A stretch of DNA of 64,000 bases from Eledone cirrhosa (taxonomy: Eukaryota), in contig OZ024749.1 in the NCBI GenBank assembly GCA_964016885.1, forward strand, positions 23,498,001 through 23,562,000, written 5' to 3'. Both the position numbers and the translations under genes were made by a program. Position 1 is the first letter of the stretch; every line of letters begins with the position of its first letter. Shown one piece after another: positions 1-64,000 of the stretch. Below the pieces are notes generated by a model, which searched no databases, had not been told where the DNA came from, and worked only from the letters and a program-made list of their open reading frames with translations.

Positions 1-398
1 ACCTACACACACACACACACACACATAAGCATACACACATACATAAACACATACACGTACACACACACACACGCGCGCGCGTATATGCTTATACATAAAT
101 TCTTAAGCGCACTTTTACACACACGCAATCAGAAATATCTTCACACAAACCCACAGTCACACAAACACATACAAACTTATTCACGCCTACACATGCACTC
201 TTACATACAGCCGCAAAGAAACCCACTGCTGCACACGATCTCTCTCTCACACACACACACACACATACACACTCACACATACAAACATATTCACACTTAT
301 ACAAGCACTCTTTCATACAGCCTCAAACAAAGCCACTGCTGCACACGATCTCACAAACATACACATCGGCACACACACACATACGCTCACTCATATAT

Positions 399-433
<35 letters not shown>

Positions 434-924
434 CAACATATTCAAACTGTTACAGACTCTCTAAAGTACATACAATCACAGTTATAATCACACATACAAA
501 ATTCCCACTTAGAGATACAGACAATCACGCACAATCCCACACTCACATACACAGAGACACAGATATTTGAAGAGAGAAACGACGACAGCAACAGCACAAA
601 CAACAACGCCAAAATGGCGGATATGAATTTAACGCTGCGAGATTTGTCGGACTGATACTTCATCTATATGAAAAGATTTGTAGATAAAAATATTTCAAAC
701 TGAAAATGAAAGAAATCAGAATGCGAGGTTATCGAGAGATCTTTTATAAATGACTCCGTTTAACTTTGACAAAAGACAAGCAACTGTAACGTAAAACAAC
801 AACAACAACTGCAACAACAACAACAACAACAAAAACAACAACAACGACAACAACAAGAGCAATAATTGCTGCAACGACAACTGCAGCATTAATAACATAA
901 ACAATTATAACAAACATAATACTT

Positions 925-1300
925 ATTTCTACTTTAGGCACGAGGTCAGCAATTATCCAAGTGCATTACTGGTACTTTATTTTATCGACCTCGTAAGGAT
1001 GAAAGGCAAAGTTAACCTCGGTGGGATTTGAACTCAGACAATAAATGGCCGTAACTCTTAGCGGCAAAGCATGGCGTCCGACCCTCTACCGATACTGCCA
1101 ATCCATAATAATTTCTGATTTACACACAAGGCCAGTAATTTGAGGAGCGGGGAAATCGACACCAGTGAGTAACTGGTACTATATTTCATCGACCTCGTAA
1201 GGTTGGAGGCGAAGTTAACCTCGGCAGTTTGGACTCAGAATGTAAAGGGCCTTAATTATATGCTGCAAAGCATGCTCCACGACGTTTTACTGATACATCC

Positions 1301-1303
<3 letters not shown>
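925..1303 (-). mobile_element. Two tandem tRNA-derived SINEs with Deu/Nin-type core
   Basis: Minus strand: A-box-like TGGCAGTATCGGTAG, B-box GAGTTCAAATCC, core GCCTTTCATCCTTACGAGGTCGATAAAATAAAGTACCAG, 3' GCTGGCCTTGTG-like end; same family recurs across the window. Confidence 0.85.
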
Positions 1304-1392
<89 letters not shown>

Positions 1393-1426
1393 AAATAAAT
1401 GGAAACTATATTTATAAAACCATATT

Positions 1427-1491
1427 TATTTCATTATATATATTTCAAGGATACCAAGTTAAATCATGGTATGCCTTCATCAGACAAAATA
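1427..1491 (-). ncRNA. Type I hammerhead ribozyme in PLE pseudo-LTR
   Basis: Minus strand: tattttgt-CTGATGA-aggcatacca(loop)tggtatcctt-GAAA-tatata-TA-atgaaata; stem I of 8 bp (2 G-U), stem II, minimal palindromic stem III. Confidence 0.8.
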
Positions 1492-1624
1492 CAATATATA
1501 ACAGTTTTACAAATAGATAATTGACATACCCTTTCAAAAAGGGGACCGTTGTTTTTGGAGGCCATCCGGATAGTGGTTTGTTTTCTTTAGTAAGTCATAG
1601 TGTTAAGAGTAAGTACAGAGATGG

Positions 1625-1655
<31 letters not shown>

Positions 1656-2789
1656 GAGAGAGAGAGAGAGAAACGTGGAGAAAAAGAAAGGGAAAGATAG
1701 ATAAAGAAAAAGAAGAAAGCAAAAAGAAAAGAGAACAGAGGAAAAATAACGGGGAGATATCAAAACATCAGACAGAGAAAGACCTCAAGAGAGAGATATG
1801 CATAGATAGAGAGAGGGGAGAGAATGAAAACCATAAGTTATGGTATATTAAGTTGAGTTAACAATTTAGATGAAATGAATAAATAAAATTAGAAATATTA
1901 ATATTCGTGAATGGAATATAGATATATAATATGAGAAATTACACATTGTTTAATTATGATTATATATTTACTTTAAAATTGAGATCAATATATTAAAAAT
2001 TGGAATTTAAACACTACAAAATAAATTTATTGCTAGAGAAATTATCTATCGTATATCACATATACATAGACAAAGGTACATAAATATATATATATATACT
2101 CACTCACTCAGAGATATACATTATATCTACTCCCGCACACAATGTATACATACAAAGCATAAGTGATTTTTTATTTGTTGCTATACACTCCTTGTGTTAT
2201 TAATTAAAACATGTTAGTATATATCTACAAATATATAGGATTAACTTTTCTGCATTTATGGCTGTTAAGTTATTTTTATATGCAATCAAAAACTGCATGT
2301 GTAAGCATGTATATTCACACCCATAATTCTTAGCTATACATGAATATATATGTGTGTGCATCTTCAATTGTTATACACGCGTCACTCATGCATATATACA
2401 GACAGACATATAATCACAAAAAACCTATAACATGTATATGTATGTCAACCCACACATATAGATACATAAGCCGTACATAGACATAAGTATACATCAACAT
2501 ATAACATAGTACAATTGAGTATATAAAATACAAAAGGATTATAATTATATCAATATAACTTAAAAGGCAAACGAATTCTACAAACATCAAAATACTAAAA
2601 TATCCCAAAATACTATAGAATATTTCAAGTTAAAATAATATGTTTAATATATTTAGCATAGAAATTTATCTAACGTATATTTTAATCAAGACATTGAGAG
2701 GACAAACTTTTGAAAATTATGAGAAGCTATCAGAATAAAAAATAAATCTAATAAAAATTATGAGAAGCTATCAGAATACAAACAAATCT

Positions 2790-3360
2790 AATAAAAAATA
2801 AAAAAATAAAAATAAAAATAAAAAATAAAAAATAAAAATTAAAAAATAAAAAATAAAAAATAAAAAATAAAAAATAAAAAATAAAAATTAAAAAAATAAA
2901 AAATAAAAAATAAAAAATAAAAAATAAAAAATAAAAAGTAAAAAATAAAAAAATAAAAATAAAAAATAAAAAATAAAAAATAAAAAATAAAAAATAAAAA
3001 ATAAAAAATAAAAAATAAAAAAATAAAAAATAAAAAAATAAAAAATAAAAAATAAAAAATAAAAAATAAAAAATAAAAAATAAAAAATAAAAAATAAAAA
3101 ATAAAAAATAAAAAATAAAAAATAAAAAATGAAAAATGAAAAATGAAAAATGAAAAATGAAAAATGAAAAATGAAAAATGAAAAATGAAAAATGAAAAAT
3201 GAAAAATGAAAAATGAAAAATGAAAAATGAAAAATGAAAAATGAAAAATAAAAAATAAAAAATAAAAAATAAAAAATAAAAAATAAAAAATAAAAAATAA
3301 AAAATAAAAAATAAAAAATAAAAAATAAAAAATAAAAAATAAAAAATAAAAAATAAAATG
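2790..3360. repeat. A-rich 7-mer tandem repeat (TAAAAAA)n/(TGAAAAA)n within the PLE 3' UTR
   Basis: Direct reading; central block of TGAAAAA units at ~3130-3245. Confidence 0.9.
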
Positions 3361-3645
3361 AATCTAATAAAAAAAATGAATCTAATAAAAAAATGAATCT
3401 AATAAAAAATATAAATAAAAGGAATCTAAGCTAAAATAATGTTTAGTATAGAAATTTATCTTACGTATATTTTATTCAAGATATTGAAAGGATAAACTTT
3501 TCTAGAATAGTTTATTATATTTATAATTATATTTATGAAGAAAATTTACACTTGGGTACTTAACCAAAGAAAATGAAAAAGGTGAAGGAATCTAATGATT
3601 TATCGACAGGTTTCTTATATTAACTAAATTATTTAATTAATTAAA

Positions 3646-5868
3646 CTACATTTTAAATTTATATTTATATTTAAACGTTGAGTTCAATGTATGTCTGCAG
3701 CGACTGAATAAATTATTTCTTAAATTAAGGGAATTTTTGGTCTTTAATACAAAAAATATTTCCTCTATACAAAGATCACAATTTTCAGAAGAGGAATTAA
3801 AAGGAGTAGCTTTTGAAATAATATTCCAAATCAACGAATATTCAACATTATCTCGTTTTAGGTCCCATAATAGGCTAGATAGCGAGGTTGAAGATTTTTT
3901 GTTTGGATCTGTAAAATAATTTTTATGATTATTGAAGCGGGATTTAAATTCAGTAGTGGTAGAACCGACATAGTTAACTGAATTTAAATTAGTTTTAACA
4001 TTACAATTATAAACAACATTTTTAGCTAAGCAGTTGTTATTTAACGGACAATTTGATTTATTTCTACAGTTACAGTTATTCGATTGAATATTGCTTGGAT
4101 TATTAATGGTATTTTGGTTAGGTTTTAAATTTCTATTATTAATTCTATTAATATTTTGCGCTAAATTTTTGGTGGAAGAGTAAGTTAATTTTATAGTATG
4201 TCTATTAACAATTGAGTAATATTTATGTGTTCTAGGGAATCGTTTGTCAAGAGCTTTAAAGAATAGTTTAGCAATAGGGGTTTTAATATTTAGTGAGAAA
4301 GGAGGAGCGAACCATAATATATTCCTAGTTCTATTTCTTTTTCAGCTTTTGGAGTTATTGTAATATTTTCTATTATAGTTGTTGAAATTGTTACCATAAT
4401 TAAAGTTGTTATTATTTTGGTTATTTTGTATATTATTATTATTATCGATGTATTTAATTTTATTTCTATACCCCGCTCTACCTAACGCTTCGTTGTAATA
4501 ATGTGCTTTTTCATCAAATATATTCTTATTACAGGAAATTTTTGAGATTCGTTCTTGAACCGAGTTCACTATAGTATTCTTAACGGATCTGGGGTGAATA
4601 AAGTTAAAATTGACATAATTTAAGTTCTCATTTAGTTTGTGAAATGGATAATGAAGACATGTGTTGAGATTTAGTGTTACATCTAGAAAATTGACTATTT
4701 TATGGTTATTCTCTATTTCTACTTTTAGATTAAGGTAATTATAAAATTGTATAATTTGTTTTCTTTTTCTATTTAGTTCACACCTATTATTTTCTATAAG
4801 TAAAAGCATGTCGTCACGATATAAGCCTCCAGTTACCCCTGGTATTTTTCTATGTAGAGAATTAATTATAAAAAGGCCCACAAGGTCCGTTACCTGAGCT
4901 GAGTCTGAAGATCCCATGGTTATGTCGAAATTATTATTTCTATCTGCCCTAGTCCAGAGTTGGTTATTAAATTCTATTAATGTTTTCCGTGCCGATAATA
5001 TAATGTGCATTTCATTGCTAGTTAGGTCTGTATGTTTAAATGCGTAAGTTAGTGCCTTATTCAGTAGATTAGGAGTGATAGATGAGTAGTAGTTAGCAAT
5101 ATCCAACTGAATAAACTTATTATTATAGTTATATTTAATTTCTTTAAACCAATCGATAACCTCACTAGTCCCTTTTCATAATTTTAAGTAAGATAAATTA
5201 GGTAAAATCTTAATTTGTTGTATTATTCTATCTAGAATATTTTTGCGAAGTCTGCCCAGGTCAGATTTAGATGGTGCAATTAATCTGACTGGTAAATCAT
5301 TTTCAAAGTTTCTTTTATGATCCTTCATATTGATCTTAGGTTTCCTTGGCATGAAAGGTTGTGTTTTATTTTCAATGTCTAGTTCATGTATTATACAAGA
5401 GGCATCTGTATTCAGTTTTTCAAGTTCGTCCTTATTTGCTACTTTATATTTCTTCCTTAATTCCTTCAATGTAGGGTAAATAAATGTCCTTTTGTATTCC
5501 GTAAAGCTTATTAGTTTTGTCCGACTTGACTAGAATTTTCTCCGTTTTCTCCAAGTTTTCAATCTTATCCTTAATATCTTAAGTAATCTTGGCCTTTGAA
5601 GTTGTTTTTGAATTTGATGCTTTCGATGATAGATATGATATCATTTTCAAAATCCATTATAGTTTGTTGGGGGGTGGATTTTTTTAGATTTGAAGATTTT
5701 ATCCAGATTTGAAACATTTTCATTTAGATTAGATTTATCGAAATAGAAAGCACGCCACCTGATTCTTCTTATAAAGGTGTCTGATTTTTCTATTAATTGT
5801 TTAATAAAATCTTTATACCTAGGTAGAGGTATGTCTTTTAGAGAAGAAGAGATCTTAAAGAATTCCAT
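3646..5868 (-). pseudogene. PLE polyprotein (reverse transcriptase + linker + C-terminal GIY-YIG endonuclease), disrupted; motifs most like the Naiad clade
   Basis: RT motifs QLDIANYYSSIT, FDITMGSSDSAQVTDLVGL, GLYRDD, VNFLDVTLNL; linker RNILWFAPPFS; Zn motif CNCRNKSNCPLNNNC; NVVY...YVGST...FKSRFNNH; CDLC...CRH. In-frame TGA at 4342 and 5176, frameshifts in 5470-5650. Confidence 0.92.
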
Positions 5869-6046
5869 TTTTCAGTTATAATGTAAAGCGCTCAACAATA
5901 CAGGAGCAGAGTATATGCAAAAGTTCAATTTAAATTGTTGGGATACAACAAGCAAATATTATTATAACTGATATAAAGCACTCGATAAATATTTGGAGTA
6001 GATATACAGTATTAATAAATGGAAACTATATTTATAAAACCATATT

Positions 6047-6100
6047 TATTTCATTATATATATTTCATTAAATCATGGTATGCCTTCCTCAGACAAAATA
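6047..6100 (-). ncRNA. Damaged hammerhead in the second pseudo-LTR (11-nt deletion of the stem II 3' arm)
   Basis: CTGAGGA...GAAA-tatata-TA with stem I intact, but 11 nt missing relative to the 1427-1491 copy. Confidence 0.6.
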
Positions 6101-6227
6101 CAATATATAACAGTTTTACAAATAGATAATTGACATACCCTTTCAAAAAGGTGACCGTTGTTTTGGAGGCCATCCGGATAGTGGTTTGTTTACTTTAGTA
6201 AGTCATAGTGTTAAGAGTAAGTAAAGA

Positions 6228-6287
<60 letters not shown>

Positions 6288-6870
6288 CGTGGAGAAAAAG
6301 AAAGGGAAAGATAGATAAAGAAAAAGAAGAAAGCAAAAAGAAAAGAGAACAGGGGAAAAACAACGGGGAGATATCAAAACATCAGACAGAGAAAGAGCTC
6401 AAGAGAGAGATATGCATAGATAGAGAGAGGGGAGAGAACGAAAACCTTAAGTTATGGTATATTAAGTTGAGTTAACAATTGACATGAAATGAATAAATAA
6501 AATTAGAAATATTAATATTCGTGAATGGAATATAGATATATAATATGAGAAATTACACATTATTTAATTATGATTATATATTTAGTTTAAAATTGAGATC
6601 AATATATTAAAAATTGGAATTTAAACACTACAAAATAAATATATTGCTAGAGAAATTATCTATCGTATATCACATATACATAGACAAAGGTACATAAATA
6701 TATATATATATACTCACTCACTCAGAGATATACATTATATCTACTCCCACACACAATGTATACATACAAAGCATAAGTGATTTTTTATTTGTTGCTATAC
6801 ACTCCTTGTGTTATTAATTTAAAACATTTTAGTATATATCTAGTATATATATAGTTTCCATTTATTAATA

Positions 6871-6922
<52 letters not shown>

Positions 6923-6991
6923 GGATGTATCAGTAGAGCGTCGGGGAGCATGCTTTGCAGCATATACATGTATATATACATATATTGTATA

Positions 6992-7146
<155 letters not shown>

Positions 7147-7156
7147 TGTATATATA

Positions 7157-7333
7157 ACAAAGGAATTGTGGTAAGGAACCAGATGAACCATAACGCACCA
7201 GAGTACTCAATACTTAGGGTAGTAGAGTGGGAAATGGGAAAAAGTATGATTTCGACGGCTATTTCTGGACTAAATTTAGTCCAGAAATAGCCGTCGAAAC
7301 GGCTTGAGCTCTGCCGTCGGGGTCATAGTTTTT

Positions 7334-7336
<3 letters not shown>
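7157..7336. mobile_element. Fold-back fragment of HHR-bearing repeat family C (3' half of hammerhead: GAAA-cggc..gccg-TC-ggggtc)
   Basis: Palindrome centred on ctggactaaatttagtccag; family recurs at 17658, 26858, 31331, 43145. Confidence 0.7.
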
Positions 7337-7366
<30 letters not shown>

Positions 7367-8314
7367 CAATAGGAGAAGGAGAAGGAGGAGGAGGAGGCAG
7401 GGGATGGTTGTTGTAGCAGCAGACTGCTGTGAGGCACCCTTTGAATAGTATATACAAGGTTTTTTGGGGTGTTCGGTTGATTGTTTCTAAAAATATCTAT
7501 CTTGGTATTTTTTCTTAGAAGATATGATCAACATTGACCTTGTTTTTTGGCCACAAAGAAGATTCAGTATTATTGAAATACTAATTCCAACCCTAGCAGG
7601 AATTTTAGATTTAGGGGAATGGATAAAATGTATATATATATATATATCTATATATATAAAAATGAATGTTTGTTTGTTTGTATGTATGTCCAGGAAGGAA
7701 GGGGAATAACTCTCTATTTACTACGTGTATATATATATATATATATATATATAAGACATTGAAAAACAATGAAAAATTAAACAAATAACATGTTCTTCAT
7801 ATTAATCTATTGTACTTAAATTTGCTGTCCATTCGTCTGACCTAATTATCTTTCTCTACTGTAACCACCATACCATCCTTTTCCACAATTGTTTTACTGT
7901 TTTCTCATTCTACACTGATGATAGAGAACTGAAGGAGGTAGGTTTGCATTTATCTCAGTATAATTTGTAAAATATAGCATATATGTATGTGTATGTATAT
8001 ATGTGTATATGTATATATATATATATATGTGTATATATGTATATGTAGATATATTTTTTTTTATGATGATGCATAAATCAATATTAATATGAATAACATG
8101 TTCTTTGTTTAATTTTTCATTATTTTTCAATGTCTTATTTTGACTCTGTTCTATTGTTTTGCATCATTAATTAACTACATGAATTGTTTATGATCCCTCC
8201 ACACTCGGATTTCATTGAGTTCTCTATATGGATCCGACACTACCGTTTACTCCGGTAGATTAATCTGTATATATATATATATATTTCAGAAATCAACCCA
8301 TTTTCTATTCAATT

Positions 8315-11300
8315 ATGCCTCCCAAACGACGAGCAATTGGTTAATCTACACCTCAAGCAAGGAAAAAATATGCATTACGAGCTTCAGAAACAGACGAGCA
8401 ACGGAAAGCAAGATTGGAAACGAATCGACTACGCAATGCTGAAGCCCGTTCATCTGAAACAGACGAGCAACGGGAAGCAAGATTGGAAACCGTTCGAGTA
8501 AGAACTGCTCAAGCCCGTTCATCTGAAACAGACGAGCAACGGGAAGCAAGATTGGAAACCGTTCGAGTAAGAACTACTCAAGCCCGTTCATCTGAAACAG
8601 ACGAGCAACGGGAAGCAAGATGGCAAACCGTTCGAGTAAGAACTGTCAAGCCCGTTCATCTGAAACAGACGAGCAACGGGAAGCAAGATTGCAAACCGTT
8701 CGAGTAAGAACTGTCAAGCCCGTTCATCTGAAACAGACGAGCAACGGGAAGCAAGATTGGAAACCGTTCGAGTAAGAACTACTCAAGCCCGTTCATCTGA
8801 AACAGACGAGCAACGGGAAGCAAGATGGCAAACCGTTCGAGTAAGAACTGCTCAAGCCCGTTCATCTGAAACAGACGAGCAACGGGAAGCAAGATTGCAA
8901 ACCGTTCGAGTAAGAACTGTCAAGCCCGTTCATCTGAAACAGACGAGCAACGGGAAGCAAGATTGGAAACCGTTCGAGTAAGAACTACTCAAGCCCGTTC
9001 ATCTGAAACAGACGAGCAACGGGAAGCAAGATGGCAAACCGTTCGAGTAAGAACTGCTCAAGCCCGTTCATCTGAAACAGACGAGCAACGGGAAGCAAGA
9101 TTGCAAGCCGTTCGAGTAAGAACTGTCAAGCCCGTTCATCTGAAACAGACGAGCAACGGGAAGCAAGAGTGGAAACGAATCGACTACGCAATGCTCTCAC
9201 CAGAAGAATACTGCACGCTGATTTAAATCTTGGTGCATTTCATTACGATTCAAATTATGATTACAGTCTTCATCCAAGTGTGATTATTGGAAAAATGGAT
9301 AAATTATGCGGGTATTGTGGTGCCCTCAAATTAAAAAATGAAACACCAGGAATGTGCTGCTCGGGTGGAAAACTGAAATTGCCAGAATTATATCCACCGC
9401 CTGAACCATTATCAACGTTAGTATCAGGTGACACAAGCGAATCTAAACATTTCTTGGCAAACATACGCAAGTACAAATCATGTTTCCAAATGACATCGTT
9501 CGGTGCAACAAATATCGTGCGCGAGAATTACATGCCAACATTCAAAGTGCAAGGGCAAATTTATCATCGTGCTGGATCACTACTACCACTGCCGGACGCA
9601 GATCACAAATTTCTTCAAATTTCTTTCATGGGAAACACTGATGACCAAATAGATCAACGTTGCAAATTCAATACGGGAACTAAACGAGAAATTGTTACTG
9701 CATTACAAACTTTATTCAATCAACACAACAAATTAATTCGATTGTTCAGAGCTGCCCTTGAACAAATGCCAAGTGATGACTAGACAATTGTAGTTAGAGC
9801 AGAAAAAACACCTGTTGGCCAACATCAAAGACAGTACAATGCACCAACAATTGATGAAGTGCCAATCGTTATTGTAGGTGAAGAATTTAACTCGCGCGAT
9901 ATAATTCTTCACCGCAGAAATGGTGATGTTCAGCGAGTCTCAGAAACGCATCGGTCATACGATGGTTTGCAATATCCAATTTTATTTTGGCAAGGAGAAG
10001 ATGGATATCATTTCAACATCAAACTGAGAAATCCACAAACAGATGAGGAAACGAATAAGAAAGCCAGTACCATGAATTATTATTCATATAGATTAATGAT
10101 TCGTGAGAACGGTGAAAATCATATTTTGAAATGTCGACAATTGTTCCATCCATACATTGTCGATATGTATGCAAAAATCGAAACCGAACGACTCCTCTAC
10201 ATTCGATTGAATCAAACCAAGCTACGTTCAGAAGATTACATTCATTTACGTGATGCCATTGTTAATGATGGCAATATGAATCCTAATGAATTGGGGAAAA
10301 TGGTCATACTGCTGGCTACATTTACAGGGAGCCCACGGCACATGCATGAATACGCACAAGATGCAATGACATATGTTCGCGCATATGGCCGTCCAGATCT
10401 TTTTATTACATTCACATGCAATCCTACGTGGGATGAAATTAAAGAACTTTTGTTACCTGGTCAATCGTCTTCGGATCGTCATGATATTACAGCGCGTGTG
10501 CTCAAACAAAAATTGAAATTTTTAACGGATTTAATTGTCAAGCATCATGTTTTTGGAGAGACAAGCTGTTGGATGTTTTTCATTGAATGGCAAAAAATAG
10601 GATTGCCGCATGCCCACATTTTGATTTGGTTAATTGAAAAAGTCACACCAGATCAAATTGATCAAATAATCTCAGCAGAAATACCAGATGTCGACGTTGA
10701 TCCAGACTTATTTGAATTCGTCAGTAAAAACTTGATTCATGGTCCATGTGGCTTACTCAACAACAATTCACCATGCATGTCTGATGGGAAATGCACGAAA
10801 CAATACCCAAGAGACTTAGTTGCCGAGACTATCACTGGCAATGACGGATATCCACTCTATCGTGAGACGAGCAACTGAAGATGGCGGCAAATCCATCACT
10901 TTAAAAGTACGAAACAATTATGTTGAAGTCGATAATCGTTGGGTTGTACCATATTCACCGTTACTCTCAAAGACGTTCAAAGCACACATCAATGTCGAGT
11001 ATTGCGATTCGGTGAAAGCGATCAAGTACATTTGCAAATATATCAACAAAGGAAGCGATATGGCAGTTTTTGGAGTATGCAATGCAAATTCATCTATCGA
11101 TGAAATCGACCAATACCAACTGTGACGCTACATTAGTAGTAATGAAGCAGTGTGGCGCATTTTATCATTTCCAATCCATTATCGACATCCAACAGTTGTT
11201 CATTTGGCGGTGCACCTTGAAAATGGACAGCGCGTATACTTCACATCTGAAAATATACGTGCAAGGGCATTGACACCACCGCCAACAACGTTAACTGCGT

Positions 11301-13333
11301 TTTTCTCATTATGCAGTGAAGATGTGTTTGCAAAGACACTACTTTATTCTGAAGTGCCAACATATTACAGATGGAATACATCAACGAAAAAGTTTAAACG
11401 TCGCAAACAGGGTAAAGTAGTTGAAGGACATCCCAATTTATATTCGACCGACGCGTTAGGCCATGTGTACACAGTTCACCCAAATAATGCAGAATGCTTT
11501 TACTTGCGATTATTGTTAATCAACGTACGTGGACCGACACCATTCCAAGAATTGAGAACAGTAAACGGTCAAGTATGTGCCACTTATCGTGAAGCTTGCC
11601 AAAAATTAAATCTTCTTGAAAATGATGGACATTGGGGCACTTCACTCGCTGATGCATCGAATACTGCTCGACCACAGCAAATACGCACGTTATTCGCAAT
11701 ATTGACAACGTGCTTCCCATCAAATCCAAAAGATCTTTGGGAAAAATACAAAGACTACACGAGTGAAGACATCCTACATCGTTTGCGTGCAACAAATCAA
11801 AATCTGAATATTCAATTCACACCAATCGTTTATAATGAAGCATTGGTTTCGATTGAGGTCATATGTTTAGCAATCGCTAACAAAACACTGGTACAATTGG
11901 GAATGCCTGCGCCGAATCGATCTGTAAATCACATTTTCGATCGAGATTTGTAACGAGAAACAAACTTTGATGTCGCCGAATTGGGTACATTTGTTCAAAC
12001 GAATCTTCTGAAATTGGTACCAGAACAACGCATAGTATATGACAAAATTATGCAGGCAATTACAAATCAAAGCGGCGGATTGTATTTTATAGATGCGCCC
12101 GGTGGTACAGGCAAAACGTTTCTCATTTCACTTATTTTGGCAACTATACGATCACAAAATAATATTGCAGTGGCAATCGCATCATCTGGAATTGCGGCAA
12201 CTCTTTTGGATGGTGGCCTAACTGCACATTCAGCACTGAAATTGCCATTGAATATGCAAATCACTGAGACACCAACATGCAATATCACCAAAAATTCTGG
12301 TATAAGTAAAGTACTCCATCCAGGTAAAATCATTATATGGGACGAATGTACTATAGCGCAAAAAAATCATTGGAAGCGCTTAATAACACACTAAAAGATT
12401 TTATTGTCTGGTGATTTTCGACAAACTCTACCAGTTATACTGCGATCAATACCCGCTGATGAGCTTAATGCATGTCTCAAATCATCAGTTTTATGGCGAC
12501 ACGTACAGAAATTAACTCTAAAAACCAATTTGCGTGTACAACTACAAAATGATGCATCCGCTGAACGTTTCACAAAACAATTGCTGGATATTGGGAATGG
12601 GAAAAAGTAATCGATGAATCCACAAAATGTATGACATTGCCAGCAAACTTCTGTAGAATCACGGCAACCAGAGACGAACTGATTCACAAAGTTTTCCCAA
12701 ATATCGCGCAGCATTACAAAAATCATCAGTGGCTCAATGCACGTGCTATATTAGCAGCCAAAAACAACAATGTCAATGCCATTAATTTCAGCATTCAAAA
12801 CAAAATACCAGGCGAAGCGACAACGTATAAGTCCATCGATACTGTAATGAATCAAGACGAAATTATCAATTATCCAACTGAATTCTTGAATTCACTTGAT
12901 TTACCAGGCATACCACCGCACATTTTAACATTGAAAATTGGCGAGCCTATCATCCTTCTCCGAAACATCAATCCACCACAACTTTGCAACGGTACCAGGC
13001 TTTCAGTGAAAAAGATGATGAACAATATCATCGAAGCTACAATTTTAAATGGAAAATTAAAGATGTACTGTTGCACGCATCCCAATGATTCCGACAGATA
13101 CGCCATTCGAATTCAAACGTTTGCAGTTTCCGGTGTGACTCGCCTTTGCAATGACAATCAACAAAGCACAAGGACAATGGCTACAAGTGTGTGGACTAAA
13201 TTTAGAAAATCCATGCTTCTCACATGGACAGCTGTATGTGGCTTGCTCACGCGTCGGTAAACCTTCTGATTTATTCGTGTACGCACCAGAAGGAAAACAA
13301 AAAAACATTGTGTATCCAAAAGAACTTCAGTAA
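8315..13333 (+). pseudogene. Helitron Rep/helicase (HUH endonuclease + PIF1-like SF1 helicase), with stops and frameshifts
   Basis: PDLFITFTCNP, EWQKIGLPHAHILIW (HUH), KYICKYINKG, DAPGGTGKT (Walker A), IIWDE, GDFRQTLPV, MTINKAQGQ, FSHGQLYVACSRV; Zn motif CGYC...MCC. Confidence 0.95.
8444..9175 (+). repeat. 11 units of a 69/68-bp coding tandem repeat (ARSSETDEQREARLETVRVRTAQ) in the RepHel N-terminus
   Basis: Unit starts at 8444, 8513, 8582, 8650, 8718, 8787, 8856, 8924, 8993, 9062, 9130. Confidence 0.95.
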
Positions 13334-13521
13334 AATAAATTAAATGTTCTTATAACGAGTTTTCTTTAAATTCATCAGTCATTCAGTCATTTAAAGATAA
13401 ATGTTAAGATCTAAAAAATAGAAACTAAATTAGAGAACTTTTTAAATAACGATTAAAATTTTAATATTATTGTTTTCTAAATAAGCTTTGTAACACCTAG
13501 CGAAGCCGGGTAGCTCCGCTA

Positions 13522-13567
<46 letters not shown>

Positions 13568-13597
13568 AGATCAAAAGATGGTTAAAGGAGTTCCATA

Positions 13598-13668
13598 TAT
13601 TTTATTATGCGCATTTCAAAAACAAACATCATCAAGCAATAATATTTGTGTTTTCATCAGATAAAACA
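13598..13668 (-). ncRNA. Type I hammerhead ribozyme (second PLE)
   Basis: tgttttat-CTGATGA-aaacacaaatattatt..gatgatgtttgttttt-GAAA-tgcgca-TA-ataaaata; palindromic TGCGCA stem III. Confidence 0.82.
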
Positions 13669-14688
13669 AGAGAACATGATATGAAGGCTAAAAAACACTT
13701 GTGGATAGTGCAGTTTTAAATCAACATATGAAAAGTGGTTTTAGATTGATGTGTGATATTGGGAAAAATATTTTATTTAGAGAGGGGGGGGTGGAAAGGA
13801 TGAAAAGGGAAGGAGATGAGAGGGAGAGATGGGTGATAGAGAGAAAGAGATAGTTTTTATAACTGAGAGGAGATATATTTTTTACATGGAGAGGTTGAAA
13901 ACCGTTGGAAGATACTGTATAAATTAAAAATTTTGAAAATTAACGAAGGGAGGATATGTGCGAGGAAAAAATATTTTATTAGGGAGGGGGGGGTGAAAAA
14001 AAGGGGGAGGAGATGAGAGTGAAGGTGGAGAGGGAGAGATGGGTGATAGAGAGAAAGAGATAGTTTTTATAACTGAGAAAAAGATATATTGTTTTAATAT
14101 AGAGAGGTTGGGAACCGTTGGAAGATAATGTATAAATTAAAGGAATTTGAAAATTAACGAAGGGAAATTATGTATGAAGATAGAGAGAAAAAAATAATAA
14201 TTGTGGGTGAATATTCTAACGTCAAAAGAAGAAATGTATGTATTGTGGCAATTTCAAAATTAGTGAAGAGAAAAATTGTTAAGGTTTGTGTGTAGAAGGA
14301 TTTGAGAAAAATAATGTGAAGTTAAAGTTTGTATATTGATTGAATTGATAGTATGTGCGAATAAAGAGTTAATATGTATTAATAATGAGTTCGTTGATGG
14401 GGAGAAAAAAAAATAAAATAAAATAAAATAAAATAATAATAAATTAAGGATGAAATTGAGATTAAAAAGATTTATGATAGAGAGAAAAAATAATAATGAT
14501 TGCGGATGAATATTCAAATGTGAAAAACAAATGTTATGATTTTACGAGAAGATAGAATGAGGGTAATGAGTAAACGAGTATTATAGAGTGTATAATGCCC
14601 TTTAAAGTAAGGTAGATGGGTATATTTTAAAGAGGTGTATGTATATGTGCCTTTGAGAAAAGATTCTAAATTGATAAAGAATTGAATA

Positions 14689-15690
14689 TTAACTGTATAC
14701 TTTGTGAAAAGTTCTATGGAATTTATGCAGGCAGATAGAAAACAAATCTGAGCGTCTATTTATTATAGAATCTAGGTTAGAGATAATGGTAAATTTTTCA
14801 TTTAGGCAGAGATTACAGATTTTAGATAGAGAGCTGTTCAAGTATGAGGATGCAGAAGAAATCTTCTTCCAAAAGATGGTATATTTAATGTTTTTGTCTT
14901 TTAAGGACCATATGAGTTCTGAGAGAGCAGTGTTAGTTCTTTTAAGTTTGTATTTGAAAGATGAATGATGATTATAGAGACGAGCTTTAAAAGAGGTGGA
15001 AGTGGAGCCAAAATAGGTGAAGGAATTGGTGCTAGTTATAATTTTACATTCATAAATTAAGTTTTTATCGAGGCAATGGTTGTTGAGAGGACATTTATTT
15101 TTAATGCGGCAGTTGCAATTAGAGAGATTATTAATGAGTGAACTAGTGTTATCTATAGAAGGAATTGGATTGGAGAAGTTGTTTGCGATAGGAATAATAG
15201 GAATAATAGTTTCTTGATTTAGAGTTGGATTATGAACATTTAGCGAAGTTGTGTTTGACGTTGTATTTGGGTTTACAGAAGTTAGCCTAGGGTTTACAAT
15301 GACGTCGGGAGTACTATTACTGTTATTATGAAATTCAATATTGGAAGGAAGAGATTTAGTATTTAATATTTTGTTGTTGTGTTTAGAGATGATCTTGGAA
15401 ATATTGGAGGATGTAGAATACGAAAATTTGATGGTGTGTTTGTTAAATATGTTACTATAGATATGTGAGGGAGGGAAGCATTTATTTAAGGCACTAAAAC
15501 ATAATTTAGGAATATTGTTATTAATAGAGATGGAGAAAGGAGCATTATACCAGATTATGTTTTTGTATCTAGGTCTTTTATTAAAATTATTGGAATGGTC
15601 ATGATTAATTATTCTACCGTAAGTTTTTCTAGAATTTGTTTGTTTATTATATTTGATTTTATCTGGATAACCGGCTTTAAAAAGTGCGTT
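14689..15690 (-). pseudogene. PLE linker + GIY-YIG endonuclease fragment
   Basis: KNIIWYNAPFS, NKHTIKFSYS, CNCRIKNKCPLNNHC, NLIY...YFGSTSTSFKARLYNH, CNLC...CLH. Confidence 0.88.
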
Positions 15691-16528
15691 ATTATAGTAA
15701 TTATAGTAATTATAGTAATTATAGTAATTATAAATCTTTTTAATCTCAATTTCATCCTTAATTTATTATTATTTATTTTTTATTTTTTTTTTTTCTCCCC
15801 ATCAACGAACTCATTATTAATACATATTAACTCTTTATTCGCACATACTATCAATTCAATCAATATACAAACTTTAACTCACATTATTTTTCTCAAATCC
15901 TTCTACACACAAACCTTAACAATTTTTCTCTTCGCTAATTTTGAAATTGCCACAATACATACATTTCTTCTTTTAACGTTAGAATATTCACCCACAATTA
16001 TTATTTTTTTCTCTCTATCTTCATACATAATTTCCTTTCGTTAATTTTCAAATTCCTTTAATTTATACATTATCTTCCAACGGTTCCCAACCTCTCTATA
16101 TTAAAACAATATATCTTTTTCTCAGTTATAAAAACTATCTCTTTCTCTCTATCACCCATCTCTCCCTCTCCACCTTCACTCTCATCTCCTCCCCCTTTTT
16201 TTCACCCCCCCCCCCTAATAAAATATTTTTTCCTCGCACATATCCTCCCTTCGTTAATTCTCAAAATTTTTAATTTATACAGTATCTTCCAACGGTTTTC
16301 AACCTCTCTATGTAAAAAATATATCTCCTCTCAGTTATAAAAACTATCTCTTTCTCTCTATCACCCATCTCTCCCTCTCATCTCCTTCCCTTTTCATCCT
16401 TTCCACCACCCCCTCTCTAAATAAAATATTTTTCCCAATATCACACATCAATCTAAAACCACTTTTCATATGTTGATTTAAAACTGCACTATCCACAAGT
16501 GTTTTTTAGCCTTCATATCATGTTCTCC

Positions 16529-16599
16529 TGTTTTATCTGATGAAAACACAAATATTATTGCTTGATGATGTTTGTTTTTGAAATGCGCATAATAAAATA
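16529..16599 (+). ncRNA. Type I hammerhead ribozyme (inverted arm of second PLE)
   Basis: Reverse-complement copy of 13598-13668. Confidence 0.82.
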
Positions 16600-16813
16600 T
16601 ATGGAACTCCTTTAACCATCTTTTGATCTTATATTATGCATACTCCAGTCCCACAAACTGTAGAGTGCTTCTTATCCGATATCTGCATTGCTTTATTGTA
16701 CTACAATAAAACTCACCTCCAGTCCCCGCTAGCTGTTCCATCTACCGAATTATCATTATTTTTATATGAGTCCCCAGTGTCCGCGCATTGCCTGGAGACT
16801 TAGCTGAGAATAG

Positions 16814-16895
16814 ACTCCCTGATGACGCAATGAATTCTCGACGGTTATATTACGTAACTGTCTATATCCCATTGCAGAAACTAATTAGTTGGAGT
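16814..16895 (+). ncRNA. Type I hammerhead, family A
   Basis: actcc-CTGATGA-cgcaatg...cattgca-GAAA-ctaattag-TT-ggagt. Confidence 0.82.
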
Positions 16896-17357
16896 GAACA
16901 TTTTAGTAAGTAAGTTAATTTTTTTAATTTTTTTAAAATTTTCTTTTTTCACGTCTTTTATATTATTGTTCTGCATCCTCCTGCATTGAACCACCTAGGT
17001 ACTATGACATAACGTATGTATTTGCTAGCATTAGCGTACATCTGTACGCATATGTTAGTAGATATACTAAATTTTCTATATTTATCTCCAAATTATTTAT
17101 TTGTTGAGCAAACCTGCCAAAACCACTACTAACTTATTGGTGTGGTAGTAGGCTTCTGTCATCTTACCATCCCACTCCTTCCGACTAGCCTCAGCGTCAC
17201 GTGATTGATTCTTTAGAATCCGCCATTTGACCAGAGACAGCGAGCTTTTCAGTGCATGGAATCCAGTCCCCGCTAGCTATTCCATCTACCGAATTATTAT
17301 TATTTTTATATGAGTCCCCAGTGTCCGCGCATTGCCTGGAGACTTAGCTGAGAATAG

Positions 17358-17439
17358 ACTCCCTGATGACGCAATGAATTCTCGACGGTTATATTACGTA
17401 ACTGTCTATATCCCATTGCAGAAACTAATTAGTTGGAGT
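17358..17439 (+). ncRNA. Type I hammerhead, family A (second monomer)
   Basis: Same motif 544 bp downstream of 16814. Confidence 0.82.
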
Positions 17440-17618
17440 GAACATTTTAGTAAGTAAGTTAATTTTTAAAAAATTTTAAAAAAATTTTCTTATTTTACGT
17501 ATTTTATATTATTGTTCTGCATCCTCTTGCATTGAACCACCTAGGTACTATGACATAACTTATGTATTTGCTAGCATTAGCGTACATCTGTACGCATATG
17601 TTAGTAGATATACTAAAT

Positions 17619-17656
<38 letters not shown>

Positions 17657-17657
17657 C

Positions 17658-17845
17658 AGGAAAATGTTTAACCCCGACGGCAGAGCTCAAGCCGTTTCGA
17701 CGGCTATTTCTGTACGGAAATAGTCGTCGAAACTGTTTGAGCTTTGCCGGCGTGGTTAAACATTTTCCTATTACCCACTCTACTACCCTAAGTATTGAGT
17801 TCTCTGGTGCGTTATGGTCCATCTGGTTCCTTACCACACTTTCTT
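17658..17845. mobile_element. Fold-back fragment of family C
   Basis: ~50-bp-arm palindrome centred at ~17713, followed by the family tail tattgagt.ctctggtgcgttatggtccatctggttccttaccac. Confidence 0.7.
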
Positions 17846-18413
17846 CGTTGTATATATATATATATTATTATCATTTACAGATGTCCCTCTGTGTTTAATG
17901 TAAAAACATGTTCATTAGTATATGTGTTGTTATTTCTGTTTACATTTTACATACATATATATATATCAATGTTTACGTGGACCTCTCAAAATTCGTTGGA
18001 TTTTCTAATTGGATTTTCACACCGAAACTGGATACCAACCCTGAGTACACCTGAACTTCCACCAGGAAATCTTTCGTACCATTGAAATGTTCATCATTGA
18101 AATGTTGTTTGCTTATTATATATTATATATACTTGTCCGCCATTGCAAAAGGCCATAAATTCAAAATTTTGAAGAGAGGAAAAGAGACAAGTGAACTATG
18201 AACTTGTACATCTCACTGACCTCCGCCACCACAATAACAATAACGTCTACACTGGCTCCCCACCATCACCACCATCACCATACTGACACCATCCACCACC
18301 ATTACCAGCGTAAAGCAAACAATTATTATTATTATTTTATAAAAACTGAACTGGAGTGGGAAAAGTCAACAGTTGACATGATTTTGATTGTGTATTTGTA
18401 TCAGTACTGCCGG

Positions 18414-18499
<86 letters not shown>

Positions 18500-18644
18500 A
18501 TGAGTGGTGTGTGTGTTTGTATGCATGAATGAGTGTTGGGATGTGAGTAGCGTGTGTGTGTTTGTGGTTTGTATGCATGAGTGTTGGTGTGTGAGTGTGT
18601 GTGTGAGTGTGTGCGTCGTATCAATAAGTGTTTTTTTTTTTTTA

Positions 18645-21600
18645 GACATCCTCTCTAGTGCTGGTGGCACAAATAAAAGCACCCAGTCCATGCTGTAAAG
18701 TGGCGCTGGTGTTAGGAAGGGCATCCAACCAGTGTATCCACACCAAAACGCTTATCAGCACAGCAACAAATAGGAACACAACAACATATGAAGACGTCGC
18801 ATCTCAGAGTTGCAACACTTAATGTTGGCACTCTCAGAGGTAGATCAGCTGAAATAGCGGAGATGCTGGAGAGAAGGCAGGTGGATGTGTGCTGCATGCA
18901 AGAGGTGAGATGGAGAGGTGCCCCTGCGAGACTAGTCGTAGGCAAACGTCTTAGCTCTAAGCTATTCTGGTTAGGTAAGGATGATGGGTTAGGGGGAGTA
19001 GACATTTTCCTGGTTGAGAAATGGATCAATAAGACAATAGAGGTAGTTCGAGTCAGTAATCGAATAATTAAGCTTAGATTAGTTGTAGGCAGGAGACTAC
19101 TGACAATCATCTCGGCCTATGCTCCTCAAGCAGGCCTAGGCAAAGATGAGAAAGACTGCTTTTACGAGCAACTTTTACAAACAACCGCAATGACAGAGGA
19201 CGGAGACATCGTTATGCTAGCAGGACACTTCAATGGTCATGTTGGACAACTCCAGGATGGTTACACTGGGGTACATGGTGGGCACGGTTACGGCTCAAGA
19301 AATGAAGAAGGAGTGAGACTTCTTGAATTTTGTGATGCAGGTACATTGACTATTTGCAACACAAACTTCCAGAAACCTGCCAATCACCTAATAACCTACA
19401 AATCTGGTGAGCACATAAGCCAGATTGACTTCTTACTAGTTAGGCAGCGGGACAGGCAGATAGTGTCTAATACCAAGGCATACCCTGGGGAAGAATGTAC
19501 CCCACAGCATAGGTTAGTTGTTAGTGATATCTCAGTAAGCAAGAGATGGAATGAGACATATAGGAAGGTATGGAGAATAAAGGTCTGGAAGCTAAAAGAC
19601 CTTTCACTAAAATACAAATTTAGGAAAGCCCTTCAAGATGTATATGACGAACAAGAAGACGATTTAGAGACGTATGACAGATAATAACTGGAATTTCTTA
19701 CGTGACAACTTGCTGCAGGCTACTGATGAAACTTGTGGCTGGAGCAGAGCTCCAACCAGACAGAGAGTAACCTGGTGGTGGAACAGCACAGTAGATAAGG
19801 CCATTAGAGACAAAGGACTAACATGGAAGGCTTGGAAAAAGGGTGGGAGTAGGGATGAATATACAGCCACTAGGAGAGAAGCTAGACGCCAGGTGTACTT
19901 AGCACGCAGGGAGGCGGAGAGTAGGAGGTTTGCCAATGTTCTGCGACGGGAAGATCAGAGGCGTGCGGTGTTCCACATTGCAAGGCGGTGTATCAATGCA
20001 AATCAGGATGTTGTTGGAGATAAATGTGTCCGGGATGATGCCGGTGTCACGAATGATCAGAAAAAGGAGGCCTGGAAATGTCATTATGAGAGACTGATGA
20101 ATGTGGAGAACGAATTTGAGAGAGAGAAATTACCCTTAGTAGATCCGACATAGGGACCAGCTATTGAGATTGACGAATATAGGGTCCAAGAGGCGATTAG
20201 GGAAATGAAAAATGGTACGGCTGCTGGACCATCGGGAATAGTTGCTGAGATACTGAAGGCATCAGGGTACGTAGGCACTAAACTGGTTGCACGCATCATC
20301 AATCAGGCTATATATGGTGGTGCCATACCCAAAGACTGGTGCAGCAGTATTCTCATAAATTGCTACAAAGGTAAAGGGGATGCTCTGGAGAGGAGCAATT
20401 ATAGGGGTATACAACTGATAGATCAGGTTATGAAAGTGGCAGAAAGGATATTAGCACAACTAATTAGAGAAAGGGTCAAACTAGATGAGATGCATTTTGG
20501 TTTTGTGCCTGGGAAGAGTAAAACAGATGCCCTCTTCTTGGTGAGACAATTGCAAGAGAGGTTCTTAGAGAAAAATAAGCCACTATACTTAGATTTTGTT
20601 GACCTAGAGAAGGCCTTTGATAGGGTAACCCGATCAGTCATCTGGTGGTCCCTAAGGAAGCTAGGTGTTGAGGAATGGCTTGTGAGGACAGTGCAAACTT
20701 TGTACAGAGGTACTCTCAGTAAAATCAGGGTAGGAATGGAGTTTAGTGAGGAATTCCAGATACAAGTAGGAGTACATCAGGGTTCGGTCCTCAGCCCGCT
20801 CTTGTTCATTATAGTCTTCCAAGCCATAACAGAGGAGTTTAAGATTGACTGCCCATGGGAACTTCTCTATGCTGACGATCTGGTTCTTATAGCAGAATCA
20901 GTAGAGGAGCTAGAGAATAAATTCTGCCTATGGAAACAGCAGTTGGAAGCAAGAGGACTGAGAGTGAACCTAGCTAAGACAAAAGTGTTGATGAGTAGAA
21001 AAGAGGACAAAACCCTGGTTCCGACAGGGAAATGGCCATGTTCGATATGCAGAAAAGGAACTGGCATAAATTCTATAAAATGCACACAATGCAGATCCTG
21101 GGTACACAAGAGATGTAGCGGGATAGCAGGCAAACTAACAGGTAGGGAGAAATATGTATGCAGTAGATGTACAGGGAAATTAGACAGTAGAAGTCGCATT
21201 GATAGACACAGTTTTCAAATGCAGGAGGGCGCTATAGAAATGGCGGATAGCTTCCGGTACCTAGGAGATCAGATTAGCATGGGAGGAGGGTGTTCAGAGG
21301 CCATAGTATCTAGAATAAGGACGGGTTGGAAGAAGTTTAGGGAGCTGCTTCCTCTGTTGACGAAGAAGTGTTTCTCCCTGCTTACGAAAGGCCGTTTGTA
21401 TGATGCCTGTGTGAGGAGCGCGATGCTGCATGGTAGTGAGACATGGGCAGCAACTGCAGAGGATATGCGACGGCTGGAGAGAAATGAGGCAAGCATGCTC
21501 CGTTGGATGTGCAGTGTAAATGTGCGTGAACGACCCAGCATAAATGTGTTGAGAGAGAAACTGTGTCTGAGAGGGATAGAATGTAGTGTACAGGAGAGGA

Positions 21601-21860
21601 GACTGATGTGGTATGGACATGTGATGCGCATGGAGGATCACCGATGGGTGAAGAAGTGCGAGGAAATGCCAGTCGAATGAAGACGTGGTAGAGGTATACC
21701 ACGAAAAACATGGGCGGAGGTGCTGAGAACAGACCTCAAATCATTGAAGCTCACGGTGGAGATGCTGAAGGCCCGTGACGAGTGGAGAGATGGTATGCTG
21801 AATAAGTCCCGTCCCACCCTTGCAAGCAGGGAAAAGCGGACGTAAAATGATGATGATGAT
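18645..21860 (+). mobile_element. RTE-clade LINE, near full length
   Basis: APE + RT coding region; 5' gttaggaagggcatcc motif; 3' end ...gaaaagcggacgtaaaa(TGA)n tail. Confidence 0.9.
18788..21845 (+). pseudogene. RTE ORF: AP endonuclease + RT + PHD-like Cys cluster; frameshift ~19680, stops at 20151 and 21678
   Basis: ATLNVGTL, CMQEVRW, ISAYAPQ, HFNGHVG, SQIDFLL, QHRLV; FVDLEKAFDRV, GVHQGSVLSPLLF, LLYADDLVL; CSIC...CTQCRSWVHKRC...CSRC. Confidence 0.93.
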
Positions 21861-21982
21861 ATATGAACTTCCAAGTTATGTGTTGATCGCCCATTTCTTT
21901 CGTTCGCATCAATCTGTCTACACACACACTCACACACATGCACACACTCACACACACTCACCCATACGCCAATGTATATAAT

Positions 21983-22162
21983 TGTTTCTACTTTTGGCAC
22001 AAGGCCAGCAATTACTCAGTACATTACTGGTACTTTATTTTATCGACCCCATAAGGATGAAAGGCAAAGTTAACCTCGGCGGGATTTGAACTCAGAATGC
22101 AAAGGGCCGTAACTCTATGCGTCAAAGCATGGCGTCCAACCCTCTACCGATACTGCCAATTC
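21983..22162 (-). mobile_element. tRNA/Deu(Nin)-type SINE
   Basis: Same head, core and tail as 925-1105. Confidence 0.85.
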
Positions 22163-22164
22163 TG

Positions 22165-22380
22165 ACCTATTATTTGACGGGCATTTACACTGTGCCCCCA
22201 AGTCAGCATGAGTGCTTTCATCTCCGCCTTCTTCTGCATGAAGTTGTAGGCCCACAAAGTTTTCAGGACCTCAAAACTGTTGATGGAGAAATGTGTGATA
22301 CGTACCGGGAAGCCTGCTTTAAGCGTGGTCTTTTGGAAGATGATTCGCAATGGGATTCCACTTTAGCAGAGGGTGAATGT
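22165..22380 (+). pseudogene. Isolated Helitron RepHel fragment from a different family
   Basis: IYTVPPSQHECFHLRLLLHEVVGPQSFQDLKTVDGEMCDTYREACFKRGLLEDD aligns with VYTVHPNNAECFYLRLLLINVRGPTPFQELRTVNGQVCATYREACQKLNLLEND at ~11465-11625. Confidence 0.85.
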
Positions 22381-22515
22381 ATATAATATTTCCAAGAAAG
22401 ACTACATTTTCGAAAAGGAGTAAAACTCAACTATTCTAATGAAGATAAAAATGATTTATTATGTTATTTTGATTAATAGAAAAAGAACAAGAACAAAGAC
22501 GAAAATAATAACACC

Positions 22516-23915
22516 AATAATAATGATTTCATTTATTAGCCACAAGGGCCGACATGTAGGGGACAATAAAAAGACAGGGACAGTGCGGGTTTACAATAAT
22601 GTCGAGTAAATGTGCATAATGTCAAGACTAATTTAACAATGAAGATATAAAAATATTAAATAAACTATGCATAAATATAACAAAATAAATTCCCCTATAG
22701 GGGTGGACGACCCAGGCGTGACTCAGGTACCCCACCAATCCTGAACCACCCTGAGCTTCTAGGGCACACAGGGAGAGTACCCCTCTCCTCAAGTTAGCTA
22801 GCCTATAGGCGCATGGTCAGAGTAGGCCCATTCACACGGGCCATTCTTGCTACATTCATCCACCGTTTAGCAAATGTACTGGGGGGCAGCACTTCTCTCT
22901 CCACCCCGACCTTCCTTTCCAGGTGAAACTTGAAGAAGTTGAAGAGGGAGTGGCCAAAGAGAAAAGTGTCTGTCTTCAGTCCTTTTAATCTGGTCCACCT
23001 TATAACCTCTTTCGCAACGGCCACCAGACAGAGGAAAATTGCCTGCTCTTCCTCACCTAAGGAAAGCGGCGGGTGGATCTTCACTATGGACTCGGCCGAT
23101 AGCCGGATCCGTTCCACACGCGACAGTAGCTGTTCGAAATAACTTCGAAATAACAGCTGTGGAAAGGCCCGTCTGATAAACGGTGACCACCCCTGTTCAC
23201 CGTTTAGGCAGAATATCTGGAGATGTCGGAGCCTCAGCGCATGTCTGTGCATCATTAGCCACGGCATTCCCAGCCCTCCGCGTAGAGGGTGCTGGCAGCA
23301 GATGGACCGCCAACCCACGGAACTTTTACTTTCCACAAGAATTTGAAAAGGAGCCGTTCCAACTTGACGAGGCGCGGACGAGGGAAAGGCACGACGGTCA
23401 GGCGGTAGTTGATAACGGACCGAATGTACGCACTCGGCACCTCCGCGCGACCTTGAGGACAAACTCCAGATACCGGTCGTCGACCCTATCGAATGCTTTC
23501 CATTGATCTAAATTTATCAGTGCCCCACCGAAGCCAGGTTTACACCCTACCCTCTCTATGATGTATCGCATGAGGTGGAGATTGTCGTGTATGGACCTGG
23601 CTGGGATTGCACAAGTTTGCGCCTCCCCAACCAAATCCTCAACGACAAGCACCAATCTCTTTGCTAACACATTGGCCAAAATATTAAACTCTGTGTTGAG
23701 CAGTGTTATGGGCCTGAAGTTGTCTAATGTATCCCTCTTGTTCTCGACTTTCCTTAGCAGCGTCACCACTCCCCTGCTCACAGAACTGGGAATACTGTAA
23801 TTCTGCTGCCAGTTGCAGTAGAGTGCTTCGAGGAGATCGGTGAACAAGTCTGGCATATTTATGTAAAGCTCGTAGGGCAGGCCATCCAAACCGGGTGACT
23901 TGCACCTCATGCAGC
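22516..23915 (-). mobile_element. Tx1/L1-group LINE 3' fragment with internal deletion of the RT core
   Basis: KSPGLDGLPYELY, NFRPITLLNTEFNILANVL, RSIHDNL, LINLDQWKAFDRVD joined directly to C-terminal sequence; 3' AATAAA and (ATT)n tail. Confidence 0.85.
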
Positions 23916-24044
23916 CGACAAGTGCGTAATAATGAAAATATATATTTTATTCGGCACAACTGTCAAATACTTAGGTGCAAAAACATCAACAGCAACAACA
24001 GTGGAACCAATAATAACAATGACAACATCAACAATAATAAAAAT

Positions 24045-24482
24045 GGTTTCTGATTTAGGTACAACGCCAGCAATTTGGGCGGAGTGGAAAATTGAATAAA
24101 TCGATCCCATTATTGGTACTTATATTATCGACCCCTTAATGACGAAAGGCAAAGCTAACCTCGGCAGGATTTGATCTTATAATGTAAAGGACAGTACATG
24201 ATGACAGTACAGAATGTAAAGGACGCTCTCTTGATACATCATGTCAAGGACGCTCTCTTGATACTATTAATACATCATGTCAATAATAATAATTGTTTCT
24301 ACTATTGGCACAAGGCCAGCAATTAATCCAGTGCATGACTGGTACTTTATTTTATCGTCGCCGTAAGGATGAAAGGCAAAGTTAACCTCGGCAGGATTTG
24401 AACTCAGAATGGCAAGGGGCGTAACTCTGTGCTGAAAAGCATGGCGTCCGACCCTCTAACGATACAGCCAATTCACCGCCTT
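24045..24482 (-). mobile_element. Two tandem tRNA/Deu(Nin)-type SINEs
   Basis: Core gatgaaaggcaaagttaacctcggcaggatttgaactcag (+ strand); head ends ...ttcaccgcc. Confidence 0.82.
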
Positions 24483-24699
24483 TGTCAATAATAATAATGA
24501 GGAATGATATAATAATCAATATGAATCTCAATTACTGGCCACGTGAAAGACATTGGGGATACTAACTGGACGAAACAATATTTCATTGAGTAAAAGGTTA
24601 AGGAAATCAGCGAAGTTAAAATAGTAGATATAACAAACATTAAAACAATAATAACTATTTATGGTAAAAATAGAACGCAATAACGAATTTCAAATTTGA

Positions 24700-25080
24700 C
24701 CTGGGTCCCTAATAGTGCGAGGGATTACACTTCATAGCATTTCGAGGGAAAACCTCATGCAAAAACCCGGATTGGTCTATCGATTAACGGACATTGAACA
24801 TAACATACCCAGCTTCCTTTCATTCTGCATAATGTCAGTGTAGTCCCATCCAACCTCTTGAATCTCAGTACTCTCAACTATCATGAACCAAACGAGGTCA
24901 TATCCCCTTCACTACACCCGATTCCCCTTTAAAGTGAAACTTAAGACGAAGTTGATGAGGGCATGATCGGAGTGTAATATTCCTGACTTCAAATGTGTTA
25001 GAGGAATCTATCATAGAATTCCCTTCAACATTTTTACCAAGCAGAATAAGAATGGACGGGCTTCGTTTCTACAAAAATCT
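24700..25080 (-). mobile_element. Degenerate 3' relic similar to the Tx1-like LINE
   Basis: gtgaaacttaagacgaagttgatgaggg (24933) resembles gtgaaacttgaagaagttgaagaggg (22923). Confidence 0.4.
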
Positions 25081-25682
25081 AACTGTTCAATCCCAATTCA
25101 ACTGGTAAAATATTTAATCGATCTCAGCTAGATTTAACGTCAAAAGGTAAACAGACAGAGCAGATTCTGCTAATCATTTGTTCGGTGCTCTGTGGTTTCT
25201 ATCAATACAACGCCTTTGTTACAGAAGTGAATTATACAACAACCAAAGCATCTTCCAAGTAAATAATCTAATAACAAAATAGCAGCCACAGAAAAATATT
25301 GCATAGCTTTAAGCCGCATTGAGTTACATTAAAAGGAATCTTACATGTGTTCAACCTTCGAAACGAAGAATTACATAGAACTGTATAAAATAATATTACA
25401 ATGATGGACACTTTACAATAATTATTCAATTTAATTCTTCAAATCTCTTTTAATACTCAGTTAAATTTTATTTCCTTGAAAATGCATCTATTGAATGGAA
25501 ATACGAAGATCAATACCATCACATTCAAAGGAATGATTGATATATATATATTTAGCCAGCATGGTAGTTTGTAAAGAAGGTGTGTATTATTGATTCAGAC
25601 AAACCTAGAGAAGATTATAAAATCCCAAGCAAATAATGTGTAAAAGACAATCGAAATAAATTATATAATTATATATGTAATG

Positions 25683-26845
25683 TCATGGAGCGAGTTGTGA
25701 GAAAGAAACTGATCACTTTCCTCGAGGAAAATGACCGCCTGACTAACACGCAGCATGGCATTCGCCCAGGAAGGCACAGCTTACACAGCTGCTACATCAC
25801 TCCGACTGGGTATTGAAACAACTGCTAGACAGCTCACATGTGGACATGATATATCTTGACTTTGCGAAGGCCTTTGACAAGGTCGACAAAGGGATGATAT
25901 GTCACAAACTACACGGACTCAGCATAACTGGAAAGGTAGGTGAGTGGCTGCATGACTTCTTAAAGGACAGAAGCTTAATGCTGGCAAATTCCAAGCCCTA
26001 CAATACAAACCTGCAAACACAAATACAGTACAACACAGTTGCGCAGGACCAGGAGGGACCGTTATCCCCGTGTCAAAATCGATACGAGACCTGGGTATAG
26101 ACATGAGCGATGATGCATCTTTTTCCTCACACATCATGAAAGTAGATACAATGTGCAGACGACTCGCTGGCTTGATCTTGAGAACTTTCTGGACAAGAGA
26201 CCGTGACAACATGTTGACACTATGGAGGACATTTGTCATAAGCCGCCTGGACTATTGCTCCCAGTTGTGGTCACCCCATAGTGTCAAACTAACCACGGAG
26301 CTTGAAGCAATCCACCAAAGCTACACCAAGAGGATTGCCACGATGAAGGAGATAAGCTACTGGGAGAGGCTAAAAGAACTGGACCTCTACTCCTTGGAAC
26401 GAAGACGTGAGAGATACGCAGTGATCTACATGTGGAAAATCCTGGAGGAACTAGCATCAAACTTTGGCATTGGGAGCTGGACCAACTGTCGAACAGGACG
26501 TCACTGTGTGGTGCCAAAGGTCCCGTCTTCCATATCTAGAATAAGGAGCAGATACTGTAATAGCCTGGGATTCAAGGGCCCTCAACTCTTCAACAAGCTG
26601 CCGAGGGATCTGAGAGATCTGCATGGTGTGGAGGTGGATGTCTTCAAGAAACATCTCGACACCTTGCTATCCAGGATCCAGGATGAGCCCACAACAAGGC
26701 ATGAGGGAAACCTAAGGGCAGCAGCAACAAACTCCCTATAACACCAGTGGCAATCAATACGGCTGGAGATAAAATGTGTAGCAACAAGGGCGGTGCCCCA
26801 GCATGGTCTCGGTCGGATAGCTGGAAGGGGTAAAAGGGTCAAAGA
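25683..26845 (+). mobile_element. CR1-group LINE 3' fragment (partial RT, internally deleted)
   Basis: QHGIRPGR, VDMIYLDFAKAFDKVD, RDLGI, SRLDYCSQLWSP, SYWERLKELDLYSLERRRERY. Confidence 0.85.
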
Positions 26846-26857
26846 GTATATATATAT

Positions 26858-27018
26858 AACGGGGGAATTGTGGTAAGGAACCAGATGGACCATAACGCAC
26901 CAGAGTACTCAATACATAGGGTAGTAGAGCGGGTATTCGACAGCTATTTTTTACTTTAGTCCAGAAATAGCCGTCGAAACAGCTTGAGCTCTGCCGTCGG
27001 GGTCATACTTTCTCCTAT
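26858..27018. mobile_element. Fold-back fragment of family C
   Basis: Same sequence and inversion point as 7157-7336. Confidence 0.7.
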
Positions 27019-27118
27019 ATATATATATATATACATCCATATAGGTATATATACATATTTATATACATATATACGCATATAGACATACACCTACACACAT
27101 ACACCGCCACCATTTATA

Positions 27119-28414
27119 CGAGGGGGATCAAATAGTTCGCGGAACTTTTCAGAAAATATTCTATTTTTCAAAAAATATGATTTACCTTCAATTTATTTTT
27201 CTACATAGTTGCCATCCAGGTCAATACAGTTCACAAAGCGATGCTTCCAACTCCGTCAGCCGTCTCTAAAGAAAGTTGAAGGCCTTGTTCGAAGCCATGT
27301 GTTGGCAGTGTTTCTAGCTTCTTCAACATGCACTAAAACGGGTTCCTTTTAGCATTTCTTTGGGTTTTGGAAAGAGGAAAAAGTCTGATGGGGCTAAATC
27401 TGGACTATAAGGCGGGTAAGGCAGCACTTCCCATCGAAATTCTCGAAGAACTTCTTTTGCAACCCGCGCAGAATGCGCTGGCAAATTGTCATGGTCAAAC
27501 AAGATCCCACCATGAAGTTTCCCTTTTCGTTTCTTGACTAATGCCTCTTTCAATTTCCTTAAAACATTTGCATAGTAAGCTCTTGTTACAGTTCTTTGAC
27601 CTTCAAGCTAATTTATTAGTATCACCCCCATCTGAATCCCAGAAAATGGTGGCCATCACTTTTTTATCCGACTTTTGAGATTTGAACTTGATTGGCCCCG
27701 ATGATCCACGTGGAGGCCACTATTTTGACTGCTGTTTGGATTCAGGATCATACTGGTAGATCCAGGTTTCATCTCCGGTGATGATTCTGATCAGAAAATG
27801 CTCTTCATCACCTTCAATTTTGTTTAATATCGCCAAAGACAGATCACTTCGAAGAATCAGCTGATCAGGGCGCAACGCTTTTGGGACCCATCGCACTGAA
27901 AGCTTGCTTAGTCCCAACTTATCGTGCAGAATTGAATTTGGCGAACCATATGAAATGTCTAGGGACTTAGTTAACTGATTAACTGTTATTCTTCGATCTT
28001 TTTCAATTAAAGTCAGAGCAGCCTCAACGTTTGGTCATTTTTTGATGTTCCTATTCTTCCACTGCGATGGTTGTCTTCAAGGTCATCTCTCCCTTGTTTG
28101 AATCGATGAATCCACTTGTAGACAGCAGTTTTCTTTGCTTTTAACTAAAGCCTCCATAATCTGTGTCCCTTTCCATTTGAGTTTCAACAGAAACTTGATA
28201 TTCGATCTTATCTCAAAATAACTATTTTCCATTGTTCCAAAAAGAGTTTTTTTTAAAGAGTGTCAGTACTGTACAATGGTCCGCGCATGACTGACTGCAA
28301 GTCACTGATAGCAAGGTAAACACCCAATGACAATGTTGTGACATGTTTAATATTGTTTTAACCTATCTTTTTCTTACTACGATACAATTCCGCGAACTTT
28401 TTTATACGCCCTCG
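27119..28414 (-). mobile_element. Mariner DNA transposon (DD34D), ~1.3 kb, TA target duplication
   Basis: Imperfect TIRs cgaggggg.tcaaatagttcgcggaa / ttccgcgaactttttatacgccctcg flanked by TA. Confidence 0.92.
27193..28232 (-). pseudogene. Mariner transposase, frameshifted (irritans/Hsmar2-like)
   Basis: WVPKAL, TGDETWIYQYDPE, HDN, YSPDLAPSDFFLFP, C-terminal DGNYVEK. Confidence 0.92.
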
Positions 28415-28436
28415 TATATATATATATATACATATT

Positions 28437-28537
<101 letters not shown>

Positions 28538-28786
28538 CTATGTATAAATTTATATATATATATATAAATTCATACATAGATATGTATCTAAATATGCATA
28601 TATATATATATGTATGTATGTATGTATATATATATGTAAATATATATATGTATATTTAGATATATATGTATAAATTTATGTATATATAAATGTTTTTACA
28701 TAGATACACACACACACAAACATAAGATCCCGTTAAGGGTGAAAGCAGCGATTCTTTGCTTAAACTTTAATCTGTTATTTTACTAA

Positions 28787-28836
<50 letters not shown>

Positions 28837-28959
28837 ATCCATGTAAAAACATTTATATATACATAAATGTATACATATATATCTAAATATACATATATAT
28901 ATTTATATATATATATATACATACATATATATATATATATATATTTCAAAACATACTTA

Positions 28960-29038
<79 letters not shown>

Positions 29039-29109
29039 AAATATACATATATATATTTATATATATATATACATACATACATATATATATATATTTCAAA
29101 ACATACTTA

Positions 29110-29152
<43 letters not shown>

Positions 29153-29536
29153 ATATGTAGGTAACAGCGTTAGATGGTGATATGAACTGATGACGCAATG
29201 ACAGTACGCCTGCTTACATAATGATAAGATGGTAAGAATATTAATAACGATTATAAATATAAAAATATGCTATGAAGACAATAGCAAAAATAATAATAAT
29301 ACTGAGAATATTTTTTGGAATATAGGCGAGTAATGTTTAAAGAAAATAAGGTGAGGAATACGATAAGGAATTGAAACGGAGTGAAATAATTTAGTTTTCT
29401 GTAACGTTTCAGTGAAGCACAATTTCTACATAGACATACTGGAATCGGAGAATTAAATAGTGATGTACACGGCCGGGAACTCACACTTATATGTATGTAT
29501 GTATCTATCTGTCTATCCATCTCTCTCCTCCCTCAC

Positions 29537-29605
<69 letters not shown>

Positions 29606-29722
29606 AACACACACAGACTCCCATATGTAACACATGCGTAAACTAAGAACACACCACACACAAAAACAAGAAGGCGTAGGGCAGAACAAAGGAGAGGCAC
29701 AACACAAAGAAAAGAATCCCCA

Positions 29723-29765
29723 GTCACTGAAGAGGTCACAGCATGTTTGACGAAAGCACTTTGAC
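29723..29765 (+). ncRNA. Minimal type I hammerhead, family F (repeat ~29600-30120)
   Basis: gtca-CTGAAGA-ggtca(cagcatgtt)tgac-GAAA-gcac-TT-tgac. Confidence 0.7.
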
Positions 29766-29993
29766 AATATATGAACAACCATCCGGTTGTGGAACCAACC
29801 AACCAACCGGAAAAAATTTATATAATTTATAAATTTCATATTTATAAAATTTATAAAATTTATAATAAATTTAAGTGAATGCATCTGGTGCGTGTCTTTC
29901 TTATTAGCAACATGACCCTCCCAAAGTATAACACTATCGGTTTCAACACACGTTTTCAGATAAAGAACCTTGCTAAACAAATTCAGAAACGAA

Positions 29994-30024
<31 letters not shown>

Positions 30025-30271
30025 GGCCCATATTGTTGTAATATGACCCTCCCCAAGTATAACAATATTTGTTTCGACACACGATTTCATATCAAAAACC
30101 TCGCAAAACAAATTCATCACCGTTGTATATATATGTATATATAGACACTTTATTTCACGTTGTTCCTTCTACCTGGAGTTGCGACCGATAGATAGTATTA
30201 GCAATTGGAAAGACCGACGGAATCACTGTTTCCTCCGTCCGATTTGAAGAAAGTCGATCGTTAAAAAAATG

Positions 30272-30308
<37 letters not shown>

Positions 30309-30346
30309 TACACATATATATATGTGTATATATATATGTATATATG

Positions 30347-30381
<35 letters not shown>

Positions 30382-30420
30382 CAATATCTATATATACCTA
30401 TATATATATCCATATGTATA

Positions 30421-30615
30421 TTTAATATAAAAATGGCTTCTACAGGATTAGAACTACTTCATTCCGAGGAAATTATCAGGTAAATTTTCCTCATGATTTG
30501 CGCGGAATGAAACAGTTCTAGTCCTGTAGAAGCCATTTCTATATTAAATATATTTAATCTGATATGTATTGAGTACCTTACTTACTGTGGTTACCCCCGA
30601 TTGAACCTAGGATAA
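30421..30615. mobile_element. Fold-back fragment of HHR family G with two degenerate hammerheads
   Basis: Inverted arms; plus arm CTCATGA..GAAA-cagttctagtcctg-TA-gaag matches the intact motif at 62301. Confidence 0.6.
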
Positions 30616-30651
30616 ATATATATATATATATACATATATATATACATATAC

Positions 30652-30726
<75 letters not shown>

Positions 30727-31330
30727 CGTGTGCGCGTGTGTGCGTGTGTGTGTGTGCGTGCGAGTATACATCCCGATGGGCTGCCTCGGGCTTTTGTAGC
30801 CTCAGTACCCCCACCCAGTAAATTATATATAGCATTGGACGAAAACGCAATACCAACTAATTATAGCAACTGTTTTAGACCTTAGAGATTTTGCATTACT
30901 TTTAACTATCCAATTCTATAATTTTATATAATTTTTATTTATTTAATATCTTCTAATCTTCAATTATTAACTTATTCTATAGGATTGGTCGAAAATGCAA
31001 TACCAATTAACTATGGCAGCTGTTTAGACTCTAGAGATTTTTTAAATTTCTTACTATCCAATTTTATATTTTTATATATTTTTATTTATTTATCTTCTAA
31101 TCCCAATTTATTAAGCAGAATCTTTTTTCGCCTGCTTCCTATCTAGGCTACTTTCATACACAATCCTTAGAATTTGCTGTATATAATTCACTTTCAACGC
31201 TTAACCGGCTCCACCCACTCCCTCATTGTTCTACAGGCAAGTTCAGCCACCCACTGCCATGAAAGACAATGGTGTTTACTAGAAATTCTAACCAATCCTC
31301 TTGACCGCTACAATCTTCAGATATAAGGAA

Positions 31331-31430
31331 TTACCCTCTGAAAAGTTCGGCTATTTATTTACCACGCTAAAAATCCTAATTTAGTCCAGGAATAACCGTC
31401 AAAACGGCTTGAGCTCTGTCGTCGGAGTCA
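31331..31430 (+). ncRNA. Degenerate full-length hammerhead of family C
   Basis: ttaccct-CTGAAAA-gttcggctattt...gaataaccgtc-AAAA-cggc..gtcg-TC-ggagtca; core mutated at G8 and G12. Confidence 0.55.
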
Positions 31431-32041
31431 TACATTTTCCTATTACCCACTCTACTACACTAAGTATTGAGTACTCTCGTGCGTTATGGTCCATCTGGTT
31501 CGTTGTTTTGAATATCTATTTGATATTCAAAACAACAAACAGCGGAGGACACGTTTCGCACCGTTCCGACAGACCCCCCCCCCTCCGAGTTGATGGATGT
31601 GAATCCGAAATATATAGGGACAATTAAATCTCTCCCAAGGTAACTCTATCTCGTCTTATTATTTTTATTTTTTACGCTCTTTCCTACGTTCTTCTACACA
31701 CTATACATCTCAATCTACATTCACTTAAATCTCTCTCTCCACCACCGGATCTTGTTACCCGGAGATTTAGCCATCTGCATTGTTGAGACTTCCAAAACGA
31801 CCTAAAGAAATATACCTTATTATTCCACAATGCTTCAAGCAAACTTCAATACTCTCATATATATATATGTATAACCAACTTTTCAATATCTTATTAATTT
31901 GAATTTGAGACACCCGTTTATGTGTGTTGTATAGAAGCGAATAACTATGTGTGTATTCTGGGAATGTATCTTACATTGCATATTGAGTACGCTGAGATAC
32001 AACCGGTCCTGGCATTGATAAATATGCTGGTCGGTCAATTC

Positions 32042-32174
<133 letters not shown>

Positions 32175-32544
32175 TATATATATATTTATATATATATTTA
32201 TATATAGAAAAATATTTATACTTGCATGTATATATATTCCCATCTCTCTCGTTATATATAATACATATGTGAAATAGACTGAGAGGCACGTCATTATCAA
32301 TTCTACGTAGATAGGTATCTACTTTATAGGACGTAGGAAATACAGTCATGCGAATATGTTATATAGTGACCATCATGGATGTGATATAGATACGAATCAA
32401 AACAGGTTATTTATGGTAAACATATATCAAATTTCAGGTCAGTTTCCTCGCTTGTCCATCATTACTTATCTCTTAGCTTTAGATTACCTCCAGACTATGT
32501 AGACATGGTTTTATGCATAACCTTATCTATTTATTTATCTATTA

Positions 32545-32604
<60 letters not shown>

Positions 32605-32720
32605 ATGTATATGCGAGTATCATTTCTTCGTTTCTAATGAATACAGAGACGTGGTACGCAAAATTGTTCAGATACAAAAATCGATTATGTATTTCCGCAC
32701 TGAATAAAATATATATATAT

Positions 32721-33247
32721 ATTGGTAAACGGAAAAGAAAATGCTGACAAATTGTTCACAGTGAAAAATAGTTTAATTAGGAATAAGTGAGAATTAGTAA
32801 TAGTATTGGTTAGTATTCAGTTTTGGTCTTAAGTTTTACCGGTTGCGCATTTCTAATGCTTTTAAAAATAATTTGGAGATAGAGCGTCGGTGATGTTTGC
32901 TCTAATCTGATTAGTTTTGGAAATTCTACCTGTTTTTATGTGAAAAAAGTGGCTCAAGCGGTATTAAAATAAGTTTCGCGCCAAATCATGTTGCAAAAAT
33001 TCTTGTGGTCAAAACAATTTTGATTGGTCGGTAGAGGTCATGTGAATGTTAAAAATTGATTTTGCCCCAAATGTAGGTTTCTGTCGGTTGATTGAGAAGT
33101 CACTGACAAATAAGTCTTTCAAAACAAATATGTGTGTGTGTGTGTGTGTATAGTAGTAGTAAAGAGGTTTGTTGTTGTGATAATGGTCAACAGGGATGTG
33201 TGTGCGAACCGCAGCCTGTTGACAGTTCAAATGCCAATTAAGACAAA

Positions 33248-33278
<31 letters not shown>

Positions 33279-33689
33279 CTCTTTGTATGTTAATCTACGC
33301 GTGTGTATGTTTGTGTGTATATATATATGTGTGTGTGTGTGAGAATGTGTGTGTGTGTGAGTGCAATGTACAATCTGGACACTCACACACACCTTGGTAT
33401 TATGCCAATACTATAAATCATTTCACACCTTTTATTATTAAGGATTTTGATGTTCTATTGAGAGAATCGTTTTTACTGAAAATACACACACACACTTGTC
33501 TTAATAGAGCAAACATCACGGACGCTCTATATCAAAATTATTTTTGAAAAGCATTAGAAATGCGCAACCGGTAAAACTTAAAACCGAAACTGAATACTAA
33601 CCAATACTATTACTAATTCTCACTTATTCCTAATTAAACTATTTTTCACTGTGAACAATTTGTCAGCATTTTCTTTCCGTTTACCAATT
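32721..33689. repeat. Fold-back element with ~185-bp inverted arms (32721-32905 / 33505-33689) in (TA)n
   Basis: attggtaaacggaaaagaaaatgctgac... vs ...gtcagcattttctttccgtttaccaat. Confidence 0.85.
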
Positions 33690-33722
33690 GATCATAACTT
33701 GTGTGTTACACCTCTATTCTTT

Positions 33723-33872
<150 letters not shown>

Positions 33873-34823
33873 GATAAATAAATAGATAAATAGATAAATA
33901 AATAGATAAGTTTATGCATGAAACCATGTCTTCATAGTCTGTAGGAATACTTAAAATGAATATATAACAGAACATCATGTAAGAGCTACAACTGGTGAAC
34001 AAGGAATGATAGGATGTACCTGCCTTAGTTAGAAATAGGAAACTCTAGAGTGCCCTGACTAATTCATGTATCTCAAAACGTATTTTCATCTTGAGAGAAA
34101 ATATATTGCTGGCCCAGATTTTGTTTTAATGGTTAACTTAAATCTCTCTTAATACTTAAATTAAATAAAAAAACATTTTGAACGCCCGTGGCATAATGGT
34201 TAGGGTGTGAAACTCACGGATATAAAACTGTGGGTTCAGATTCTGGGCAAAAGGTCTAAATTTGTTTTTGAATTATTAAATTTAAAAGCTAAATATGAAG
34301 GAGTAATGCTAGGGATGTGAAATCGTGCATTTATTAGTTTTCAATCTTCTTATTAATAGCTGCATTTTTACTTTCCACGGACTCTGGTGAAAAATAAACC
34401 TCAATTAGCTATTCCACGAGGGTATCTTAATAAGCCTTAGAATTTCACAGCCTATGATCTTTTCAGCCGACCCTTGCACTTCACCTTTCCCTTGACATTT
34501 GAGGGTTATCGCTACATTGTGCTGCATAACTTGGAAAAATATGCAATTGTGTAATAAACGCAGTACCGATGAGCAATGTAACATAATATTTCTTTTAATA
34601 TAACCCAACGCAGTTGAAAGGGATAAATCTTTGACACCAAAATATTCAATATGCTGTGCATGTATATGAAGAGAAGTTATTTATCAGATTGTAGGCGTAG
34701 GGAAATTTGTAATCGATAGTTTTACTTCAATATAGATGCACGCAATAGCTTTAAATGCACTCTGTTACATGGTGAGGTCAATGAATTCATATTTTAATTA
34801 CTATAATTTATTTTTACACACAC

Positions 34824-34865
<42 letters not shown>

Positions 34866-35452
34866 GTATATATATATACATCTATATATATATAAGTATG
34901 CATGTATGCATGTATGTTTGCGTGTATGTATGTATCTATGTAGGTATTTATGTTTGTATGTAACTTTTTATGTAAGTATATATGTGGGTATGTATGTGAG
35001 TATATATGTATGTATGTATACCTGTATATATGTATATGTATATATGTATGTATGCATGTATCTATGTATATATGTATGTATGTATCTATATATCAATGTA
35101 TGTAAACATGCATCTATGCATGGGTAGTAGGAAATATTAAAGAGAGGTTTTTTTTTTTAAATGTTTATGGTATATTTATTAGTTGGCAGTCTGTTCTGAA
35201 ACTGGGTGCTTCAGGGAACGTATAATTATTTAAATTATCTGCCGATACTAAACATACGTATGTTTGCAAATATATCCAACCCTCACCCCATAAATATATA
35301 TATAATTTCAGCGAGATCGCATTTAGGCTGTGGTCAAAAACAAATCGAAACGCAATTTTCGAGTTATACATATACATATATATTGTGACACAAAAACAAG
35401 ATGTCGTAGGGAAGAACAAAGGAGAGGCACAAAACAAAGAAAATAATCCCCA

Positions 35453-35495
35453 GTCACTGAAGAGGTCACAGAATGTGTAACGAAAGCACTTTGAC
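35453..35495 (+). ncRNA. Minimal type I hammerhead, family F (repeat ~35385-35650)
   Basis: gtca-CTGAAGA-ggtcacagaatgtgtaac-GAAA-gcac-TT-tgac. Confidence 0.65.
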
Positions 35496-35699
35496 AATAT
35501 ATGAACAACCGTCCGGTTGTGGAACCAACCAACCAACCGGTAATTTATAAACTTTTTTAAATTTATAATTACATTTATAATAAATTGGAGTAAACGCAGC
35601 TAGTGCGTGTGTTTCTTATTGGCAACATAACCCTCCGAAAGTGTAACAACATATATATATATATACATATACATATATATACTTATATATATATTTATT

Positions 35700-35737
<38 letters not shown>

Positions 35738-36164
35738 TTAAAATAACAGATTAAGGTTTAAGCAAAGAATCGCTGCTTTCACCCTTAATATGTTATTTTA
35801 ATAAATATTTGCTCTACTGTTCTCATATATCTGATATATATTTACCTTATCGAGCCCTCTTTGGATCTTAGTCTTCAAATTTATTATTATTACTCTATAT
35901 ATATGAATATGTCAGTTATGTTTTTTTTAATTGTGGAGCTTTCAACGGTGACCATTAAGATATTTTGTTAAAAACTTAACATCCTATACCACGTGAAACA
36001 GCATTCTTAAAAACTACAAATCACACACCACAGTTGTATTAGCCTCACGAACGGAGGCTTTAATACGAATTTTCACAATAAATATTTGAATTACACAATT
36101 TAAAATATTTTAAATTAATTATTAGAGGATATTAAAAGTTATATTATAAATGCATACACACACC

Positions 36165-36198
<34 letters not shown>

Positions 36199-36253
36199 TA
36201 CATATATGTCTATATATAAATATATATAAATAAATATATATTTGTATATATAC

Positions 36254-36336
<83 letters not shown>

Positions 36337-36340
<4 letters not shown>

Positions 36341-37213
36341 GAAACACACAGATACATGCGGACACACACATATATACATGAATGCATCCGCACCCAACTG
36401 TGAGTTAAGGGTGCCAACTTCACCGATGTTGCTCAATGAATGACTGGGACAGATCAATTCAGTTTGAACTAGACTGAACCAGTATCAGAGTTAAAAATAC
36501 ATTATGAAGAGAGAAGAAACATTTATATATAATTAGTAATAAAATGTATCATACCTAAACTGCTCCTAAATTCCTCGACTACGTAGTTTCGTGGCATAAA
36601 CAAAAACAATATATCAAAGATATAGAGTCCTTGCGAGGTCTGCCGACTTATCAAGAGGATACCTCATTTTACTAGTCTCAAGAACGCGTCTACACGACGT
36701 GAGAAAGAATCCCAAAAGGCGGAGGGGGAGATAGTCACGCGATATAATGGTCGAGAAACAGAGCTAAGCCTCTTATAACCACGAAGAAAATACCACGGAG
36801 GCGGAGGGGGTATTCATATCGAGGCCGCAGAAGAGGTAGTGAAGAAGGCGAGAAGTATGAGTAATGGAAGCTTTCCAGTTGTCCCCACACCTCAAAGATT
36901 GCTCGACCAGAGGGAGTTATTAACAATATATTTAGAAACACACAGATACATGCGGACACACACATATATACATGAATGCATCCGCACCCAACTGTGAGTT
37001 AAGGGTGCCAACTTCACCGATGTTGCTGAATGAATGACTGGGACAGACCAATTCAGTTTGAACTAGACTGAACTAGACCGCGCAAGGACTCTATATCTTT
37101 GATATATTGTTTTTGTTTATGCCACGAAACTACGTAGTCGAGGAATTTAGGAGCAGTTTAGGTATGATACATTTTATTACTAATTATATCTAAATGTTTC
37201 TTCTCTCTTCATA

Positions 37214-37218
<5 letters not shown>
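36337..37218 (-). mobile_element. Retrozyme-like family E: 594-bp monomer plus partial direct repeat and inverted terminal copy
   Basis: Direct repeat with period 594 (36337/36931); 37080-37218 is the reverse complement of ~36497-36636. Confidence 0.75.
36572..36659 (-). ncRNA. Type I hammerhead with U3-A8 core variant, family E
   Basis: tcctc-TTGATAA-gtcggca...tgccac-GAAA-ctacgtag-TC-gagga. Confidence 0.78.
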
Positions 37219-37262
<44 letters not shown>

Positions 37263-37391
37263 CAAAGAGATATTTAATTTGTTGGTTATTCGACAAATTT
37301 ATTTATAACAGATTCGAAGCACTCTACAGTGGTTCTGGAGTATAATATCAATGATATTAATAAATGGAAACTATATTAAGAAAACCATATT

Positions 37392-37452
37392 TATTTTATT
37401 ATATATATTTCAAGGGTACCACAATTTTGATACGCACTCATCAGATAAAATA
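37392..37452 (-). ncRNA. Type I hammerhead in a solo pLTR fragment related to the 1389-6872 PLE
   Basis: tattttat-CTGATGA-gtgcgtatca..tggtaccctt-GAAA-tatata-TA-ataaaata; flanks homologous to 1395-1500. Confidence 0.75.
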
Positions 37453-37467
37453 CAAAATTTGTTTTAT

Positions 37468-37803
<336 letters not shown>

Positions 37804-39141
37804 ACTTATGACAGGCGAGTAAGCATATATTTATTTATAGGTACTCAGAGTCTCATGACACTATCCTATTAATCGTAAAACCATCATATATCCTTATCAC
37901 CTACAAAAACATATACCTGCTTGGCACGTCTTTTATGTTATACAATTCATATATTTGATTATATATGAAAGGTTTATTCTTCCAGAATTACTATTCATGC
38001 GCAATTTACAATATGCATGTGTGAATGTATACTTAATTGCCATTTGTAGTAGAGATTCACAGTTGAAAGTGTATATAGCTTTGCCTCATCAATATATGTC
38101 GCTACATATACTCCTTAACTTCTTTCCCCTTTATTTTTATTACCATAAAAATACATTTGGTGAATTTAATTCAATTATTCCTCTCTTGTGACGTGTCTAC
38201 TGAAATTTCAGCTTGACACCAAATGAATGATTTTAAAATAAATATTTTTTATAAATTACCAAAAATGAAATTACACAGTTTTTATGCCATGGTAAGTCAT
38301 AAATATAAAAGTTTAGTGTTTCGTTCAGAGATTCTAGAAACAAAAATCTATCTACATTTAAATATATAATAAATAAAATATACTTACACTTATATTTCTT
38401 CATATTTCTTACCATCACTACTACCAGCAGTAACACATACACAAAACACAAACACAACTAGCAACGGCAACAAAAAACATAATGCAAAAAAAAAACCGAA
38501 TAAAGCATCAAACAACATAAACATCAACAACAACAATGGCACCTAACAAATATGAAGAAAAGTCTAATATATCTAAAGTAGTTATAACTCTTTCTATACG
38601 TATGAAATAGTAAAACATAATTGGCTTTGACATTTATTTTAAAAAGTAAAGACGGCGACGAAAGACAAATCACAATTTTATTCTATATTTTCTGACTTGG
38701 AAGTGTGAACTAAAAGTGTCTTGTAATAATTTCTTTTATTTGTGTCAAGCAAATATCATAAAGAAAAATTGGTGGCGTGTCTAGTGTACAATCTCTCTTG
38801 TGTATATATAACTACGCCTATCTAGAGTCTGGTTTCAAATCCCATTGTTCGTTCCGAAATATACATTATTGAAACACAGGCAATGTTTCTATATACACAC
38901 AGGCAATGTTTCTATATACACACACGCGCCCGCACACATATACGCACACACACACATAGTTAGATAGAAACGCAAACCGATACAGATCGAACCTTGAGGT
39001 GATCAATAGCGAAACGTGCGCCACCAATCAATAAACGCAATGAAGGCTTAACGAGTCGTCCCTGTATTATAAATATATATATATATGTGTGTGTGGGTGT
39101 GTGGGTGTGTGTGTGTGTGGGTGTATGTGTGTGTGTGTGTG

Positions 39142-39190
<49 letters not shown>

Positions 39191-39389
39191 TTGTGTGTAT
39201 GTGTGTGTGTGTTGTTATATTTGGGGAGAGTCTTATTGCTATAACATTGTCAGAAATATATAATAAAACACACTCACTGTTTGGTTCGAATTGGTCTTCA
39301 CTCATGTATATTGTATATCCCTATTGTTAATTTAGCTGGCAATCATTGTTTATCATTCATTGACCGATAGTTAAAAATATAGAAATATT

Positions 39390-39420
<31 letters not shown>

Positions 39421-39460
39421 ACAAAATTCTTTCATGACACACCTGTGACATCATCAGTGG

Positions 39461-39551
<91 letters not shown>

Positions 39552-39692
39552 AAATATATACACACATATATACACAAACATAATTTGCTGTCGCTGGTAT
39601 ATTCCTATGGGAAGAAACAACCGTCAATGATTAAATGTGTTGACATGTTAATCTTCGTTTATAAGCATATTGTAACTATATAGAAATATGTG

Positions 39693-39723
<31 letters not shown>

Positions 39724-39850
39724 GAATGTATATATAATGTATTTTGCAATACACTTTATGCTTAATTAAAAGCATTTTGAAGACCGTATGCTATTGTTTT
39801 AGAGTAGTGACCAACTCACTTACTTTAATCTAGGCAAACAAGGGGAGATA

Positions 39851-39895
39851 AGCCGACAAGGCCTTGTTTCGCATTTATTGATGCTTATCAAGGCT
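39851..39895 (-). ncRNA. Hammerhead (U3-A8), family D inverted copy
   Basis: agcc-TTGATAA-gcat(caataa)atgc-GAAA-caaggccttg-TC-ggct; perfectly palindromic stem III. Confidence 0.8.
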
Positions 39896-40223
39896 AACTA
39901 CTCCCTCCTGTCTACTGAGATCACTGATGTTATATTCTTATAGAATTCTAGTAAATAATCAGGAACTGATTATACAGAGCCGTTGCCGGTCACTACTCTA
40001 AACCAATAGCATACGGTCTTCAAAATGCTTTTAATTAAGCATAAAGTGTATTGCAAAATACATTATATATACATTCATATATATATTGCTATTTCAGAGC
40101 TTCAATTCTAATTTTTTATTTCTGCCTGACTGGCAACCGCTCTGTATAATCAGTTCCTGATTATTTACTAGAATTCTATAAGAATATAACATCAGTGATC
40201 TCAGTAGACAGGAGGGAGTAGTT

Positions 40224-40268
40224 AGCCTTGATAAGCATCAATAAATGCGAAACAATGCCTTGTCGGCT
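40224..40268 (+). ncRNA. Hammerhead (U3-A8), family D monomer 1
   Basis: agcc-TTGATAA-gcat(caataa)atgc-GAAA-caa(tgcc)ttg-TC-ggct. Confidence 0.8.
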
Positions 40269-40541
40269 TCTCTCCCCTTGTTTGTGAGATTAAAGTAAGT
40301 GAGTTTGTCACTACTCTAAAACAATAGCATACGGTCTTCAAAATGCTTTTAATTAAGCATAAAGTGTATTGCAAAATACATTATATATACATTCATATAT
40401 ATATTGCTATTTCAGAGCTTCAATTCTAATTTTTTATTTCTGCCTGACTGGCAACCGCTCTGTATAATCAGTTCCTGATTATTTACTAGAATTCTATAAG
40501 AATATAACATTAGTGATCTCAGTAGACAGGAGGGAGTAGTT

Positions 40542-40586
40542 AGCCTTGATAAGCATCAATAAATGCGAAACAATGCCTTGTCGGCT
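40542..40586 (+). ncRNA. Hammerhead (U3-A8), family D monomer 2
   Basis: Same motif +318 bp. Confidence 0.8.
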
Positions 40587-40859
40587 TCTCTCCCCTTGTT
40601 TGTGAGATTAAAGTAAGTGAGTTTGTCACTACTCTAAAACAATAGCATACGGTCTTCAAAATGCTTTTAATTAAGCATAAAGTGTATTGCAAAATACATT
40701 ATATATACATTCATATATATATTGCTATTTCAGAGCTTCAATTCTAATTTTTTATTTCTGCCTGACTGGCAACCGCTCTGTATAATCAGTTCCTGATTAT
40801 TTACTAGAATTCTATAAGAATATAACATCAGTGATCTCAGTAGACAGGAGGGAGTAGTT

Positions 40860-40904
40860 AGCCTTGATAAGCATCAATAAATGCGAAACAATGCCTTGTC
40901 GGCT
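40860..40904 (+). ncRNA. Hammerhead (U3-A8), family D monomer 3
   Basis: Same motif +636 bp. Confidence 0.8.
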
Positions 40905-41418
40905 TCTCTCCCCTTGTTTGTGAGATTAAAGTAAGTGAGTTTGTCACTACTCTAAAACAATAGCATACGGTCTTCAAAATGCTTTTAATTAAGCATAAAG
41001 TGTATTGCAAAATACATTATATATACATTCATATATATATTGCTATTTCAGAACTCCAATTCTAATATATATATATATATGTATATACATATATACGTAT
41101 ATATATATGTGGATATATACATGCATATACGTATATATGTGGTGTGTCTATGTGCATTTGTGTATGTGTATATATATATATACAAATGTTTGCGTACCTA
41201 CGGATGCAACATAATTCGGTGCCTCTTCAGTGTTGTATCCTAAAGTCACTACCAATTTCGGGTTGATGAGAAAGTGTCTGTCCATTTGGCCTATATACTC
41301 ATGATCCCATCTCAATACCCTCACTGCTACTTCCGTATCGTTCTTGATGTCTCCCCTCCTGTTTACAGCAATGACATCCAGCGATCATTATGTTTTGGTA
41401 AGAAAATACGCTTTAGAA

Positions 41419-41618
41419 CAGGCATATCAAACTGAGGGTCCTCTGAGGTCTACGTGGGTCACATATGTGTTGTCTGAGGGCCACACATGACAACTAATTG
41501 CGCACATTACAACTTATTATTTTATTTTATATTACGAAGATAAAACATGCTCGCGTTGTAAAAACCTTTGTGCGGGCCGCAGGTGTGCTTGTAAAGGGCC
41601 GCATGTTTGACATGCCTG
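41419..41618. mobile_element. 200-bp hAT (Charlie/Buster-like) MITE
   Basis: TIRs caggcatatcaaac / gtttgacatgcctg; 8-bp TSD ctttagaa on both sides. Confidence 0.88.
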
Positions 41619-42503
41619 CTTTAGAAACTATGCTGCATGCAACAAGCCTCCTCTCGTTCCTGCGACAGTCCTTTACAACCCACTGATGCTTTCGTGATTT
41701 CTTCCTCACCCCCTCATACCAAGCCACAGTTAGCTCCACTGGAATGAGCTGTCTTGTTACCCCGTAAACAAACATAATATCTTGTCACAACCTGGACTAT
41801 GTAATATGGGATAGAGTTTTCAGCCGTATTATCAATGTGTAAAAGGCAAACTCTCTATCATCAATTCAGTATACTTTTAACCTTTGCCTGTGGTCATAAA
41901 TCCGTGATAATGAAGGACAGAATATAACCCCAAATACAAGTGTCTGAAATGGTGTATTTAGTGTAATGTTACGCAATAACATGTTTAGCCTGGAGTAGAG
42001 GCAATCGTGTCCACGTAGAGTCGCTACAACTCCAAATTGAGAAATCATAGCTCCGGTATTTGAGGTTTGAATGTTTAATTTTGGTTTGATTGTCAAGAAT
42101 CGCTTGACAGATTTTACAAGCAAAACCACCCGGTAGGAAGTCCATGGGTAGACACCGAGCAAGACGGTTAGATGACATCCATGGGTTCGGTTGCTCTCGC
42201 TTGGGCTTTCAGCCGGATCAATTAGGTTGACTTGGTTTTGGCAGAACCCGATTGAAGGATAACTTAAGGACTCTTCCCCCACGACCCTCACAGGAATAAG
42301 TTTGGGTAGCAGAAGGAGGAGGGGAATGGAAGAAGAAGAAGAAGAAGAAGAAGAAGAAGAAGAAGAAGAAGAAGAAGAAGAAGAAGAAGAAGAAGAAGAA
42401 GAAGAAGAAGAAGAAGAAAAAAAAAATTGTCAACTCTCATCAACTATTATCCTCCTGTTCCAATCAACCCCGCCTGTATGTATATATATATATGTATATA
42501 TAT

Positions 42504-42611
42504 AAACGGAGAAAATGAAACGAAATTTCATTTCCCACTCTTAGTACGGCTGTTACTTAAATATAATTATGTATACATACATACATATATGTATACAAAC
42601 GTACAGTAGCA

Positions 42612-42683
<72 letters not shown>

Positions 42684-43379
42684 CTTGCACGCATATATAT
42701 GTACGTATGGATTCACCGAACATTTATTATAATGCTCGGTGTGTTTGTAAACAAACATTCCGAATTAAGCCGCACAGTGTCTAGCAACCATCGTTGCTCA
42801 TTTGTTCAACACTGACAAAGGAACGCTGTACTAATTTCAAGCTTATTAGCTATCGTCAGCACCGTATACCTTCCTACCAGATGGTTGAAAGTCTGAAAGT
42901 ATTTACTTTCCTCGTGCATATTAACGGCTGACCGGCCTAATTTGCATATCGAGTGAGTTAATCGGCCGGGGTTAGGGTTAGGGTTAGGATTAGGGAAAAC
43001 AATAAACGGAAAAAATGAAACGAAATTTCCATTCTCACTCATAGTAAGGCTGTTACTTAAATATAAGTATGTATACGTACATACATATATGTATACAGAA
43101 GTACAGTAGTATGTATGTATATATATATATATATATATTTATAGCGAGGGAAAAGTGGTAAGGAACCAGGTGGACCATAACGCACCAAAGTACTCAATAC
43201 TTAGGGTAGTAGAGTGGGTAATAGGAGTAAGTAAGACCCCGACGGCTGAGCTCAAGCCGTTTCGACGGCTAATTCTGTAAACGAACATCCCGAATTAAGC
43301 CGTACAGTGTCTAGCAACCATCGTTGCTCATTTGTTCAACATTGACAAAGGAACGCTATACTAGATTCAAGCTTATTAG

Positions 43380-43418
<39 letters not shown>

Positions 43419-44000
43419 AACAAGTAAGACTCCGACAGCTGAGCTCAAGCCGTTTCTACGGCTAATTCTGTAAACGAACATCCCGAATTAAGCCGTACAG
43501 TGTCTAGCAACCATCGTTGCTCATTTGTTCAATATTGACAAAGGAACGCTATACTAGATTCAAGCTTATTAGCTATCGTCAGCAACGTATACCTTCCTGC
43601 CAGATGGTTGAACGACTGAAAGTATTTACTTTCCTTATGCACATTATCGGCTGAGCAGCCTAATTTGCATATCGAGTGAGTTAATCGGCTGGGGTAGTAT
43701 AAACGGAAAAAATGAAACGAAATTTCATTTCTCACTCGATATGCAAATTAGGCTGCTCAGCAGTTAATATGCATAAGGAAAGTAAATACTTTCAGACGTT
43801 CAACCATCTGGCAGGAAGGTATACGTTGCTGACGATAGCTAATAAGCTTGAAACTAGTACATCGTTCCTTTGTCTGTGTTGAACAAATGAGCAACGATGG
43901 TTGCTAAACCCTGTACGGCTTAATTCGGAATGTTTGTTTACAAACACACCGAGCATTATAATAAATGTTCGGTGAATCCATACGTACATATATATATATA
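42504..44000. mobile_element. Retrozyme-like family B (~500-bp monomer), tandem and inverted copies, interrupted by family C fragments
   Basis: Period 500 (42504/43004); inversion at ~43735; HHRs at 42823-42865(-), 43546-43588(-, GAAT variant), 43823-43865(+). Confidence 0.8.
43823..43865 (+). ncRNA. Minimal type I hammerhead, family B
   Basis: acgttg-CTGACGA-tagct(aata)agctt-GAAA-ctag-TA-catcgt. Confidence 0.72.
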
Positions 44001-44054
44001 TATGTGCATGTATGTAATATATATATATATATATATATTGAGAGAGAGAGAGAG

Positions 44055-46280
44055 AGAATTAATACATCTACCAACATATGTGTACAGATGTACACTCATG
44101 CTAGCAAATATATAAGTTATGTCTTAGTACCGATGTGGTTCTATGCAGGGGGGGTGCAGAACAATTATATGAAAGACGTAAAATAAGAGAATTTTAAAAA
44201 TTTAAAATTAAAAATCAACATACTAAAATTTTCACTCCAACTAATTAGTTTCTGTAATGGGATAAATATAGTTACATAATATTATTATAGAGAATTCATT
44301 ACGTCATCAGGGAGTCTATTCTCAGCTAAGTTCCCAGGCAATGCGCGGCCACTAGGAACCCATATAGAAATAATGATTCAGTGGATGAAATAAAGCTAGC
44401 GAGGACTAAATTCCGGAGCACTGAAAACATTTTTCACTGCCTCTGGTCAGTGGCAGATTCTAAAGAATCAATCACGTGACACCGAGGTTAATCAGTTAGG
44501 AGCGGGGTGGTATTATGACAAGAGCCTACTACTACCATGAAACAGCAGTAAAGTTTGGCAAGTTTTGCTCAACAAATAATTTGGAGATAAATATAGAGAA
44601 TTAGTACATCTACCAACATATGTGTACAGATGTACACTCATGCTAGCAAATATATAAGTTATGTCTTAGTACCTATGTGGTTCTAAGCAGGGCGTGCAGA
44701 ACAATTATATGAAAGACGTAAAATAAGAGAATTTTAAAAATTAAAAATCAACTTACTTACTAAAATGTTCACTCCAACTAATTAGTTTCTGTAATGGGAT
44801 AAATATAGTTACATAATATTACTATAGAGAATTCATTACGTCATCAGGGAGTCTATTCTTAGCTAAGTTCCCAGGCAATGCGCGGCCACTAGGAACCCAT
44901 ATAAAAATAATGATTCAGTGGATGAAATAAAGCTAGCGAGGACTAAATTCCGGAGCACTGAAAAAATGTTTCACTGCCTCTGGTCAGTGGCAGATTCTAA
45001 AGAATCAATCACGTGACACCGAGGTTAATCAGTTAGGAGTCGGGTGGTATTATGACAAGAGCCTACTACTACCATGAAACAGCAGTAAATTTTGGCAAGT
45101 TTTGCTCAACAAATAATTTGGAGATAATGAGTTGGAGTGGAAATATTAGTAAGTAAGTTGATTTTTAATTTTTAAAATGCTCTTATTTTACGTTTTCCAT
45201 ATAATTGTTCTGCACCCCCCTGCATAGAACCACATCAGTACTAAGACTAACTTATATATTTGCTAGCATGAGTGTACATCTGTACACATATGTTGGTAGA
45301 TGTACTAATTCTCTATATTTATCTCCAAATTATTTGTTGAGCAAAACTTGCCAACATTTAGTGCTGTTTCATGGTAGTAGTAGGCTCTTGTCATAATACC
45401 ACCCCGCTCCTAACTGATTAACCTCGGTGTCACGTGATTGATTCTTTAGAATGTACCACTGACCAGAGGGAGTGAAGAATGTTTTCAGTGCTCCGGAATT
45501 TAGTCCTCGCTAGCTTTATTTCATCCACTGAATCATTATTTTTATATGGGTTCCTAGTGTCCGCGCATTGCCTGGGAACTTAGCTGAAAATAGACTCCCT
45601 GACGACGTAATGAATTCTCCCTAGTTATATTATGTAACTATATTTATCCCATTACAGAAACTAATTAGTTGGAGTGAAAATTTTAGTATGTTGACTTTTA
45701 ATTTTTAATTTTTAAAATTCTCTTATTTTACGTCTTTCATATAATTGTTCTGCACCCCCTGCATAGAACCACATCGGTACTAAGACATAACTTATATATT
45801 TGCTAGCATGAGTGTACATCTGTACACATATGTTGGTAGATGTACTAATTCTTTATATTTATCTCCAAATTATTTGTTGAGCAAAACTTGCCAACATTTA
45901 CTGCTGTTCCATGGTAGTAGTAGTAGGCTCTTGTCATAATACCACCCCGCTCCTAACTGATTAACCTCGCTGTCACGTGATTGATTCTTTAGAATCTGCC
46001 ACTGACCAGATGTATTGAAAAAAAATTTCAGTGCTCCGGAATTTAGTCATCGCTAGCTTTATTTCATCCACTGAATCATTATTTTAATATGGGTTCATAG
46101 TATCCGCGCATTACCTGGGAACTTAGCTGAGAATAGACTCCTTGATGACGTAATGAATTCTCTATAGTAATATTATGTAGCTATATTTATCCCATTACAG
46201 AAACTAATTAGTTGGAGTGAAAATTTTAGAAAGTAAGTTAATTTTTAATTTTTAAAATTCTCTTATTTTACGTCTTTCAT
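44055..46280. mobile_element. Retrozyme-like family A array: two minus-strand monomers then ~2.1 plus-strand monomers (537-543 bp)
   Basis: HHRs at 44234-44315(-), 44771-44852(-), 45594-45675(+), 46137-46218(+, C3U); inversion at ~45128; homologous to 16719-17620. Confidence 0.87.
45594..45675 (+). ncRNA. Type I hammerhead, family A
   Basis: actcc-CTGACGA-cgtaatg...cattaca-GAAA-ctaattag-TT-ggagt. Confidence 0.82.
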
Positions 46281-46289
46281 ATATATATA

Positions 46290-46765
46290 TATATACATAC
46301 TACTGTACGTCTGTATACATATATGTATGTATGTATACATAATTATATTTAAGTAACAGCCGTATTAGGAGTGAGAAATGAAATTTCGTTTCATTTTTTC
46401 CGTTTATTGTTTTCGGTACCCCGGCCAATTAATTCACTCGATATGCAAATTAGGCTGCTCAGCCGTTAATATGCATACGGAATATAAATATTTTCAGACG
46501 TTCAACCATCTGGCAGGAATGTATACGTTGCTGACGATAGCTAATGAGCTTGAAACTAGTACAGCGTTCCTTTGTCAGTGTTGAACAAATGAACAACGAT
46601 GGTTGCTGGACCCTACGGCTTAATTCGGGATATTTGTTTACAAACACACAGGGCATTATAATAAATTTCGGTGAATCCATACGTACATATATATATGTAT
46701 GTATATATATATATACATACTACTGTACGTCTGTATACATAAATGTATGTACGTATACATACTTA
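46290..46765 (+). mobile_element. Continuation of family B monomer after the family A insertion
   Basis: Resumes the family B sequence interrupted at the (TA)n tract near 44000. Confidence 0.8.
46525..46567 (+). ncRNA. Minimal type I hammerhead, family B
   Basis: acgttg-CTGACGA-tagct(aatg)agctt-GAAA-ctag-TA-cagcgt; 6-bp stem I, palindromic CTAG stem III. Confidence 0.8.
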
Positions 46766-46871
46766 TATATATATATATATATATATATATACGTGTGTGT
46801 GTGCCTTTCTCTCTCTCTCTCTGTATATATATATATATATATATACGTGTACAGAAAGAGCAAGTTAGATT

Positions 46872-46915
<44 letters not shown>

Positions 46916-46952
46916 CTGACAGAAAGATAGAGATAGAGAGAGAGAGGGGGAA

Positions 46953-47029
<77 letters not shown>

Positions 47030-47517
47030 GAGTGACTAAAAGCTTTTCTTCGTGATTCATCTATTATTAGTTTAATACGATAATTGTGAGCCAAAGAGAT
47101 AGGAATTTTCTTTGATACGAAGGAATCATCCCAATCTTGTTTAGATAGTTAAAAGGAAAGAGTTGGTCTCCAATCGTTCTCAACATTAATAATATGCAAA
47201 TGATGGCGAATAAAAGGATTTGACGAATGTCTCTAAGAATATCAAAAGCAGACGATGTGTGTCTGTGCGTGTGAGAGAGTGAGAGGGAGGGAGAGAGAGA
47301 GTGAAGAGAGAGGGAGAAAAAGGGCGAGAGAGAATGGAGAGAGAGAGGGGGAGATATGAGAGAGAGAGAGAGAAGAGATAGAGAGTGAGAGAGATATAGT
47401 AAGTGCTAGTGAGCGTAGGAGAAGGAGAGAGTGAAAGATATTGGTGGTAGATAAAGAGAGAGACATAGATAGATAGATGGATAGATACAGAGAGGGAGAG
47501 AGAGGGAGAGAGAGAGT

Positions 47518-47560
<43 letters not shown>

Positions 47561-47927
47561 TGAGATAGTGGTGAAATAGAGAAAGAGAAAGAGAGAGAGA
47601 TAGTGAGCGCGGGAAAGAGAGAGAAGAGAGATAGTGGTGGGAGAGAGAAAGAGAGAAAGAGGAAGAGAGAAAGAGAAAGAGAGAGATAGAAATAGAGAGT
47701 GAGAAAGAAAGAGAGAGTGTGAGATAGTGGTGAAAGACAGAGATATATATAGAGAGAGAGAGATAGTGGTAGGAGAGAGAGAGTTAATTGTGGGAGTGAG
47801 AAAGAGCTTATAAGAAAAACATTTTGAATTTAAAGAAATAATGAAAGAAACTTTTTCTTTTTTCAAAACCATTTGACATTGAATTGGGGAAGATAAAGAA
47901 TAAAATGATTTATTAGAGATAACAGCG

Positions 47928-48003
<76 letters not shown>

Positions 48004-48119
48004 AGCTGTTGCTGCTACTGTCGCTGCTGCCACTATCAGCACCAGTATGTCCACCTCCACATCCATTACTACTACTACAACAACAACACCTACTACTACT
48101 ACTAATAATAATATAATAA

Positions 48120-48515
48120 TTGTTGCTACTTTTGGCACAAGGCCAGCAATTATGCCAGTGCATTACTGGTACTTTATTCTATCGAACCCGTAAGGATGAA
48201 AGGCAAAGTTAACCTCGGCGTGATTGGAACTCAGAAAGTAAAGTGCCATAACTCTATGCAGGAAAGCATGGCGTCCAAACCTCTACTGGTACTGCCTGAT
48301 AATAATGATAATAATTTCTAATTTTCGGCACGAGGCCGTAATTTGATGGGAAGTGAAAGTCGATTAAATCGACCCGAGGGCATGATTAGTTCTGTATTTT
48401 ATCGACTCCGTAAGAGTGAAAGCCAACATCGGCAGGAATTAAACTCTGATCGTAAAGGACCGTAACTCTATGCCATAAAGTGTATTGTTCCGACGCTCTA
48501 ACGACTCTGCCAATC
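48120..48515 (-). mobile_element. Two tandem tRNA/Deu(Nin)-type SINEs
   Basis: Family core and tail motifs. Confidence 0.8.
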
Positions 48516-49381
48516 CATCTATTTTTAGCATACGGTAAAGAATATAAGTTCAGAGGGAAATTCTTATAATCAATCTACGTACTTCTATATTGTTTTACTT
48601 TATGGAAACCAAAACAATCACAGGCCAATTTAACCTTGGGTCGCAGCTCTAAATTAACACTTTTTCTTTCGCTACCAGTCATCACCTAACCATATATGTT
48701 TTGAATCTTATTATGTTTTCACTTACCGATGTCTAGAAAGTGACGCTGAGTGAAGGATCAGTATTGACTACAAATTATTTTCCATTTGTTATTGTATTTG
48801 GGCACACGAGGGAACCAGCCCAACCAGATGTTTTCACTACATACCCAGATCCGAATTCTCTACATATTTCAGCGTGTGTGGTTTTTCCTGGTCGATACAG
48901 AAGATATTGTTCGATACGGCTATTATTGATGCCCTTTCGATGCCCTTTCAATGGTTATAGAAAGGTGTACTTGACTTTCACGGGATATTTTTTCACGTTC
49001 ACACTTCAGATAATAAACTGAGTTCGGGAGGTATTTTCTTTTGCAACGTAACACTCCCAGGCATAATTTTCGTTCATTAATCACATATGCCATTAAATAC
49101 CTTTCGTCGCTGGCGCCAGTTGCAGCAAACCCTCGGCAAATCCAGAACAATGGAAAGCGAGGAGAAAGGAATTGATGATGAAGAAGAATAAAGAGGAGAA
49201 GGAGAAGCAGAAGAACTAAGATGAACAATCCAGAAGCAAACAGAAAGGGAACCAAAATGGGCGAAAATCAAAGAATTGCAAGAGCAGGATACAAAAGAAA
49301 GAGAGAATTTAATGAGAATGTAGCTATTGTTGCTGGTGATGATAATTATGACGTTGGTGATGGTGATGATGATGATGATGA

Positions 49382-49448
<67 letters not shown>

Positions 49449-49717
49449 GAAGAAGAAGAAGAAGAAGAAGAAGATGATGATGATGATGATGATGACGATG
49501 ATGAGGTTGACAATATCGATGATTAATATTATGAAGATGATGCTATTGCTTCCGGTGTTGATGATTATGATGGTGATCGTCATCATCATCATCATCACCA
49601 TCACCATCATGACATAAAAAAAGACAACGACGATGATGATGATAATATCTTAAAGAGAATGATGATGGTGTCAACGACAAGCTTGAAAGTATGGACGATG
49701 TTGTTGATTATAGTAAT

Positions 49718-49880
49718 TGTTTCTACATTTGGCACAAGGCCAGCAATTAACCAGTACATTACTGGTACTTCCCCGTAAGGAGGAAAGGTAAAGTTAACCT
49801 CGGCGGGATTTGAACTCAGATCGTAAAGGGACGTAACTATGCTGGAAAGCATGTCCGACCCTCAAACGATATTGCCAATT
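49718..49880 (-). mobile_element. tRNA/Deu(Nin)-type SINE, internally deleted
   Basis: Family tail and B-box. Confidence 0.78.
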
Positions 49881-50423
49881 CAACAATAATGATAATAATA
49901 ATGATAATAACATATCATGATGATGATGATTAGGATGTTGATGGTGATGACGATAATGCTGATGATGATGATCGACATCGTCCTCATCATCATCATCGTC
50001 GTCATCATCATCATAATAAGCAACACTGCAAGAAGGACGTTATGGAAGAATTAGATACTGAATAAGCTACAGGTTAAAAAAAAAATCAAAATGGACGCAT
50101 TGTAAACATTATTAGCAGGAATAATGAACGTTAGAAAGGGAGATAAACGGTGACAAAAGAAAAATGACGGAAAGTGAAGATAATATCGTTTGCATTCGTT
50201 CAGTGTTTCAGTGTTTTTATATTCCCTGTTCTACCATTGAAATTTCTGTTCTAGATACTTTTATTTGGTCGGTTATGTATGTGTGGTGTATGTGTTAGTA
50301 CGTATGTGTCTATGTATGTATTTATGAATGTATGTATGTATATACGTATGTATAATGCCTGTGGATGTGTAGTGTGTGTGTATGTATATATGTATGCATA
50401 TAATGTACGTATAACTAAATATG

Positions 50424-50534
<111 letters not shown>

Positions 50535-50571
50535 ATACTTTGGGAAGGTCATGTTGCCAATATATCAGAAA

Positions 50572-50635
<64 letters not shown>

Positions 50636-50688
50636 GTATACATATGTATATATATACATATATGTATACATATATATATATATTCATA

Positions 50689-50812
<124 letters not shown>

Positions 50813-52294
50813 CATATACACACATATATATATAGACACATATACACAAACACACACGCGCACTCAATATTTAAATCTATATATATGTATATAAATATGT
50901 GTGTATATGTGTGTTGTGTGTGTGTGTGTATGTGCGTGTGTGTGTGTGTCGATGCGGCTTCGTCTTTAATGTTTCCTGACAATTGTAGAGAATTGTTCAC
51001 ATGAAGTGATGTATCTTTACACTATTTCCCATTGCGGAAATGAAACGTTCAATACTCCATCGTCATCATTGCTGTGAAACCAAAATGGCGCCGATTGTTA
51101 TTTTTTGTTCTTTGTTTACATTTTTTGTTTTTTCTTCCTTTTTAATGTCGAAACATTTATACATTCATTTAATACTCTTTTCCTTTTAACCTCTTAATTG
51201 TGAATATTAATGCTGTGCTAGAGATCGAACAACTAGCATACTCATCGTTGGTATCGACACAGGTCAAAGACGAATTTGTTCAAAGGAAAAACATATAAAG
51301 AAATATAGAAATATAAAATCGAATGTGCATGTATCAACAGTCTTTTTCTCTGAATATAGCAAGAAATCTCGGAAACGCAACGTAAATTCGCTTTCACTAA
51401 CTAGAAAAGAGCTTGAAATTATACACAGGAATTCAATTTAGAGCAGATTTTACTACAGCAATAATAGTAATTGAAATAAAAGTCTGGTGTGTTAGAGATG
51501 CTATCTTGTGTAAATATTCTGCTTGTATTATTCCTCTCGGAATTGTGTCGACCTTTTATAAAAACCTCGTTACCATAATTTTAATGAACTAGTTTATCTA
51601 TGATTTTCAAATCAACGTCTTAATAATATAAATAGCTGTCTTGTTACGTAGTTGCAGCGTGGAACAGAACTCAGGAAAGTTGCTGACATAAATTCGTGAT
51701 AGGAACGTTTAGGTATAAACAATTTAACTCATTCGTTAGAATATTTCTAATTAGTGAATTTTCTCATAATTTTCAAATCAACTTCTTACTAATACAGTGA
51801 GCTTTCAAACTACACAGGTGTTGTTTGGGACTTAATAAATTCACAATGGAAACTTCTCAATATAGGTACTTTTGGATATAAATACTTTTGGTTATGAAGA
51901 CTTTAGCTAATTCATGACTACATTTCTAATGAGCGATTCTGCCTATGGTTTTCACATGAACGTGTTAGTGTTGTATTGTCATGTAACTGAACTTAACAAA
52001 GTCGAACACATAAATTCACGATGGGAACTTTTGGATACAAATACATTGGGATATAAACCCTTTAGATAATTCGTTCCCATATTTCTAGTGATCGACTTAA
52101 TCTATGATATTTAAATCAACGTCTTAATAATCTAACTATCTTTCTTGTTATCTAGCTGTTGTTTGGAACATAACTTAACAAAGTTGCTGATATAAATTTA
52201 TGATGGAATCTTCTGAATATAAACACTTTTGAATATTGCTTTATTACTCTACCTGTTCCAACCGACAGGCTAAGGGAATGTTAGGGCACCACCA

Positions 52295-53060
52295 TTGTGA
52301 ATATGAACACTTTTGAATATGAACACTTTTGAATATATACAGTGTTGGATATATAGACTTTTAAATATATACACTTTTGGATATATACAGTGTTGGATAT
52401 ACATACTTTTAAATATATGCACTTTTGGATATATACAGTGATGGATATATAGACTTTTAAATATATACACTTTTGGATATATACAGTGTTGGATATACAA
52501 ACTTTTAAATATATACACTTTTGGATATATACAGTGATGGATATATAGACTTTTAAATATATACACTTTTGGATATATACAGTGTTGGATATATAGACTT
52601 TTAAATATATACACTTTTGAATATATACAGTGCTGGATATATAGACTTTTAAATATATACACTTTTGGATATATACAGTGTTGGATATATAGACTTTTAA
52701 ATATATACACTTTTGGATATATACAGTGTTGGATATATAGACTTTTAAATATATACACTTTTGGATATATACAGTGTTGGATATATAGACTTTTTAAATA
52801 TATACCCATTTGGATATATACAGTGTTGGATATATAGACTTTTGAATATATAGACTTTTGAATATAAACACTTTTGGATATAAACACTTTAGGATAGAAA
52901 TAATTTTGGATATATACACATTGGTATATAAACAATTTTGGATATAAACACTTCTGAATATAAACACTTGTATATAAACACTTTTGGATATAAACACCTT
53001 ACAATCTAAATACTTCGGAATATGAACATTTTTGGATATAAATACTTTTGGATATATACA
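52295..53060. repeat. Satellite: 48-bp unit made of three 16-bp subunits (acttttggatatatac-like)
   Basis: acttttggatatatacagtgttggatatatagacttttaaatatatac repeated; degenerates to 16-mers at the edges. Confidence 0.92.
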
Positions 53061-53139
53061 ATGTAGCTCATGTCTGACCTAATGTCTACTGAAAGATATT
53101 GTCTATAATATTCGAATGAATTATTCTGCATATATTATT

Positions 53140-55270
53140 TAGCAAGAGTATGATATATATTAATTATTATGAATCATACAAACAAATAATTTAGTAAGAA
53201 TTATTACGTACAGGAGAATATGATTCATACTGATAATTTAGTAAGAATTATTATATAGAGAACAGTATGTGTCTTACTAGTAATGTTGTATGATATATTA
53301 TAGAGAGAAGAGTATGGATCTTGCTAATTAATATTCATGAATTATCATATAGTGAAGGGTGGGATACCATGCTTTGAAGCATAGAGTTACGACCGTTTGT
53401 GCTCTGAGTTCGAATCTCGCTGAGGTTAAGTTTGCTTTTCATCGTTACGTGGTCGATAAAATAGAGCACCAGTAATGCAGTGGGATAATTGCTGCCTTTG
53501 TGCCAAAAGTAAAAACATTTATATACAGAAGAATATGAGGCTTACAAACTATTATGTATGAATTATTATATAGAGTAGAGTATGTTTTTACTAACTAATA
53601 TGTATGAATTATGATATAGAGAAGAGTATGGACCGTAGTAATAATCTAGCATAAATTATGATATAGAGAAGAGTATGGATCGTAGCAATAATTTAGCATA
53701 AATTATGATATAGAGAATAGTATGGATCGTAGTAATAATTTAGCATGAATTATGATATAGAGAATAGTATGGATCGTAGTAATAATTTAGCATAAATTAT
53801 GATATAGAGAAGAGTATGGATCGTAGTAATAATTTAGCATAAATTATGATATAGAGAATAGTATGGATCGTAGTAATAATTTAGCATAAATTATGATATA
53901 GAGAATAGTATGGATCGTAGTAATAATTTAGCATAAATTATGATATAGAGAAGAGTATGGATCGTAGTAATAGTTTAGCATGAATTATGATATAGAGAAG
54001 AGTATGGATCGTAGTAATAGTTTAGCATAAATTATGATATAGAGAAGAGTATGGATCGTAGTAATAGTTTAGCATAAATTATGATATAGAGATGAGTATG
54101 GATCGTAGTAATAGTTTAGCATAAATTATGATATAGAGAAGAGTATGGATCGTAGTAATAGTTTAGCATAAACTATGATATAGAGAAGAGTATGGATCGT
54201 AGTAATAATTTAGCATAAATTATGATATAGAGAAGAGTATGGATCGTAGTAATAATTTAGCATAAATTATGATATAGAGAAGAGTATGGATCGTAGTAAT
54301 AATTTAGCATAAATTATGATATAGAGAAGAGTATGGATCGTAGTAATAATTTAGCATAAATTATGATATAGAGAAGAGTATGGATCGTAGAAATAATTTA
54401 GGATGAATTATGATATAGAGAAGAGTATTATCGTAGTAATAACTTAGGATGAATTATTATATAGAGAAGAGTATGGCTCGTAGTAATAATTTAGCATAAA
54501 TTATGATATAAAGAAGAGTATGGATCGTAGTAATAATTTAGCATAAATTATGATATAGAGAAGAGTATGGATCGTAGTAATAATTTAAGATGAATTATGA
54601 TATAGAGAAGAGTATGGATCGTAGTAATAATTTAGCATAAATTATGATATAGAGAAGAGTATGGATCGTAGTAATAATTTAGGATGAATTATTACATAGA
54701 GAAGAGTATGGATCGTAGTAATAATTTAGGATGAATTATTATATTGAGAAGAGTATGGATCGTAGTAATAATTTAGGATGAATTATTATATTGAGAAGAG
54801 TATGGATCGTAGTAATAATTTAGGATGAATTATTATATTGAGAAGAGTATGGGTCGTAGTAATAATTTAGGATGAATTATTATATTGAGAAGAGTATGGA
54901 TCGTAGTAATAATTTAGGATGAATTATTATATTGAGAAGAGTATGGGTCGTAGTAATAATTTAGCATGAATTATTATATTGAGAAGAGTATGGATCGTAG
55001 TAATAATTTAGGATGAATTATTATATTGAGAAGAGTATGGATCGTAGTAATAATTTAGGATGAATTATTATATTGAGAAGAGTATGGGTCGTAGTAATAA
55101 TTTAGGATGAATTATTATATTGAGAAGAGTATGGGTCGTAGTAATAATTTAGGATGAATTATGATATAGAGAAGAGTATGGGTTTTACTAATAATTTTGT
55201 AGGATTTATGTTATAGAGAAGTGTATGGATTGTAGTAATAGTTATGTATGAATTATTATTAATAGAAGAT
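53140..55270. repeat. 47-bp tandem satellite (tatagagaagagtatggatcgtagtaataatttagcataaattatga)
   Basis: Period 47 (e.g. 53709/53756); homogeneous core ~53600-55180 with degenerate flanks. Confidence 0.95.
53345..53520 (+). mobile_element. 5'-truncated SINE inserted in the satellite flank
   Basis: gagttcgaatctc B-box, gcttttcatcgttacgtggtcgataaaata core, tgtgccaaaagt tail. Confidence 0.75.

Positions 55271-64000: not shown

What the first reader, a model, noticed from the sequence alone, without database searches (positions are those of the whole stretch)
44055..46280. ~540-bp family A shows compensatory stem II evolution between two loci
The arrays at 16719-17620 and 44055-46280 are diverged homologues. 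Stem II is gCaatg/cattGc at 16.8 kb and gTaatg/cattAc at 44-46 kb, a C-G to U-A compensatory pair, while stem I (actcc/ggagt), the palindromic stem III (ctaattag) and the core stay fixed. This is sequence-level evidence that the fold is selected. The monomer is longer than the roughly 150-400 nt I recall for metazoan retrozymes.
Basis: partly seen in the sequence, partly recalled or inferred. Interest (0 to 1): 0.75.

Follow-up and report, generated by a model that had tools for sequence, protein, structure and literature searches.

The report
Penelope-spread hammerhead retrozyme with predicted blocker
A 540-base non-coding repeat with a hammerhead (self-cutting RNA) motif occurs thousands of times in this animal genome; its ribozyme stem has kept its base pairing through repeated paired mutations, its insertions end in the pattern typical of Penelope-type jumping genes, whose enzyme likely copied it, and it is predicted to carry its own off-switch for the ribozyme.

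Summary
Observation confirmed; interpretation partly supported. Both loci belong to one ~541-nt non-coding family with a type I hammerhead motif: 7,103 exact cores genome-wide, 0 for the reversed control. The two-locus C-G/U-A swap alone is weak evidence (chance about 0.08). Family-wide it is strong: that pair is Watson-Crick in 100 of 100 cores, in three states, and 3 of 3 inherited stem II changes are compensated. The size is not unusual: cricket pDo500 repeats are 463-505 bp, and retrozyme consensuses reach 972 bp. 44055-46280 is two back-to-back arms. Ends fall at two fixed sites next to (TA)n, one of each type in 32 of 32 classifiable two-arm insertions: the Penelope 'tail' footprint, which this scan had noted for other families on other DNA of this genome. 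No ORF-bearing copy was found. Added here: a template-dependent (CT)n stutter at one end (38 of 48 versus 0 of 21), a predicted helix that blocks the cleavage site, and two fusions to an intact Hydra-clade Penelope family. Cleavage, expression and circles are untested.

The parts
43988..44057 (.). (TA)n, then (GA)9, which reads (CT)9 on the RNA strand, at the S2 end of the minus arm
   Evidence: (CT)n tails depend on the template
44056..45127 (-). Minus arm, about 2 units, outer end at site S2 (about +180 after the predicted cleavage site)
44214..44334 (-). Type I hammerhead domain, core start 44310, predicted cut between 44239 and 44238
44751..44871 (-). Type I hammerhead domain, core start 44847, predicted cut between 44776 and 44775
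45125..46281 (+). Plus arm, about 2.1 units, joined to the minus arm by 3 shared bases, outer end at site S1 (about +68) followed by (TA)n
45575..45695 (+). Hammerhead domain, core start 45599, predicted cut between 45670 and 45671
45741..45850 (+). 'Tail' between S1 and S2: a short hairpin and a long hairpin that has a covarying pair; likely the RT-recognition element (inferred)
45947..45963 (+). Predicted blocker (monomer about +283 to +298), complementary to the cleavage junction; other copies near 45404+, 44505- and 17172+
45972..45980 (+). Conserved E-box-like block (exact in 74 of 78 monomers); promoter role untested
46118..46238 (+). Hammerhead domain, core start 46142, carrying C3>U (likely inactive), predicted cut between 46213 and 46214
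16718..17622 (+). Single arm of 1.7 units, subfamily with the C-G pair, cores at 16819 and 17363; S2 end followed by (CT)n(AT)n; 5' end fused, with no TA run, to the tail of a Hydra-clade PLE through 3 shared bases
13560..16720 (.). Neighbouring 5'-truncated two-armed Hydra-clade PLE ('PLE-B'; EN frame 14689-15762 minus; its own hammerheads at 13660- and 16537+); candidate helper family

Best explanation
This is a non-coding, multi-thousand-copy ~540-nt repeat with a structurally conserved type I hammerhead motif (a metazoan non-LTR retrozyme), and it is likely copied into (TA)n sites by the reverse transcriptase and endonuclease of a Penelope-like element. Shown from sequence: the copy number, lack of an ORF, compensatory evolution, two fixed outer ends (S1 about +68, S2 about +180), one end of each type in two-arm insertions, arms that run through one or more ribozyme sites, and a (CT)n stutter that depends on the template. 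Inferred steps: (1) arrays are transcribed; (2) the hammerhead, probably acting as a dimer through its palindromic stem III, cuts multimers, and some monomers are ligated into circles; (3) a segment at +283 to +298 pairs over the cut site and keeps the RNA uncut; (4) the PLE protein binds the hairpins between S1 and S2, cuts both DNA strands at (TA)n, and primes one cDNA at S1 and the other at S2, sometimes stuttering on the CUCU template at S2; (5) each RT runs back through a circle or an uncut multimer; (6) the two cDNAs join by microhomology. The most likely helper is a Hydra-clade PLE such as PLE-B. Selection acts on the master RNA lineage during retroposition, not on each genomic copy.
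For: Copy number: 7,103 cores plus 192 of a stem I variant, 0 in both controls. Coding: longest ATG ORF 93 aa in 72 doubled monomers. Covariation. A structure taken from one sequence alone gathers 11 double compensations, against a null mean of 1.15 and a maximum of 6 in 3,000 shuffles. Ends: in 68 unbiased insertions, 101 of 112 arm ends are S1 (48) or S2 (53). Of 39 simple two-arm insertions, 32 have both ends classifiable and all 32 are S1+S2; in the best-hit sample it is 21 of 21. 23 of 27 single arms have a TA run at the 5' junction. PLE-B obeys the same rule in 4 of 4 complete two-arm loci. Published matches: a tail at one end only, inverted arms and (TA)n targets (PMC8557442), and two RT start sites bracketing the tail in vitro (PMC11167929). 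Read-through: 91 of 101 S1/S2 arms pass the first cut site and 31 pass a second. Stutter: (CT)3 or longer at 38 of 48 S2 ends with a CTCT template, 0 of 21 with a CTTT-type template, 3 of 16 with ATCT; 1 of 68 classifiable internal units shows CTCTCT. Common source for both arms: the 44-46-kb arms share variants absent elsewhere (5 of 5 units vs 0 of 55; 4 of 4 vs 0 of 34). TA-free fusions: with PLE-B (window 16718; L118) and with other hammerhead repeat families (L004, L105, L128). Helper intact: 8 of 8 fetched PLE-B copies have an 821-aa open frame with RWT, DKT and CxCx5C motifs.
Against: Cleavage, expression and circles are not shown. The core is atypical: an extra C after A9 (common in PLE hammerheads, PMC4209133) plus an extra A before G12, and a GUU triplet. 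In the preprint, 8 of 9 predicted Xenopus retrozymes did not cleave. 5' truncations are not clearly enriched at the cut site: 4 of 112 lie within -5 to +8, about 2.9 expected; 5 of 24 loci, counted by eye, lie within 2 nt. There is no A-to-G editing excess (13 vs 24 and 34 vs 77). The window's arms also hold arm-specific variants, and L014 joins arms from two subfamilies, so one circle is not always the template. Family A shares no sequence with 12 PLE-A and PLE-B loci beyond A/T tracts. None of 38 PLE-B loci chosen by protein match held family A. L029 abuts the endonuclease region of another PLE family. The window fusion could be a nested insertion with a deletion. The single-sequence structure also gathers 70 pair-breaking changes, so much of the predicted circle fold is wrong or free to vary. 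The blocker was found post hoc and is weak in some subfamilies.
Confidence: 0.8

Rival explanations
1. Linear template only: the PLE RT copies uncut read-through multimers, and circles play no part. The hammerhead fold is conserved as a slow, protein-assisted or RT-binding structure.
For: The Anolis PLE used unprocessed RNA, and ribozyme mutants did not affect insertion in vitro. There is no clear pile-up of 5' ends at the cut site. Arrays are short: median arm 518 nt, 4 of 112 at 1,100 nt or more. The blocker is predicted in the linear form as well.
Against: Variants are shared across units and arms of one insertion (89 of 512 testable vs 2.4% control; inflated by thinly sampled subfamilies). 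Covarying pairs occur in three other hairpins around the monomer. Circles were shown for coral, mussel and axolotl retrozymes.
Confidence: 0.35
2. The family is simply the pLTR of an autonomous PLE that was not sampled, and these are truncated copies.
For: The ends, tail, inversion and hammerhead type are all PLE features. Only about 120 of several thousand insertions were read.
Against: 41 of 112 unbiased arms are 620 nt or longer and 31 S1/S2 arms run past a second cut site, continuing in family sequence. No sense ORF lay upstream of 49 free 5' ends; the 2 protein hits were antisense. The element may still descend from a pLTR.
Confidence: 0.08
3. A DNA-level satellite or MITE: it spreads by recombination or foldback, and the covariation is a by-product of shared ancestry or of hairpin gene conversion.
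For: There are few independent events: 3-4 in stem II. Template switching in inverted repeats can change both sides of a stem at once (recalled).
Against: The two fixed ends, the strict S1+S2 pairing, the template-dependent (CT)n and the TA-free chimeras with other hammerhead RNAs need an RT. G-U-tolerated changes in the blocker (9 of 9) fit RNA pairing on the ribozyme strand.
Confidence: 0.04

Closest known systems
Metazoan non-LTR retrozymes (Cervera and de la Pena 2020, PMC7229834, parts 2-4 of 6 read; Li, Clavereau and Pollet 2026, 10.64898/2026.07.22.740005, parts 1-3 of 5 read; supplements of neither seen)
   Same: Non-coding tandem units with a type I hammerhead, GC under 50% (36%), thousands of copies, co-occurring PLEs. 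Length lies within the 51-972 bp of the preprint.
   Different: Longer than the ~170-400 nt invertebrate circles. Two-armed S1/S2 ends are not described in the parts read; the preprint favours local tandem expansion. PMC7229834 says most metazoan circles, apart from some mussel ones, are not predicted to block their ribozyme; here blocking is predicted in 29 of 35. RNA is not shown here.
pDo500 satellite of Dolichopoda cave crickets (PMC2837043, parts 1-2 of 5 read)
   Same: ~500-bp repeat with a hammerhead; stems conserved, with compensatory mutations, including in stem II.
   Different: pDo500 is described as tandem satellite DNA with cleavage shown in vitro; this family is dispersed in short, often inverted arrays with retroposition ends.
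Penelope-like elements: Hydra clade and Anolis Poseidon PAc (PMC8557442, passages and section 11; PMC11167929, parts 1-2 of 4; PMC4209133, parts 1-2 of 4; PMC3846280, passages)
   Same: Inverted arms, a tail at one end, two start sites, (TA)n targets, an extra nucleotide after A9, long helix II and palindromic helix III.
   Different: No ORF. The tail is about 110 nt rather than 30-40 nt. There is an extra A before G12 and a GUU triplet. No sequence homology to the local PLE families tested.
Plant LTR retrozymes and hammerhead viroids (as summarised in the Discussion of PMC7229834)
   Same: Ribozyme blocked by a complementary segment of the same RNA (predicted here).
   Different: Type I rather than type III hammerhead; no LTR structure; no evidence of RNA-to-RNA replication.

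Membership tests
Metazoan non-LTR retrozyme | Type I hammerhead motif in each tandem unit | tested here: met
   variant core (C and A flanking the G10.1-C11.1 pair; GUU)
Metazoan non-LTR retrozyme | Tandem units of a few hundred bases | tested here: met
   72 distinct monomers, 478-594 nt, median 541
Metazoan non-LTR retrozyme | Non-coding and not attached to an RT ORF | tested here: met
   longest ORF 93 aa; 0 of 49 free 5' flanks with a sense PLE ORF; a sample, not a census
Metazoan non-LTR retrozyme | Self-cleavage activity | not testable with these tools
   needs an in vitro assay; 5'-end pile-up inconclusive
Metazoan non-LTR retrozyme | Expressed as linear and circular monomer RNA | not testable with these tools
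   needs RNA data; see Tried and rejected
Type I hammerhead ribozyme | Stems I-III with covariation support | tested here: met
   stem II 99.1% paired with 2 covarying pairs; stem I 97.9% with none changed on both sides; stem III invariant, partly because of how copies were selected
Type I hammerhead ribozyme | Tertiary contact between loops 1 and 2 | tested here: inconclusive
   5-bp complement 86.3% paired, with no two-sided change; the same 5' bases can extend stem I instead
PLE-type insertion | Two fixed 3' ends, with a tail at one end of inverted arms | tested here: met
   32 of 32 and 21 of 21 classifiable pairs
PLE-type insertion | (TA)n target (Hydra and Naiad clades) | tested here: met
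   S1 and S2 ends are defined by an adjacent TA or CT run; independently, 23 of 27 single-arm 5' junctions have one; empty sites not seen
Autonomous PLE | RT plus GIY-YIG ORF | tested here: not met
Derivative of PLE-B or PLE-A pLTR | Sequence homology to the pLTR | tested here: not met
   only A/T-tract hits against 12 PLE loci; other PLE families of the genome not tested

The most novel reading that the evidence does not exclude
A long-lived animal circular RNA lineage that evolves under selection on its whole fold, switches its own hammerhead off with a built-in antisense segment as viroids do, and is written into the genome by a Hydra-clade Penelope RT that primes from both sides of the break and stutters on a short RNA template in a telomerase-like way, creating new (CT)n microsatellites.
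Probability: 0.3. Interest if true: 0.75.

Novelty: new variant of a known kind. Interest (0 to 1): 0.55.

Why it matters
How animal retrozymes move has been proposed (PLE help, circular template) but, in the papers read, not shown from insertion structure. This family supplies fixed RT start sites, a strict end-pairing rule and an intact candidate helper in the same window, so the question can go straight into the published in vitro PLE assay. Its ladder of subfamilies, up to 26% apart, is a natural mutagenesis series for a non-standard hammerhead core. The template-dependent (CT)n stutter bears on repeat addition by telomerase-related RTs and on how microsatellites arise.

Tried and rejected
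Rfam at gathering score: 0 hits. Pfam on 5 PLE fragments: nothing above cut-off. RNA runs: no RNA holder listed. Three runs of unrecorded kind hold the family as fragmented contigs and say nothing on expression. End classifier: the first two versions matched TA runs by mistake and gave false same-type pairs; only one search is used. Before counting, 17 loci were dropped as overlapping duplicates or the window's own. Cut-site enrichment: the best-hit sample gave 16 of 84 but is biased by the query start; the unbiased sample gave 4 of 112. RNA editing scars: not found. The alignment-derived consensus fold (11 double changes) was not used as proof, because the fold was chosen using covariation; one search replaces it. 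R-scape was not available; a branch-wise shuffle of inherited changes was used. L151 looked like a PLE fusion but is a TA-flanked nested insertion; its wider region was fetched and not analysed. Unusual length: rejected. Literature searches listed no paper on cephalopod retrozymes, on two-armed retrozyme ends or on PLE stutter; the library is incomplete and no supplements were read.

Full report
OBSERVATION. The stretches 16718-17622 and 44056-46281 are about 80% identical members of one repeat family. Each unit ends in a type I hammerhead motif: stem I, the CUGAUGA core, a 6-bp stem II carrying an internal loop and a further hairpin, GAAA, a palindromic stem III and a GUU triplet. The C-G versus U-A difference in stem II is as described. 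One of the six window cores has C3>U. The 44-46-kb locus is two back-to-back arms, not one array.

FAMILY. An exact core pattern matches 7,103 times in the 3.0-Gb genome and 0 times read backwards; a stem I variant adds 192. The first 100 matches, all on contig C1 and chosen without regard to stem II, fall in 68 insertions. 72 distinct full monomers measure 478-594 nt, median 541. GC is 36%, the longest ORF is 93 aa and the greatest divergence is 26%. The tree is ladder-like, as for a master lineage that keeps evolving. The host is probably a cephalopod; this comes from earlier scan notes and was not tested.

IS THE FOLD SELECTED? Two loci 16-19% apart give one compensated pair with a rough chance of 0.07-0.09, so they prove little. 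In the 100 cores, pair 2 is C-G 44, U-A 36 and A-U 20 with no mismatch. Pair 5 is U-A 50 and G-C 44 with 6 mismatches. Pairs 3 and 4 are invariant; pairs 1 and 6 have 2 and 3 mismatches. On a tree built without the ribozyme, pairs 2 and 5 each change twice on each side and twice jointly. On the 78-monomer tree, stem II has 3 inherited changes (clades of 3 or more), all double and compensated; the null mean is 0.05 and 0 of 20,000 shuffles reach 3. The extension hairpin has 5 double, 11 tolerated and 5 breaking changes. A fold predicted from one sequence gathers 11 double changes (null mean 1.15) but also 70 breaking ones. Covarying pairs also lie in hairpins at +146/157, +234/254 and +426/451. 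A 20-sequence count agrees, and slid controls pair 39-44% against 92%. Three window monomers folded as circles lie 3.1-5.6 SD below shuffles. This kind of result has precedent in cricket pDo500 (PMC2837043), which also removes the size argument, as does the 51-972 bp range in the 2026 preprint.

INSERTION ANATOMY. In the 68 unbiased insertions, 101 of 112 arm ends lie at S1 (about +68) or S2 (about +180), each next to a TA or CT run; 11 end elsewhere. There are 27 single arms, 39 simple back-to-back pairs and 2 complex loci. All 32 pairs with two classifiable ends are S1+S2, and so are 21 of 21 in the best-hit sample. The window locus is one of this kind. This matches the PLE tail present at one end only (PMC8557442; PMC3846280) and the two RT start sites mapped in vitro (PMC11167929). 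The coding PLE next door obeys the same rule with its own sites in 4 of 4 complete two-arm loci. 91 of 101 arms read through a cut site and 31 through two, so the template was a circle or an uncut multimer, not a cut linear monomer. The window's two arms share variants absent from other copies but also carry arm-specific ones. At S2, a (CT)3 or longer run occurs at 38 of 48 ends whose nearest monomers have CTCT there, 0 of 21 with a CTTT-type template (p = 2e-10) and 3 of 16 with ATCT; 85 of 89 S2 ends were testable. Internal units show CTCTCT in 1 of 68. The run therefore arises at the insertion end, most simply by repeated copying as RT starts (inferred).

HELPER. No free 5' end of 49 leads into a sense PLE ORF. 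PLE-B, whose truncated copy lies at 13560-16720, has intact 821-aa frames in 8 of 8 fetched copies, with the motifs that define the (TA)n-targeting Hydra clade. In the window and in L118, a PLE-B arm ending at its S1 and a family arm ending at S2 form one TA-free structure. Similar fusions join the family to two other hammerhead repeat families (L004, L105, L128) and perhaps to another PLE (L029). There is no homology to PLE-B, and 0 of 38 PLE-B loci held the family. A PLE helper is therefore likely; PLE-B specifically is a candidate only.

BLOCKER. A segment at +283 to +298 is complementary to the cleavage junction. It outcompetes stem I in 29 of 35 circular folds (39 tried, 4 not parsed; mean probability 0.66 vs 0.07). 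All 9 inherited changes in it keep the pairing; 5.3 were expected from the mutation spectrum (P = 0.006, post hoc). Its duplex beats at least 97% of shuffles in 7 of 11 monomers but not in the 16.8-kb type. Scrambling it raises stem I from 0.13 to 0.34, and removing it from a linear form gives 0.46 (14 monomers). Tertiary contacts and dimers are not modelled. PMC7229834 describes such blocking for plant retrozymes and viroids and says most metazoan circles lack it.

AGAINST AND UNTESTED. There is no RNA evidence. 5' ends are not clearly enriched at the cut site and there is no editing excess. The core carries an unusual extra A and a GUU triplet, which from recall lower activity, and 8 of 9 predicted frog retrozymes failed to cleave.

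PRIOR SCAN NOTES. Eight listed notes (of 349 that fit the look-up) describe Penelope-type, mostly two-armed retrozyme families of 310-478 nt elsewhere in this genome. I had reached the S1/S2 reading before that look-up (note). One note prompted the editing test. None matched this sequence or the blocker wording. They are leads, not support.

VERDICT. A real feature: a new retrozyme family with solid covariation and a PLE insertion footprint, plus a predicted self-blocking helix and a template-dependent stutter. Interest 0.55.

Noticed in passing
window 13560-16720: Young Hydra-clade PLE (PLE-B) with its own hammerhead and two fixed ends (about +46 and +133); intact 821-aa frames elsewhere in the genome.
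   Followed up: yes
window 1380-6854: Second, probably Hydra-type PLE family (RT 4342-5175 minus, broken by stops; hammerheads at 1483- and 6092-). 140 close copies were scored genome-wide, some with open frames over 740 aa.
   Followed up: partly
window 42502-43960 and 46279-46790: Another hammerhead repeat family (cores 42859-, 43829+, 46531+; period about 466 in L044). The 44-46-kb insertion is nested inside one of its copies.
   Followed up: partly
window 29727, 35457, 58444, 62307, 63167(-): Further hammerhead-like motifs of other repeat families; 58444 lies beside a GIY-YIG-like frame.
   Followed up: no
window 8345-13260: Degenerate Helitron-like Rep/helicase frames (label recalled from motifs, not tested) with a 69-bp coding tandem repeat at 8387-9176.
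   Followed up: no
window 18716-21680: Broken LINE-like element with endonuclease and RT frames (RTE-like; label recalled).
   Followed up: no
L029:998-1480: A family arm starts at the predicted cut site and abuts, with no TA run, the antisense endonuclease region of another PLE family: a possible third composite insertion.
   Followed up: no
L014, L079, L089, L097, L007: Single loci that join units from subfamilies about 17-33% apart, suggesting two RNAs per event or nested insertions.
   Followed up: partly
window 39714-41066, 52307-53060, 53558-55274: A 318-bp tandem array with an inverted copy, and 16/48-bp and 47-bp minisatellites.
   Followed up: no
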